A program made the position numbers and the translations under genes. A DNA stretch of 64,000 nucleotides from Actinomycetes bacterium (GTDB taxonomy: Bacteria; Actinomycetota; Acidimicrobiia; Acidimicrobiales; Acidimicrobiaceae), in contig JAJZNF010000193.1 in assembly GCA_021847985.1 (NCBI GenBank), forward strand, positions 21,866 through 85,865. Reading direction: 5' to 3'. The notes under the pieces were generated by a model that did not search any database, was not told the origin of the DNA, and saw only the letters and a list, made by a program, of their open reading frames with translations. Below, piece by piece: positions 1-64,000 of this stretch (within the stretch, counting starts at the first letter, position 1; every line of letters begins with the position of its first letter).

Positions 1-1154
1 CCGGGCTCCTCGAAAAGGCCGACCAGCGGCCCGGCGCTCGAGCCCTTCGCCACCACCATCGCCACGACACCGCCGCTCACGTGCATGGAGAACGGCGTCC
101 CGATCGGAACCGAAGCGATCGTCTTGAGCGGAATGCTCATCGTCCCTTGTGCCGGCACCGACTCCTTGAACCGGGAAGACCCTACCTGCAAAGTGGTGGA
201 AGGTACCGCCGTCGTGGTGGTCGTGGCCGAGACTCCGCCGACCGAAGAAAGGGTGCTAATCGAAACATTGGCGGTCTGCTCGGTGCCCGAGAGGTTGTAA
301 AGCTGGAGGGTCACCCCCTGGTTCGCAGTCACCGAAAGTAGCGGGAAGTCGTAGCCGGAGAAGATCTCCGCCGAAACCGGCACGAGAACCACGCCGGTCG
401 CGGACGGATCCGAGCGGACCTCCACTGCGCCGGCCACGACGCGCCCGATTCGCGTTGTCACCTGAGCGGCTATCGGCCCCACGCCCTGCAGCCAATTGGG
501 AAGATAGACCTCCGTGGTGGAATGCCCTCCGACCACGATCGCCTGCAGGGGACCAGGCTGCTGCAGGCCGGACGGGGTGAGGAAGGCGATATCGACGATC
601 GCATCAGCGCCGAAAGGGTTGAAAACAGCCAGTGCCGCGGTCGAGCTGCCCTGCGTCGACATCCCCTCCACCAGCCACTGTGGCCCCGGAGAGGGCTGGC
701 AAAGAAGCTGCGAATAACCTTGGCTCCCAGTGGCGACCATGCCCACCACGTTGCCACCGCCCGGGAAGGTCACCTCGACACCTCCCGGTTTGCTGGCCGG
801 CAGCTCAAGAGTTACGGGCAGATTCGTGCCCGCAGGAACGGAATACGCCTTGTGGAGGTCCTTCCCGTTTCCGGAATAGAAGTCGACACTGGCGCGCTGC
901 GCGCGGGGTGACAGATTGGTGAGCTCCAATCCGATCGACACTCCCGGGACCTTGTCCAGGCGCGGAACAGTACAGTACCAGGTGGAGGAGTCCGAATTCT
1001 GTGGCGAGACGCTGAAGGCCGGTGCGAAAAGCACGTTAGGCCCGGCCGGGCCGCGGCCCAGATTAACCGTCGCGGCCGCGACCAACGCCAAGGCCAGTAC
1101 CGCCGCCACCACTATCCGGCGCAGAGCGCTTCGCCTGCTGTGAAGAGCCGCCAA
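1..1154 (-). CDS. DUF5719-like secreted/membrane-anchored protein (3' end runs off the window)
   Basis: Not in the ORF track because it has no stop in the window. Manual translation from TTG at 1154 (GGAGG upstream) gives LAALHSRRSALRRIVVAAVLALALVAAAT...SSTWYCTVP...LELTNLS. The ends of the frame I checked are open (...MVVAKGSSAGPLVGLFEEP at the window edge). It sits directly after the large GT2, the usual actinobacterial position of DUF5719. Confidence 0.7.
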   Translation of the reverse strand, partial: MAALHSRRSALRRIVVAAVLALALVAAATVNLGRGPAGPNVLFAPAFSVSPQNSDSSTWYCTVPRLDKVPGVSIGLELTNLSPRAQRASVDFYSGNGKDLHKAYSVPAGTNLPVTLELPASKPGGVEVTFPGGGNVVGMVATGSQGYSQLLCQPSPGPQWLVEGMSTQGSSTAALAVFNPFGADAIVDIAFLTPSGLQQPGPLQAIVVGGHSTTEVYLPNWLQGVGPIAAQVTTRIGRVVAGAVEVRSDPSATGVVLVPVSAEIFSGYDFPLLSVTANQGVTLQLYNLSGTEQTANVSISTLSSVGGVSATTTTTAVPSTTLQVGSSRFKESVPAQGTMSIPLKTIASVPIGTPFSMHVSGGVVAMVVAKGSSAGPLVGLFEEP

Positions 1155-1157
1155 AGC

Positions 1158-4145
1158 CTAACGCACCTCCGCGTGTGGCCGCGGAACGGGGGGCACCCGG
1201 GCAGCTTGGTCCTGGTCGCGCATGTCGCGCTCCACCGCGATGGAAACCTTGACGCGGGTGACGATCCTCGAAGTCACGAAAGCGCCGAAGAAGACCGTGT
1301 CCACGAGTGCGAGCCAGACCACAGCCACTCCGAGGCCCAAGGCCAATGCCGCGGCTTCCGAACCACCCGAGGGAACGCTCCCGACCGGAACCGCACGCAG
1401 CACCTGGTAGCCGGTGACTCCGGGGTCGGTCAGCACCTGGCCCAGGTCGACTTGGCGCGCCAAAGTGAGAGTCAGCCGCTGCAATGCCGGGCTCTGGGCA
1501 GCGGCCGGATACGCAAGGTAGGAGATGCCGTCCTGGGCGAGGTACGTGCCCAGCTTGGTGGTCTCCAGAAGCGCCGCCCGCGCCAGGCCATCGTAGGAGG
1601 AGGTGTAGGACTCGGCTCGAATGGGCGTATAAGCGCTTTCGAAGGAAAGGTCTCGCCCGGAGGTTACCGAATACGCGACGCCGCTGGCAAACCACCAGGA
1701 GCCAGCGGGAATCGTGGACGGCGTGCCGATCCACAGTACCTTCGCCGCCCGCCCATGACTGCCGGTCACCCACCCCAGCGAGTCCTCGTATCCGGAAGCG
1801 GGGATTCCCAAACGTCCGCCGAGCAAAGGGGCGCCGATGCCCAGAACGGCCGCCAGTACGCCCACGACGACCGCCGCCCCGCTCAATTGGCGAACACCGA
1901 ATGCCTCGCGGGGCAGGTCCCGATAGATCGTGTCGACCGCGTTGGCCGACCCGTAGGCCGCAAATGCGGCAAGCAGCGGAGAGAGGAAGACCAGAGGCAC
2001 GGGGTCATGACCAAGCGCCCCATTGTTGGACGCCACAGCCAGAATGAAGACGACGGCTGCCGCGACGATCGCCACCTCGGCCCGCAAAGCCCGGCTGCCG
2101 CGCGCCACGAAGGGGGTCACGACCAGCCCGAGCAGCGCGAACTCACCGAAGGGGTTCACCGACGCGCCTGCACCCACCTGGAAGCGCAGCAAATCCAGAA
2201 GGCTGACGTGCGATGGGGGCGCCGAGCCGAGCAAGGAGGCAAGCGCCGTCCCGGGATCCAGGTATCCGGCAAACCAGCTGGCGTTGGCCACCAGGGTAAT
2301 CATCAGCACGAACAGGAAAAACCTACCGAGCGCCGAGTACCCGGCGGCACGTGCCTTGCCCGAAGCGGAATAGGCGCCTATGACCGCCACGGCCAGGATC
2401 AATTCCACCACTACGAACCCGGGCGCCAGGGCCGTCGCGAGCGCGCCCACCATGCCCGCCCGCAAAACGGGGCGGAGAGAGAGCCGATCACCGGCTACGG
2501 CGGACTCGACCAGGTCCAGAACTATCCCGACCAGCCAGGGGGAGAAGGCAAATGTCGCGAGCCCGAATAGCGACATGAGCGAGAAGACACCCACCAGCGA
2601 TCCAGCCGTTGCATAGGTGAGCAGGGCGAGCGTCGCGGAAAGAGGGTTGCGGTACTTCGCCCCCAGGCGATATGCGCCAGCCAGTCCGATCAGGATCAGG
2701 CCGCCGAGGAATGCATGCGTCAAGAGGCCGGTGGCGCCGAAGAAGGGGAGGCCAAGTATCCCCATGATCAGGTACCCGGCCGGAACCGAGGTACCCGCGC
2801 TCGAGGTGGGCGACAACGAACCCGAGAAGAAGTCGGACAAGAGACTCGCGCCATGCGGGAACGAGGCGATGGTTCCATATGCCGGAAGCGCACCGAGGAT
2901 CACGTGGCGGGAGGCTATAAGCACGTAGAGAACGACGAAGACTTGGATCACCCGAGCGATGCGCCGCTGCACGAACCTGGTCGCCATGGCGGTCGGATCG
3001 GTGCTCTCCTCTTCCAGCAGGTGCTTCTCCAGGATTGCCCCCGGCGAGCTCCTCCTCGATCGCTCCACCTCGTAGCGAAGCATCGCCCTGGTGTTGCGCT
3101 GGTGGGCGAAGAACGCCGTTAGGCGCGCCGAGCCGCGTGCGAGACGAACCTTGAGCTCGGGCTGATCCACCAGCCGAAGTTTGTTCATCACCTCCTGCCG
3201 GTGAGTGGCCTCGGCGCTCCTCCTGCCGCTGGAGGCCGAGCGGAGGGCGGAGATGATCGACTTCGCGGTGCCCAGGCGGCCCGTCACAGCGAAGTAACTT
3301 GCCTCCATCAGGGCCAGCACCCATAGCTGCACCGCCGACACCCGGCGCATCATCCCATCCGTGTTGTTGTTCACGCAGCGGAGCTGATTCGACCTGACGT
3401 AGTAGGTGCGCTCGGAACGGCGCAACCTCCTCCTGATCGGCTGGTACTTCGACGCCAAGTACGCGTTCACGGGACCACTGACAAGGATGCCCATGTGCCG
3501 CACCTTGGCGAACGAGGATGCGATCACCCTCGCACCGGCCAGCTGAGCCCGGAAGGAAAGATCCACGTCCTCACCGAAGAGGAACATCTCGGGATCAAAG
3601 CCGCCCAGCGCCGTGAAGAGGTCGTGCCGGACCAGCATCGCCGCGGCGGAGGCCGCGAAGATCTCCTCCACTATCGGATACTGGTCCTGGTCCAGGTCCC
3701 CAACATCGACCCGGCTGCGAACCGCGCCGGTCCGGTCAACGCCGAAGCCGAGCGAAAGCACCCTGTCCGGATAGTCCCAGGCCACGATCTCGGGGGCGAC
3801 AACCGAGGCGTTCATGCGCAGCGCGTCTTCGACCATCACCGATACGGCGTCGGGCGCCACCGCGATGTCGTCGTGGCAAATAAACAGATACGCCGCGGAC
3901 GGGACGCTCTTCACCGCCTCATTGACGGCACGCGCGAAACCGAGGTTGCTCTCGTTGCGGATGAGAAAAGCGCGCGGCGCCGCATCCACAACCCGGGCCG
4001 AAATCGGCACCTTTGAGCCGTTGTCGACGACCATCAGGGAGAGGTTGGGGTAGTCCGAATCGACCAGCGAAGCCAGCGCTTCCTCCAGCCAATCGCCCGG
4101 ATCGTTGGCGACCAGCACCGCTACTACTAGGGGAGGGGAAGACAT
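1158..4145 (-). CDS. Glycosyltransferase family 2 with large multi-pass membrane C-terminal region (995 aa)
   Basis: N-terminal GT-A motifs VVDNGS, NLGFARAVN, HDD, GGFDPEMFLFGEDVDL; many hydrophobic segments in the C-terminal ~600 aa. Confidence 0.85.
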   Translation of the reverse strand: MSSPPLVVAVLVANDPGDWLEEALASLVDSDYPNLSLMVVDNGSKVPISARVVDAAPRAFLIRNESNLGFARAVNEAVKSVPSAAYLFICHDDIAVAPDAVSVMVEDALRMNASVVAPEIVAWDYPDRVLSLGFGVDRTGAVRSRVDVGDLDQDQYPIVEEIFAASAAAMLVRHDLFTALGGFDPEMFLFGEDVDLSFRAQLAGARVIASSFAKVRHMGILVSGPVNAYLASKYQPIRRRLRRSERTYYVRSNQLRCVNNNTDGMMRRVSAVQLWVLALMEASYFAVTGRLGTAKSIISALRSASSGRRSAEATHRQEVMNKLRLVDQPELKVRLARGSARLTAFFAHQRNTRAMLRYEVERSRRSSPGAILEKHLLEEESTDPTAMATRFVQRRIARVIQVFVVLYVLIASRHVILGALPAYGTIASFPHGASLLSDFFSGSLSPTSSAGTSVPAGYLIMGILGLPFFGATGLLTHAFLGGLILIGLAGAYRLGAKYRNPLSATLALLTYATAGSLVGVFSLMSLFGLATFAFSPWLVGIVLDLVESAVAGDRLSLRPVLRAGMVGALATALAPGFVVVELILAVAVIGAYSASGKARAAGYSALGRFFLFVLMITLVANASWFAGYLDPGTALASLLGSAPPSHVSLLDLLRFQVGAGASVNPFGEFALLGLVVTPFVARGSRALRAEVAIVAAAVVFILAVASNNGALGHDPVPLVFLSPLLAAFAAYGSANAVDTIYRDLPREAFGVRQLSGAAVVVGVLAAVLGIGAPLLGGRLGIPASGYEDSLGWVTGSHGRAAKVLWIGTPSTIPAGSWWFASGVAYSVTSGRDLSFESAYTPIRAESYTSSYDGLARAALLETTKLGTYLAQDGISYLAYPAAAQSPALQRLTLTLARQVDLGQVLTDPGVTGYQVLRAVPVGSVPSGGSEAAALALGLGVAVVWLALVDTVFFGAFVTSRIVTRVKVSIAVERDMRDQDQAARVPPVPRPHAEVR

Positions 4146-4270
4146 ACCGGACTACATAGACTAGCCCGCGAGCATCCTGAAACCCACCTTGGCCCCGTGG
4201 CCGGCACATTCGGCACAGACCGGCCATATGCGTTTCCTGGGCGAGAATGCTGGAACTGACGGAGGTTCCC

Positions 4271-4435
4271 ATGGACAAGAGCGCCGGCGACGAACTGCGT
4301 GAGCTGGCCTTCACGGTTGTCGGGTTCGGCGTGCTCGGATTCCAGCGGCTCATGGTCGCTCGGCATGATATTGAAAAGGCGGTCTCCAAGAGCGTCGGCG
4401 AACTCGCCCGCCGAAGGATCATCCCGAAGCCCTAG
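4271..4435 (+). CDS. Small hypothetical protein (54 aa)
   Basis: GGAGG at 4261 then ATG at 4271; MDKSAGDELRELAFTVVGFGVLGFQRLMVARHDIE; fills the gap between flanking genes. Confidence 0.55.
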   Translation: MDKSAGDELRELAFTVVGFGVLGFQRLMVARHDIEKAVSKSVGELARRRIIPKP

Positions 4436-4468
4436 CCGGAAGGTGACAGGACCCCTTGGGCGCGGCAC

Positions 4469-5386
4469 TCAGGCGTCGCCCCGCAGTCGCCAGTGCTCCA
4501 GTACGGCGGACAGCGTCGACTCCAGCGCCAGCATGGGCCTGAAGGAAGTTGCAGCCTCCAGCTTGGAAACATCCCCCACCAGGCGCGGGACCTCCACCTT
4601 TCGCACCAGGGATTCGGAGACCTCGGCACGCAATTCGGTGCCCGCCAGGCGCAGCATCTGATCTAGAAGGTCCGAAACCGCGACGCCCCGACCGGAGGCG
4701 ACATTGTAGATCTCGCCGCTGGGCGCCCTCTCCATCAGCTCGCAATAGGCACGTACCACGTCTCGAACATCCAGAAAGTCGCGAACAGCGCTCAAGTTCC
4801 CGACCTCGATCGAGGACGCGCCCGATCGCTCGGCCACCACGATCCGCCTTGCCAGCGCGGACACCAGGAAGTCGGGGCTCTGACCGGGACCAATGTGGTT
4901 GAAGGGCCTTGCGATCACCACGTCGATTCCAAAAGCCCGCCAAGCTTGCTTGACGAACTCCTCGGCCGCGAGCTTCGAGGCGGCATAGGGGCTCAACGGG
5001 GCGGGCTCCACCGACTCCGATATCCTCGCGACTTCGGGCTGGTTGCCGTAAACCTCGGCGGAGGAGACAAAGAGAAAGCGGCCCTTGAAGCCTGCGCCGG
5101 AAAGGCTCCCGAGCAGGTTCGCGGTTCCGCCGACGTTCACCTGGATGACCGACGCCGGGTCGCTCCAGCTTCGCCCCACGTGACTAAGCGCGGCAAGGTG
5201 GAATACGCCGCCGGCTTGGTCCGCGCCAAGGCGATCAGTGAACGCCTTGACCTCGACATCGAGGGCGGCGCGATCCGTCACGTCCACTCCGGCCGTCAAC
5301 TCGGCCACTTCGTGACCCCGGCGTCGCAGCTCCTCGACAAGATAGGGGCCGACAAAGCCGTTGGAACCGGTGACCAGTGCGAACAT
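4469..5386 (-). CDS. GDP-sugar SDR, GDP-4-dehydro-6-deoxy-D-mannose reductase (Rmd)-like
   Basis: TGSNGFVG, HLAALSHV, SSAEVYG, YAASK, RPFNHIGPGQ, GNLSAVRDFLDVRDVV. Confidence 0.8.
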   Translation of the reverse strand: MFALVTGSNGFVGPYLVEELRRRGHEVAELTAGVDVTDRAALDVEVKAFTDRLGADQAGGVFHLAALSHVGRSWSDPASVIQVNVGGTANLLGSLSGAGFKGRFLFVSSAEVYGNQPEVARISESVEPAPLSPYAASKLAAEEFVKQAWRAFGIDVVIARPFNHIGPGQSPDFLVSALARRIVVAERSGASSIEVGNLSAVRDFLDVRDVVRAYCELMERAPSGEIYNVASGRGVAVSDLLDQMLRLAGTELRAEVSESLVRKVEVPRLVGDVSKLEAATSFRPMLALESTLSAVLEHWRLRGDA

Positions 5387-5400
5387 TGCCTCCCCCAGCG

Positions 5401-6531
5401 TCAGAGACCCAGGATACTACGGTAAAGCTCAAGGTGGCCTTGGGCGCTTGCCCGCCAGGTCATAGCCGCCGCCCGGCTGCGCCCCGCTTCCGCCTTGGCG
5501 GCCAGCGATCCGCCTCCTTCGATCGCCTCCGCCAAGGCGGCCGCGATCGACGAGACGTCATGCGGGTCCACCAGGAGACAATCCTCGCCCGCATATTCGG
5601 CCATTGCCGAGTGAGCGGAGGTGATCAGCAGACTGCCCTGCGACATCGCTTCCAGTCCCGGGAGCCCGAAGCCCTCCTCCAGCGAAGGATACACGGTGGC
5701 CACCGCCCGCCTATAGAGCGCACCGAGCTGCAGGTCGCCCACAAAGCCCACCAGCCTCCCTCGCCCCGAGGCCTCGAGTCGCTCGAGCTTGGGGCGCAAC
5801 CCGCTGTCCTTCCAGCCGACCAGCCCCGCGATGACGAGCTCGACCTCGGAGGTCTCGAGGGAGAGAAATGCGTCTAGCAGGCGCTCGAGATTCTTGCGGG
5901 GCTCAAGGGTGCCGCAGAACAGGAAGTAGGGACGGCGAACGCCAAGAGGCGCGATGATGTCGTCGTCTCCGGCACCTTCGGGCGCAACGAATCGTGCCGG
6001 TGCAACGCCATGGGATATGACCACGGTGCGGGCTTTGGTGTCAAAATGGCGGCGGAAGGCTTCGAGAGCGCTCCGGGAAGGAAAGACGAGGCCGTCGGCC
6101 CTGGCCGCGGAGGCTGCGATCATCCTCCGGAAAAAGACCACCTTGCTCCGTTGATGCCACTCGGGATGCTCGAGAAATGTCATGTCGTGTATCGTCGCGA
6201 CAGTCTTGATGCGCAGACCGCCGGGCAGCGTGTAATGAATTCCGTGGTAGAGCGCCGCCCCGTGGCGCTCGACCGTTCGCGCCATGGCCAGCCGTTCGAA
6301 TGCGATCCGTGCCGGACGAGGAGCGGGGACTTCGCCCGCCACGCGCAGTCCCGGACAAAGCCGCCCGAACCTCTGCTCGTCCCCACGCTTGGCGATCGCG
6401 AGGAGTTCGACCCCCGCGTCCGGCGCTGACTTCACGGCCTCGCCAAGGAAGCCGACCGCGTAGCGGCCGACACCCGTCAAGCTGGCCGGCACCGAGCTCA
6501 CATCCACCGCGACCAGGCTCGAGCCACTCAT
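5401..6531 (-). CDS. Glycosyltransferase family 4 (group 1)
   Basis: TGVGRY, TIHD, GTLEPRKN, YPSLEEGFGLPGLEAM; start placed at ATG 6531, overlapping the upstream stop. Confidence 0.9.
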   Translation of the reverse strand: MSGSSLVAVDVSSVPASLTGVGRYAVGFLGEAVKSAPDAGVELLAIAKRGDEQRFGRLCPGLRVAGEVPAPRPARIAFERLAMARTVERHGAALYHGIHYTLPGGLRIKTVATIHDMTFLEHPEWHQRSKVVFFRRMIAASAARADGLVFPSRSALEAFRRHFDTKARTVVISHGVAPARFVAPEGAGDDDIIAPLGVRRPYFLFCGTLEPRKNLERLLDAFLSLETSEVELVIAGLVGWKDSGLRPKLERLEASGRGRLVGFVGDLQLGALYRRAVATVYPSLEEGFGLPGLEAMSQGSLLITSAHSAMAEYAGEDCLLVDPHDVSSIAAALAEAIEGGGSLAAKAEAGRSRAAAMTWRASAQGHLELYRSILGL

Positions 6532-7601
6532 AGGGCCGCCTCCAGCACCTTGCGCGCGGTGTCCTCCCACCGAAGTGCGGACGCCTTGGCCAGACCCTCT
6601 CGGACCAGGCTCGATTTGAGGCGGTCGTCAGAGAGCACGCGGACGATGCCGCGAGCGATGTCCCCCACCGAGCGTGGATCGACGATCTCGGCCACCTCAG
6701 GGGAGGTGGAGGGAATGAGGGAGGCAACAACCGGGGTGCAACTTGCCATCGCTTCGACCGGCGGCAAGCCGAAGCCCTCGTGCAGCGGAACGTAGACGAG
6801 CGCCGCCGCCCGTCGATAGAGACCGGCAAGCACCTGTGGGCTGACGTGACCGACGGGCAGGACGCCCGACCCGGGCGCCTTGCCCTCTCCCCATCCTTGT
6901 GGGCCGACCACTACCAGAGGAAATTCCCCTCCCAGCTCACTGCGGCAAAGGGCTGCCGCCTCGGCAAGGCGGGCCATGTTCTTGCGAGGCTCCAAGGTTC
7001 CCACCGAAAGCAGGAACGGCGAACGAACGCCCAACCCGTCGAGCAGGCGGTCGGCCGCCACGAGGTCTGCCGGCGGAAGATGATCGGCGCCGGGTGGGGC
7101 CAAGACGATACGCGACTCGGCGACACCAGCCCGGATCAGAGCGGCCCTGGACTCCTCCGAGATCGTGATCACTCGCCCCCCGGAACCTCGAATCTCTTCG
7201 AGCCTCCTCTCGTGCCACCTCAGACCCCGTCGGGTGAACGTCTCGGGCACCTCGCGAAAAGCCAGGTCGTAAACCGTAAAGACGCACTTGGGCGCATCCG
7301 GGAACCTTGGCCCGGCCATCGATAGGCTGAGGCAGGCGTCGTAGCCGCCCGGACTGCGAGCCAGACCCCACTCCCAAGCCCGCATCAGGGCCCGGTGCGG
7401 AAGGCGCGAATGATGGACCGGGAGGCCATACGCATCCAGCGGGTCCTCCCCAGACACCCTTGATGCGTACAGCTCGATCTCGGCACCGAGGGCGGGCGCG
7501 AGCCCTGCCATCCGGGAGGCGACCTCAGCCGTGTAAACACCGATGCCACCGGGCGTCGGCGAATGCAGCTGCTCGGCGATGACTAGAACCCTGGAAGCCA
7601 T
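6528..7601 (-). CDS. Glycosyltransferase family 4 (group 1)
   Basis: PGGIGVY, VGTLEPRKN, EGFGLPPVEAMA; start placed at ATG 7601 (MASRVLVIAEQ). Confidence 0.9.
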   Translation of the reverse strand: MASRVLVIAEQLHSPTPGGIGVYTAEVASRMAGLAPALGAEIELYASRVSGEDPLDAYGLPVHHSRLPHRALMRAWEWGLARSPGGYDACLSLSMAGPRFPDAPKCVFTVYDLAFREVPETFTRRGLRWHERRLEEIRGSGGRVITISEESRAALIRAGVAESRIVLAPPGADHLPPADLVAADRLLDGLGVRSPFLLSVGTLEPRKNMARLAEAAALCRSELGGEFPLVVVGPQGWGEGKAPGSGVLPVGHVSPQVLAGLYRRAAALVYVPLHEGFGLPPVEAMASCTPVVASLIPSTSPEVAEIVDPRSVGDIARGIVRVLSDDRLKSSLVREGLAKASALRWEDTARKVLEAAL

Positions 7602-7638
7602 GACTGCATTCGAACCTAATTGGCACCCGAGGCGCCGG

Positions 7639-8766
7639 CTATGCGGCGAGCGCCTTTGCATAAAGAGCCGCCAACCCCTTTGCGGTCTTGACCCAGCTGT
7701 AGCCCGATATCCGGACCGTGGCACGGGCCACCAGTGCCTCCCGCAATGCAGAGTCCTCCAAGACTCTCGCAAGGGCAGCGGCAAGCGCCGAAGCGTCTCC
7801 TGCGGGAACCAGCTCCGCGCCGTCGCCCAAGACCTCCGGGAGCGACCCGGCCAGGCTCGCCACCACAGGGGTGCCGAGGGCCATGGCCTCGATGGGTGGA
7901 AGGCCGAAGCCCTCGTAGATGGAGGGATAGGCGAACACGGACGCGCGGGCCAGAAGCTTGAAGCGCTCCGAGGAGCTCACGTAGCCGGGCAGGAGTATGC
8001 GCGACCGATGGGGATTGGCCTCCACCCTGGAGAGCACCTCCTCCGATCCCCAGCCGGGCTGGCCGGCGATCACCAGCCTCAGGTCGGGATGCCGGTCTCC
8101 CAAGTCGGCGAACGCGTCCACGAGCGTTGCGAACCCCTTGCGCGGCTCGATGGTACCGAGACCGAGGACGTAGGGCGCACCTGCCAGGCGCGCGGCGATG
8201 CCGGCATCCGCTCCGTCTTCCGCATTGCCACCAATTTCGGGCACGTCGGGCAGCCCATGCGGCACGGCGACCACCCGCTCCGGGTCGGCGGAAAAATGTT
8301 CCACCACCTGCGCGGCGACAAAGGCGCTTGGGGTGTGGACGAAAGCCCCGCCCCGGATGGCCCGAGCTATCAGCCGGGGGAACACCAGCGTCGACGGATC
8401 CGCCACATTGGGGTACAGGAGAGGCGTAAGGTCGTGCACGGTGACGACCCGGCGAGCTCGCAGGGAGGGCGGAACCACGAAGTTGGTGCCGTGAACTACG
8501 TCGAGGGGCCCGGTGAACAGCTCCACCCAGGGAAAATCGAACCGGCTCCAACTGGCCTGAAGCGGCCGCGCAGGCATGGGCAGCTGCCGTATCGGCACCA
8601 GGCCGCTCACGCTCGTAGCCAGGCGATTCCTGCGGCGCCAGCTCACGGCAAAGGGGCGCAGGTCCACCTCGGGTAGCGCCGCGAGCGCCACCAAGGCGTT
8701 GTAGCAGAACTCGCCTACGCCGGTACGCTGACCCAGCAGAGCCGTGGCCTCGTATCCAACCCTCAT
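7639..8766 (-). CDS. Glycosyltransferase family 4 (group 1)
   Basis: RTGVGEF, TVHD, GTIEPRKG, YPSIYEGFGLPPIEAMALG. Confidence 0.9.
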   Translation of the reverse strand: MRVGYEATALLGQRTGVGEFCYNALVALAALPEVDLRPFAVSWRRRNRLATSVSGLVPIRQLPMPARPLQASWSRFDFPWVELFTGPLDVVHGTNFVVPPSLRARRVVTVHDLTPLLYPNVADPSTLVFPRLIARAIRGGAFVHTPSAFVAAQVVEHFSADPERVVAVPHGLPDVPEIGGNAEDGADAGIAARLAGAPYVLGLGTIEPRKGFATLVDAFADLGDRHPDLRLVIAGQPGWGSEEVLSRVEANPHRSRILLPGYVSSSERFKLLARASVFAYPSIYEGFGLPPIEAMALGTPVVASLAGSLPEVLGDGAELVPAGDASALAAALARVLEDSALREALVARATVRISGYSWVKTAKGLAALYAKALAA

Positions 8767-8906
8767 CGGCAACTCCGGATCCCGTAGACGAGCAGCATGG
8801 CCGCTCCGAGAATAGCCTCCCGACGAGCATGAGGTTGCGAACCGGGCGGCACGAGCCGGACCTTGCGGGATAGCCTCGATCTGGGCAAGAGCGGAGAGGC
8901 GAAAGA

Positions 8907-9938
8907 ATGCACCCGGTTACGCGCTGGTTATCGGAGTCGACACGAATACCTGTCGTGGCGGCACCGCTCTTCATAGTCTCCAACCCAATGCTTGTCGCAG
9001 CCCAGTGCAAAGCCGGGGTGATCGGCTCGTTTCCCGCGCTCAACGCGAGGCCGGCGGAGCTGCTGGACGAGTGGCTATTCGAGCTCGAGGATGACCTGGC
9101 CAAGGCACGTCTCGACCAGCCGGACTCCCTGGTAGCACCCTTCGCTGTCAATCAGATCGTGCATCGGTCCAATGGCAGGTTGGAGGCCGACCTCGAGGTG
9201 ATCGTCCAACACCGGGTACCCGTGGTCATAACCTCCCTCGGAGCCAGGGAGGAGGTCAACGAAGCAGTGCACTCCTACGGCGGCATCGTCCTGCACGACG
9301 TGATCAACCGCCGATTCGCCCAAAAGGCGCTGGAAAAGGGCGCGGACGGCCTCATCGCCGTCGCCGCCGGTGCCGGTGGGCACGCCGGATCCACCTCGCC
9401 GTTCGCACTGGTATCCGAGATTCGCGAGTTCTTCGACGGCCCCCTGCTCCTGTCCGGCTCGATCTCCACGGGCCATGCCCTTCTTGCCGCGCTTGCCTTG
9501 GGAGCCGACTTCGGATACGTGGGCTCCGCCTTCATCGCCACCCAGGAAGCAAACGCCCACCCCGAATACAAGGAGATGCTGGTAGCCCACTCGGCGGAGG
9601 ACATCGTCTACACGTCGCACTTCACGGGCGTCAAAGGCAACTACCTCCGCCCCTCCGTCACGCGCGCGGGCCTTGATCCCGATCACCTCGAGGAGCGCGA
9701 CCCCAGCACCATGAGCTTCGCCGACTCGGGCCGGGCGGTAAAGGCCTGGAGAGACGTGTGGGGTTCCGGCCAGGGAATCGGGGCCATCAAGGAGATAGCC
9801 ACGGTTTCGGCCGTCGTGGAGCGATTGGAAAGGGAGTTCGTAGAGGCCCGGGAGGAGCTTGGGAAGAAGGTGGCCGCATTTGATGACGCCGGGGATGAAT
9901 CCGAATTGGGCGGTCCGTCCAAGCGACTTAGGATTTGA
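8907..9938 (+). CDS. Nitronate monooxygenase family flavoprotein
   Basis: PVVAAPLFIVS, AVNQIVHRSN, GAGGHAG, LSGSI, YVGSAFIATQEA, AWRDVWGSGQG. Confidence 0.9.
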   Translation: MHPVTRWLSESTRIPVVAAPLFIVSNPMLVAAQCKAGVIGSFPALNARPAELLDEWLFELEDDLAKARLDQPDSLVAPFAVNQIVHRSNGRLEADLEVIVQHRVPVVITSLGAREEVNEAVHSYGGIVLHDVINRRFAQKALEKGADGLIAVAAGAGGHAGSTSPFALVSEIREFFDGPLLLSGSISTGHALLAALALGADFGYVGSAFIATQEANAHPEYKEMLVAHSAEDIVYTSHFTGVKGNYLRPSVTRAGLDPDHLEERDPSTMSFADSGRAVKAWRDVWGSGQGIGAIKEIATVSAVVERLEREFVEAREELGKKVAAFDDAGDESELGGPSKRLRI

Positions 9939-9941
9939 AAC

Positions 9942-10886
9942 ATGATCGCTGTCCTCTGCGGCGGAGTCGGGGCCGCCAAATTCCTCGATGGCGCTCTTCG
10001 CGCCTTCGATGGTGAAGAGGTCGTCGCCATAGCCAACGTGGCTGACGATGAGGTCATGCATGGCCTGCACATCTCCCCCGACATCGACACCATCCTTTAT
10101 ACGCTCTCCGGCCAGGTGAACCCGGAAACGGGGTGGGGACTCGCCGGCGAGTCCTGGCGAGTGATGGAGCGCCTCGAGAAGCTCGGTGGCCAAACTTGGT
10201 TCCACCTCGGCGACCTGGACCTGGCCACCCATCTGTACCGAAGCGCGCGCCTCGGGGAGGGTGCAACCCTCACCGAGGTGACGGCCGAGTTGGCTGAGCG
10301 CTACGGCCTTGGCGTGCGCCTGCTTCCCGCGACAGACGGGGACCTCCGTACCATCGTCTCGATCCGCGATAACGACGGCTCCGTACGGGACGTCACCTTT
10401 CAGGAATACTTTGTCAAGCTGAGGCACGAACCCCACGTGAAAGCCGTCTCCTACAGGAGCGCAGGCGTCGTCACTCCCGCCCCGGAAGTTATGGACGCCC
10501 TCGCCACCGCACGGGCGATAGTCTTTGCTCCTTCGAACCCGGTTCTGTCGATCGCCCCGATCCTGGCGATCGGAGAGATTGCCGAGACGGTCGCCAAGCG
10601 CCGAAACGACGTGGTGGCTGTGACGCCAATAGTCGAGGGCCGCGCGATAAAGGGCCCCGCGGATCGAGTGCTGGATTCACTGGGTTTCGAGTCGAGTGCC
10701 TTGGGAGTGGCGCGCTTCTACGCGGACTACTCGGGTACCTTTGTCCTTGACACGAGGGATTCCGAGCTGGCCGGCAAGATTTCATCCCTGGACATTCGCG
10801 TTAGGCATACCGACACGATCATGCACGACACGGCCACAAGGACGGCACTCGCCGAATTCGTGCGCGGAGTCATCGAGGGGGTCTGA
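9942..10886 (+). CDS. cofD: 2-phospho-L-lactate/PEP transferase (F420 biosynthesis, CofD/FbiA)
   Basis: GGVGAAKF, GLHISPDIDT, WFHLGDLDLATH, FQEYFV, APSNPVLSI, IKGPA. Confidence 0.95.
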   Translation: MIAVLCGGVGAAKFLDGALRAFDGEEVVAIANVADDEVMHGLHISPDIDTILYTLSGQVNPETGWGLAGESWRVMERLEKLGGQTWFHLGDLDLATHLYRSARLGEGATLTEVTAELAERYGLGVRLLPATDGDLRTIVSIRDNDGSVRDVTFQEYFVKLRHEPHVKAVSYRSAGVVTPAPEVMDALATARAIVFAPSNPVLSIAPILAIGEIAETVAKRRNDVVAVTPIVEGRAIKGPADRVLDSLGFESSALGVARFYADYSGTFVLDTRDSELAGKISSLDIRVRHTDTIMHDTATRTALAEFVRGVIEGV

Positions 10887-10887
10887 G

Positions 10888-11610
10888 TTGCGCGAGTCCT
10901 TCGAGGCGCCGGCATTGCGGATCATCGGCATACCCGGAATACCCGAAGTGAAGGCCGGCGACAACGTCGCCGACCTGATCATGGAGAACTTCGAGCTCTA
11001 CACGAACGACGTGGTGGTCGTGACTCAGAAGATCGTCTCCAAGGCCGAAGGGCGGGTCGTGGCACTGGACCCGAACCGCTCGGCGGAAGAGCAGATCGAG
11101 GAACTAATCCGTTCGGAGAGCAGGCGCATCCTCCGACAAAGGGGAAGCCTCTTCATCACCGAGACCAACTTCGGCTACGTCTGCGCCAACGCCGGGATCG
11201 ACCAATCCAACGTCCCGGAGGGGACGGTGGCGCTGCTGCCGCGCGACCCTGATCGTTCCGCCAGGCGCATCCGCGACCGCATACTTGCCAAGTCGACCAA
11301 GCGCGTCGGAGTGATAATCTCGGACACATTCGGCCGCACATGGCGTCAAGGCCTGACAGACGTGGCGCTCGGAGTCGCGGGCATCGCTGCGGTGGTGGAT
11401 CTGCGCGGAGTGCCGGATGCGAACGGCAGAACGCTAAACGCGACGCAAATTGCGCTCGCCGACGAGCTCGCTGGTGCGGCGGAGCTCGCCAAGCCAAAGG
11501 GAGGCAGAGTCGGAGCGGTTGTCATCCGCGGCGTCTCCAGCGAGCACTTTCGCGAATCCTCGGTCGCGGAGGAGCTGCTGAGGCCGTACGGCGAGGACCT
11601 CTTCCGCTAA
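10888..11610 (+). CDS. cofE: Coenzyme F420-0:L-glutamate ligase (CofE; no C-terminal nitroreductase domain)
   Basis: QKIVSKAEG, CANAGIDQSN, LLPRDPDRSA, SDTFGRTWR, ADELAGAA, DLFR terminus; TTG start just after the cofD stop. Confidence 0.93.
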   Translation: MRESFEAPALRIIGIPGIPEVKAGDNVADLIMENFELYTNDVVVVTQKIVSKAEGRVVALDPNRSAEEQIEELIRSESRRILRQRGSLFITETNFGYVCANAGIDQSNVPEGTVALLPRDPDRSARRIRDRILAKSTKRVGVIISDTFGRTWRQGLTDVALGVAGIAAVVDLRGVPDANGRTLNATQIALADELAGAAELAKPKGGRVGAVVIRGVSSEHFRESSVAEELLRPYGEDLFR

Positions 11611-11617
11611 AGGGACC

Positions 11618-12616
11618 TCAGTCCTCCGTTGCGCCATCCGATTGCCTGGGGGACCTGCGCAGGAAGTACTCTTCCGGATTGGCGCGGTACCAGTCCACCA
11701 GCGAGCTCACCCCGGTCTCCAGGTCCGTGAAAGGCCGCCATCCCAGCTGAGTAGCCGCTCGCGAGGCATCCAATGAGGATCGCACGATGTCGCCCGGTCT
11801 GGCCGGAGCCATCCGCGGCCTCAAGGTGGAGCCCGAGGCCCGCGCGATCAGCTCGTAGAGGCCCACCACCGAGGTCTCTCTACCCGTTCCGACGTTTACT
11901 ACCAGGCCGCCGCCATTGTCCATCGCTCGAACGAGAGCGTCCACGACATCGGCAACGTAGACAAAGTCGCGCGTCTGCTTGCCGTCACCGTAGATCGTGC
12001 TCGGCCGTCCAGTCAGGCAGCGCTCCGTGAAGATGGAGATGACGCCCGACTCCGAGGCTCCGCGCTGCCGGGGACCGTACACGTTGGCGAAGACGAGCGC
12101 GGTGTATTCCAAATCCCGGCTCCGGCGATAGACATCCAGGTAATCGATGGCAGCCCTTTTCGAAGCTCCGTATGGCGAGCTCGGCACCAGGGGAGAGGTC
12201 TCCTGGATAGGCAGTTCGCTCGCCGCGTCGCCATAGATGGCGGCGGAGGCCGCGAAGACGATCTTGGCACCGCCTCCGGTGAGGGCAGCTTCGAGCACCC
12301 TCAAGGTGCCTCCGAGGTTGACCGTCAGATCTTCGAAAGGGTCCTCCATGGAGCGGGCCACGTCACTGCGCGCCGCCAGATGAAAGATCACGCTTGGTCG
12401 CCGCCGCTTTGCCAGTTCCGCCAGGGCGGGCGATCGGACGTCCATCTGGTGGAACGAGAACTGTCCGTGGCCCCCCGACCTTGCTTGGGCAAGGTTGGAC
12501 AACCTCCCGGTGGAGAGGTCGTCGACGACATCGACGCCATAGCCGAGCGCCAACAGCTGGTCAACCAGGTGGGAGCCGATGAATCCGGCTCCGCCGGTAA
12601 CCAGGACACGGTCCAT
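11618..12616 (-). CDS. NAD-dependent epimerase/dehydratase (UDP-glucose 4-epimerase-like)
   Basis: TGGAGFIGSH, YGASK, NVYGPRQ, GDGKQTRDFVYV. Confidence 0.88.
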   Translation of the reverse strand: MDRVLVTGGAGFIGSHLVDQLLALGYGVDVVDDLSTGRLSNLAQARSGGHGQFSFHQMDVRSPALAELAKRRRPSVIFHLAARSDVARSMEDPFEDLTVNLGGTLRVLEAALTGGGAKIVFAASAAIYGDAASELPIQETSPLVPSSPYGASKRAAIDYLDVYRRSRDLEYTALVFANVYGPRQRGASESGVISIFTERCLTGRPSTIYGDGKQTRDFVYVADVVDALVRAMDNGGGLVVNVGTGRETSVVGLYELIARASGSTLRPRMAPARPGDIVRSSLDASRAATQLGWRPFTDLETGVSSLVDWYRANPEEYFLRRSPRQSDGATED

Positions 12617-13683
12617 CAGTCAGGAATCCTTTGCGCTACCAGGCGGTCACCCCGGGCAATCGGAGCGCCTTTGGCAAGCACCGACCCCTCGTCGAGCACC
12701 GCCTCCGGCGGGACCACGCCTCCCACGCCCACGATCGAGTCGAGCACCTGCGCGTAGCGGGCGACGGTCGCGCCTGCCATAACCACCGACTTGACCACCA
12801 AGCTGCCGGCCTCGATGACGGCGTCTGGGCCGACAACAGATGCGACGATCCTTGCCCCGGGGTCGATGCGGGCACTCTTTGCAACCAGGGAGTCCCCTAC
12901 CAGTTCAAAGCCGGCCGGAGTGGCTCCCACCAGGTCGATCTCGGCGGCACTCGCCGCGCCGCCGTCACCACGGACAAGCACGGAGAGGAACTCGAGATTG
13001 ACGGTTCGAAAGTTGTCGACGGTGCCGGCGTCGATCCAGAAGCCGTCGAATGGCAGTGCAAAGAGTTGGCCACGGCTGACCAGCAAGGGAAAAACGGCCT
13101 TCTCGATGGAAGCTCTGCCGCCAGGCTCGACGGATGCCAGCGCCTCCGGTTCGAGAACGTAGATCCCCGCATTGATGAGATTGCTGGGAGCGTCCTCGCG
13201 CCTCGGCTTCTCGACGAAGGCCTCGACCCTGCCGTCCCCGTCAGTCGCGACGACACCGAAGGCCGAAGGGTCATCCACCGGGATGAGCGCGATAGTGGCA
13301 AGGCCGGGGTTGGCGCGATGGGCCTCCATCAACGCCGAGATGTCGAAGTCGCAGAGGATGTCGCCGTTCACAACGAGGAAGGTCTCCTGCAAACCGGCGA
13401 AGTCGGCCGCAAAGCGAATGCCGCCCGCGGTGTCGAGCGGCTCGGGCTCCACTGCGTAGACGATCTCCACACCGGAGACCTCCCCGGCCGGGAAGGCCTC
13501 GAGAAACACGTCCGGGCGGTAGCCCATGGAAAGCACGACGCGGTCGACGCCGAATGAGGCGAGCCGTTCCACCACACGCTCCAACATGGTGACCCCGGCG
13601 ACGCAGAGCATCTGCTTGGGAATCTCGTGGGTGAGCGGCCTAAGCCTTGTGCCCATCCCACCTACCAGCACCACGGCCTGCAA
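12616..13683 (-). CDS. NDP-sugar pyrophosphorylase (mannose-1-phosphate guanylyltransferase-like)
   Basis: LVGGMGTRLRPLT...PKQML, EPEPLDTAGG, NGD, FVEKP, INAGIY; C-terminal left-handed beta-helix repeats. Confidence 0.88.
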   Translation of the reverse strand: MQAVVLVGGMGTRLRPLTHEIPKQMLCVAGVTMLERVVERLASFGVDRVVLSMGYRPDVFLEAFPAGEVSGVEIVYAVEPEPLDTAGGIRFAADFAGLQETFLVVNGDILCDFDISALMEAHRANPGLATIALIPVDDPSAFGVVATDGDGRVEAFVEKPRREDAPSNLINAGIYVLEPEALASVEPGGRASIEKAVFPLLVSRGQLFALPFDGFWIDAGTVDNFRTVNLEFLSVLVRGDGGAASAAEIDLVGATPAGFELVGDSLVAKSARIDPGARIVASVVGPDAVIEAGSLVVKSVVMAGATVARYAQVLDSIVGVGGVVPPEAVLDEGSVLAKGAPIARGDRLVAQRIPD

Positions 13684-13795
13684 CGAGCCTCCTCAGTTAC
13701 CTCTGGAGCGCGGGAAGCGGGGAAATCAGCGCTCACTTATCTTAGTATTCCGGCCAACCCCCGAGCGGCCCGGATCCCGAATGCCGGTATCCAGC

Positions 13796-14527
13796 TCAGC
13801 CCGCAGCGGTCGAGGTGGTCGGCGACGGCACCGTGGTGGCCGGCGAAAGACTTGGCACCGTCGTGGTCGTCGAGGAGAGCGCCTGCGTCAAACCTAGATT
13901 CACCAGAGCCTTGGTCGAGTCCGGCTTGGGCAGCGACGAGCCCTTCGCGACCAGGCCGACGGAGATCAACTGCTGGTCTGCAAATCTGATGTTGGCCGGA
14001 TTGCCGGTGTAGACCTTGCCCGCGGAGAGGAGCGAGGACCAGACCTTCACCTGGATGGTGGCCGGCTTCCCATTGCACGTGCTGCTGGAGGTAATGGCGG
14101 CGTGGCCAGGATAGAAGATCTTGCCGCCGGAAAGATACAACCCGCTGTAGCCGAGCACGAACTTGCCCAACGTAGCGTTCGAGCCCTCGTTCAGCGCACT
14201 GCGCGGCTGCACGGTGATCAAGCCGTTGCCAGTGGTGTAGAAGGAAAGCGACGAGGTGTTCTTCTGGGCCTTCAGGTTCGGGAGGAACGCGTTGCAGTCA
14301 TAGACGCCGAAGGCGACGTGCCAGGTCTGGCCCACTCGTGGCGGAGAGCCGGCTGCGCCCGACGGGTGAAGGCGCTCGTAGCGTGAGTAACCGACAACAA
14401 AGATCCCAATGACGATGATCAGGGCGAGAGACGTGTAAAAGCCCAAAGGCGCCTCACCCTTGCGCGTTCTGCTGCCGCCGGTAGCCGCCGCGCGCGCTAC
14501 CCGCTTGCCAGTCGATCCCTTGGCCAT
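13796..14527 (-). CDS. Hypothetical membrane-anchored protein
   Basis: Basic N-terminus (KRVARAAATGG), one TM helix, WHVAFGVYDC motif, Thr/Pro-rich tail. Confidence 0.75.
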   Translation of the reverse strand: MAKGSTGKRVARAAATGGSRTRKGEAPLGFYTSLALIIVIGIFVVGYSRYERLHPSGAAGSPPRVGQTWHVAFGVYDCNAFLPNLKAQKNTSSLSFYTTGNGLITVQPRSALNEGSNATLGKFVLGYSGLYLSGGKIFYPGHAAITSSSTCNGKPATIQVKVWSSLLSAGKVYTGNPANIRFADQQLISVGLVAKGSSLPKPDSTKALVNLGLTQALSSTTTTVPSLSPATTVPSPTTSTAAG

Positions 14528-14610
14528 ATGTGCTGCTTACCCGCCTTGAAGTCCGGTTTGACCCCTAACACTCTATCGGAACCCGCCCACATGCCACCGT
14601 GTGGTATCGG

Positions 14611-15507
14611 CTACCGCGGCGAGCCCTTCATCGCCTTGGCGGCAACTCTGAGAGAGCCGATCGCCAAACGCATCACGGCTCCGGCGGCAACCAGCGGCAG
14701 TGCCAACCTGGCCGGTCCCTCCAGGGTCTGATCCGCGTATCGCCACAGGGATACGGAGTGCTGGGCAAGGACGAAATAGGGCCGCAAGACGGACGACCTC
14801 CCCTGGTGATGGACGACGACGGCTTCGGGCTCGTAGCCGATCTGATATCCCTTGCGTATTAGGCGCCGGCAAAGTTCCACATCCTCCAGGAACATGAAAT
14901 AACGGTCGTCAAAGCCACCGATATCCAAGAAGAGCCGCCTGGGCAGCATCAGGAAGGCCCCGGATGCCCAGCGGTCGCCGCCCAGGGGTGCTTCGGAGGC
15001 GGAGCGATAGTAGCGGCTGGCGGGATTGGACGGCCAGACCAACCCGAGCGAAGCATGCAGCGCGGATATCCAAAGGCTCGGAAAGCGCCTGATGGACGGG
15101 TAGCGGCCGCCCTGGGAGTCGAGAATCGTCGGGGCAACCACACCGGCTGCCGGATTCGCCGCCAGAAAGGCGGCAAGGGCGCCGAGCGCGCCCGGTGTAA
15201 CGCTGCAATCAGGATTGCAGATTGCGAGCAGCTCTCCTCCCGCCGCCTGGGCGCCAATGTTCACAGCCCGGCCGAATCCGAGGTTGGCGCCCGTCTGGAT
15301 CACCTCGAGATGGCATGTCGGGTATCTTTCGAGCACCTCAGCCTTGGCGGCGGCGAGGCTGTCGTCTTCCGAGGCATTGTCGACGACCACGACCTCGGAC
15401 GCGCCATCGGCGAAAAGAGATGAAACACAGGATCGGAGAAGGTCGCCGGCGTTGTAGTTGACCACCACGGCCGTAATCGCCGGACCTGGCCCCACTTGGC
15501 CGCTCAA
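14611..15507 (-). CDS. Glycosyltransferase family 2 (WbbL-like rhamnosyltransferase)
   Basis: VVVNYN, VDNASED, NLGFGRAVN, NPD, GGFDDRYFMFLEDVEL; directly downstream of rml genes. Confidence 0.82.
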   Translation of the reverse strand: MSGQVGPGPAITAVVVNYNAGDLLRSCVSSLFADGASEVVVVDNASEDDSLAAAKAEVLERYPTCHLEVIQTGANLGFGRAVNIGAQAAGGELLAICNPDCSVTPGALGALAAFLAANPAAGVVAPTILDSQGGRYPSIRRFPSLWISALHASLGLVWPSNPASRYYRSASEAPLGGDRWASGAFLMLPRRLFLDIGGFDDRYFMFLEDVELCRRLIRKGYQIGYEPEAVVVHHQGRSSVLRPYFVLAQHSVSLWRYADQTLEGPARLALPLVAAGAVMRLAIGSLRVAAKAMKGSPR

Positions 15508-16361
15508 CCAGCGCTCCAGAGTCGTCGGGCAAGCTTGGCCACGGAGTCCCGGTAATCAGGCATGGGCGCCATCCCGGCTATTCGCAGCGCACAGTTGTCG
15601 AGCACTGAAAACGCCGGCCGTGGCGCCTTGCGCGTACCGGCTATCTCCGCGCTGTCGATGGGCACCACCCTGCCCTGGTCGGCCCCCACTTCACCGAAGA
15701 CGAAGCGCACCAGTTCGTACCACGAAAGATGCCCTTGGTTGCTCACGTGGAAGACGCCGCTCATGTCCTCCAGCAACAATCCGGCCAGGGTCTTGACCAG
15801 ATCCTCCACCACCGTCGGCGATCCGACCTGATCGGCCACGAAGCGCACTTCGCCCTCGGCGCGGGCAAGCGACAAGATCGTCTTCAAGGTGTTGCGCCCG
15901 TAGCGGCCCATCACCCACGACGTTCGCACGATCAAATCGTGCGCCTCGAGCTCCGATTCACCAGCGAGCTTCGACTTCCCGTAAACCGAGACGGGCGAGG
16001 TCGGGTCCCACTCCCGGTACGGGGACGAGGCCTTGCCGTCAAAGACGTAGTCGGTGGAGACGTAACAGATCCGCGAGCCGGCGCGCCGGGCCGCCTGCTT
16101 GAGATAGCGGACTGAAAGCGCGTTGGCCAGGTACGCGCGGTCGGGATCATCCTCGCAGGCGTCTACGGCGGTCATGGCACCCAGGTGGACTATCCAGTCC
16201 GGGCCAAGCCCCGCCACAGCATCAAAAACCTGGCTGCGTTCGGTGAAGTCCAGCTCCTGACGCGTGGTGCCCACTACCTCGCCGAAGATTGGGTGAGCGG
16301 CCGCTTCCTCCAGGAACTCCTTGCCTACCTGCCCACCCGCGCCGGTCACCAGTAGCCGCAC
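15504..16361 (-). CDS. rfbD: dTDP-4-dehydrorhamnose reductase
   Basis: GAGGQVG, TAVDACE, STDYVFDG, YGKSKLAGE, DQVGSPT, APRPAFSVL. Confidence 0.95.
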   Translation of the reverse strand: MRLLVTGAGGQVGKEFLEEAAAHPIFGEVVGTTRQELDFTERSQVFDAVAGLGPDWIVHLGAMTAVDACEDDPDRAYLANALSVRYLKQAARRAGSRICYVSTDYVFDGKASSPYREWDPTSPVSVYGKSKLAGESELEAHDLIVRTSWVMGRYGRNTLKTILSLARAEGEVRFVADQVGSPTVVEDLVKTLAGLLLEDMSGVFHVSNQGHLSWYELVRFVFGEVGADQGRVVPIDSAEIAGTRKAPRPAFSVLDNCALRIAGMAPMPDYRDSVAKLARRLWSAG

Positions 16362-16388
16362 GTCAAGCCTCCCGTTCCTCCCAGGCCC

Positions 16389-17390
16389 TCACTTGCTCCA
16401 GGTCCCCTCCTGGACGGGAGCCCGCAGTTTCAGCGGTTCCCACCATTCCCGGTTCTCCGAATACCAGCGGATGGTGTCGGCGACGCCGGTATCGAATTCG
16501 ATCTGTGGGGCCCACCCCAACTCGGACCTGATTCTCGCCGAGTCGAGCAGGTAACGCCGATCGTGGCTGGGGCGGTCAGGGACGATCTGCTTCAGCGAAT
16601 CGTCTTTGCCGAGTTCGGCCAATACCAGGTCGGCGATCTCCATGATGCTCTTCTCCACGCCGGTCCCCACGTGGTAGGTCTCGCCGTCCTTCCCTCGATT
16701 TATGACCAGGTCGATAGCACGACAGTGATCGAGCGCGTGGATCCACTCCCGGCGGTTCTGCGTCGAAGCGTAGAGGGGAAGGGGCTTTCCATCAAGCGCG
16801 TTCGTCGCGAAGAGTGGAATCACCTTTTCCGGGAACTGGTAGGGGCCGTAGTTGTTGGCGCAGTTGGTGATGCTTATCGGGACTCCGTAGGTCAGGTGGT
16901 AGGAGCGGACCACATGGTCGCCCCCCGCCTTGGATGCGTTGTAAGGGGTGCGAGGCCGATAAGGTGACGCCTCCGTGAAACCTGCCGCCTCGTCGAGGTC
17001 CATGTCCCCGTAGACCTCGCAGGTGGAGACGTGGTGGAAGCGCTGCAGCTTGACCTTGCGAACGGCCTCCATCAAGCCCTGGGTCCCCATCACGTTTGTC
17101 GAGAAGAAGCGCCCCGGGTCGATGATGGCCAAGGAGTTGTGGGACTCGGCCGCGAAATTGACGACAACGTCCACCTCGTATGCGCGAAGGACTTCATAGA
17201 CGAGGTCGGTGTTGGCAATGTCGCCCTTCACGAAATGGAAACGGCCTTCCAGCCCCGCCAGCGAGGAAAGCGTGCCGGCGTAGGTAAGGGAGTCGTAGAC
17301 CACCACCTCGTCATCGGGATGCTCCGCGAGCCAGTACCGGACGAAATTCGAGCCGATGAAACCGGCTCCACCGGTAACGAGAATGTTCAT
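16389..17390 (-). CDS. rfbB: dTDP-glucose 4,6-dehydratase
   Basis: TGGAGFIGSNF, LTYAG, FAAESH, YNASKA, NNYGPYQFPEK, DRPSHDRRY; start at ATG 17390. Confidence 0.95.
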   Translation of the reverse strand: MNILVTGGAGFIGSNFVRYWLAEHPDDEVVVYDSLTYAGTLSSLAGLEGRFHFVKGDIANTDLVYEVLRAYEVDVVVNFAAESHNSLAIIDPGRFFSTNVMGTQGLMEAVRKVKLQRFHHVSTCEVYGDMDLDEAAGFTEASPYRPRTPYNASKAGGDHVVRSYHLTYGVPISITNCANNYGPYQFPEKVIPLFATNALDGKPLPLYASTQNRREWIHALDHCRAIDLVINRGKDGETYHVGTGVEKSIMEIADLVLAELGKDDSLKQIVPDRPSHDRRYLLDSARIRSELGWAPQIEFDTGVADTIRWYSENREWWEPLKLRAPVQEGTWSK

Positions 17391-17451
17391 CTGGGCGCTC
17401 TCCAATTCCAATGCAAGGCTTGTTCGCCGCCGGTGCCGACCGGTGCACAGG

Positions 17452-18531
17452 CTACGGCAGTTCGACGATGGAATGGTCCCCGATGACGAGCCGGTTGGCG
17501 CGAGGCTTGAGCTGACGGCGCGACACCAGCGCCTGCTTCCCCAATATGGAGCCCTCCAAGCGTCCGGCATCGATCACCCGGGATCCCTCCAGGACAATCG
17601 AGTTCTCGATCTCGCAGGACTTGAGGGTGCACCCCGGCCCGATCGAGGTGAACGGACCGACGTATGAGTCCTCTATCACGGTTCCGGCACCGATTACCGC
17701 CGGGCCGCGCACCTTGGAACGTACGATCATCGACCCGCGCTCCACCACCACCCTGCCCTCGATGGCCGATTCCGAATCTATCTGTCCATCCAGGCGCACC
17801 TCGACGTCTTCCAGGACGAGCCGGTTCCCCTCCAGTAGCGCCTCCGGCTGCCCGAGGTCCTTCCAGTATCCGGTTATCTGCCGGCTGGAAACCCTGTAGC
17901 CGTTGTCGATGAGCCATTGCACCGCGTCGGTGATCTCCAGCTCTCCCCGGCCGGAGGGACGGATGGAGGCCACCGCCTGGTGAATCGTGGAGTCGAAGAA
18001 GTAAACGCCCACAAGGGCCAGGTCGCTTGGCGGAACCTTGGGCTTTTCCACCAGCGCCCTGACGGCCCCGTCCCCGTCCAGTTCTGCCACCCCGAAACGA
18101 TGCGGGTCCGGCACCTTGGCCAGCAGTATCTCCGCGGCCGTGCCGCCATCCCGCGCGCGGAACTGCGCGGCGAATTCGCTTATGCCTTCCTTGACAAGAT
18201 TGTCGCCAAGGAACATCACGAAGTCCGATTCACCCAGGAAGTCGCGAGCGATGAGCACGCAATGCGCAAGGCCCAGAGGCTTGTCCTGGGGAATGTAGGT
18301 AATGCGCAACCCAAAGGCGCTGCCGTCCCCGACGGCCGCCATCACCTCTTCCCGGGTGTCGCCGACGATCACGCCGACCTCCTTGACACCCGCCGCGGCA
18401 AGCGACTCCAGGCCATAGAAAAGGATCGGCTTGTTAGCCAAAGGCACCAGTTGCTTGGCCGAGGTATGGGTGATGGGCCGCAGTCGCGTGCCGGTGCCAC
18501 CCGCCAGCACCAGGCCTTTCAAATCGGACAT
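17452..18531 (-). CDS. rfbA: Glucose-1-phosphate thymidylyltransferase (long form)
   Basis: LAGGTGTRLRPIT..AKQLVP, PLGLAH, LGDN, PSGRGELEITDA, beta-helix tail. Confidence 0.93.
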   Translation of the reverse strand: MSDLKGLVLAGGTGTRLRPITHTSAKQLVPLANKPILFYGLESLAAAGVKEVGVIVGDTREEVMAAVGDGSAFGLRITYIPQDKPLGLAHCVLIARDFLGESDFVMFLGDNLVKEGISEFAAQFRARDGGTAAEILLAKVPDPHRFGVAELDGDGAVRALVEKPKVPPSDLALVGVYFFDSTIHQAVASIRPSGRGELEITDAVQWLIDNGYRVSSRQITGYWKDLGQPEALLEGNRLVLEDVEVRLDGQIDSESAIEGRVVVERGSMIVRSKVRGPAVIGAGTVIEDSYVGPFTSIGPGCTLKSCEIENSIVLEGSRVIDAGRLEGSILGKQALVSRRQLKPRANRLVIGDHSIVELP

Positions 18532-18548
18532 ACGCGCACCAATATTAC

Positions 18549-19694
18549 TCAGGAGACCGGGAGCCCCAGGCTGCGGGCGATCACGAGGCGCTGAATTTCG
18601 CTCGTCCCCTCCCCTATCTCAAGGATCTTCGCGTCACGATAATGCCGGGCAACCGCGTTGCCTTCGATGAATCCCGCTCCGCCGAATATCTGTGTCGCCA
18701 CGCGCGCGGCATCCATGGCAGCCTCGGTGGAGAAAAGCTTGGCCATCGCCGCGGCCTGACCGAACGGTTGGCCCGTATCCTTCAGCCAAGCGGCCCTATA
18801 GGTGAGTGCCCGAGCGGCCTCGATCCTGGTGGCCATGTCCGCGCACATGAATGCAACCGCCTGGTGCTTGCCGATCGGTCCGCCAAAGGCGTTGCGGGTC
18901 TTTGCGTACTCAAGCGAGGCGTCCAGGCAGCCTTGGGCGAGCCCGACCGCCAAGGCGGAAATGGCCACGCGGCCATCGTCGAGTATCGCGAGGAACTGCG
19001 CAAAACCCCGCCCCGGAGTGCCGAGCAGGTTCTCCGCCGGCACCCGCACTCCATCCAGATAGAGGCCGTGCGTGTCGGAGGCGTGCCATCCCAGCTTGCG
19101 ATAGGCGGGCTCGACCACAAGGCCGGGAGTGCCGGCAGGGACCAGGAAGGCCGATATTCCCTTCTCGGTGCGAGCCGTCACCGTTATTACGGAGGTGATC
19201 GGCGTCCCACTGTTGGTTATGTAAGCCTTCGAGCCGTTGATCACCCATTCTCCGGTCGCTTCGTCAAAGCTGGCGGTGCTTCGGGTGGCACCGGCGTCGG
19301 AGCCTGCGTCCGGTTCGGTAAGGCCGAATGCGCCCAGCGCCTTACCTTCGCACATGTCCGGCAGGTACCTGCGCTTTTGCTCATCAGTGCCGAACGAGTA
19401 GATGGGATTGGCTCCAAGCCCGACCCCCGCGGAGAGCGTGATCGCCATCGACGAGTCCGCCCTCGCCAACTCTTCGATGGCTATGCACAGGGTCGCGAAC
19501 TCCAGGCCCAGACCTCCGTACTCCTCCGGGAAGGTGATGCCAAAAGCGCCGATCTTGCCCAGCTCGAGCACGGTATCCAGCGGGAACTGCCCCTTCTCGT
19601 CCCATTCCTCGGCGTAGGGGGCCACCTTCTCGCGGGCGAAGGCCCGCATCAGCCCTCTGAACTCGTCCTGTTCAGCGGAAAAGCTGTAATCCAT
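18549..19694 (-). CDS. Acyl-CoA dehydrogenase (short/branched-chain type)
   Basis: FGLTEPDAGSDA, NGSKAYITN, KLGWHASDT, RDAKILEIGEGTSEIQR. Confidence 0.93.
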   Translation of the reverse strand: MDYSFSAEQDEFRGLMRAFAREKVAPYAEEWDEKGQFPLDTVLELGKIGAFGITFPEEYGGLGLEFATLCIAIEELARADSSMAITLSAGVGLGANPIYSFGTDEQKRRYLPDMCEGKALGAFGLTEPDAGSDAGATRSTASFDEATGEWVINGSKAYITNSGTPITSVITVTARTEKGISAFLVPAGTPGLVVEPAYRKLGWHASDTHGLYLDGVRVPAENLLGTPGRGFAQFLAILDDGRVAISALAVGLAQGCLDASLEYAKTRNAFGGPIGKHQAVAFMCADMATRIEAARALTYRAAWLKDTGQPFGQAAAMAKLFSTEAAMDAARVATQIFGGAGFIEGNAVARHYRDAKILEIGEGTSEIQRLVIARSLGLPVS

Positions 19695-19747
19695 GGCCTA
19701 GAACCTATCGCCGCCACCGGACCCGGTGGGGGCAAAGTGGAAACCGC

Positions 19748-20530
19748 TCAAGCGTACAGATGCTCGACATCCCCGGCCGATACCGAGCGGATGCAGGAAT
19801 CCAGCTCCACCAAGAGATGCCCTTGGTTGGATATGTCCAGGACCTGTCCACTGATGATCTCGCCGTCGCTGAGTTCCACCCGCACGAAAGCCTCCAGTGT
19901 CGCGCACGCCGCGCGATACCGCCCAAGAAGAGCGGCGAACGCTGGGGCAAAGGATTCCTGGAGTGGCTCGTAGGCCTCCTTGAAACGCCTCAGCAGGTCA
20001 AGGCGCAGTGCGTCACGCTCCTTGGGACCGAAGAGTCTCCCGGTCGTCTCGCGCAGAGAGGTCGCAGGACGCCCCAGCGCCGCCAACTCCTCGCGCGTCT
20101 GGTTCACGTTCATTCCAACCCCTACCACCACGAAGCGCCCGGAGGGGGACTCGCCGGCCTCCGCAAGAATGCCGGAGATCTTCTCCTTGCCCAGCAGGAG
20201 GTCGTTTGGCCACTTGATCGAAGCGCTCACGCCCATGGACTGCAAGGACTCCACCGCCGCCACGGACATGGCGCAGGTGGCCGCGAAGTAGTCGTTGACG
20301 GAAAACTTGGGACGGACCAGGACGGACATTAGTATCGAGCTTCCCGAGACGTCGTCCCAGTTTCTCCCGAGCCTGCCCTTGCCGGCACTCTGGTGGTCGG
20401 CCGACAAAGCCGTCCCTTCGCCCGCGCCGCCCTGGGCCAGCCTCACCAGCTCCGCATTGGTCGAAGGCACCTCGTCAAAGTGGGTCAGGGTCCAGCCACT
20501 ACCGAGGTCAGCTCTCTCCAATGTCTCCAT
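19748..20530 (-). CDS. birA: Biotin--[acetyl-CoA carboxylase] ligase (no HTH)
   Basis: STN, QSAGKGRLGRNW, KWPND, KISGIL, GVGMN, AGDV. Confidence 0.93.
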   Translation of the reverse strand: METLERADLGSGWTLTHFDEVPSTNAELVRLAQGGAGEGTALSADHQSAGKGRLGRNWDDVSGSSILMSVLVRPKFSVNDYFAATCAMSVAAVESLQSMGVSASIKWPNDLLLGKEKISGILAEAGESPSGRFVVVGVGMNVNQTREELAALGRPATSLRETTGRLFGPKERDALRLDLLRRFKEAYEPLQESFAPAFAALLGRYRAACATLEAFVRVELSDGEIISGQVLDISNQGHLLVELDSCIRSVSAGDVEHLYA

Positions 20531-20583
20531 AGGAGGAAACTTAGACCCTAAAATGAATTGGTCAACCCTCAGAAAGGACCAGC

Positions 20584-22360
<1,777 letters not shown>

Positions 22361-22365
<5 letters not shown>

Positions 22366-22387
22366 CGCCGGGGTTTCCGGCGTCAGG
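22361..22387. terminator. GC-rich hairpin at the end of the carboxylase gene (likely terminator between convergent genes)
   Basis: CCTGACGCCGG-GGTTT-CCGGCGTCAGG, perfect 11-bp stem. Confidence 0.6.
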
Positions 22388-22498
22388 CATACCGGCACGA
22401 ACCTCCCTCGGTACCCGCCCCCTTCTTTGGATTCGGACCTGAGTGTCCCTGCCTCGAGCGGGTTCATGCGGTCGGCGCGGGTGCACGGCCGAGCACGG

Positions 22499-23581
22499 CT
22501 AAGGACGCTTGAAGCCCGCCCCGCCCAGGTTGACGACGACAGGACCTTGGCCGTCGGAGAGGTGGGGCAAGCCTGCCCACGCCGCGGCGGCGGTCGGTTC
22601 GACCCACAGCCCTGAGGAGGCCAGGGACAGGCGCGCATCCTTTACCTCTGCATCGGAAACAACGACGACCTCGCCGCCGGTGGCCGCTATTGCGTCCAGA
22701 ATCGCACGCATTCGGACGGGCTTGGAGATGGCAATTCCGTCCGTGTAAAGGCTGTGCCCGGTCAACAGCGCCGGCCGCCCGGCAAGCGGCGCACAGCCCT
22801 CCGATTGCACCGCGACCAGCCGGGGCAGCCGCGACGCCGCTCCAGTGGCCGCGAGATGGGCAAATCCGGCAAAGACGCCCAGCAGGAGGCTGCCATTGCC
22901 AACGGGCATCACCACCGCCCCGGGAACTGCGCCCAACTGCTCGAAAACCTCGAATGCCCAGCTCTTGGTGCCTTCGAGGAAGAACGGACTGAACGCGTGG
23001 CCGGCGTAATAACAGCCCCTGCGGCCCGAAAGCTCCTTGGCCACCTCAGCGGCTCGCTCGCGGGGGCCGGGCGCGCTTACTATCTCCGCTCCGTACGCCT
23101 GGGCCTGGGCAAGCTTGGCCTCAGGCGCCCCCTCGGGAACCACGACGGTGGCCTTCAACCCGGCGTGCACGGCATGAGCCGCGAGCGCCGCAGCAGCATT
23201 TCCGGAGCTGTCAACCACCACCTCCACAGCCCCGAGCTCGAGCGCAACCGCTGTGACCGCAGCGGCGCCTCGGTCTTTGAAGGACCCGGTGGGGGAAATG
23301 AAGTCGCACTTCACGAACGCGCCTTGACCCATCGGCAACAGGGGGGTCATGCCGGCTCCGAGATAGGCGCGCTCGAGAGCCCAAGGAGCGAGGGCAATGG
23401 CTTCGGCGTACCGCGCCAGGCCGAACGGGCGCCCGGCGAGGGACGGCGGCAAAGGCTGCAATTCCGAGACGAGATCCAGCGGGGATCCGCATTGGCACGC
23501 CGCCCTCGAGATGGCGACCTCGTACTCGGCACCACAGGCGGGACAGCGCAGTCTCCGGCTTTGCGCAGGCGTTGGGCTCAT
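22499..23581 (-). CDS. Threonine synthase-like PLP-dependent enzyme
   Basis: N-terminal CPACG/CQCG zinc ribbon, PTGSFKDRG, DSSGNAA, PVGNGS, VEPTAA. Confidence 0.85.
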   Translation of the reverse strand: MSPTPAQSRRLRCPACGAEYEVAISRAACQCGSPLDLVSELQPLPPSLAGRPFGLARYAEAIALAPWALERAYLGAGMTPLLPMGQGAFVKCDFISPTGSFKDRGAAAVTAVALELGAVEVVVDSSGNAAAALAAHAVHAGLKATVVVPEGAPEAKLAQAQAYGAEIVSAPGPRERAAEVAKELSGRRGCYYAGHAFSPFFLEGTKSWAFEVFEQLGAVPGAVVMPVGNGSLLLGVFAGFAHLAATGAASRLPRLVAVQSEGCAPLAGRPALLTGHSLYTDGIAISKPVRMRAILDAIAATGGEVVVVSDAEVKDARLSLASSGLWVEPTAAAAWAGLPHLSDGQGPVVVNLGGAGFKRP

Positions 23582-23677
23582 CGAGCAAGACTCTAATTGG
23601 TGCGGCGGCGCGGGCCCAAGGAAAGTCCTCCGCCGCGTTCTAGGATGCAATAGTTGCCGGGAGAGACGAGGTAAAAG

Positions 23678-24886
23678 ATGACCGCCGACCCCAACAAGCT
23701 TCTGGACGAAGCGCTGTCCGCAGCGGCTCCGGAGCTGCTTCGGATCTCACATTCCATCCACGCCGAGCCTGAGCTGGCATTTTCCGAGCACAAGGCAAGC
23801 GAGCTCGCCGCCGGTTACCTGGAGTCACTCGGCTACGCCGTCGAGCGCGGGGTGGCCGGGATGGAGACGGCGTTCTCGGCCACCACCGGCGACGGCGACC
23901 TCCACGTCGCGATCTGCGCCGAATACGATGCCCTGCCGGATGTCGGCCATGCCTGCGGCCACAACATCATTGCCGCGGCGGCGTTGGGGGCCGGCACCCT
24001 GCTTGCGCCGATCGCGTCCAGCCTCGGGGCCAGGATCACCATTCTCGGCACCCCCGCGGAAGAAGGGGGAGGTGGGAAGATCCTGATGCTCGAGGCCGGA
24101 ACCTTCGAGGACGTGGACGCGGCCATGATGGTGCACCCGGCACCCGCGGAGTTCGACCGAATGGCCACGATCGCCGCCCAGCACATAGATGTGACCTACA
24201 CGGGCAAGGAGGCGCACGCCTCGGCCTTCCCTCATCTGGGCATAAACGCCATGGACGCCATGACCGTGGCGCAAGTCGCGATTGGGCTACTTCGCCAGAC
24301 GCTCCTGCCGGACGAACGAGTGCACGGGATCGTGACACACGGCGGAGACGCGCCCAACATCATTCCCGCCAGGGTGACCGCGCGCTACATAGCGCGGGCC
24401 GACACATTGGCTCGGCTGGAGAATCTGATCCCCAGAGTGAGGGCGTGCTTCGAAGCCGGCGCGGTGGCCACTGGCGCCTCTCTCGATTTCACCCTTCCCT
24501 ACCCTCCATATTCCGAGCTCATCACCGACGAGGTGATGGCGGAGCGCTGGAGGCGGATAGCCGCCGGCAGGGGAAGGCAGATGATGGACTCCGCCCAGGC
24601 TCAGGTGCTCAGGGCTTCCACCGACATGGGTAACGTTTCGATGTCGGTCCCATCGATTCATCCACTCATCTCGATCGACTCGTGGCCGGCGGTGAACCAC
24701 CAGCCCGAATTCACGGCGGCCTGCATCACAGAGGCGGCGGACCGGGCCGTTTTGGACGGCGCCTACGCAATGGCGGCTCTGGTGGTCGAGATGTCCACCG
24801 ACCATGCACTGCGTTCCCGTTACGCGAACGGGGCCGCGCGCAGGGAGCTCCGCGAGACGCTGGCGGCACCGGCAAGCGGCCGCTGA
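23678..24886 (+). CDS. M20 family amidohydrolase (PM20D2/AmiB-like)
   Basis: PELAFSEH, AEYDALP, GHACGHN, GTPAEEGGGGK, MVHP, STDMGNVS. Confidence 0.9.
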   Translation: MTADPNKLLDEALSAAAPELLRISHSIHAEPELAFSEHKASELAAGYLESLGYAVERGVAGMETAFSATTGDGDLHVAICAEYDALPDVGHACGHNIIAAAALGAGTLLAPIASSLGARITILGTPAEEGGGGKILMLEAGTFEDVDAAMMVHPAPAEFDRMATIAAQHIDVTYTGKEAHASAFPHLGINAMDAMTVAQVAIGLLRQTLLPDERVHGIVTHGGDAPNIIPARVTARYIARADTLARLENLIPRVRACFEAGAVATGASLDFTLPYPPYSELITDEVMAERWRRIAAGRGRQMMDSAQAQVLRASTDMGNVSMSVPSIHPLISIDSWPAVNHQPEFTAACITEAADRAVLDGAYAMAALVVEMSTDHALRSRYANGAARRELRETLAAPASGR

Positions 24887-24901
24887 ACGTTCGAGGCGGC
24901 T

Positions 24902-26266
24902 CTATTCAGCCGCCTCGGCCAGGGCCTCGGCCAGCGCGGGATGCACGAGAAGCGACTCCACGATGTCGTCGACCTTGAGATGGGCGGTGACGGCAACCGC
25001 TATGACCGAGATGAGCTCGGCCGCGCTGTGGCCAACGATCGACCCCCCGAGAACCACGCCCGTGGCGGGGTCGGAGATGATCTTCACGAAGCCCCTGGCG
25101 TCTCCGTCTATCAACGCTCGCGCATTTGCGGCAAAGGGCACTTTCGTCACCCGTATCTTGCGGCCGGTGGCAAATGCCTCTGCCTCCGCCAGACCCACGT
25201 CGGCGATCTCGGGCTCTGTAAAGATCGCGGACGCGGCCTTCTCGTAGTCGAGATGCCGATGGGTGCGTGAATCCAGGCCCATAACATGTTCGGCCACCTT
25301 GCGCCCCTGCATCGACGCGACAGAGGCTAGAGGGAGCTTGCCCGAGATGTCTCCGGCCGCATAGATATGACGCAGATTGGAGACGCAGTGGTGGTCGACC
25401 GGAATGTAACCGGCGTGATCGACGAAAACCCCGGCTTGCTCCAGGCCGATCCCATCGGAGTTGGGAACCGATCCGATAGCGAGCAGCACATGGCTGCCGG
25501 CCACCACCCGCTGGTCGTCGCAGACGACGGTGACGCCGCCGTCGGCACGCTCGACGCCAACGGCGCGAGCGCCCTTGTAAAGGCGCACTCCCGACTCGAG
25601 GAAGTCCACTTCCAGCGCCGCCGCCACCTCGGGATCCTTAGCAGGAAGCACCTGCTGCCTTGAGACGATCAGGGAGACCTGCGAGCCCAACGAACGAAAC
25701 ATGTGGACGAACTCGACACCGGTTACGCCGGAGCCGACGACGACCAGATGCTCGGGAATCTCGGGGGGCGGATACGCCTGTCGCGTGCTGAGCACCCGCA
25801 CGCCGTCCACCTCGGCCCATTCGGGTATCCGTGGGCGCGAACCGGTGGAGACCAGAATCGCATCCGCCTCGACATGCTCGGTCTCCCCGTCGCGCCTGGC
25901 TATCTCGACCTCGTGAGGCGATACGAGCTTGCCGCTCCCTTCGACCACACGCACTCCTTGCGATTCGAGGAGCGCCAGAATCGAGGTTGCCAGGCGTTCT
26001 GTGATGCCAGCCAACCTCTCCTTGACGGCGACCAGGTCAAGGGAGGGAGCCAGTTGGCGCAGGCCCATACGCTCGGCCCTATGGGCCATGGTCAGCACGT
26101 CTCCCGTTGCGATCATCGCCTTGGAGGGGATGCAGTCCCAAAGGTTGGCCGCTCCCCCGACGATGTCCCGCTCGATAAGCGTGACCTCGGCACCCAGACG
26201 CGCACCATGAGTCGCGGCTTGTATGCCGGCCGGCCCTCCCCCCAGGATGACGAATCTCACGGCCAA
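24902..26266 (-). CDS. NAD(P)H-quinone dehydrogenase (mycobacterial LpdA-like flavoprotein)
   Basis: GGGPAG, GGAANLWDCIPSK (only one redox Cys), GSGVTGVEF, LASVASMQGR. Confidence 0.82.
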   Translation of the reverse strand: MAVRFVILGGGPAGIQAATHGARLGAEVTLIERDIVGGAANLWDCIPSKAMIATGDVLTMAHRAERMGLRQLAPSLDLVAVKERLAGITERLATSILALLESQGVRVVEGSGKLVSPHEVEIARRDGETEHVEADAILVSTGSRPRIPEWAEVDGVRVLSTRQAYPPPEIPEHLVVVGSGVTGVEFVHMFRSLGSQVSLIVSRQQVLPAKDPEVAAALEVDFLESGVRLYKGARAVGVERADGGVTVVCDDQRVVAGSHVLLAIGSVPNSDGIGLEQAGVFVDHAGYIPVDHHCVSNLRHIYAAGDISGKLPLASVASMQGRKVAEHVMGLDSRTHRHLDYEKAASAIFTEPEIADVGLAEAEAFATGRKIRVTKVPFAANARALIDGDARGFVKIISDPATGVVLGGSIVGHSAAELISVIAVAVTAHLKVDDIVESLLVHPALAEALAEAAE

Positions 26267-26269
26267 CGG

Positions 26270-27853
26270 TCAACCCCTGGGTGTGTAAGTGCCGAACACG
26301 GAACGCAATGTATCGGAGACCTCGCCCAATGTCGCGTAGGCGCGTAGAGCCTCCTTCATTGGATACAGGAGATTGCCGCTGCCGCGTGCCGCCTGCTCCA
26401 ACTCCGCGAGGCGTGCGCTGACCAGCGCGTTGTCTCGCTCCAACTTGAGCTTCCGGACCCTTGTGGCCTGCTCCTCCTGGAGCGCCGGATCGATGGGGAA
26501 GACCTCCGCGTCGGATCGCTCCTCCTCCGCAAAGTGGTTGACGCCCACGATCACCTTCTCGCCCGAGTCGACCGCCTTGGCGTACGCATATGCCGCCTGC
26601 TCGATTTCATCCTGCATGAAACCCGACTCGATCGCGGCGACGGCACCGCCCATTGCGTCGATGCGGTCGAGATACTCCATGGCCCGCCGCTCGATTTCGT
26701 TTGTCATCGATTCGACGAAGTAGGAGCCGGCCAACGGATCGACCGTCTCGGTCACGCCCGACTCGTACCCGATGACCTGCTGCGTGCGCAGGGCGAGCTT
26801 TGCGGCCCGCTCGGTTGGGAGTCCCAGGGCCTCGTCGAAGCCGTTTGTGTGCAGCGACTGGGTGCCTCCGAGAACCGCGGCCAGCGCCTGCACCGCCACG
26901 CGGATAAGGTTTACCTCGGGCTGCTGGGCGGTGAGAGTCGAGCCGCCGGTCTGGGCGTGGAACCGCAACAGAAGCGAGCGCTTATCCCGAGCGCCGAAAC
27001 GCTCGAGCATTAGGTGCGCCCATATCCGCCTGGCCGCTCGGAACTTGCCGACCTCCTCGAAGAGGTTGTTGTGCGCGTTCCAGAAGAACGAAAGCCTGGG
27101 GGCGAAGTCATCCACGGCAAGCCCGGCCTGGATCGCGGCCTCCACGTAGGCGATCGCGTTGGCAATCGTGAACGCGATCTCCTGTACCGCGGTCGAGCCC
27201 GCTTCCCTGATGTGGTAGCCCGAGATGGAAATGGTGTTCCAAGAAGGCATGTGCTGATTGCAGTAGGAGAAGATGTCGGTTATGACACGCATGGAGGGCC
27301 GTGGCGGGAAGATGTAGGTTCCCCGTGCCACGTACTCCTTGAGAATGTCGTTCTGGACGGTTCCGCCCAGCTTGTGGGATTCCACTCCCTGCTCCTCGGC
27401 CACCAACTGGTAGAGCAGCAACAATATTGACGCCGTGGAGTTGATCGTCATCGAAGTCGTCACCCGGTCGAGGGGGATGCCTTCGAGAAGGTCTCGCATG
27501 TCGAGCAGCGAGCTGATGGCCACGCCCACCTTGCCGACCTCGCCCGCGGCGCGAGGGTGATCAGAGTCATACCCCATCTGCGTGGGAAGGTCGAACGCAC
27601 AGGAAAGCCCGGTCTGCCCAGCCTCCAACAGGAACTTGAAACGTTGGTTGGTAGCCTTGGCCGTCCCGAAGCCCGCGTACTGGCGCATCGTCCAAAGGCG
27701 GCCCCGGTACATGTTGGGATAAACGCCCCGGGTGAAAGGAAACTCCCCTGGACGCCCAAGCGAACTCGTGGGATCGAAGCCCTCGAGGTCGGAGCTGTCG
27801 TAGACCTGCCTGATCTCGATGCCTGAGTCAGTCTTGAATTCTCGATCAGCCAT
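26270..27853 (-). CDS. Methylmalonyl-CoA mutase, N-terminal catalytic subunit (B12-binding subunit not fused)
   Basis: [16 protein letters not shown] (Tyr), [18 protein letters not shown] (Arg), [17 protein letters not shown]. Confidence 0.93.
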
Positions 27854-27928
27854 GTAGCGATGATACTCGCTCGCCTGGCGCGTTAGAAAAAACGCAGCGG
27901 GTCGGAGTGCGCCTGCGGAGCTGTGGCC

Positions 27929-29104
27929 TCAGCCGACCGGCGCCTCGAGCGGATGCGGCATGCACAGGTCGTCGTATTCGGCGATCGCAATCCTGGAGGG
28001 ATCGATGCCGCAGGCCGGGCAGTTCGGATCGCGGCGAATCCTGTAGGTGCGGAAGTTCTCCTCCATGGCGTCGTAGGCGAGAATCCTTCCCACCAGCGGA
28101 TCGCCGAGCCCCAGAAGGATCTTTATCGCCTCCATCGCCTGGATGGAGCCCACGATTCCGGGCAGGACGCCAAGCACTCCGGCCTCGGCACAGGAAGGCG
28201 CAAGCTCGGCCGGGGGAGGCTCCGGCACGAAGCAGCGGTAGCACGGGCCGACGTAGGGATGAAAGACCGTCGCCTGGCCCTCGAAACGGAAGATGGAGCC
28301 GTGCACCACCGGAATCCGCTTGATGAGCGAGGCATCGTTGACCAGGTACCGCGTGGGGAAATTGTCGGTTCCATCCACGATCACGTCATACCCGTCGATG
28401 ATGTCGAGAATGTTGTTGGCCCCCAGCCGCACATCGTAGGTCACCACGTTCACATCCGGATTGATGGACGTGATGGTCTTCTTTGCCGAATCCACCTTGC
28501 GCTCGCCGATGCGGTCCATGTTGTGGAGGATCTGACGCTGCAAGTTGGATGCGTCTACGACGTCCATGTCGATGATGCCGATCGTCCCAACCCCTGCAGC
28601 CGCGAGGTAGAGGGCGGCCGGCGAGCCCAATCCGCCCGCGCCCAGCAGGAGCACCTTGGAATCAAGCAGCTTCTTTTGCCCGACGTCGCCCACCTCGGGA
28701 AGCAGAAGATGTCGGTGATAACGGTTGCGCTGGTCGGGGGTGAGGACGGTCGGCTTTGCCCAGACCCTTCCTTCATCCTTCCAACGGTTGAAGCCTCCGG
28801 CCATGGAGGCAACGTTCTGATAGCCGATCATCTGAAGTGATAGCGCAGCCAGCGCGGAACGCACGCCACCGGCACAGTAGATGACGATCGGTGTCGTCTT
28901 GTCAAGTACGCGAGCCTCGATCTGGAGTTCCAGGTTGCCGCGCGGAATGAACAGTGACCCGGGGATCGCGCCCTGCTCGAACTCGTCCGCCTCCCGCACG
29001 TCCAACGCGAGCCATCCCTGCTCGAAAAGCTCTTCGCTCTCCGCGGTCGAGACCTCGCGAATCTGCCCCTTGACCGAGCCAAGAAGATCCCTGAAACCAC
29101 TCAC
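27929..29104 (-). CDS. moeB: Rhodanese + ThiF/MoeB adenylyltransferase fusion (MoeB/MoeZ-type)
   Basis: N-terminal rhodanese (DVRE, YCAGGVRS), then GAGGLGS, SNLQRQ, DGTDNF, CYRC, CAEAGVLG, CPAC. Confidence 0.9.
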   Translation of the reverse strand: MSGFRDLLGSVKGQIREVSTAESEELFEQGWLALDVREADEFEQGAIPGSLFIPRGNLELQIEARVLDKTTPIVIYCAGGVRSALAALSLQMIGYQNVASMAGGFNRWKDEGRVWAKPTVLTPDQRNRYHRHLLLPEVGDVGQKKLLDSKVLLLGAGGLGSPAALYLAAAGVGTIGIIDMDVVDASNLQRQILHNMDRIGERKVDSAKKTITSINPDVNVVTYDVRLGANNILDIIDGYDVIVDGTDNFPTRYLVNDASLIKRIPVVHGSIFRFEGQATVFHPYVGPCYRCFVPEPPPAELAPSCAEAGVLGVLPGIVGSIQAMEAIKILLGLGDPLVGRILAYDAMEENFRTYRIRRDPNCPACGIDPSRIAIAEYDDLCMPHPLEAPVG

Positions 29105-29264
29105 GTGGACACCTGCCTTTGACCTCTTTGCCTTAGTGAAACTCTACTCGTTTGGTCAACATTCCTGGCGTCGGACAGCCGGGCCCGGCCGTTCAAGGCG
29201 CAGTGCCCATCCGTTACGTAGCCTGGAAGCCGAAGGCTTCGGCCGGGACCAAGCGAGGTTGCAC

Positions 29265-29864
29265 ATGGAGTTCTCCAGATTACTGAAAGCGCGCCGGATG
29301 CATCGGCACTTTCTTCCTGATCCATTATCTGACGAAACCGTGGCCTACATTGCGGAGGCCGCCTTGCGAGCCCCCTCCGCGGGCTTCACCCAAGGCACCC
29401 GATTGCTCGTCCTTACGGCGCCGTCCTCGCTCGAGCGCTTCTGGGAAGCGGTGGCCAGTCCGGAGTGGCTGGATGTGCCTTCGCGCACCGGCCTCGCCGC
29501 TGCGCCATGCGTAATGGTGCCGTTCCAGAATCGCGAAGCATATCTGCACCGTTACGGAGCACCGGACAAGGCCTACGCCGGGATCGGCACGGAGGCGGAC
29601 TTCGCAGCACCCTTCTGGACGATCGACGCGGCCTTCGCGGCGATGCTGGTGCAGCTGGCCGCAATCGATTCCGGCCTGGGATGCCTTTTCTTCGGGATCC
29701 CCATGGGGGTCGACGCCCTGCGAGCCGCGTTCGGGATCCCATCGGACCTCGAGCCGATCGGAGCCATCGCCATCGGCAAGCCCAGCTCGCGAGACATTTC
29801 TCCTTCGGCGCAGCGACGGCAGCGGCTGCCCGCCGGCTCGGTCATTGCCTACGATCACTTCTGA
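29265..29864 (+). CDS. Nitroreductase family protein
   Basis: RRMHRHF, RAPSAGFTQG, AAIDSGLGCLFFG; ATG at 29265 with GAGG upstream. Confidence 0.85.
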   Translation: MEFSRLLKARRMHRHFLPDPLSDETVAYIAEAALRAPSAGFTQGTRLLVLTAPSSLERFWEAVASPEWLDVPSRTGLAAAPCVMVPFQNREAYLHRYGAPDKAYAGIGTEADFAAPFWTIDAAFAAMLVQLAAIDSGLGCLFFGIPMGVDALRAAFGIPSDLEPIGAIAIGKPSSRDISPSAQRRQRLPAGSVIAYDHF

Positions 29865-29865
29865 G

Positions 29866-29958
29866 CTTCGAATTTCTTCGTTGTTTTTCATTTCTTGTCA
29901 TGCGTCGCTGATTAGTTTAGCTATATATTCATCTCATCCAATTTGAGAAAGGAGCGAG
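29866..29958 (+). promoter_or_regulatory. AT-rich promoter region and strong RBS
   Basis: Markedly AT-rich stretch with TTGTCA (29895), TAGTTT/TATATT candidates and AAAGGAG before ATG 29959. Confidence 0.5.
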
Positions 29959-30621
29959 ATGGAATATCTCTCCCAGTACTCGGCAGACGGCGGCGCTACC
30001 TGGGGTCAGCCTTCCCCGGCAACTCGCAGAGCGTCGGGCGGTTTCGAGGGCGAGTTGGAGGAGCTCGGCACGATCCAGGTCAAACCCTGGATCGACCCCA
30101 TGGTGGAATCGCTCGGGTTCGACCCGCGCTCCACCTACGTCGAGCACTTCTGGCTTCCCGTCCTCGGCCCCAGCTGCATCTTCCTGCTACGCCGGCTCGC
30201 TTACCGCTTCGACCTCGAAGCCGAGTCCCAGGAGCTGTCGCTGAAGGAGATGAGCTGCGAGATAGGCCTGGGCTCACCCAAAGGTTTCGGTAACTCGATA
30301 ACGCGCACCCTCAACCGTTGCATTCAGTTCGACATGGCGCGGCTGCTGCCGAACGGCGTGCTAAGTGTGAGGCGCTCGCTTCCGCCATTGAGCCAGCGTC
30401 AGCTGGCCCGGCTTCCCGAAGAGCTCCGGATGCTTCACGAACAGCTGCTCAACGGGTTCGCCGAGGGCACCGCAAGCGAGTTGCGCAGGCGCAGTGTCCA
30501 ACTTGCGGTCTCGCTGGTGGACACCCAGGCCGACGAGAGCGAGGCCGTCGAGGCGCTGCTTCGATGGAAGATCAACGCGCAGGTGGCGGCGGAGGCTCTT
30601 CAGGTGGTCTGGCCCCGCTGA
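29959..30621 (+). CDS. Hypothetical protein, probable winged-helix DNA-binding fold
   Basis: Strong RBS, typical codon usage; YVEHFWLPVLGPS...LLRRL...EMSCEIGLG...TLNRCIQF. Confidence 0.8.
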   Translation: MEYLSQYSADGGATWGQPSPATRRASGGFEGELEELGTIQVKPWIDPMVESLGFDPRSTYVEHFWLPVLGPSCIFLLRRLAYRFDLEAESQELSLKEMSCEIGLGSPKGFGNSITRTLNRCIQFDMARLLPNGVLSVRRSLPPLSQRQLARLPEELRMLHEQLLNGFAEGTASELRRRSVQLAVSLVDTQADESEAVEALLRWKINAQVAAEALQVVWPR

Positions 30622-30849
30622 AAGCTTGCCGCCAGTCGCTTTGGCGGCAGCCCGGAATCCCCGAGTGCCGCGTCCCGACCCCAAACCTCCAGGGCAAAAG
30701 GGGACGCCGGCGCTCGGGAGTCACAATGGCGATCCCGGGCACTGCGCGAAGCACCGCCCGGGATCCTCGCCCGACGTTGCGGCATCGGGCAGTACCCTCC
30801 AGCTGCGACTTACACAGCGGACATCCGAGGTGAACGGCAGCGCTCGCCG

Positions 30850-32328
30850 TTACTCTCCGAACTCCTCGAGGAAGTAGCAGAGCAGCCGCGCTCCGAAGCC
30901 CGTCCCACCCACTGGCAGATAGCCTTCGGCGCTCGACGAGCGCGACGGCCCGGCGATGTCGAGGTGGGCCCAGGGAATGTTCCCGACGAACTGTGCAAGG
31001 AGCATGGCGCCGGCAATAGCGCCGGCCTGACCGGGCTCCCCCATGTTCTTCATGTCGGCCACCTCGGAACGGATGTGCTTGCGATACCGTTCGGGCAGGG
31101 GAAGTTGCCAGAGCTGCTCACCGGCAACGTCACCCGCGAAGCTGAGATCGGTCACCAGTTCCTGGCTGTTGGCGAACACCCCGGCGATCTCGCGGCCAAG
31201 CGCCACCACGCACGCTCCGGTGAGCGTGGCGATGTCCACGATGTAATCCGGGGACTGCTCGGTGGCAAGGGCCAGACCATCGGCCAGAACCAGCCGGCCT
31301 TCGGCGTCGGTGTTCAGCACCTCAATGGTCTTTCCCGCCCGCGTCACGACAACGTCACCAGGCTTGGTGGCCGACCCGCCCGGCATGTTCTCGGTGAGCA
31401 TCATGAAACCGACGACTTTGACAGGCACCTCGAGCGCCGGAAGCGCGAGCATGGCCGAGAGCACCGCCGCCGCGCCACTCATGTCCGTCTTCATCGTGGT
31501 CATACCATCCGCCGGCTTAAGGCTGAGGCCGCCCGAATCAAAGGTGATGCCTTTGCCAACCAGTGCGACGGTCTTCTCGGCCCGTACCTTGGGCTGATAT
31601 GTCAGCTTCACCATGCGTGGCGGCTGCGCGGAACCGCGCGCCACGCCCATCAAGCCGCCAAGCCGCTCGGACTTGATACGAGCCTCGTCCCATACCTCGA
31701 TGGAGAGCTCGGGATGTCCGGCCACGAGCTCGCCGGCCCGCTCTGCGAATGCGGCGGGGGTCATAACCGAGGCAGGCTCGTTGACCATGTCGCGCGCCAG
31801 GCAGGTCGCCTGAGCGACGGTTACGCCGCGGGATATCTCCTCCGCCGCGCCAATCTCCTCGGGCGCGGTGACCACGTAAGTCACCCGCGCCAGCTTCGAT
31901 CCCGCGGCCAGGGCCTCCTCATCGGTGTGATACTTGTCGAAGCCGTATCCGGCCAGCACGATGCCCTCGGTCAAGTAGCGCAGAGACATGGGGCCAAGAT
32001 TCTCGAGGTACGCCGGAATCACGATCGAGGCGCTATCGAACCCCTTTGCCGACCCGGCAATCGCCGCCCCTACCTTGCGAAGCTCGTCCGCGTCCTCCGT
32101 GCCGGCCGCCATGCCAACCGCGATCACCGGCGAGGAACCTGCCAGCGGAATGAGAAGAGTGGTGGCGGCTTTGGCGTTAAAGCCCAGCCCAGCGGACGAA
32201 AAGTCCTCCAGGGACGCCCCGTTCAAGGAGGCGAGAGGCGAACGCAGAGCGCCTTCTTCCACCAGCTCGACCATGACCGCGGAGGCCGGATCTGCAACCG
32301 CGCTGGTAATGAATTCGATCTCGGGCAT
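30850..32328 (-). CDS. pepA: Leucyl aminopeptidase (M17)
   Basis: GKGITFDSGG, MKTDMSGAA, NTDAEGRL, ATLTGA, HLDIAG. Confidence 0.95.
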   Translation of the reverse strand: MPEIEFITSAVADPASAVMVELVEEGALRSPLASLNGASLEDFSSAGLGFNAKAATTLLIPLAGSSPVIAVGMAAGTEDADELRKVGAAIAGSAKGFDSASIVIPAYLENLGPMSLRYLTEGIVLAGYGFDKYHTDEEALAAGSKLARVTYVVTAPEEIGAAEEISRGVTVAQATCLARDMVNEPASVMTPAAFAERAGELVAGHPELSIEVWDEARIKSERLGGLMGVARGSAQPPRMVKLTYQPKVRAEKTVALVGKGITFDSGGLSLKPADGMTTMKTDMSGAAAVLSAMLALPALEVPVKVVGFMMLTENMPGGSATKPGDVVVTRAGKTIEVLNTDAEGRLVLADGLALATEQSPDYIVDIATLTGACVVALGREIAGVFANSQELVTDLSFAGDVAGEQLWQLPLPERYRKHIRSEVADMKNMGEPGQAGAIAGAMLLAQFVGNIPWAHLDIAGPSRSSSAEGYLPVGGTGFGARLLCYFLEEFGE

Positions 32329-32377
32329 GCCAAGGGCTCCTGTCTCGTGCCGCCGAGGGCGAAGCCGCCGGTCGGCG

Positions 32378-32956
32378 CTAGCTTTCCTCGCTCAACTTAG
32401 TGTCGCCACTGCCGCGAACCTCCTTGGCCAGCAGGTGCTCCCCCTCCTGCCAGCGCGCCAGGGCCCAGCAAAGGTCGGAGAGGCGGTTCAAGTACGGGCC
32501 GACGCTCGAGTCCGGGTGGACGCGCATGAACGGCAGGGAGAGCCGCTCCGCGCGTCTGACCACCGTGCGCGCCACGTCCAGGGCTGCCGAGAGCGGATTC
32601 GATCCGGGCACCACAAATGCCTTGGGCATCTCGAAGCGCTCCATGGCGTCATCGATCAACCCCTCGAGCCGCGCAACCATCTCCGGCGTGACAAGTGTCT
32701 TGCCCGCCGCCAGCTTCGAACGGGAATCCTCACCTGTGGCGACCTCGGCCATGAGCACCCAGAGGTCGGCTTCGAGGGAGATCACGATCTCGTCGAGCGC
32801 GGTGCCGCGCTGGTCAAGCGAGCGCGCGAAGCCAAGATGCGCCTGGGCCTCGTCAACTGCGCCGTTCAGCTCGACCCGAAAGGAGTCCTTCTGGACTCTT
32901 CCTCCGTAAAGGAGGCCCGTGGTGCCGTCATCGCCCTTTTTGGTGTAGATCTTCAC
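32378..32956 (-). CDS. ATP:cob(I)alamin adenosyltransferase, PduO type
   Basis: IYTKKGDDGTT, GAVDEA, ARTVVRRAER, YLNRLSD. Confidence 0.93.
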   Translation of the reverse strand: MKIYTKKGDDGTTGLLYGGRVQKDSFRVELNGAVDEAQAHLGFARSLDQRGTALDEIVISLEADLWVLMAEVATGEDSRSKLAAGKTLVTPEMVARLEGLIDDAMERFEMPKAFVVPGSNPLSAALDVARTVVRRAERLSLPFMRVHPDSSVGPYLNRLSDLCWALARWQEGEHLLAKEVRGSGDTKLSEES

Positions 32957-33036
32957 GCCATCAAGCTACAGCACCCGCTCGCCCTCGAGGCTTTTGCGCC
33001 AACGCTAGCCTGTAGGAAAAGCCTGTGGAGAGGGAA

Positions 33037-36000
33037 ATGAGCGACTACCTGGACCTTATCAAGGAGCGCGTCGTCATCTTCGACGGCGCCACAGGCACAA
33101 ACCTGCAGCTGGCGCAGCTGGGGGCGGATGACTTCGGAGGGGCCCAGTTCGAGGGGCTCAACGAGCATCTCGTCTTCACACGGCCGCAGGTGGTGGCCGA
33201 CCTGCATGCAAGCTTCTACGAGGTCGGCTCGGACGTGGTCGAGACCAACAGCTTCGGCTCGTTCCCGATCGTCCTCGCCGAGTACGGAATACCTGAGGCG
33301 ACCTTCGAGATCAACCTGGAGGCAGCAAGAATTGCCCGCAGGGTCGCGTCCGAGTTCTCCTCGCCTTCGCGCAAGAGGTTCGTAGCCGGATCCATGGGCC
33401 CCGGCACCAAGCTCCCCTCGCTGGGGCAGATCGGCTTCGACGAGCTTGCCGCCGGATACAAGGAGCAGGTCAAGGGCCTGTTAACTGGAGGTGTGGACCT
33501 CCTCCTGGTCGAGACCGTATACGACCTGCTCGGAGCAAAGGCGGCCATCATCGGGGCCAGGGAGGCGATGAGCGAGCTCGGACTGTGGGTGCCGATCCAG
33601 GCACAGGTGACGGTGGAGCTCACCGGCCGCATGCTTCCGGGCACCGAAATCGCCGCCGCGCTGGTCTCATTGCGCGCAATGGACGTGGACGTCATTGGGA
33701 TGAACTGCGCCACTGGTCCGAACGAGATGGGCGAGCACCTGCGCTACCTGACCCAGAACACCTCGATCCCGGTCTCGGCGCAGCCCAACGCCGGGCTACC
33801 GTCGGTCGTCGAGGGCAGGATGCACTACGACCTCACCCCGGAGCAGCTCGCCCGGGCCCAGCATCGCTTCGTTGAGGAGATGGGGGTGGGCGTGGTCGGG
33901 GGCTGCTGCGGCACCACGCCGGAGCACATATCCGCCGTGGTCGAGGCGGTCTCGGGGAAGCGGGCGCAAGCACACACCTTCGATGCCCCGCCGGCGGTCT
34001 CCTCCCTCTACAGCGCGGCCTCCATCACCCAGGACCTCTCCTACTTCTCCGTCGGCGAGCGGACAAACGCCAACGGGTCGAAGCGATTCAGGGAGGCGAT
34101 GCTCTCCCAGGACTGGGACGTTTGTTTGGAAATCGCACGCGACCAGGTGGGAGAAGGGGCTGACGCAATCGACCTCTGCGTGGACTACACCGGAGCGGAT
34201 GGAGTGGCCGACATGGAGTCCCTCGCCTCGCGGCTGGCCACTGCCTCCACGCTTCCGATCGTGCTCGACTCGACCGAGCCTCAGGTGATCGAGACGGGCT
34301 TGAAGCACCTTGGTGGACGACCAATCCTGAACTCTGTGAATCTGGAGGACGGCGACGGGCCGGGCACGCGCCTCGACTCCTTCCTGCGCCTGGCCAAAAA
34401 GTACGGAGCCGCCGTGGTGGCCACCTGCATCGATCAAGAAGGTCAGGCCCGCACGGCGGAGTGGAAACTGCGCGCGGCCAAGGCGATATACGAAGTCGCC
34501 ACCACGCGCTACGGCATGAAGCCGGGCGATCTCCTGTTCGATCCACTGGTGCTTCCGATTTCGACAGGAATGGAGGAGTCGCGCCGGGACGGCATCGAGA
34601 CGATCGAGGGAATACGGCGCATCAAGCAGGAGATGCCAGGCGTATTCACGCTCGTCGGTCTCTCGAACGTATCCTTCGGACTCAGCCCCGCGGCCCGAGC
34701 GGTGCTCAACTCCGTGTTCCTGGCCGAGTGCACGGCCGCCGGCCTTGATGCGGCCATTGTGCACCCCTCCAAGATCCTTCCCCTCTCCAAGATCGGCGAG
34801 GAGGAGAAGCAGGTCTGCCTCGACCTCATCTACGACCGGCGCCGGGAGGGCTACGACCCGCTATCCGAGCTGATCCGGCTCTTCGAGGGGGTCTCGGCCG
34901 CCGGCTCGACCAAGGAGGACCTGAGCCTGCTTCCGGTCACCGAGCGGCTCGCGCGACGGATCATCGATGGCGACAGGGCGAACATATCCGCGGACCTCGA
35001 CGAGGCGCTCGCGGCGGGCTACAGTGCCCTCGATCTCATAAACGAGCACTTGCTGGCTGGAATGAAGGTGGTTGGCGACCTCTTCGGGTCGGGCCAGATG
35101 CAGCTCCCCTTCGTCCTTTCATCGGCCGAGGCGATGAAGACCGCAATCGCGCACCTGGAGCCGTACATGGAGGCCGCAGCCATCTCGAAGAAGGGCACGG
35201 TCGTGCTGGCCACGGTCAAGGGTGACGTTCACGACATCGGCAAGAACCTGGTGGACATCATCTTCTCCAACAACGGCTACGAAGTCCACAACCTGGGGAT
35301 CAAAGTCTCCATCTCCGAGATGATCGCCAAGGCGCTTGAGGTTGGCGCCGACGCGATTGGGATGAGCGGGCTGCTGGTGAAAAGCACCCTCATCATGAGG
35401 GAGAACCTTGAGGAAATTGCCAGCCGCGGTCTGGAACGGATACCGGTGCTCCTGGGAGGCGCGGCTTTGACGAGGACCTACGTCGAGCGCGATCTACGCG
35501 GGAATTATCCGGGGCGGGTCTTTTACGGCAAAGACGCGTTCGAGGGACTCGGGGTGATGGACAAGCTCATGCAGATCAAGGCGGGTGCACTGCAGGACGA
35601 CACCTTCGGCCGCGAGCTCGGCACCCGCAAGATCGGGCCGCGCAAGTCCGAGCAGCGTGCGCTGCTGCCCGAGCCGGAAGTTTCGCGGAGCCCGGAAGTG
35701 GCCACCGACAATCCCGTCTTCGTGCCGCCCTTCGTGGGAGTGCGCGTCGCCTCGGGAATCCCCATCGACGAGATCGCCACCTTCCTGAACGAGACCGCCC
35801 TATTCCGGAACCAGTGGGGCTATCGGCCCGAAAAAGGTGAGAACGATGGCGAGTTCAAACAAAGGGTGCGCGTATTGCTGCGGCAAGAGCTCGACAAGGC
35901 CAAGGCGGAGGGTCTCCTGATTCCCAAGGTCGCCTGGGGCTACTTCGCGGTGGGGTCGCGCGGGAACAAGCTCCTCGTGTTCGCCGACGAGACGCGGAGC

Positions 36001-36501
36001 GAGGTCGTCGAGGAATTCGACTTCCCTCGGCAGAAAAGCGAGCCCTACCTCTGCATCTCCGATTTCTTCCGTCCTGCCGACGGATCCGAAGTCGACTACA
36101 TCGCAATGCAGGCGGTGACCATGGGGCCGGAGGTGTCGCGGAGGACAGCGGAGCTCTTCACATCCAACGATTACGGCGCCTACCTGAGGCTGCACGGCCT
36201 GGGGGTCGAAATGGCCGAGGCGCTGGCAGAATACTGGCACCATCGGATCCGCACGGAGTGGGGATTCGTCGCCGAAGACGGAGAGAGCCTGGCGGGCCTT
36301 TTCCGCCAGAAGTACCGCGGCGGGCGATACTCGTTCGGCTACCCCGCCTGCCCTCGCCTGGAGGACAACGAGAAGCTCGTCAGGCTCCTAGGAGCGGACC
36401 GGATCGGCATTGAGGTTTCGGAGGGCTTCCAGCTCCATCCCGAGCAGTCAACCACCGCGATCGTCTGTCATCATCCCCAGGCCAAGTACTTCGTGGCATG
36501 A
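33037..36501 (+). CDS. metH: Cobalamin-dependent methionine synthase
   Basis: DGATGT, NCATGP, GGCCGTT, GERTNANGS, GDVHDIGKN, RYSFGYPACP, HPEQST. Confidence 0.97.
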   Translation: MSDYLDLIKERVVIFDGATGTNLQLAQLGADDFGGAQFEGLNEHLVFTRPQVVADLHASFYEVGSDVVETNSFGSFPIVLAEYGIPEATFEINLEAARIARRVASEFSSPSRKRFVAGSMGPGTKLPSLGQIGFDELAAGYKEQVKGLLTGGVDLLLVETVYDLLGAKAAIIGAREAMSELGLWVPIQAQVTVELTGRMLPGTEIAAALVSLRAMDVDVIGMNCATGPNEMGEHLRYLTQNTSIPVSAQPNAGLPSVVEGRMHYDLTPEQLARAQHRFVEEMGVGVVGGCCGTTPEHISAVVEAVSGKRAQAHTFDAPPAVSSLYSAASITQDLSYFSVGERTNANGSKRFREAMLSQDWDVCLEIARDQVGEGADAIDLCVDYTGADGVADMESLASRLATASTLPIVLDSTEPQVIETGLKHLGGRPILNSVNLEDGDGPGTRLDSFLRLAKKYGAAVVATCIDQEGQARTAEWKLRAAKAIYEVATTRYGMKPGDLLFDPLVLPISTGMEESRRDGIETIEGIRRIKQEMPGVFTLVGLSNVSFGLSPAARAVLNSVFLAECTAAGLDAAIVHPSKILPLSKIGEEEKQVCLDLIYDRRREGYDPLSELIRLFEGVSAAGSTKEDLSLLPVTERLARRIIDGDRANISADLDEALAAGYSALDLINEHLLAGMKVVGDLFGSGQMQLPFVLSSAEAMKTAIAHLEPYMEAAAISKKGTVVLATVKGDVHDIGKNLVDIIFSNNGYEVHNLGIKVSISEMIAKALEVGADAIGMSGLLVKSTLIMRENLEEIASRGLERIPVLLGGAALTRTYVERDLRGNYPGRVFYGKDAFEGLGVMDKLMQIKAGALQDDTFGRELGTRKIGPRKSEQRALLPEPEVSRSPEVATDNPVFVPPFVGVRVASGIPIDEIATFLNETALFRNQWGYRPEKGENDGEFKQRVRVLLRQELDKAKAEGLLIPKVAWGYFAVGSRGNKLLVFADETRSEVVEEFDFPRQKSEPYLCISDFFRPADGSEVDYIAMQAVTMGPEVSRRTAELFTSNDYGAYLRLHGLGVEMAEALAEYWHHRIRTEWGFVAEDGESLAGLFRQKYRGGRYSFGYPACPRLEDNEKLVRLLGADRIGIEVSEGFQLHPEQSTTAIVCHHPQAKYFVA

Positions 36502-36563
36502 AGCGCATGCCGTGATGGTGAACCTCCCGCTCGCCGCGGGCCGAACCCGGAACTGAGCCACCC

Positions 36564-37889
36564 GTGCCCAAGAGGATGAACGGGCGCCAGATCGTTGCCC
36601 TCACCGCTGCCTTGGCAGTGGCAGCCGGGGGATTGATCACCGTCGAAGCACAGGCCGCGCGGAACGGGCCGCCCGGACTCGGGACCGGGATCACCCCAGT
36701 CGCCTCGGGCGCCATCACCGCCGCCGAGATGCAGGCGCTGTCCCCGGTGCCCCCTCCGCCCAGCCCTTGGCAGGCTTTTGCCACCAAGGTGGACGCCGGA
36801 CCTGCGATCCAGTTCACCGGGCGATCAACGGGTTACATGATCGAGGGCCAGGGTCCCAGGCCGCGCGTGGACGGGCAGCTGGCTGCCGGGTTCCCTCCCG
36901 AATCATGGCCGGGCACCTCCGTGGTGCTCACGCGCGATGGCGGGCGACACTGGGCGAAATCCCTGACGGTGGCAGAGGGCATCTGGAGCATCGATTTTCC
37001 GAGCCGGTACACGGGATGGGCGGTCGGAGTCGCCGCCTTGTACAAGACCTCGGATCAAGGGCGGAGTTGGACCCTGGCCCAAGAGCCCGCCGGCACGCAC
37101 CTGGTCGAGGTGCGTTTCGATGGCAAAGGGCACGGAATCGGACTCGACACGGCCGGCCAGGTGCACGCGAGCATCGACGGAGGAGCAAGTTGGACGCCGT
37201 CGGAATACGGGGGCCCCTATCTCGACATCTGCCGCTCGCCGGGTGGCGAGTGGCTGGGCGCCGATTCCGGGGGGCGCCTTTGGGAGCTGGGAGCATCGCC
37301 ACCCAAGCTGGCCTTCACTCCAGGGGGCGCGATAACCAGGCACCTGAAGGCGCCGCAGATCTCCCTCTCCTGCGGCAGCGGAACCTGGGAGGTCATCCGC
37401 CAACCGGCAGGGCTGGGCCCGGGATTTCCGCAGGGCGTTCTGGTTTTCGATGCCGATCGCTCCGGTCCCTTCCGGATGGCGCTCTCCAGCGGAACCCTGG
37501 GGGCCGACGCTCGCGGGGAGGCTCTCGCGTCCTCGCAAACCGGCTTTTACCTGAGCGCCGGATACGGCGGCTCTGCCGTCGTCGCCCTTCGAAGTGCCAG
37601 GCCCGGTGAGGTGGAAGTCGAGACGCTCGCCCACGGCGGGGGAGTCTCCTCCGCCACTGTCCTTGGCGGGCTGCCGGACCTGGACTCCTTGCCGGCCTTC
37701 ATGACCAGCGCCATACAAGGCATCGCTTTGTTGCCCGATGGCTTGGGCTGGCTAAAAGTGGACGCGGAAATCCCGAGCGGCGGCATTCAGGCGCCCGACC
37801 CGCGCCGCTACTTGAGCCTGACGTTCTTTACCTCCGACGGCGGCCGCAACTGGCGCCTGCTGCGCAGGGTGGCGGTAAACACCACCTGA
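36564..37889 (+). CDS. Secreted BNR/Asp-box repeat (YCF48-like beta-propeller) protein
   Basis: Signal peptide ending near AQA; Asp-boxes TRDGGRHW, TSDQGRSW, SIDGGASW, TSDGGRNW. Confidence 0.75.
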   Translation: MPKRMNGRQIVALTAALAVAAGGLITVEAQAARNGPPGLGTGITPVASGAITAAEMQALSPVPPPPSPWQAFATKVDAGPAIQFTGRSTGYMIEGQGPRPRVDGQLAAGFPPESWPGTSVVLTRDGGRHWAKSLTVAEGIWSIDFPSRYTGWAVGVAALYKTSDQGRSWTLAQEPAGTHLVEVRFDGKGHGIGLDTAGQVHASIDGGASWTPSEYGGPYLDICRSPGGEWLGADSGGRLWELGASPPKLAFTPGGAITRHLKAPQISLSCGSGTWEVIRQPAGLGPGFPQGVLVFDADRSGPFRMALSSGTLGADARGEALASSQTGFYLSAGYGGSAVVALRSARPGEVEVETLAHGGGVSSATVLGGLPDLDSLPAFMTSAIQGIALLPDGLGWLKVDAEIPSGGIQAPDPRRYLSLTFFTSDGGRNWRLLRRVAVNTT

Positions 37890-37902
37890 GCTGCAGCCCA
37901 CG

Positions 37903-38853
37903 CTAGGCAGTGGCCGCAGCCTGGAGCAAATGGTAAAGAAGGTAGAGCTGCGCGATGGCCAGCGGCTCGCTCTTCTGATCGTCGCTGATTCGGCCAAGGC
38001 TGTCCGGCAATGGCTCGTCGATGCCGAGCTTCGACCAAATAGCCGTCTTGACCTCCTGGGCGACCTCTGTGGGGGCATGGCCGTGCACGTGCAGGGCGTC
38101 CACAGGCTTGCCGTCATCGTCACGGATCAGCTTCAAGTGGATCGCCTCACGGGTGTCGGAGCTGAGGAGATACGTGAGATCGGGATGATCGATGGTCGGC
38201 CGCAGCAGGATGGAGGCGGAAAGAGGCGTGTTGGGGTCCTCGTCGGCGTGGGCGCGCCCGAAGCTGATGACGATGTCGGCGTAAGCGCGCTGCGGGCGGA
38301 TGTAGGCGGCGGACTCCGGCTCCCGCTTCTCGAGATCCGCGAGAACCTGCTCCTCGGTATAACCGCGCTGGCCCACGTCGCGCTTCACCTTCCAAGCGCG
38401 CCGGATGGATTCAGGCGGGTCAAGATAGACCGTGACGTCAAAGCATGCACGGGAGAGCTTCGACCACAGCGGAAAGAGCCCCTCGACCACGACAAAGCCA
38501 CCCGGCTCAAACAGCTCGGGGCGCTCGAGCGTGCCGTGGTGGTGGTCGTACACCGGCTTCAGTATCGGCTGCCCCATGGCCACCAGCTGCAAATGCTGTT
38601 CCATGATCTGCAGGTAGTTGCATTCGGGGTGAAGCGGGGTGAATGGCAGCGCCTTGCGTTCGATCCTGTCGTAGCGGTGGTAGTCGTCGGTGCAGAAGGA
38701 GCGGATGTTCTCCTGCCCGAGCGCTTCGACCAAACCGCGGGTAAGGGTCGTCTTTCCCACCGCCGAGTCGCCGGCGATCGCCAGCATCGGCGTGTGGGTC
38801 AGAGGGCGTTCACGATTGGCCTTTTGGATCATTGCCATGCGATGCGGCATCAT
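37903..38853 (-). CDS. prk: Phosphoribulokinase (cyanobacterial/actinobacterial type)
   Basis: AGDSAVGKTT, DDYHRYDR, KPVYDH, VEGL, WKVKRD..RGY, YIRPQRAYAD; CBB context. Confidence 0.92.
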   Translation of the reverse strand: MMPHRMAMIQKANRERPLTHTPMLAIAGDSAVGKTTLTRGLVEALGQENIRSFCTDDYHRYDRIERKALPFTPLHPECNYLQIMEQHLQLVAMGQPILKPVYDHHHGTLERPELFEPGGFVVVEGLFPLWSKLSRACFDVTVYLDPPESIRRAWKVKRDVGQRGYTEEQVLADLEKREPESAAYIRPQRAYADIVISFGRAHADEDPNTPLSASILLRPTIDHPDLTYLLSSDTREAIHLKLIRDDDGKPVDALHVHGHAPTEVAQEVKTAIWSKLGIDEPLPDSLGRISDDQKSEPLAIAQLYLLYHLLQAAATA

Positions 38854-38884
38854 CGTTGGTCCTTCCTACGCGTTTGGATGCTGT

Positions 38885-41809
38885 TCAGGCGAACTGCGAG
38901 ACGACGGAGTAGCTGCCGTTGCGGATCAGCGCCGTCGAGATGAAGTAGCCGCCCTCGCGCTTGACTATCGGATCGAGTACGCCGGCACCCGTGACCGAGG
39001 TGATCGAAACCACCGGCTCGGCGGTGACCAGATCGTCCTGGTTGAAGACCTTCTCCATGGTGCCCTCGCCAAAATCGCGAACCATCCCGGCCTCGGCCTC
39101 GCTCTGGGGCGCCAGACGCCCCTGGAACTCACCGCCGAGGGCCTTGGCCATGGCGGCCATGATCACTCCCTCCGGGGCGCCACCGACGCCGAAGAGGGCG
39201 TCGATGTGACCAACCAGCACCTCGAACGAGGCCATGACGTCGCCGTCCGGCACCTCCCGGACCCTGGCGCCCGCCGCGCGGATCCGCGCAATGAGCTCCT
39301 TGTGGCGCGGCTTATCGAGCACAATGACCTCGAGCTCGTCGACACGCTTCTCAAGCGCCTTTGCCAGCATCTCCAGGTTGGCCTCGATTGGGCTGTCGAT
39401 GGCGAGCACGCCTTTGGCCTGTGAGCCCACCACGATCTTGTCCATGTAGAAGCCGGGAACGAAGGTGAAGTTGCCCGCCGGCGCCGCAGCGATTACCGAG
39501 ACCGCACCAGGCTGTCCCTTTGCCACGTAGTTGGTGCCCTCCAACGGGTCGACCGCGATGTCGAAAGGCGTGGTGGACCCGGACCCGAGCTGCTCCCCAC
39601 GGAAAAGCATGGGCGCCTCGTCCTTTTCACCTTCGCCGATCACGACGCGCAGCGAAACCGGAGCGGCACGCAGGGCGTTGCGCATCGCCTCGACAGCCAG
39701 GTGGTCCGCACGCTTGCGATCGCCGCGGCCGATCTCGGAGACGCATGCCCGCGCCGCCTGAGTGCATGCCGCCACCATCGAGCGCTCCAGCACGAGCTCG
39801 GCATTGAGATAGCTGACGCCGGAAGACGCAGGAGCTCGCCTCGCTATGGTCTCGGCAATCCGGGCTGCCACTGCCTGGGGAGTGAACCCGAAATGGGCCT
39901 GCACCTCCGGGCCCTTGCCCGAGGCTCCGAACCCTCTCATTGCCACGATGTCGTCGGTGGACTCGACCAGGGATTCCCATCCCAGAGGACTCAGCGCCTC
40001 GACGACTACCGTCGGGAGCCCGGAGGTTATGGATTGGAGCCTGCCCTTGGTAGCCTCGAGGAAGCGCTCACGCCATAGAACCGAGATGACCCGCGCGGCC
40101 ATGCCACGCGTCTCCGCCAAGTGTTTGGCGGCATCAATGGCCAGGGAGACCTCCGACCCGGTGGCGAAGATGACCGCCTTGGCGTCCTCCGGATCCCAGA
40201 CCACCTGCGCGCCTAGCTCCGTCACCCACGAGGGGTCGCGAGCCTCTGTCACGGTCGGGAGCGCCTGCCGGGTGAAGATGAGCGCCGAGGGCATGGAACC
40301 GTCGCCAAGCGCCACGCTCCAGGCGGCGATGGTCTCGTTGCCGTCCGCGGGACGCATGACCCGCAGGCCGGGAATGGCGCGCAAAGCGGCCACCTGCTCG
40401 ACCGGCTGATGGGTCGGGCCGTCCTCGCCGACCGCGATGCTGTCATGGGTGAAGATGAAGGCGACGGGCAGCTTCATCATGGCTGCCAAGCGGATAGCGG
40501 GGCGCGAGTAGTCCGCAAAGACGAGGAAGGTCGATCCGAACGGGACGAAGCCCCCATGAAGCGCTATCCCGTTCAGGACCGCCGACATGCCGTGCTCGCG
40601 AATTCCGAAGTGGATGAGCCTCCCGCTGAAATCCCCCGGGCGCACCGCAGGCAGCTCGAGATTCGTTCCGGTGGACTCGCCCAGGTCGGCCGTTCCTCCA
40701 ATCAATCCCGGCAGCCGGTCGAGAAGCTGAGCCAGGACCTCTTTGGAGCTGACGCGCGTGGCGACCTTGCGGTCCGGCGCGAAGGGTGCCAGCGCGCCGG
40801 CCAGCTCCCCCGCGGAGGGGATCGTGGCGGTGAAGACCGATGCCACTTCCGGCCCGGCGGCCTCGAAGCGCTCCCGCCAAGTGCTCGCCATGGCGTCGCC
40901 GGCGGCGGCTACTTCGGCAAAGTGCGCATAGACGTCGGCAGGGATTTCGAACGGCGGGAACTCCCAGCCGAAGAACTCCCGGGTGGCGGCCATCTCGGCC
41001 GCCCCCAGGGGCGAGCCGTGCACCGAGGACTTGCCGGCCTTGTGGGGAGCGCCGTAGCCGATCACCGACTTGAGCTCGATCAGGGTGGGCGCCTCGGTGT
41101 GGGCCTTTCCCTCCTCCATCGCGGCGGTGATGGCGTCGACGTCCTGGGCGTCTTCGACGAGCAAAGTGTGCCAGCCGTAGCTGGCAAACCTGGCCCGGGC
41201 GTCGTCTGAGCAGGACAGAGAGGTGCTTCCGTCGATGGTGATGTCGTTGGAGTCGAAGACGACGATCAGGCGCCCCAGGCCCAGGTGTCCGGCCAAGGAT
41301 GCCGCTTCGTGCGAGATGCCTTCCATGAGATCGCCGTCGGAGGCGAAGACAAAGGTGTAGTGCGAGACCAGCTCCCCATGTCCGAGCTCCTCGGCACGGC
41401 TGCGCAACATCTCCTCGGCCAGGGCCATGCCGACCGCCGTCGATATTCCCTGGCCAAGTGGCCCCGTGGTCGTCTCGACGCCCACGGTATGGCCGTGCTC
41501 GGGGTGCCCGGGGGTCAGCGAGCCCAGCTGCCTGAAAGAGCGCAGGTCATCGATGGTTAGCCCGTAGCCGAACAGGTGCAGAAGCGAGTAGAGCAGCGCC
41601 GAGCCGTGTCCCGCCGAGAGGACGAAGCGGTCCCTGCCGGGCCACGACGGATTAGCCGGGCTGTGCCGGAGGACCCGCGCGAAGAGAGCGTATGCGGCGG
41701 GCGCGAGACCGAGGGGCAGGCCGGGATGTCCGGCATTTGCCCACTCGACCTGGTCCACCGAGAGCATGCGGATCGCAGTCACGCACTTGTTGTCTATTTC
41801 AGTCGCCAT
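38885..41809 (-). CDS. Transketolase fused to class II fructose-1,6-/sedoheptulose-1,7-bisphosphatase (GlpX), 974 aa
   Basis: aa 1-~660: [56 protein letters not shown]. Then in frame without a stop: [37 protein letters not shown]. Confidence 0.92.
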
Positions 41810-41824
41810 CGCTGAACTCCTTGC

Positions 41825-42511
41825 CTATTGGCCGACGGCCGAAGCCGCAATTGAACGGATCTCCGAAACGGCGGCTTCGAGACCGCCGGGGTGTCGGAAG
41901 AGCGCCGAGCCTGCCACCAGCGCCCTCGCCCCCGCGGCAGCCGCGCCTGCCACGGTGGACGCGGATATGCCCCCGTCCACCTCGATCTCGATCTGATTGG
42001 ACACGCTTTCCGCCAGCTCGTGAGCCTGCCTGACCTTGCGCTCCATGGTTGCGATGTACGCCTGACCACCGAATCCGGGGTTCACGGTCATCACCAGGAT
42101 CAGGTCGCAAAGATCCGCGACGTTCTCGACGGCCTCGATTGGAGTGGCCGGATTCAGGGCTACTCCCGCCTTGGCGCCGGCCTCCTTCACCCTGGCCAAG
42201 GTGCGATGCAGATGCCGCGTCGACTCCGCGTGCACGATGAGCAGCTCGCATCCGGAGGCCACGTAGCGCTCTATGTACTGGTCCGGCTCGACGATCATCA
42301 GGTGGGCCTCGAACGGCAAGGCGGTCACGCCGCGAGTGGAGGCGATCACATCCGGGCCGAAGGTGAGGTTGGGCACGAAGACGCCGTCCATCACGTCCCA
42401 CTGGATTCGGTCGACGCCCGCTTTCTCCAGATCCACCAAGGCGTTGCCCAGCTGCGAGAAGTCTACGGGCAGCACGGAGGGGATGATGGATATCTCCTGC
42501 TTGGCGCCCAT
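41825..42511 (-). CDS. rpe: Ribulose-phosphate 3-epimerase
   Basis: PSVL, DVMDGVFVPNLTFG, EAHLM, HAE, MTVNPGFGGQ, EVDGGI. Confidence 0.95.
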   Translation of the reverse strand: MGAKQEISIIPSVLPVDFSQLGNALVDLEKAGVDRIQWDVMDGVFVPNLTFGPDVIASTRGVTALPFEAHLMIVEPDQYIERYVASGCELLIVHAESTRHLHRTLARVKEAGAKAGVALNPATPIEAVENVADLCDLILVMTVNPGFGGQAYIATMERKVRQAHELAESVSNQIEIEVDGGISASTVAGAAAAGARALVAGSALFRHPGGLEAAVSEIRSIAASAVGQ

Positions 42512-42613
42512 ATTTGGCCTCCCTCGCTCCAGCGACGCGGGTCCTGGAAAACAGGCGCCCGCAGAAAGCTTGCTTTATATATAGAAACCCTATGGCCGTG
42601 CACCCCAATCGGC

Positions 42614-42633
42614 ATTCCCCCATATATGGGATT
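42614..42633. promoter_or_regulatory. Putative operator box 1 (ATTCCCCCATATATGGGATT) between rpe and the response regulator
   Basis: Quasi-palindrome; 15/20 identical to the reverse complement of 45799-45818. Confidence 0.55.
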
Positions 42634-42750
42634 CGCCCTCACCTGCGCACCGCGACGCCGGCGCGCGACCCGGCTGTGCCGCGTATTCTGTGCAGCGAGC
42701 GAGTGGGGACGCCACGCCGCGGCAAACTTGGGGCAAATAGGATCGTATAG

Positions 42751-43437
42751 ATGGCGCTCGACAGCGACAAAGAGGTCCGGCAGCAGCAACCGTTGACGGT
42801 GCTGCTGGTTGACGACCAGGAGATCATCCTGGATGGCATCTCCACCATGATGAGGCGCTTCGAATCCCAGGTGAAGATAGTCGGCCGACTCAAGAACGCA
42901 AAGGCCGCGCTCGCTTTCGCCGAGGAGAACCCCGTCGACATCGTCATCACCGACATCAGACTGCGCAGCGAAAGCGGCATAGACCTTTGCCGCGACTTCG
43001 CTACGCGCTTCCCCGACGTGGCCGTGGTGATGCTGACGGTCTACGACGACGAGCAATACCTTTTCCAGGCGCTCCGCGCAGGCGCAAGGGGCTTCCTCCT
43101 CAAGCAGATCAGTGCTGCCGAACTTCTCGAGCAGCTGCTGCGCGTCGCAATCGGCGACATCGTGGTGGATCCGCATCTGGCCGGCCGAGTGGCCCTTTCC
43201 GCCGCAAGGCTGCACTCGGGCGAGTTCTGGCCCGGCGCCCATCTTGGCCTCACCCAACGCGAGTCCGAAGTCCTCGACCTGGTCACAAAGGGGCACTCCA
43301 ACAAGGCAATCGCCGCCCGCCTCTACTTGGGTGAGGAGACCGTAAAGACGCACCTGAGCGCGATCTACCGCAAGCTCGGCGTGCGTGACCGCACCTCGGC
43401 CGTCGCCCTTGCGATGCGCGAGGCGATCTTCAGATAG
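42751..43437 (+). CDS. NarL/LuxR-family response regulator (MnoR-like)
   Basis: VDDQ, TDIRL phosphoacceptor, FLLK; LTQRESEVL...SNKAIA...ETVKTHL...KLGV HTH. Confidence 0.93.
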   Translation: MALDSDKEVRQQQPLTVLLVDDQEIILDGISTMMRRFESQVKIVGRLKNAKAALAFAEENPVDIVITDIRLRSESGIDLCRDFATRFPDVAVVMLTVYDDEQYLFQALRAGARGFLLKQISAAELLEQLLRVAIGDIVVDPHLAGRVALSAARLHSGEFWPGAHLGLTQRESEVLDLVTKGHSNKAIAARLYLGEETVKTHLSAIYRKLGVRDRTSAVALAMREAIFR

Positions 43438-43445
43438 GAGCCCCC

Positions 43446-44618
43446 GTGACCGCCTCCATGCCACCCGAAGGCGAAAACCTCGGCCACGACCTCCTGAGGA
43501 GCGTGCTGGACGCGATCAGCTCCGTGACTGAGCTGGACGCCCTCGCCGACACGGTCGCAAAGCTGGTGACCGATGCCGTCGGCGCCGATGTCTGCTTCGT
43601 TCACCTTGTCGAGGAACCGAGCACCCATCTCGGGCTCATCGGTGCCACACCACCTTACAACCAGCATCGCGGCAAGATAAGACTGGCGGTCGGCGACGGC
43701 ATCGCGGGATGGGTCGCCCAAGCCAAGACAGCGGTGATGGTCCCCGACAAATGGAAGGACACCCGGTATCGCTACATGCCGGAGCTGGGTGGCGAGAACT
43801 TCGCCTACCTCATCTCCGTGCCGATGATGCGGCCGCAGAACAAGGTGGTCGGGGTGCTGAACGTGCACTGGAAAGTGCCTCCTGCCGACCCCGAGGCCGT
43901 CATGCGCGAGCTGCAGTACGTCGCCAACCTTTTCGCCGCCAATGTGGAGCTGGCCGCCCTGGTCGAGACCCTGGAGCGGCGCGAGAAGGAGCTCGAGCAG
44001 TTCGCAACCAGCGTCATCGACGCCCAGGAATTGGAGCGCAAGAGGATCGCCGGCGACATCCACGACGGGCTGGGGCAACTCCTGCACTCCACCCTCTACC
44101 ATCTCGATGCTGCCACCTACCCGGAAGACCTGGTCTCGGCGCGCGAAGAGATAGGCGTGGCAAAGGACCTCCTCGAACGGGCCATCGCCGAGGTCAAGAG
44201 CACCATCTCGCGCCTCAGACCCCGGATCCTCGACGACCTCGGACTGCTGCCGGGCCTGTCCAGCCTGGCGGCTTCGATGGCGCGGCCCGACGTCGCCATC
44301 GAGCTTCCCGAGGCACTCGAGCATCAGCTTCCCAGCTCGACCGAAATCGCCGTGTATCGGATCGCCCAAGAAGCTCTCGCCAACGTGCAGAAGCACTCGG
44401 GTGCCACCTGGTCGTCCCTAAAGCTCTGGGAGGACCCCGCGCCTGACGCCGTCCTCCACCTGGTGATCACCGATGACGGGGACGGCATCGAGCCGGAGCG
44501 CGGAGAGGGACTCGGCCTGGTTGGCATGAAGGAGCGAGCCGAGCTGATCGGGGCAAAGCTCGACATCTACACGCGACGCGGCCACGGCACAAGAGTCCAT
44601 TTGCGCCTGCCGCTCTGA
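43446..44618 (+). CDS. Cytoplasmic GAF-domain histidine kinase, HisKA_3 type (MnoS-like)
   Basis: GAF (GDGIAGWVA, ISVPM, VGVLNV), ERKRIAGDIHDG, QEALANVQKHS, DDGDG, GLGLVGMKERA, GTRV; no TM segment. Confidence 0.92.
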   Translation: MTASMPPEGENLGHDLLRSVLDAISSVTELDALADTVAKLVTDAVGADVCFVHLVEEPSTHLGLIGATPPYNQHRGKIRLAVGDGIAGWVAQAKTAVMVPDKWKDTRYRYMPELGGENFAYLISVPMMRPQNKVVGVLNVHWKVPPADPEAVMRELQYVANLFAANVELAALVETLERREKELEQFATSVIDAQELERKRIAGDIHDGLGQLLHSTLYHLDAATYPEDLVSAREEIGVAKDLLERAIAEVKSTISRLRPRILDDLGLLPGLSSLAASMARPDVAIELPEALEHQLPSSTEIAVYRIAQEALANVQKHSGATWSSLKLWEDPAPDAVLHLVITDDGDGIEPERGEGLGLVGMKERAELIGAKLDIYTRRGHGTRVHLRLPL

Positions 44619-44655
44619 CCCACGGGTCCGGCGCGCAAGAGCAGCGCGATAACCG

Positions 44656-44690
44656 AAGAAGCCCTCCCCGCTCGGCGGGAAGGGCTTCTT
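44656..44690. terminator. Bidirectional intrinsic terminator between the kinase and the aldolase
   Basis: AAGAAGCCCTcCCCGC-TCG-GCGGGaAGGGCTTCTT long stem between convergent genes. Confidence 0.8.
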
Positions 44691-44711
44691 ACATTCCTGG
44701 TCCTTGTCGGA

Positions 44712-45713
44712 CTAGCCGCGATCAGACGCCGCCGCGAAGTTGGCGCTGGCCCGGTCGGCGAGCGCGGCCTGCGCGGCGGGCACGTCCTTGAGCTTGGTGG
44801 CCCAGGAGCTCATGGCAGCGTCCTGAAGGGCCCGGCCGTAGGAGAAGGTGATGGGCCAGGGCAGCGGCCCAAGCTCGTTCATCAAGGCAAGGTGCTCGGT
44901 GGCCTCGTGGTCATTTTGACCGCCTGAAAGCAGGGCGATTCCGGCCACCGAAGCTGGCACCGTGTTGCGGTAGCACTCCACCGATGCCGCGGCGACCTCC
45001 TTGCGGCCCGCTCGCTCCGCGGCGCCCTTGCCCGAGATGACCATGGAGGGCTTGAGAACCATCTGATCGAAGGCGACCTCCTGATTCCAAAGCTCGGCAA
45101 AGACGGCGTTCAGCGTGGCCGCGGTCACCTCGAAGGAGCGCTCGAGTGAATGGTTGCCGTCCATCAGGACCTCGGGCTCGACGATCGGCACGATGCCCTC
45201 CGCCTGGCAGATGCGCGCATAGCGCGCAAGCGCATGCGCGTTGGCGAGAATGCACGCACGGCTCGGGAGGGTGGCCTCCTCGATCCTGATCACGGCGCGC
45301 CACTTGGCAAAGGTCCCGCCCAGGGAGCGGTACTCGGCCAAGCGCCCACCCAGGCCGTCCAGACCTTCAGTGACGGTCTCGGCGGGCCGACCGGCCATCG
45401 GCTTTGCGCCGGTGTCGACCTTGATTCCAGGGAGCATCCGGTTGGCGGCCAGGAACTCCGGAACGGTCGCGCCGTTGGAGAGGCGCTGCCGGAAGGTCTC
45501 GTCGTAGAGGATCACCCCGGAGATCCAGTCCGAAAGGCCGGGCGTGGTAAAGAGCATCTCCCTCCAGGCCAGACGGGTCTCGGCGGTGGACTCGAGACCC
45601 AGCGCGTCAAAGCGCTTGGTGAGGGTTGGACTGCTCTCGTCCGCAGCCAGCAGTCCTCTGCCTCCGGAGACCATCGTCCTTGCGACTTCTCTCAGCTCGT
45701 TTGCGTAACTCAA
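44712..45713 (-). CDS. Fructose-bisphosphate aldolase class I
   Basis: GLLAADES, GIKVDTG, TEGLDGL, FAKWRAV, PIVEPEVL, LKPSMV (Schiff-base Lys), LSGGQ, FSYGRALQ; TTG start at 45713. Confidence 0.95.
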   Translation of the reverse strand: MSYANELREVARTMVSGGRGLLAADESSPTLTKRFDALGLESTAETRLAWREMLFTTPGLSDWISGVILYDETFRQRLSNGATVPEFLAANRMLPGIKVDTGAKPMAGRPAETVTEGLDGLGGRLAEYRSLGGTFAKWRAVIRIEEATLPSRACILANAHALARYARICQAEGIVPIVEPEVLMDGNHSLERSFEVTAATLNAVFAELWNQEVAFDQMVLKPSMVISGKGAAERAGRKEVAAASVECYRNTVPASVAGIALLSGGQNDHEATEHLALMNELGPLPWPITFSYGRALQDAAMSSWATKLKDVPAAQAALADRASANFAAASDRG

Positions 45714-45798
45714 CTCGACCCCCGTCGTGCTCGGCGCATGGCCACATCGGCCACGCATGGGCTCGACACCGAACCTAAGGCGCGCGCCGTCGCGACGC

Positions 45799-45818
45799 TT
45801 TCACCTATACGGGGGAAT
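45799..45818. promoter_or_regulatory. Putative operator box 2 (TTTCACCTATACGGGGGAAT) upstream of the aldolase
   Basis: Reverse complement ATTCCCCCGTATAGGTGAAA matches box 1; lies in the cbbR-aldolase gap. Confidence 0.55.
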
Positions 45819-45819
45819 C

Positions 45820-46692
45820 TCAGGATGAGAGAGAGATCTGGCCCGTGGCGGCGAGGTGGCCGACGAACGCCTGCACGGCGGCGTCCTGCTCATGGCCGGT
45901 CCGCACCACCAGATGCCACTGCTTGCTGATCGGCAATCCCGGCATCTCGATCCTGTTCACCTCGAACTCGAGACCGGTTCCTATCAGCGAGTCGAGCGAG
46001 ACCACCGCCACCCCGATGCCAAGGCTGACCGCCTGGAGGATGGCCACGTTGGAACCGATGGTCATGGTCGGCACCTCGAAGCCGGACGCGGCAAGCACCT
46101 CGAGGGCTGACTGCCTGCTTCCAGAGCCCTCCTCACGCAAAAGCCAAGTCGATGCCGCTGGATCGGGCTCCTTGCCCGCGGCCGAACCGACCAGGACGAG
46201 CGAGTGCTGGCGCGTGGCGACGGTTGTGAAAAGAGCGTTGCTGCGCGGCCGGCCGGCGATGACGACATCCACCTTGTGCGAGGCCAGAAGGTCGAACACC
46301 CGGTCGCGGTTGCCAACTTCCAGCGCGATGTCGAACTCCGGCATCGCAGCGAGGAACCCTCCGATCCAGTGGGGCAGCAGGAACTCCCCGACCGTTGTCA
46401 CCGCCCCGATGCGCAGGCTGCGCCGTGTCCGCTTCCCCGCCTCACGGGCGACGCGCGCGGCGTCCTCGAGAAGCCCGATCACCTCCACCGCCTTCTCGTA
46501 AAGGGCCATGCCGGCGTCGGTGATGGCGATATTGCGCCCATCGCGGACAACGAGATTCACACCAAGTTCGGCCTGCAGCGAGGCCAGCGCGGATGATACC
46601 GCGGCCTGCGAGACGAACAAAGAGTCCGCAGCGCGCGAAACCGAACGGTTCGCCACAACGGCTATGAAGGTTCGCAGCTGCCCCGGCGTCAC
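45820..46692 (-). CDS. cbbR: LysR-type regulator CbbR
   Basis: QLRTF...SVSRAADSLFVSQAAVS HTH, VGNR, LREEGSGSR; divergent from cbbL. Confidence 0.88.
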   Translation of the reverse strand: MTPGQLRTFIAVVANRSVSRAADSLFVSQAAVSSALASLQAELGVNLVVRDGRNIAITDAGMALYEKAVEVIGLLEDAARVAREAGKRTRRSLRIGAVTTVGEFLLPHWIGGFLAAMPEFDIALEVGNRDRVFDLLASHKVDVVIAGRPRSNALFTTVATRQHSLVLVGSAAGKEPDPAASTWLLREEGSGSRQSALEVLAASGFEVPTMTIGSNVAILQAVSLGIGVAVVSLDSLIGTGLEFEVNRIEMPGLPISKQWHLVVRTGHEQDAAVQAFVGHLAATGQISLSS

Positions 46693-46786
46693 GGCCGGCC
46701 TCCGTCATAAGGCGGCCACCTACTCATGCATCCCCCCTATTGCACAGCCGTCACAGGCGCCCCCTTAGCGCTGTGCAGCTCTATTC

Positions 46787-46862
46787 ATAAGTTCTAGCTT
46801 ATCAGATTGCCCATAAAACCTAAGCTTTTACCATTGGATTTTGGCCGTCCCACGCTTATCCT
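46787..46862 (+). promoter_or_regulatory. CbbR-type binding boxes and probable cbbL promoter
   Basis: ATAAG-N6-CTTAT (46787-46802), TAAAA-N7-TTTTA (46814-46830), then TTGGAT-N17-TATCCT (46834-46862); AT-rich island in the cbbR-cbbL gap. Confidence 0.65.
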
Positions 46863-46884
46863 CAACTGTGGTTGCACGGTATAA

Positions 46885-48519
<1,635 letters not shown>

Positions 48520-48537
48520 GAAAGAGAGCTGAGACAG

Positions 48538-48972
48538 ATGATCACCAACCCGACCGGCAGGCTGACCCAGGGCCAGTTCTCCTTTCTGCCCGACCTGACC
48601 GACGAGCAGATCTCCGCGCAGATCAAGTGGGCTCTCGCCCACGACTGGGCGGTCAGCATCGAATACACGGACGACCCCCACCCGCGCAACACGTACTGGG
48701 AGATGTTCGGGCTGCCCATGTTCGACCTCAAGGATCCAGCCGCGATCCTCATGGAGATCAACGAGGCCCGTAAGACCTTCCCCAATTACTACATTCGGGT
48801 AATGGCCTTCAACTCGACCCGGGGCGTCGAGAGTCCGGCGATGAGCTTCATCGTCAACCGTCCCGCCAACGAACCCGGCCTCGGCCTCTCGCGGCAGGAG
48901 GGACAAGGCCGCGAGATCCGCTACGGGTTCCACGCCTACGCCACGGACAAGCCCGAGGGCGAGCGTTACTAA
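48538..48972 (+). CDS. cbbS: RuBisCO small subunit, red-type
   Basis: [38 protein letters not shown], red-type C-terminal extension. Confidence 0.97.
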
Positions 48973-48996
48973 CGGACGGGCCCGCAAGCCAAATGT

Positions 48997-49028
48997 GGAC
49001 GCGGCGCCCTGGGGCGCCGCGTCCTTTT
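48997..49028 (+). terminator. Stem-loop between cbbS and cbbX (partial terminator / mRNA stabiliser)
   Basis: GGACGCGGCGCC-CTGG-GGCGCCGCGTCC-TTTT. Confidence 0.75.
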
Positions 49029-49063
49029 CGTACCAGCCATCAAGTCGACACGGGTGGAGAGAA

Positions 49064-49990
49064 ATGAGCGACACGGAGAACAAGCCCTCAGAGTTGAACG
49101 AAATCGACATCGACGCGATCTACAGGGAATCCGAGATCCAGGACGTCCTTGACCGTCTGGATGCCGAGCTCATCGGCCTGGTACCCGTCAAGACGCGAAT
49201 CCGAGAGATCGCGGCCCTGCTGCTCATCGACAAGCTGCGACGCCAGCTCGACCTGACCGCCGGCAACCCTTCAATGCACATGTCCTTCACCGGCAACCCC
49301 GGGACAGGCAAGACAACGGTGGCCATGCGCATGGCCGACATCCTCCACCGCCTCGGTTACGTCCGGCAGGGGCATTTGGTGGCCGTGACTCGCGACGACC
49401 TGGTCGGGCAGTACATCGGCCACACCGCACCCAAAACGCGTGAAGTGCTGAAGAAGGCCATGGGCGGTGTGCTCTTCATCGACGAGGCCTACTACCTGTA
49501 CAAGCCCGAGAACGAGCGCGACTACGGCGCCGAATCGATCGAAATCCTCCTCCAGGTCATGGAGAACCAGCGCGACGACCTGGTGGTCATCCTCGCCGGA
49601 TACAAGGACCGTATGGACAAGTTCTTCGAGTCGAACCCGGGGATGTCCTCGCGCATAGCACACCACATCGACTTCCCGAACTACAACCCGACCGAGTTGG
49701 TGCAGATCGCCAAGCTGATGCTGGCCGAGTCAAATTACCGCATGAGTGACGAGGCCGAGGACGTCTTCGCCCAATACGTGGTCAAGCGCATGGAGATGCC
49801 GAACTTCGCGAACGCGCGCTCCATCCGCAATGCGCTCGACCGGGCGCGGCTGCGCCAGGCGAATCGCCTCTTCAACTCTCGCGGGCGGATGCTGACCAAA
49901 GCCGACCTTATGACGATCGAGGCCGACGACTTCCTGAAGAGCCGCATCTTCTCCGACGGCGTCGACGACAACTCCGAGGACGGCGAGTAG
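49064..49990 (+). CDS. cbbX: CbbX red-type RuBisCO activase (AAA+)
   Basis: [47 protein letters not shown]. Confidence 0.97.
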
Positions 49991-49998
49991 CCGCCGCC

Positions 49999-51444
49999 TC
50001 AGCCCAGCTTCCACGCATAGGGATCGATGAGATCGTTGACCTCGCCGGGCCCGAAGCTCCCCTTTGCATACGTGATCGGCCGAGGCGGATCCTCCAGCAA
50101 GGGGGCTGATGCCTCCCACAACCTCTCGATGCCTTCGGCGGCATTGAAGAGTGTGCGGTCACCGAGCAGTGCATCGTGCAGAAGGCGTTCGTAAGCCGCC
50201 AGCTCATAACGCATGTTGAAGCTCTCCGCGTAGCTGAAGGTCAGCTCGGCCGCGGCAACGTCCATCGTGACTCCCGGCGTCTTGGCAAGAAAGCTGACCT
50301 CGATGGAGCCGGGGTCACCCAGGTCAAGCACCAATTGATTGCAGGCGCCTCCCCGATCCGGAACCTTGGCTCCCTCGAAGCGCCCCAAGTCCGGCACCCG
50401 GAATCCGAGTGTGGCCACCGACTTTTCCGCCCCCATCGCCTTTCCGGTGCGCAGGAAGAAAGGCACCCCGGACCAGCGGTCGTTGTCTATCCATACCCTG
50501 GCCGCGACCAGGGTCTCGGTCCTTGAGCCCGCCGCGACGCCCGGCTCCTGCAGGTATCCCTCGTATTGCCCAAAGACCACATCCTCCTTGGTCAGCGGCC
50601 TAAGCGCCGCGAAGACATGATTCTTGGCAGCATTGAGGCTGCGCGCGTCGAGCCGTCCAGGAGGCTCCATTGCCAGGAAACCGAGTACCTGCAATAGGTG
50701 CGTGACGATCATGTCGCGGTAGGCCCCGGTCTCCTCGTAGAAAGCTCCCCGGCCCTCGATCGTGAGCGTCTCGGGGACGTCAAGCTGGACGTATTCCAGG
50801 AAGGAGCGGTTCCACGCCGGCTCGAAGATGCCGTTGGCGAATCGTAGGGCAAGTATGTTCTGGACCGCCTCCTTGCCAAGGAAGTGGTCGATCCGATACA
50901 CCTCGTCTTCGGAGAACGCACCGTGAATGGCCCGGTTCAGTTCCTTGGCGCTTTTCAGATCGTAACCGAACGGCTTCTCGATGATCAGGCGCGACCCTTT
51001 CGCCAGGCCACTGGCCCCGAGGGCCGTGATCACGGGGACGAATGCCGGAGGGGGAACGGCCAGATAGAAGACGGCCGCCTTGGCGCCGGTCTCCTCCCGT
51101 GCGTCCTGCACCGCTGAGGCCAACCCTGAAAAGTCCGGTGTCGATGCCGAGCAGTACGAGAGGCTCTTGGCGAATTCCTCGAAGTCCGAGCCCGCTCCCT
51201 CGCGCCTCCCGAAGGTGGCCACCGAAGTGCGGGCCATCTCGACAAATCCGTCGGCATCCATCGCGATCCCCGCCGGAGCGCTCCCGATGATGCGGAACTT
51301 CTCGGGCATCAACCCGGCACGGTAGAGGTGATATAGCCCGGGTATCAGCTTCCGCTTGGCCAGGTCGCCGCTTGCCCCGAAAAGAACCAGCACTGCCGAA
51401 TCGGGTCGCAACCCCTCACTCTCTTGCTTCGTCGATGCCTGCAT
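49999..51444 (-). CDS. zwf: Glucose-6-phosphate 1-dehydrogenase
   Basis: GASGDLAKRK, EKPFG, RIDHFLGKE, RDMIVTHLLQ, RTGK, AYERLL. Confidence 0.93.
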   Translation of the reverse strand: MQASTKQESEGLRPDSAVLVLFGASGDLAKRKLIPGLYHLYRAGLMPEKFRIIGSAPAGIAMDADGFVEMARTSVATFGRREGAGSDFEEFAKSLSYCSASTPDFSGLASAVQDAREETGAKAAVFYLAVPPPAFVPVITALGASGLAKGSRLIIEKPFGYDLKSAKELNRAIHGAFSEDEVYRIDHFLGKEAVQNILALRFANGIFEPAWNRSFLEYVQLDVPETLTIEGRGAFYEETGAYRDMIVTHLLQVLGFLAMEPPGRLDARSLNAAKNHVFAALRPLTKEDVVFGQYEGYLQEPGVAAGSRTETLVAARVWIDNDRWSGVPFFLRTGKAMGAEKSVATLGFRVPDLGRFEGAKVPDRGGACNQLVLDLGDPGSIEVSFLAKTPGVTMDVAAAELTFSYAESFNMRYELAAYERLLHDALLGDRTLFNAAEGIERLWEASAPLLEDPPRPITYAKGSFGPGEVNDLIDPYAWKLG

Positions 51445-51459
51445 CAAGCCTCCCATACC

Positions 51460-52245
51460 TCAGCGCGCCTTCGGCACTTGTCCAACTTGAACGGCGAGCG
51501 GCGGAAGCCCGTGCTCCAAGCTGGGAATCACCCAGTCCGCGCCGGATTTCTCGAGCTGCTCCATGCCGTACTTGTGGCTTGCCACCGCCACGCACGCGAT
51601 TCCCGCAGCGTGAGCCGCCTCGACATCGTTGGGTGTGTCGCCGACGGCCAGGAAGGCCGCCGGGGGAACGCCCCTGCCAAAGACCACTGAGCCTCGCCGC
51701 ATGGCGGTCCTGGTGACCTCCACTCTGTCGGCTGAATCGGACCCGTAGCCACCGAAGGAGAAATACCGGTTGAGCCCGCCACGCGCCAACTTGACGTGTG
51801 CCGCGGCTTCTAGATTCCCGGTCACCAGTCCAAGTACGTAGCCCTCCTCCACCAGACGTGGCAAAAGCTCCTCCACGCCGGGCAGCACCCGATAGCCGCT
51901 GGATTCGGCAACCGTTTGAGACAGGTAGTGCATGCGCCGCTCCAGCAGCCGTGCGAACTCCGGCGCACCGGGAGAACGCCCCATGACGGCCTCGAAGGTC
52001 CTGCGGCCCACCTCGGGATCCGTCATGCCGGTGTCGCTGTAGTCGGTGATATCGGCCTCGACCCCCCAAAGGTCGGCAAAGGCCAGCTCCCAGGAACGTG
52101 CGCCCGCACCATCGGTAACGATCAGCGTGCCGTCTATGTCGAAGAGAACCGCCGCTCGGAGATCGCCGCTGGTGGAGGTGGCCGAAACCTTCGCGTCGAC
52201 GCCGGCCCCCCGGCCAACCGGGGGTTTACTATGCGTCTGAGTCAT
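51460..52245 (-). CDS. HAD-family phosphatase (phosphoglycolate phosphatase-like)
   Basis: FDIDGTL, VTGN, K motif, GDTPND; start uncertain. Confidence 0.8.
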   Translation of the reverse strand: MTQTHSKPPVGRGAGVDAKVSATSTSGDLRAAVLFDIDGTLIVTDGAGARSWELAFADLWGVEADITDYSDTGMTDPEVGRRTFEAVMGRSPGAPEFARLLERRMHYLSQTVAESSGYRVLPGVEELLPRLVEEGYVLGLVTGNLEAAAHVKLARGGLNRYFSFGGYGSDSADRVEVTRTAMRRGSVVFGRGVPPAAFLAVGDTPNDVEAAHAAGIACVAVASHKYGMEQLEKSGADWVIPSLEHGLPPLAVQVGQVPKAR

Positions 52246-52382
52246 CCATCCGTCCTTTCGCGCAAAGCCGCGCGGTCGCCAGGAAATTGGCGAGGAACGG
52301 GCTTGGCAGGGATCGAATGTTTTCAAGCCTATTGCAGGCCTCGAGGTCTTTAATTATCACCCCAGCTCAGGGGGCACGCCCT

Positions 52383-53576
52383 TCACACGATGGTCATGTC
52401 GCGCGAGGAGCGGTTCAGGCTCACGGCATGGTGCTCACCGGTCACGCAGATGTCCTCGATTCGGGCGCCGAAACGGCCCGGGATGTAGATGCCCGGCTCG
52501 ATCGAGAAGGCGGCGTAGGGTCCCAGCGGAAGGTGGTTGCCCGAAGCCACGTAGGGCTCCTCGTGCTCCTCCAGCCCGATACCGTGGCCCGTCCTGTGGA
52601 TGAAATACCGGCCGAAGCCGGCAGCACCGATGGCATCCCTGGCTATCGCGTCCAAGGAGGCGCCACTGATAGCGCTGCTCGCTTCCCGGCGAGCGGCAAC
52701 TTGGGCAACATGCAGGGCGTGGTAGAGCTCGACGAAGCCATCGGGAATCCGCTCGACGACGACCGTGCGCGTGGTGTCCGAACAGTAGCCGGGCTCCTCG
52801 CCCAAGGCGAAGACGCCACCGAAGTCGAGCACAACGGGATCGCCGGCGGAGATCACGCGAGCCCCCGGCTCGTGATGAGGGGAGGCCGAGTTGGGGCCGG
52901 AGCCGACGATGGCAAAGTTGACGCGCTGCAGCCCGTGCGCGACAAGCCGCGCGGAGATGTCCGCCGAGACCTCCCGCTCCGGCTTGCCCAGCAGCGGCAC
53001 CTCTCCCGCCAGTATCTCCTCGGCCACGATGTCGGTGATATGGGCGGCTCGGGCAAGAAGGAGGAGCTCGACGGCATCCTTCTGTCCCCGGAGCGGCGCC
53101 AGCAGGCTGGAAGCGGCCGAGTATGCGGCTCGCGGGGACCGCCGCTGAATCTCCAGCAGTGCGGTAGCCCACATGCGGTCGGAGACCGCGACAGACGCCG
53201 CCTTGCCCAACAAGTCCGCAACCAACTCATAAGGATCGGAGCCCTCGGCCCAAGGCTTCAAACTGAAAAGCCCGTCGTCGGGCCGGACCCTCGGCGCCTC
53301 TAGCTCGGGCACGAACAGAACCGGTGTCTCGCCTCGCGCCACGACCAGCGCCGTCAAGCGTTCGAGTGGCATCGCCTCGTAGCCGGTTAGCCAGGGCAGG
53401 TCGGCACCGAGGGAGAGAACCAGCGCGTCCGTACCGGTCTCCTCCAGCACGCGCTGAACGCCCACGAGCCGAGCGGCGCGTGCTTCGCGGAAGTCCTTCT
53501 CGCTCAAGGCAGCGAGGTGGCCGGCCGCCTCGCCGGCGTCAGAAAGCAGATCTATGGATGGCAATGGATCTTTCAC
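52383..53576 (-). CDS. Xaa-Pro peptidase (M24)
   Basis: GPNSASPHH, DFGG, YCSDTTRT, HRTGHGIGLEEHE, SIEPGIY, RIED; start uncertain. Confidence 0.9.
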   Translation of the reverse strand: MKDPLPSIDLLSDAGEAAGHLAALSEKDFREARAARLVGVQRVLEETGTDALVLSLGADLPWLTGYEAMPLERLTALVVARGETPVLFVPELEAPRVRPDDGLFSLKPWAEGSDPYELVADLLGKAASVAVSDRMWATALLEIQRRSPRAAYSAASSLLAPLRGQKDAVELLLLARAAHITDIVAEEILAGEVPLLGKPEREVSADISARLVAHGLQRVNFAIVGSGPNSASPHHEPGARVISAGDPVVLDFGGVFALGEEPGYCSDTTRTVVVERIPDGFVELYHALHVAQVAARREASSAISGASLDAIARDAIGAAGFGRYFIHRTGHGIGLEEHEEPYVASGNHLPLGPYAAFSIEPGIYIPGRFGARIEDICVTGEHHAVSLNRSSRDMTIV

Positions 53577-53619
53577 GATCAGCACCCTAGCAGCGCAGGG
53601 CGCCGAGAGCGGGGGCCGC

Positions 53620-55911
53620 TCAGTCGATGTGCGCTCGCCGGAAGCCGAAGAGCCGAACCGAATTCCCAACCACGAAAACCGATGAGAAAGCCATGGCGGT
53701 GCCCGCCACGACCGGATTGACCAGACCCAACGCGGCAAGAGGTATCGCCGCAGTGTTATAGGCGAAGGCCCAGAAGAGATTGCCACGAATGGTTCCCAAC
53801 GTGCGCCGAGCGATGCGAACGGCGTCCACAACCCCTGCCACTCCGCCGCCGAACACCGTCAGGTCCGAGGCCTCCTTGGCGACGTCGGTGCCCCCGCCCA
53901 CCGAGATCCCAAGTGTCGCCTTGGCCAGCGCCGCGGCGTCGTTGATGCCGTCCCCGACCATGGCCACGCGCTTCCCTTGTGCGAGAAGCTCGTCGACGAC
54001 CTGCCCCTTCCCTTCCGGTGTGACCTCTGCGATCACCCGGTCCACGGCGAGTTCGCGTCCGACCAACTCAGCGGCTTGACGTGAATCCCCCGTGAGCAGG
54101 ATTACTTCCGCGCCCAAGTGCTTGAGCGCGTTGATCGCGCCGCGCGAGTCGGGCCGAATCTGATCCGCGATCTCGAATACTCCGCGCACCTCACCGCCCC
54201 AGCCTGCGTACACGAGTGAAACCGGCGCTTGCGTACCGGCGGATTCCCGCGTCAGGTCGCCGGGGGCCACGAGGCCGTTGTCCTGGCAATAGGCGAGCTT
54301 TCCGACGACGACCGGGACTTGGTCGACAATGGCCGATACCCCTTGGCCCGCCACCGCCAAGACCGACTTGGCTTCGGGCACGTCCACCTCGAGCTCGTCC
54401 GCGCGCACCATGATCGCCGCGGCGAGCGGATGGCGGCTGCCGGCCTCGGCGGCCGCGGCCATCGCCGTCAGCTCCGCCTCGGTGGTATCCCCCAGAGGAA
54501 TTGCGCGCACGACGGACATGCGCCCGGTAGTGACGGTACCGGTCTTGTCGAGGACGACCGTGTCGATCCTTCGTGCCGACTCAAGGACCTCTGGACCCCT
54601 GATCAGAATGCCCAGTTGAGCTGCACGGCCGGTTCCTACCAGCAGGGCCATCGGTGTTGCAAGGCCCATCGCACAAGGGCAGGCGATAATAAGCACCGCG
54701 ACCGCCGCCGTGAAGGCGGCCTGCACGCTGTCGCCCGTAAAGAAGCGGACCAACGCGGTGCCGATGCTGAGCGCTATCACCACCGGAACGAAGACCGAGG
54801 AGATCCGGTCCACCAGGTGCTGGACCTCGGCCTTCTTCGCCTGAGCATCCGCCACGATCTTGGCCAACTGGGCCATGGCCGTCTCGCTGCCGACGCGAGT
54901 TGCCCGCACGACCAGGCGACCGTCCAGGTTCACCGCGCCACCTACGATTTCGTCGCCCGGGAGTACTCGCCGCGGCAGCGATTCGCCCGTCAGAAGGGAG
55001 AAGTCGACATTTGCCTCTCCTGACTCGACCACGCCGTCGGTCCCGACCTTCTCACCCGCGCGCACCAGGAACCTGTCGCCGACCTTCAGATCGCGGGAAA
55101 CGCGCAGAGTCTCATGCCCGTCCACACCCAGCACCGTTACCGCGACCGACCCGCCCGAGGCAAGGTCCGAGATTGCCGATCCGGACCGGCGCTTGCCCTT
55201 GGCCTCCAGATACCGGCCGAAGAGGATCACCGCCACCACCACCGAAGCCGTCTCGAGGTAGATGTCGGGGTGCATGCGGCTGGTGGCGCCGGTGAATGAG
55301 AAACTCATCCGAAATCCTTGGTCACCAGCCTTGGTGAAGAAAAGCGCGTAGATCGACCAGCCATAGGCCGCCAGCGCTCCCATGGAGATCAGCGTGTCCA
55401 TCGAGAAGGAGAAGTGCTTGAGCGAAGCCCAAGCCGCCTTGTGGAAAGGTAGTCCGCCCCAGAAGACAACCGGGGTGGCAAGAGTAAAGGCGAGCCACTG
55501 CCAATTCCGGAACTCCAGCTGAGGAATCATCGAGAGCAGCAGGACCGGCACGGCGAGCATGGCGGAGAATACGAGACGCTGGAGCAGCTCAGAGGCGTGA
55601 TCGTGTGAGCGCGCCGTCCCGGCGGCCGCTTCCTCCTCAGGCTCTTCCTTCACCAGTTCGGCGCCGTAACCGATCGCTGTCACCGCGGCCAGCATGTCTT
55701 CGGTGCTGACTACCGCCGGATCGAAGGTGACGCTCGCCTTTTCAGTGGCGAAGTTCACCGTCGCACTCGCACCGGGCAGCTTGTTCAGCTTCTTCTCGAT
55801 CCGGGCCGCGCAGCTCGCGCAGGTCATCCCCTGCAAGTCGAGCTCGACCTGGTCCAGCTTCACCAGCCCCCTGGCATCTCCCAGTTCTGCACCGGACTCG
55901 ACCTTGGTCAT
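53620..55911 (-). CDS. copA: Cu(I)-translocating P1B-type ATPase
   Basis: GMTCASC, TGES, CPC, DKTGT, HP, GDGIND, YN and MAFSS Cu(I) ligands. Confidence 0.93.
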   Translation of the reverse strand: MTKVESGAELGDARGLVKLDQVELDLQGMTCASCAARIEKKLNKLPGASATVNFATEKASVTFDPAVVSTEDMLAAVTAIGYGAELVKEEPEEEAAAGTARSHDHASELLQRLVFSAMLAVPVLLLSMIPQLEFRNWQWLAFTLATPVVFWGGLPFHKAAWASLKHFSFSMDTLISMGALAAYGWSIYALFFTKAGDQGFRMSFSFTGATSRMHPDIYLETASVVVAVILFGRYLEAKGKRRSGSAISDLASGGSVAVTVLGVDGHETLRVSRDLKVGDRFLVRAGEKVGTDGVVESGEANVDFSLLTGESLPRRVLPGDEIVGGAVNLDGRLVVRATRVGSETAMAQLAKIVADAQAKKAEVQHLVDRISSVFVPVVIALSIGTALVRFFTGDSVQAAFTAAVAVLIIACPCAMGLATPMALLVGTGRAAQLGILIRGPEVLESARRIDTVVLDKTGTVTTGRMSVVRAIPLGDTTEAELTAMAAAAEAGSRHPLAAAIMVRADELEVDVPEAKSVLAVAGQGVSAIVDQVPVVVGKLAYCQDNGLVAPGDLTRESAGTQAPVSLVYAGWGGEVRGVFEIADQIRPDSRGAINALKHLGAEVILLTGDSRQAAELVGRELAVDRVIAEVTPEGKGQVVDELLAQGKRVAMVGDGINDAAALAKATLGISVGGGTDVAKEASDLTVFGGGVAGVVDAVRIARRTLGTIRGNLFWAFAYNTAAIPLAALGLVNPVVAGTAMAFSSVFVVGNSVRLFGFRRAHID

Positions 55912-55919
55912 AGCCCGCC

Positions 55920-56132
55920 CTATTCGGTGACCGCGAGCGCCTCGTAACCCGCTTCGTCTATCGCGGCAACGATGGCCGCGTCGTCCAGCGAATCACCATC
56001 TACGGTGACCAGCTTGGTGTCTAGGTTGACGTCGAATTTGGCAACGCCGGGCACTTGGGACAGTTCGTCGGACACGGCCTTTACGCAGTGTTGGCAGGTC
56101 ATTCCGTCGACGCGGTAAACCTTGGTAGCCAT
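55920..56132 (-). CDS. copZ: Copper chaperone CopZ
   Basis: GMTCQHC, AIDEAGY, 70 aa. Confidence 0.92.
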   Translation of the reverse strand: MATKVYRVDGMTCQHCVKAVSDELSQVPGVAKFDVNLDTKLVTVDGDSLDDAAIVAAIDEAGYEALAVTE

Positions 56133-56153
56133 CTACCTCTCCTTCTTTGGGAT

Positions 56154-56176
56154 TTACCCTACCCCCCTAGAGTATA
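56154..56176. promoter_or_regulatory. CsoR operator
   Basis: TTACCC-TACCCCCCTAGAGTATA, a TAC-C-tract-GTA pseudo-palindrome between divergent copZ and csoR. Confidence 0.7.
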
Positions 56177-56221
56177 CTTTTCCCGGGAACCACGCAAAGC
56201 AAAGATCGGGACGGAGGCGCA

Positions 56222-56545
56222 ATGGAGCAGGAGACCGAACACGCCGTCGAAGCGGAAGGCCACGTACAACGCGGCTACACGGCCTCCAAGGACGACCTGC
56301 TCTCCAGGCTGGCCAAGATCGAAGGCCAGATCCGCGGCATAAGCAGGATGGTGGACAACGACCGCTACTGCATCGACATCATTACTCAGATCTCCGCCGT
56401 GCAGGCGGCGCTCGGCAAAGTGGAGCTAAGCCTCCTAGAGGGACATATGCTCCACTGCCTGCTCGGCCACGGCGGCGGGCCGGACACCCCCGAAGCCCAG
56501 ACCGCCGAGGTCATGAGCGTCGTCGCCCGGATGATGTCGAAGTAG
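56222..56545 (+). CDS. csoR: Copper-sensing repressor CsoR
   Basis: RLAKIEGQIRGI, YCIDI, HMLHC (C-H-C Cu ligands). Confidence 0.92.
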   Translation: MEQETEHAVEAEGHVQRGYTASKDDLLSRLAKIEGQIRGISRMVDNDRYCIDIITQISAVQAALGKVELSLLEGHMLHCLLGHGGGPDTPEAQTAEVMSVVARMMSK

Positions 56546-56555
56546 GACGCGAAGC

Positions 56556-58193
56556 TCAGCTCAGCACGACAAGCCCGTCGGCCGCCTGCCTGGCGTGATA
56601 CGACGAGCGGGTGTTGGGCGACGACTCGACGTGGCGAATGCCGAGCGCCTCCCCGTATGCCTTCAGCTCCGCAAATTCCTTGGGCGTGTACCACCGCGCA
56701 ACGGGCAAGTGCTTCCTCGTCGGACGCAGGTACTGACCAATGGTGACGATCTCGACTCCCACCGCCGCCAGATCGCGCAGTGTCGCCCTGAGCTCATCCA
56801 TGGTCTCGCCCATGCCTACGATTATCCCCGACTTGGCGACGAGCCCTTTGTCCACGGCGCCCGCAAGCACGCGCAAGCTGCGCGCGTAGGACGCCTGCGG
56901 CCTGACGGCGCGCTGGAGCCGCACCACCGTTTCGACGTTGTGGTTCAGGACTTCCGGCCGGGCGTCGTATATCGCCGAAAGCGCCTCCTCGTTCCCTTTG
57001 CAGTCGGGAATGAGCACTTCCACGCTCACCCCGGAGGTGCGCTGGCGAATCTCGGTGATCGCGTTGACGAAGCCGCTGATCCCGCCATCCTCGAGGTCGT
57101 CACGCGCGACGGCGGTGATCACCGCAAAGCGAAGCCCCATCTCCTCGACCGCGGCCGCAACACGGCGCGGCTCGTCAGGATCCATCGGTTTGGGCTTGTC
57201 GGTCTTCACCAGGCAGAACCCGCACGAGCGTGTGCAATCCTCACCGTTGATCATGAAGGTGGCGGTGCCCTGCGACCAGCATTCAAAGATGTTCGGGCAA
57301 CCTGCCTCCTCGCACACCGTCACCAGCGAAAGGCCACGCATGGTGCGCTTGAGTTCCTGGTACTCCCCACCCATGTTGGAGCGGAGCTTGACCCATTCGG
57401 GCTTCGATGAGGAGATGGCAATGCCTTCCGCCGTCGAAACGCCGGCGCTGGCAAGACGCCTGTCCAGGGAGCGTTCCGCTGCGGTCACCTTGGCGGGTTC
57501 GGCGCGAACAATCTCCCCGCTCCCATCTTCAGTCAGGTAGCCGGTGGAGGAGGAAACGCCAAAGAAGCTGTGGGTGGGACGATCGAACACCTCTGGAGCC
57601 AGCTCGGCCACCGATGCGACGACCTCCTCCATCGTGGCCGGGGACCCCTCGGCCTCCATGGAGGTGACCTCGTATTCCGCAATGCCACACGGAACTATGT
57701 GGCCAAACATGCCGAGGTCCGGGGATACGTTGAGGGCGAAACCGTGCATGGAGCGCCCGCGGCTGATGCGAACCCCGATCGCCGCGATCTTCTTGAGCCT
57801 CCCATCCGCGGACCACGTCCAAACCCCGGGAAATCCCTCGTGCCGCACGCCGGTGATGCCGTGGCGCGCCAGGGCGCGGATGACCAGCTCCTCGACCTTG
57901 CCCACGAATTCCGGCGTTGCGTTGCTCCGAAGCGGGACGTCGAGTATTGGATATCCCACCAGCTGGCCCGGGCCGTGGTAGGTGACATCACCTCCGCGAT
58001 CGACGCTGACCATCTCCGCCCCTACGGTGGCCGGGTCAACAAGAATGTGGGCTGGATCCGTCCTCACTCCGAGTGTGTACACATGGTTGTGCTCCAGCAA
58101 CAGCAGATGCTCCGCCGAACCGGCGAACAGCCGGTGCTGCAGCACATACGCGTCGGAGTAGGCAACCTTGCCGAGCCAACGGATCTCGAGCAC
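56556..58193 (-). CDS. lipA: Fused octanoyltransferase LipB - lipoyl synthase LipA
   Basis: LipB: LLEHNHVYTLG, RGGDVTYHGPGQ, KIAAIG, PCG. LipA: CEEAGCPNIFEC, CTRSCGFC, NHNVETV, RSSY. GTG 58193 with AGGAGG. Confidence 0.92.
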   Translation of the reverse strand: MLEIRWLGKVAYSDAYVLQHRLFAGSAEHLLLLEHNHVYTLGVRTDPAHILVDPATVGAEMVSVDRGGDVTYHGPGQLVGYPILDVPLRSNATPEFVGKVEELVIRALARHGITGVRHEGFPGVWTWSADGRLKKIAAIGVRISRGRSMHGFALNVSPDLGMFGHIVPCGIAEYEVTSMEAEGSPATMEEVVASVAELAPEVFDRPTHSFFGVSSSTGYLTEDGSGEIVRAEPAKVTAAERSLDRRLASAGVSTAEGIAISSSKPEWVKLRSNMGGEYQELKRTMRGLSLVTVCEEAGCPNIFECWSQGTATFMINGEDCTRSCGFCLVKTDKPKPMDPDEPRRVAAAVEEMGLRFAVITAVARDDLEDGGISGFVNAITEIRQRTSGVSVEVLIPDCKGNEEALSAIYDARPEVLNHNVETVVRLQRAVRPQASYARSLRVLAGAVDKGLVAKSGIIVGMGETMDELRATLRDLAAVGVEIVTIGQYLRPTRKHLPVARWYTPKEFAELKAYGEALGIRHVESSPNTRSSYHARQAADGLVVLS

Positions 58194-58291
58194 TTCGCCT
58201 CCTAGTGTCGCAGACTCCCCGCCGCGCATACATGGGCGCACGGGAAATGTGCGCCGGGGCCGAGCAGCCCCGGCGTCTGAGAGAACCTGAG

Positions 58292-59791
58292 CTAGAACTC
58301 CTGGGCCCAGTTCCAGGTCTCGATAATCTCCTTCATGCGGGCCAAGAAGGCCGCTGCATAGGCCCCATCGATCACGCGGTGGTCGAAGGTGAGGGCCAGC
58401 ACTCCCACTGAATGGATGGCGATGCTCTCGGTGCCATCCGGCAGGGCCACCACCACCGGCTTGCGCTTCACCCCATCCGTGGACAGGATCGCCACCTGAG
58501 GCTGGTTGATGATAGGCGCAGTGATGAAGGTGCCGTACGGACCGGGGTTGGTGATGGTGAAAGTGCCTCCTGCCAGCTCATCGGCGCTCAGCCTCTTCGA
58601 GCGCGCGCGGGTCGCCAGGTCGCGAATCTCGCGCGCCAAGCCCTTCAGCCTCTTCTGGTCCGCCTCCTTTATCACCGGGGCGATCAAGCCGTCCAGATCC
58701 AGGTCGACGGCGATCGACAGGTTCAGGTCCCTGTGGACGACAAGAGCATCGTCGCCCACCGACGCGTTCAGGTGCGGGAAGGTGCGCAGCGCCTCCACCG
58801 TGGCTCGGGCGATAAACGGCAGGTAGGTGAGCGAGAATCCCTCTTCACGCGCGAAGGATTCCTTCAGCGCATTGCGGACCCTTTCCACCGGCTCAAAATC
58901 CACTTCGATCGCAACCAGCGTGTGCGCAGATGTGGCACGCGACCGGATCATGTGCTCTGCGGTGCGACGACGGATATTGCTGAACGGGATCACCTCGTCC
59001 CGAGCACCTGCGGCTACGGGGGTGTACGCCTCCGCCCGAACTGCCGGCTGGAGCACCTGCGCGGGGGCGGGCTGCGAAGGAGCGCGGACCGGCTCAGCGA
59101 CGGGTGCAGCCGCGGCTGCAGCAGGGGCAGGGGCAGGGGCAGGGGCTGCCGCGGGAGCGGCGGCCGGCTGTCCCTGGGCCAGACGGTCAAGATAGTCAAG
59201 CACGTCGTTCCGGGTTATTCGACCACCGGCACCGGTCCCGGTTATCCGGGTCGGATCAATGCCGTTCTCGTCTATCAGACGGCGGACGACCGGCGACAAG
59301 ACCATGCCCTCTATGCGAGGTGCAGCAGCCGGGGCAGGGGCCGGGGCGGGCTCGGCTACCGGGGCCGGAGCAGGCTCAGGGGCGGCCTGAGGCGCGGGGG
59401 CCGGGGCCGGGGCGGGCTCAGCTACCGGGGCCGGAGCAGGCTCAGGGGCGGCCTGAGGCGCGGGGGCCGGAGCAGGCTCAGGGACCGACTCAGGCGCGGG
59501 GGCCGGGGCAGGCTCAGGGACCGACTCAGGCGCGGGGGCCGGCGCTGCCGCGCCAGGAGAATCGGACAGGACCGCGATCACCGTTCCCACAGCGACCGTG
59601 TCGCCTTCTTGGGCGAGTATCTGGGTGAGATAGCCGCTCGCCGTCGAGGGGACCTCGGAATCGACCTTGTCGGTCGAGACCTCGAACAGTATCTCGTCTA
59701 TGGCGACCTTGTCACCGACCTGCTTCAGCCATTTTGTGATTGTTCCCTCAGTGACGGTCTCACCGAGTTGCGGCATTACCACGTCAGCCAA
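58292..59791 (-). CDS. 2-oxoacid dehydrogenase E2 dihydrolipoamide acyltransferase (DlaT/SucB-like)
   Basis: Lipoyl domain STDKVD, E3-binding SPVVRRL...GRIT, catalytic FDHRVIDG. Confidence 0.93.
   Translation of the reverse strand: MADVVMPQLGETVTEGTITKWLKQVGDKVAIDEILFEVSTDKVDSEVPSTASGYLTQILAQEGDTVAVGTVIAVLSDSPGAAAPAPAPESVPEPAPAPAPESVPEPAPAPAPQAAPEPAPAPVAEPAPAPAPAPQAAPEPAPAPVAEPAPAPAPAAAPRIEGMVLSPVVRRLIDENGIDPTRITGTGAGGRITRNDVLDYLDRLAQGQPAAAPAAAPAPAPAPAAAAAAPVAEPVRAPSQPAPAQVLQPAVRAEAYTPVAAGARDEVIPFSNIRRRTAEHMIRSRATSAHTLVAIEVDFEPVERVRNALKESFAREEGFSLTYLPFIARATVEALRTFPHLNASVGDDALVVHRDLNLSIAVDLDLDGLIAPVIKEADQKRLKGLAREIRDLATRARSKRLSADELAGGTFTITNPGPYGTFITAPIINQPQVAILSTDGVKRKPVVVALPDGTESIAIHSVGVLALTFDHRVIDGAYAAAFLARMKEIIETWNWAQEF
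59330..59545. repeat. Coding tandem repeats in the Pro/Ala linker of E2
   Basis: Two near-identical 66-bp units (QAAPEPAPAPVAEPAPAPAPAP) and two 36-bp units (PESVPEPAPAPA). Confidence 0.85.
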
Positions 59792-61184
59792 CGTGAAGTC
59801 CCCTTCCTGTCAATGCGATTACTGTCTCCCCGAAAGACTCAGAAAGAGTCGGGTGCGGCTGTATGAACTGGGCAACCTCTTCGGGCGTAGCCTCCCAGTT
59901 GACCGCCAAATATCCCATGCCCAGCTGCTCGGTGACCCACGGCCCTGCCATATGCACGCCGAGGATTCTTCCGGCGCTGCCATCCGCCTTTCGCTCGGCG
60001 ATGACCTTTACCACCCCTTCGGTCTCGCCGATTATGCGGGCGCGCGAGTTCCCGCCAAACGGGTCCTTCTTGACGACGACGTCATAACCGGCTGCGCGAG
60101 CGGCTTCCTCCGTCAAGCCGGCGAAAGCCACCTCGGGATGGGTGTAGATGCACCATGGCACCTTGCCGTAATCGATGGGCACGACAGGCTCGTCCAGGAT
60201 CGACTTAATGGCGACGATTGCCTCGGCGAACCCCACGTGAGCAAGCTGGGCCGTGGCCACCACATCCCCGATTGCGTAGACGCCGGGCTCGGAGGTCGAC
60301 ATGTATTCGTCCACCGCCACGAAGCCCCTGGCGTCGAGCTGAACCTTGGCATCAGGGCCGAGCACGCCCTCCGTGAAGGGGCGACGGCCGACCGAGACGA
60401 TGATCCGGTCCACCTCCACGCTCTGCCCTTCTCCGAAACTCACGATCGTCCCTGCGCCACTGGGTTGATGCCCGTTGACGGCCACACCAACGTGAACGTC
60501 GATTCCCCGCTTGCGGAACGAGCGGGCCACCACGTCGGCGGCATCCTTATCGCATCCCGCCAGAATGGAGGGCAGTGCTTCGAGCAGGGTGACCTTGACA
60601 CCGAGGTCCGACATCATGGATGCGAACTCGCATCCGATCGCCCCTCCGCCGATCACCGCAACGCTCGAAGGCAGCTCGGTCAGCGATAGCACCTCGTCAG
60701 AGGTCATCACCAGGCGGCCATCCACTTCGAAGCCCGGTATCGTCCGTGGCAGCGAACCGGAGGCGATGATCACGTTGTCGCCGGAAACGACCTCATCCCC
60801 GTTGATCTGCACCTGTCCGGCGCCCAGGTAGGTGCCGAACCCCTCGATGATCTCGATCTTACGGCCCTTCATAAGGCCCGAAAGCCCCCGCCAGAGCTGG
60901 TCGACAACTTTCTGCTTACGGGTCTGGGTGATGGAGAAGTCAATGGCCGGGCTGGAAGAAAGCACTCCGAACTCGGCGGCGCCTGCCACGGTACGATAGA
61001 CCGCGGCGCTCTCCAGGAACTCCTTTGCCGGTATGCAGCCTCTATGCAAGCACGTGCCGCCCACCTTTTCCTTCTCGATGACGGCCACCGAAAGCCCGGC
61101 ACTGGCGCCGTAAAGCGCAGCGGCATAGCCCCCGGGGCCGCCGCCGATCACGACGACGTCATAGCTACGAGACGTCGGAACCAC
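59784..61184 (-). CDS. lpd: Dihydrolipoamide dehydrogenase (E3)
   Basis: GGGPGGY, GGTCLHRGCIPAK, GGGAIGCE, HPTLSE. Confidence 0.95.
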   Translation of the reverse strand: MVPTSRSYDVVVIGGGPGGYAAALYGASAGLSVAVIEKEKVGGTCLHRGCIPAKEFLESAAVYRTVAGAAEFGVLSSSPAIDFSITQTRKQKVVDQLWRGLSGLMKGRKIEIIEGFGTYLGAGQVQINGDEVVSGDNVIIASGSLPRTIPGFEVDGRLVMTSDEVLSLTELPSSVAVIGGGAIGCEFASMMSDLGVKVTLLEALPSILAGCDKDAADVVARSFRKRGIDVHVGVAVNGHQPSGAGTIVSFGEGQSVEVDRIIVSVGRRPFTEGVLGPDAKVQLDARGFVAVDEYMSTSEPGVYAIGDVVATAQLAHVGFAEAIVAIKSILDEPVVPIDYGKVPWCIYTHPEVAFAGLTEEAARAAGYDVVVKKDPFGGNSRARIIGETEGVVKVIAERKADGSAGRILGVHMAGPWVTEQLGMGYLAVNWEATPEEVAQFIQPHPTLSESFGETVIALTGRGLHVG

Positions 61185-61362
61185 CTCCCTGGCGGCGAGC
61201 CGCAGCGCCGCGCTCGAGGCGCGACGATGGCCTATGGCCGCATTAACAAATCTGTGCCTTCACTCTATGCCCGCAACCTGCCTTTAGCCAAAACAATTGA
61301 CCTGCACTGCAGCCTTTCTCCCCAGGGCCGAGGCTGGTCTATATACGGCCACTGCGGCACAT

Positions 61363-62007
61363 TTATTCGTCGGCTCCCAAGCCCAGTCGCTTGACGTATC
61401 CCCAACTTCTTCGGTGGATTGCACTCAGGCCGTACTCGATCAGTGCCGTCTCGTGCGCGCGGGAACCATACCCTTTGTGGGTGGCAAAGCCCCAAGCCGG
61501 CATCAACAAGCCGGCTTCGCGCATGAGCGAGTCCCTCCCGACCTTGGCGACCAGCGAGGCGGCGGCCACCGGCGCCGAGCGCGAATCCCCCTTCACCAGC
61601 GTCACGACCCCGGGACGCGCCAAGTAGTCATGCTTGCCGTCAAGAATCGTGAGCCGGGGAGCCAATCCCAATGAGGCGAACGCGCGCTCGGCTGCCCGGT
61701 GAAGGGCGGCCGTCATGCCCAGGTCGTCGCACTCTCCGGCGGAGGCGATCCCAAAGCCCGTGAAGAAGTGACGCTCCACCAGTGGAAGAAGCGACTCTCG
61801 CCAAGCCGGGCTCAACCCCTTGGAGTCGTCCAAGTGCTCCTTCACCCACCGCTCGCAAAGCAACTTTTCCAGATCCTTGGCGGCTACGGCGGCCACCCCG
61901 ACAGCGACGGGTCCGGCCCACGAGCCGCGTCCGGCCTCGTCCACACCCGCAACCAGGTCAGAGGGCCCGAGCAATGCCGCCAGCCCCGCGGTGACGCTAT
62001 CGATCAT
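61363..62007 (-). CDS. rnhB: Ribonuclease HII
   Basis: GVDEAGRG..AGPV, DSK, DG, KGD, AAASLVAKVGRD, HKGYG. Confidence 0.92.
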   Translation of the reverse strand: MIDSVTAGLAALLGPSDLVAGVDEAGRGSWAGPVAVGVAAVAAKDLEKLLCERWVKEHLDDSKGLSPAWRESLLPLVERHFFTGFGIASAGECDDLGMTAALHRAAERAFASLGLAPRLTILDGKHDYLARPGVVTLVKGDSRSAPVAAASLVAKVGRDSLMREAGLLMPAWGFATHKGYGSRAHETALIEYGLSAIHRRSWGYVKRLGLGADE

Positions 62008-62052
62008 CAGCGCCTCCCCTGTGGCGCGAAGGACGCACGATCACGGGTGGCC

Positions 62053-63195
62053 TCAGCTCGGGCTTCCCAGCGGCTTCTTATTCGGACCCAGGATCCCGCG
62101 AGCAGCGGCATCCGGGCCGGCCGAAGCTCGCCTGGCGACGTAGAGCTGCACCGAGCCAAGGTCTTTTAGGTAGCGGGGACGCAGCGCCCTGAGAACCAGA
62201 TCCGCATCCTTTTGCACTCTTTCGGCCACGGACTCGGTCACGAGCACGGAACCGGGGGCGGCGATATTGACGACCCGGGAAGCCGTGTTCACGGTGGAGC
62301 CGTAATAGTCGCCGTCCTGGGCGAGGACCTTGCCCCAGGAGATTCCGGCACGCACCTCGGAAAGGATCTCGTCCTCCTGATAGATCTTTGCCAGCGACAG
62401 GCCGATCTCGCAGGCCTCCACCGGGTCGTCGGAGACGAACATCACCTCGTCCCCGATCATCTTCACCACCCTGCCGCCATGCTGGGTCACCACGTCGAAG
62501 CTCACCTCCTCGAAACGGCCCACGACCTTGGCAAGCTCCTGGTTGGAAAGTTGCTGCGCAATCACGGTGAAGCCGACGAGGTCCACGAAACCGACGGCCA
62601 TCTCGACCACCGAGATGTTCTCAACCCCCTTTTCGAAGGCAAGCATGGCCCGTCTCGAAGCGGCGTGGAGGTGGCGAATCCAGGTGTACACGAGGAGTTG
62701 CGGCACCGCGGGCACGATCACGGAGGAATACCTGGTGAAGCGCTCGGCAAGTTCCACCGGGTCCAGGTTCGCCAGGTTATCCCCGAGATCCCCGAACGCG
62801 TAAGAAGAGACGATCTGGGCCTCGGCGAAGCGGGCCATCGACGAGCCCATGACCCTGGCCAGTTGCACCACAACCTCGTCCTCAACCGATCCTGACTGCA
62901 GGAGAATGCGCAGTGATTGCGCGGCCTGCACGTCGAGCTCGGTAAATATGGGGTCCGTGTCGAGGAAGTCGGTGAACCCCAGGGCCCGCCACAGCCTGCG
63001 AAGTACCTGGGTGCCTATCCCGGTCTCCTCCTCGACTTCGAGAGCCGACTTGCGGCGATAGGGATTCCCGAGAAGCTGGTCGACCGCCAGGAAATGAAGC
63101 GTGCCGGCCTCAAGCGCGGCCTCGATATCTTCGTCGCGCAGGCCACGCTCCCGTAGCATCTCAACTAGCGCGACCGGCAGTTCCTCAATCGACAA
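62053..63195 (-). CDS. Class III adenylate cyclase with N-terminal regulatory domain (Rv1264/Rv2212-like)
   Basis: RRLWRALGF regulatory motif; FVDLVGFT, KMIGDEVM, DYYGSTVNTASR. Confidence 0.88.
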   Translation of the reverse strand: MSIEELPVALVEMLRERGLRDEDIEAALEAGTLHFLAVDQLLGNPYRRKSALEVEEETGIGTQVLRRLWRALGFTDFLDTDPIFTELDVQAAQSLRILLQSGSVEDEVVVQLARVMGSSMARFAEAQIVSSYAFGDLGDNLANLDPVELAERFTRYSSVIVPAVPQLLVYTWIRHLHAASRRAMLAFEKGVENISVVEMAVGFVDLVGFTVIAQQLSNQELAKVVGRFEEVSFDVVTQHGGRVVKMIGDEVMFVSDDPVEACEIGLSLAKIYQEDEILSEVRAGISWGKVLAQDGDYYGSTVNTASRVVNIAAPGSVLVTESVAERVQKDADLVLRALRPRYLKDLGSVQLYVARRASAGPDAAARGILGPNKKPLGSPS

Positions 63196-63302
63196 CGCCC
63201 CACCTCTCCCAACGATCCATGGTATTGCCAAAGTTGCGCCCGAAGTGGAATTAGCGGTCCACCTATGCTCTAGCCCGTGCCCCGGTACCGAAAGGATGGA
63301 GT

Positions 63303-63953
63303 TTGGTCGCCGCTCTCGCCGCCGTAGTCACGCCGCTCAGATCCTTCAGCACCGGCAAGAGCCGCCTGTTCGCGCTCGGCGCCGACAAGCGCGAGGATAT
63401 CGGACGCTTGGCGGCCGAGGCGGTCCTGGCCGCCGGCGGGCCATACCAATCGCATGTGGTGACCGCCGACCCGGAAGTCGCCTCCTGGGCATCGCACCGC
63501 GGCGCATCCGTGATCATCTGCCACGGCGCCTCCCTCAACGCGGACCTGGAAGAGGCGCTTGAGGTCCTGGGGGCGTCGGGATTCCACCGAGCGGTGATAG
63601 CACTGGGAGACCTGCCGCTGCTGCGCAAGGGAGACGTCGACAAGGCGGCAGCCTCCTCCGGCTTCTTTTTGATCCCGGACCGCCACCGCGCCGGAACCAA
63701 CCTGCTCGCTTGTGACCTGCCCTGTCCGATACGACTCGCCTTCGGCGAAGGCTCATTTGCCGCGCACCTGGCCGCGATCTCAAATGCCCGCGCACCACTC
63801 ACCATCGACGCACAAAGCCTGGCACGCTACGACATCGACCTGCCCGAAGACCTGGACGCGCTGGCAGCCCTCGACGCAGGGGAGAGTTTGACCGCTGCCG
63901 AACGACATAGATTGAACTCCATACTCTCCCTAGCGGGGCGCCCCACCGCCTGA
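63303..63953 (+). CDS. cofC: 2-phospho-L-lactate/PEP guanylyltransferase (CofC/FbiD)
   Basis: PLR...GKSRL, LNA, GDLPLL, PDRHRAGTN, FGEGSFAAH, DIDLPEDL. Confidence 0.85.
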   Translation: MVAALAAVVTPLRSFSTGKSRLFALGADKREDIGRLAAEAVLAAGGPYQSHVVTADPEVASWASHRGASVIICHGASLNADLEEALEVLGASGFHRAVIALGDLPLLRKGDVDKAAASSGFFLIPDRHRAGTNLLACDLPCPIRLAFGEGSFAAHLAAISNARAPLTIDAQSLARYDIDLPEDLDALAALDAGESLTAAERHRLNSILSLAGRPTA

Positions 63954-64000
63954 TTGCGAAATCCCGATCAACCCGATCAAAAGGAGCAGCCGACACTTGA

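Follow-up and report, generated by a model that had tools for sequence, protein, structure and literature searches.

We analysed a 64,000-nucleotide stretch of DNA (the window) from an actinobacterium of the Acidimicrobiaceae and found that its CBB locus probably has two regulatory arms: a response regulator (RR) and a sensor kinase (HK) likely activate the genes of RuBP regeneration via a conserved operator box, and a CbbR-like LysR protein likely runs a replaced form IC RuBisCO cassette within a cluster that is otherwise largely ancestral. The first-pass annotation had proposed this division, with CbbR acting on cbbLSX and the two-component pair on the regeneration genes. It gains support from a predicted operator found before rpe, prk and fbaI and never before cbbL or cbbR, from the pair travelling with the regeneration genes, and from a LysR-type box before cbbL. 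In the literature searched there is no description of this RR/HK pair or of how actinobacteria with red-type RuBisCO switch the cycle on, and RefSeq names the pair only generically.

All 12 genes of the locus are real and intact by an ORF check of place, order and strand, and every gene that the first-pass annotation had named, from prk to the HAD phosphatase, was recovered in place (Table 1). NCBIfam models were matched over their cut-offs by prk, the tkt part of the fusion, rpe, the class I aldolase, form I cbbL, cbbX and zwf, and Pfam models by the GlpX part, cbbS, the LysR protein, REC and LuxR HTH of the RR, GAF, HisKA_3 and HATPase of the HK, and the HAD protein. Motif matching against what we take to be the catalytic motifs found them intact in cbbL, tkt, glpX, prk, fbaI, cbbX, RR (D68) and HK (H206), and thus in both form I RuBisCO and PRK. 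The source genome (G000, 83% complete) holds gap-pgk-tpi on contig C307 (tpi being cut by the contig end), rpiB on C157 and two copies of tal; pgk, gap, tpi, aldolase, FBPase, tkt, rpe and rpi thus form a full set, and the complete cycle proposed earlier is borne out at the gene level. Each of tkt, rpe, prk, fbaI and cbbLSX turned up only once in this genome. The energy genes sought elsewhere in it are also present, a group 1-type uptake hydrogenase with cytochrome b and a form I CODH occurring in G000 and in its relatives G005 and G011; cultured relatives may differ in this respect, since G002 has no full-length uptake-hydrogenase match. The locus has no carboxysome genes, the window gave no Rfam match and no tRNA in a scan, and the 170-nt cbbL leader gave no signal of structured RNA (z -0.01).

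Table 1. Genes and predicted sites of the CBB locus, with positions in the window
Feature	Position	Strand	Basis and remarks
prk, phosphoribulokinase (PRK07429 type)	37903..38853	-	NCBIfam/Pfam; family clade in tree; last gene of predicted rpe-tkt::glpX-prk operon
tkt::glpX fusion	38885..41809	-	NCBIfam, Pfam; transketolase aa 5-655; class II FBPase/likely SBPase aa 677-965
rpe	41825..42511	-	NCBIfam; first gene of predicted operon
Predicted -10 hexamer TAGGGT, rpe-tkt::glpX-prk promoter	42587..42592	-	23 nt from box
Predicted RR operator TCCCCCATATATGGGA	42616..42631	.	Imperfect, 10.4/15.1 bits; matrix trained without this genus
RR, NarL/LuxR-type response regulator	42751..43437	+	Pfam REC+LuxR HTH; family motif GEFWPGAH
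HK, soluble GAF-HisKA_3-HATPase sensor kinase	43446..44618	+	Pfam; GAF closest to PtsP GAF domains
Hairpin, HK/fbaI convergent gap	44656..44690	.	By eye, not listed by terminator scan; possible bidirectional terminator
fbaI, class I fructose-bisphosphate aldolase	44712..45713	-	NCBIfam; likely start TTG 45713, first ATG 45758
Predicted -10 hexamer TAGGTT, separate fbaI promoter	45772..45777	-	23 nt from box
Second predicted RR operator TCACCTATACGGGGGA	45801..45816	.	14.4/17.9 bits; top score in genome
cbbR-like LysR regulator	45820..46692	-	Pfam LysR, tree; actinobacterial lineage
LysR-type TAA-N8-TTA box TAAGTTCTAGCTTA, predicted CbbR site	46788..46801	.	Motif match
cbbL, red-type form IC	47035..48519	+	NCBIfam, tree; likely start TTG 47035; groups with proteobacterial sequences
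cbbS	48538..48972	+	Pfam, tree
Hairpin resembling a terminator (T run), cbbS/cbbX gap	48997..49028	+	Terminator scan
cbbX, red-type RuBisCO activase	49064..49990	+	NCBIfam, tree; likely start ATG 49064
zwf	49999..51456	-	NCBIfam; one of 3 copies in G000; local neighbour
HAD phosphatase	51460..52245	-	Pfam; local neighbour

The tkt::glpX fusion appears to be family-specific: it is a single ORF in 15 of the 18 family genomes examined, and named Tkt-GlpX fusion matches are restricted to Acidimicrobiaceae. Its GlpX half scores narrowly under the TIGR00330 cut-off (254 against 259 bits); it matches PF03320 and retains GEGE, DPxEGT, KPRH, DGD and GxPEG, which we take to be the motifs of class II FBPase GlpX. 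This half would yield F6P and S7P, the ketose donors for the fused transketolase half.

The HK lacks a hydrophobic segment (highest 19-residue hydropathy 1.49), and the closest solved folds to its sensor domain are the GAF domains of PtsP (EI-Ntr), PDB 3ci6 and 3trc (target TM 0.84 and 0.87; identity 28% and 20%, respectively). It differs from these in a family-specific invariant set, K102/D105/R107/Y108/Y110/S124/N139/H141; fold and sequence searches identified no ligand. Counts over RR loci are not independent, since the 80 loci used are the closest of 580 confirmed ones and many are kin: all 80 hold a CBB gene, 77 have prk, rpe or tkt within 1.5 kb of the RR, one has coxL and none the hydrogenase large subunit, and a tie of the RR to CODH was accordingly rejected. 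Likewise, the RR is not MadR or MctR of alcohol metabolism: it scores under both NCBIfam cut-offs (139/300 and 123/300 bits), as does the HK for MadS and MctS (56/500 and 136/700 bits), and its neighbours are cbb genes. In a sample of 301 genomes across the phylum, 12 of the 21 genomes with cbbL carry the RR, and 6 of the 18 with the RR have no cbbL. Within the family the RR is missing from genera g2 (0/3) and g6 (0/11), and the four members tested also lack cbbL.

The predicted operator is a palindrome, TC(C/A)CCC-N4-GGG(G/T)GA, with a -10 hexamer at a distance of 22-23 nt. Coding sequence dominated an initial k-mer count; the motif eventually obtained has a log-likelihood of 306 versus 74 for shuffles. 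Of 44 loci, 32 have TANNNT at 22-23 nt, with 6 matches over the other 33 distances, and 13 of the 22 rpe training loci have the -10 at this position. Among held-out loci the box precedes prk in 29/32, fbaI in 17/20 and rpe in 15/19 cases where these genes come first, and tkt in 1/5; it is found before cbbL in 0/42 and before cbbR in 0/56, the chance rate being one in 6450 genome tiles. No site was found in nine cbb stretches from eight genomes without the RR or in seven proteobacterial loci, and none at threshold before gap-pgk-tpi or rpiB. A sigma-70 scan detected neither promoter predicted in the window, as the scan needs a -35.

This distribution also bears on what the box does and which protein reads it. 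The RR might bind the box yet repress the regeneration genes, or mainly regulate its own divergent promoter: the box sits between rpe and the RR, a second box faces the RR in 3 of 72 RR-first loci, and polymerase might be blocked by a protein bound at the edge of the -35. We consider this improbable, since the 22-23 nt spacing is fixed on one side only, which fits contact with polymerase, as is established for class II activators, and since the box goes with fbaI and prk when these sit away from the RR. Still less probable is that CbbR or a global regulator reads the box and the two-component pair hitchhikes. In its favour, binding by the RR is a prediction from sequence, and the box core alone scores above 10 bits at 312 places in G000; that 3 of these have the -10, with 2 in the source locus, speaks for the regulation we propose. 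Against this reading, the box is missing from cbbR-bearing clusters without the RR, a variant of it pairs with a variant of the RR helix in 10 of 11 loci (all of one clade), and in genus g99 the palindrome is kept beside the RR in all four genomes that lack cbbL and prk, there without a -10 at 22-23 nt.

For the other arm, the LysR protein scores well below the CbbR model NF045990 (134.5 against a cut-off of 450 bits). The gene is divergent from cbbL, with a TAA-N8-TTA box before the latter, which fits a CbbR-like arrangement; the consensus of the CbbR box is TNA-N7/8-TNA.

The first-pass annotation further viewed the locus as assembled from parts of different origin, which the trees do not support as stated: prk, tkt, glpX, rpe, RR, HK, fbaI and cbbR show family-level groupings that fit vertical descent, and cbbL alone is significantly incongruent with actinobacterial monophyly (AU p 0.0009). 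Monophyly of the family is not rejected by the AU test with cbbS, at p 0.15, or with cbbX, at p 0.09. CbbL falls in a clade (99*) with proteobacterial red-type sequences and is 81% identical to that of Afipia versus 70-76% to actinobacterial form IE enzymes; the form IC clade of the family is sister to, and not nested in, the seven proteobacterial entries. These form names follow PMC12999727 and were applied without a labelled reference set. Relatives hold form IE or carboxysomal form IA RuBisCO in the same slot. Judging by these trees, the intact cluster is probably for the most part ancestral actinobacterial; only cbbL looks foreign, probably along with cbbS and cbbX, and a form IC enzyme of proteobacterial type has likely taken the place of an earlier RuBisCO cassette. 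Besides the incongruent cbbL, the idea of a chimeric assembly or of a recent mosaic from several donors could draw on the lack of a read-derived contig across the whole stretch: the four DNA runs from a single mine-drainage study, which may be the source, cover all 30 bins without a spanning piece, and no RNA dataset holding the stretch is listed. We hold it to be very improbable given the eight family-grouped genes and the uniform GC3 of the core genes (0.82-0.89), and a chimera was rejected on the strength of the same gene order in independent genomes, namely G005, G011 and, as far as its contig end, G003. That Acidimicrobiia have acquired rbcL laterally has been reported before: the parts of PMC12999727 that we consulted report form IC RbcL in Acidithrix ferrooxidans and form IA in Acidimicrobium ferrooxidans, and those of PMC11697166 multiple rbcL transfers. 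The passages concerned describe neither the exchange of IE, IC and IA cassettes in place beside a retained cbbR, nor the tkt::glpX fusion, nor the two-component arm.

The core gene order recurs in Acidimicrobiaceae, Kribbella, Nocardioides and Mycobacterium, in the last on a plasmid with cbbR missing from its slot, so it is not a one-off mosaic; the same core is present in 12 of the nearest 80 of the 580 confirmed RR loci. The first-pass annotation did not recognise the architecture as described, and the literature searched gave no description; the core is not peculiar to this genome. Nor does the single block proposed earlier extend to its end: the core order is conserved, whereas zwf and the HAD gene, convergent with cbbX, occur in the closest clade only, have no operator box, were therefore rejected as regulon members and are local add-ons outside the conserved locus. 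The HAD protein is far below the phosphoglycolate-phosphatase cut-off (58.6 against 225 bits) and unrelated to the HAD of mycobacterial cbb operons (E 0.47), and so does not class as a CbbZ/CbbY phosphatase.

We propose that the soluble kinase would bind a small anionic cytoplasmic metabolite in its GAF pocket; that this is a sugar phosphate or an acid reporting carbon or energy status is a guess, about evenly balanced. The kinase would phosphorylate itself at H206 and pass the phosphate to D68 of the RR, whose dimer would bind the box, which has its centre at about -43 and directly adjoins a poor -35, and would bring RNA polymerase to the promoters of rpe-tkt::glpX-prk and fbaI. CbbR at TAA-N8-TTA would drive cbbLSX, with energy coming from H2 or CO oxidation. 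More broadly, we lean slightly towards the pair being a hitherto undescribed master activator that governs RuBP regeneration throughout the phylum Actinomycetota, soil trace-gas autotrophs included, with a PtsP-like GAF reading a metabolite independently of CbbR and the family-specific Tkt-GlpX channelling F6P/S7P; owing to this division of labour RuBisCO would be a plug-in cassette, swapped in place (IE, IC, carboxysomal IA) within one family. Compatible with the proposed regulation, and a serious possibility though somewhat short of an even chance, is that the cycle in this genus serves mixotrophy or redox balance and not autotrophic growth. The locus lacks carboxysome genes, PMC8305228 terms Acidithrix a heterotroph, and in the portions of PMC12999727 consulted Acidithrix ferrooxidans, with its form IC RbcL, is reported unable to fix CO2; against this stand the full CBB set and the hydrogenase and CODH of G000, G005 and G011.

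Red-type RuBisCO makes an actinobacterium a candidate CO2 fixer, yet autotrophic growth has been shown for few (3 of 21 genera, according to the part of PMC12999727 consulted). Each locus offers a kinase, a regulator, an operator of 16 bp and two promoters on which the prediction can be tested directly; a constitutive allele could tell if strains scored as non-autotrophic were simply never induced. The box with its -10 can also serve to mark members of the regulon, and exchange of RuBisCO in place offers a natural comparison of IE, IC and IA under one host circuit.

Two-component control of cbb genes has precedents. In purple bacteria RegB/RegA (PrrB/PrrA) controls cbb operons, RegB being a membrane-spanning HisKA redox kinase and RegA a global regulator with a Fis-type HTH. 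Like that system, the present pair would add a phosphorelay to CbbR as a further input to cbb genes, but the HisKA_3 domain and lack of a hydrophobic segment in the HK, and the LuxR HTH of the RR, set it apart, and G000 has only two credible RR sites, in contrast to a global RegA. CbbRRS consists of three proteins encoded between cbbR and cbbL. As far as the excerpts of PMC6430793 go, it functions with CbbR in Rhodopseudomonas palustris and, like our pair, is a dedicated two-component system inside a cbb cluster beside a LysR-type CbbR. However, that system acts on form I RuBisCO expression, whereas here the pair is one GAF-HisKA_3 kinase and one DNA-binding NarL-type RR, whose predicted operator stands at the regeneration genes and is missing at cbbL, and we therefore rejected equating the two. 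Close counterparts are the form IE clusters of Kribbella and of Mycobacterium intracellulare subsp. chimaera AH16 (plasmid NZ_CP012886.2), which share the core prk-tkt-rpe, RR-HK, fbaI-(cbbR) and cbbLSX, the AH16 locus having the same box and spacing; the source locus differs from them in its fusion of tkt to glpX and its form IC RuBisCO.

All twelve ORFs of the Calvin-cycle locus are intact, confirming that it is real: prk, a tkt::glpX fusion, rpe, a NarL/LuxR-type response regulator (RR), a GAF-HisKA_3 kinase (HK), fbaI, cbbR, cbbL, cbbS, cbbX, zwf and a HAD gene. Its contig, at 111 kb, is the largest in G000, the window's own genome (2.78 Mb, 333 contigs, 83% complete). The twelve-gene order is identical in genomes G005 and G011, and in G003 as far as the contig end; genus g3 shares the core order, and genus g4 keeps it but with RR-HK flipped and rpe missing. 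In G001, G002, G008 and G009 cbbLSX is inverted and fbaI is missing from the stretch. Among 20 stretches, only those of G000, G003, G005 and G011 carry zwf and HAD at the locus, and G000 has two further zwf copies. The order rpe, RR, HK, fbaI, cbbR, cbbL recurs in 12 of the best 80 of 580 confirmed RR loci, Kribbella and Nocardioides among them (one with extra genes inserted), and a Mycobacterium plasmid carries prk-tkt-rpe, RR-HK, fbaI and cbbLSX. The architecture, which the first-pass annotation did not recognise as described, is ordinary for Actinomycetota. A stretch titled Chloroflexota (L159) has the same RR-HK, operator palindrome and cbb genes, suggesting either whole-cluster transfer beyond the phylum or misbinning; a kinase 91% identical to HK, labelled as from a Nitrospiraceae MAG (P0089), is likely misbinned or mislabelled.

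Coordinates of the locus and of associated features
Feature	Position	Strand	Observation
Calvin-cycle locus	window 37903-52245		twelve ORFs
BNR-repeat protein	window 36564-37889	+	convergent with prk; 60-63% identity in G005/G011 versus 91-97% for core cbb genes
TAA-N8-TTA	window 46788-46801		copy of cbbR-cbbL spacer motif
cbbL leader	window 46868-47034		~170 nt; conserved in closest clade only; folding no better than shuffles; no Rfam match
Hairpin	window 48997-49028		terminator-like, separates cbbS from cbbX; may reduce activase level relative to RuBisCO
LipB-LipA fusion	window 56556-58241	-	both NCBIfam models above cut-off; adjoins 2-oxoacid dehydrogenase E2/E3 genes
Membrane complex genes	G000:C101:26410-33062		group 4-like (hyf/Ehr-type)
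RR-HK and perfect box, g99 genomes without cbbL/prk	L209, L210, L212 (about 9600-10750); L211 (about 9820)		
RR-type cluster L227, another family	G247:C34:8000-27999		three boxes

Expectation maximization on 53 divergent spacers between RR and rpe, prk or tkt (four duplicate records removed) recovered a palindrome (306 versus 74 for shuffles). In the 44 loci left after removal of 9 near-duplicates it reads TC(C/A)CCC-N4-GGG(G/T)GA, with a third half-site ~7 nt on; a TANNNT hexamer lies on the opposite strand 22-23 nt from this box in 32 of them, against 6 hits across 33 other distances, and the loci breaking the rule belong mostly to one Kribbella/Nocardioides-like clade with a variant box. 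Taking the hexamer as a -10 element spanning -12 to -7 would place the box at about -36 to -51, where class II activators sit. A matrix trained on 41 loci, with the window's genus excluded, recovers the window's predicted rpe site and reveals an unforeseen predicted site before fbaI, the top score in G000.

Among held-out first genes the box precedes prk (29/32), fbaI (17/20) and rpe (15/19), rarely tkt (1/5) or RR (3/72), and never cbbL (0/42) or cbbR (0/56); before internal genes it is absent except at fbaI behind cbbR (6/22), the window's arrangement. The chance rate is 1/6450 tiles. In 13 further stretches, one duplicating an earlier locus, it precedes rpe or tkt in 5/5, fbaI in 5/7 and cbbL in 0/6 cases, and it is absent from nine cbb stretches of RR-less genomes and 7 proteobacterial loci. 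These counts lend strong comparative support to the earlier proposal that RR/HK control the regeneration genes (rpe-tkt::glpX-prk, fbaI) and CbbR the cbbLSX cassette, for which the RR operator predicted from sequence offers a testable element. In 25 cbbR-cbbL spacers a distinct motif was found, without a shuffle control (Table). In L216 (G043:C8) a box lies ~850 nt upstream of rpe-prk-tkt, RbcL is divergent (45-49%) and a weaker RR homologue is on another contig.

Two RR peptide patterns matched ~1200 stretches, of which 601 were scanned and 580 confirmed; each of the best 80 has a CBB gene, and prk, rpe or tkt lies within 1.5 kb of RR in 77. An even sample of 301 genomes of the phylum (10 candidates scored per genome) has RR in 18, cbbL in 21 and prk in 25; RR and cbbL co-occur in 12 versus ~1.3 expected if independent, an excess inflated by kin. 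These tallies alone include the unpublished genomes G185 (within the 12) and G159 (within the 9 with cbbL only). Eight of those 9, rescored over all candidates, gave no RR match better than 4e-47, and 6 RR genomes lack cbbL. Within Acidimicrobiaceae RR is present in 29/47 genomes, with none in genera g2 and g6. In 3/4 genomes of genus g99 the pair faces a HAD gene, the one compared being 47% identical to the HAD closing the plasmid's rpe-tkt-prk operon, suggesting the remnant of an operon since lost. Three g99 stretches have a divergent HAD beside valine-catabolism genes, and a GTCACA element resembling a CRP half-site adjoins the g99 box.

The predicted HK structure (mean pLDDT 91.6, pTM 0.60) comprises a GAF domain and a long helix running into HisKA_3, with no hydrophobic segment. 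Its closest solved GAFs are those of PtsP, and basic and aromatic residues are invariant across 109 sequences; we infer an anionic metabolite as ligand.

The tkt::glpX fusion is a single ORF in 15/18 family genomes examined, and two neighbouring genes in G001, G008 and G009. Among 85 long GlpX-bearing proteins (8000 candidates scored), 32 also have transketolase domains, and all those carrying an organism name are from Acidimicrobiaceae; JGI annotation already names the fusion by its domains. The subclade with the split fusion (L034, L025 and L024, respectively) also has fbaI absent from the locus, cbbR on a separate contig and a second box oriented toward RR.

Gene trees were built from a hand-picked subset of ~55 loci (17-49 rows per gene). 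The family forms clades for cbbR (support 99), prk (94-95), HK, fbaI and tkt, and the RR, rpe and glpX trees are compatible with this grouping at weaker support. In contrast, cbbL of g1, g4 and G022 clusters with 7 proteobacterial rows (99), and g3 retains an IE-type cbbL in the same slot. By AU tests on cbbL, monophyly is rejected for the actinobacterial red type (p 0.0009) and, less trustworthily, for the family (p 6e-92). The cbbS and cbbX trees group as cbbL does, with family monophyly unrejected (p 0.15 and 0.09). The suggestion of parts of different origin survives for RuBisCO alone, which looks imported; the direction of cbbL transfer would follow from PMC12999727 rather than from our tree. 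In G015 a cbbLS-csoS2-csoSCA operon of form IA runs divergently from cbbR-fbaI-RR-HK. In L227, cbbL shares 84% identity with its window counterpart, against 63% for cbbS/cbbX, pointing to a possible independent cbbL replacement.

Elsewhere in G000, gap, pgk and tpi lie side by side on contig C307 and rpiB on C157, with two transaldolase copies; C4 encodes a hydrogenase (small and large subunits) together with cytochrome b and a protease, and on C109 a coxL carrying the AYACSFR motif scores above the form I cut-off. For the fusion and the kinase, the named relatives are Acidithrix sp. C25, Ferrimicrobium, Ferrithrix and Acidimicrobium ferrooxidans, which points to Acidimicrobiaceae as the family. 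The matching public runs are mine-drainage metagenomes, all from one study.

Keyword searches of openly accessible literature (including PMC12999727, PMC11697166, PMC8305228, PMC6430793, PMC2615216, PMC7895386, PMC13374853 and 10.1101/2021.08.23.457424) yielded no description of the RR/HK pair, box or fusion; earlier gene maps in subscription literature may already depict the pair. Dual control of cbb genes by a LysR regulator and a two-component system is already known, but in the window the RR/HK family is distinct from CbbRRS and RegAB, as is its division of labour.
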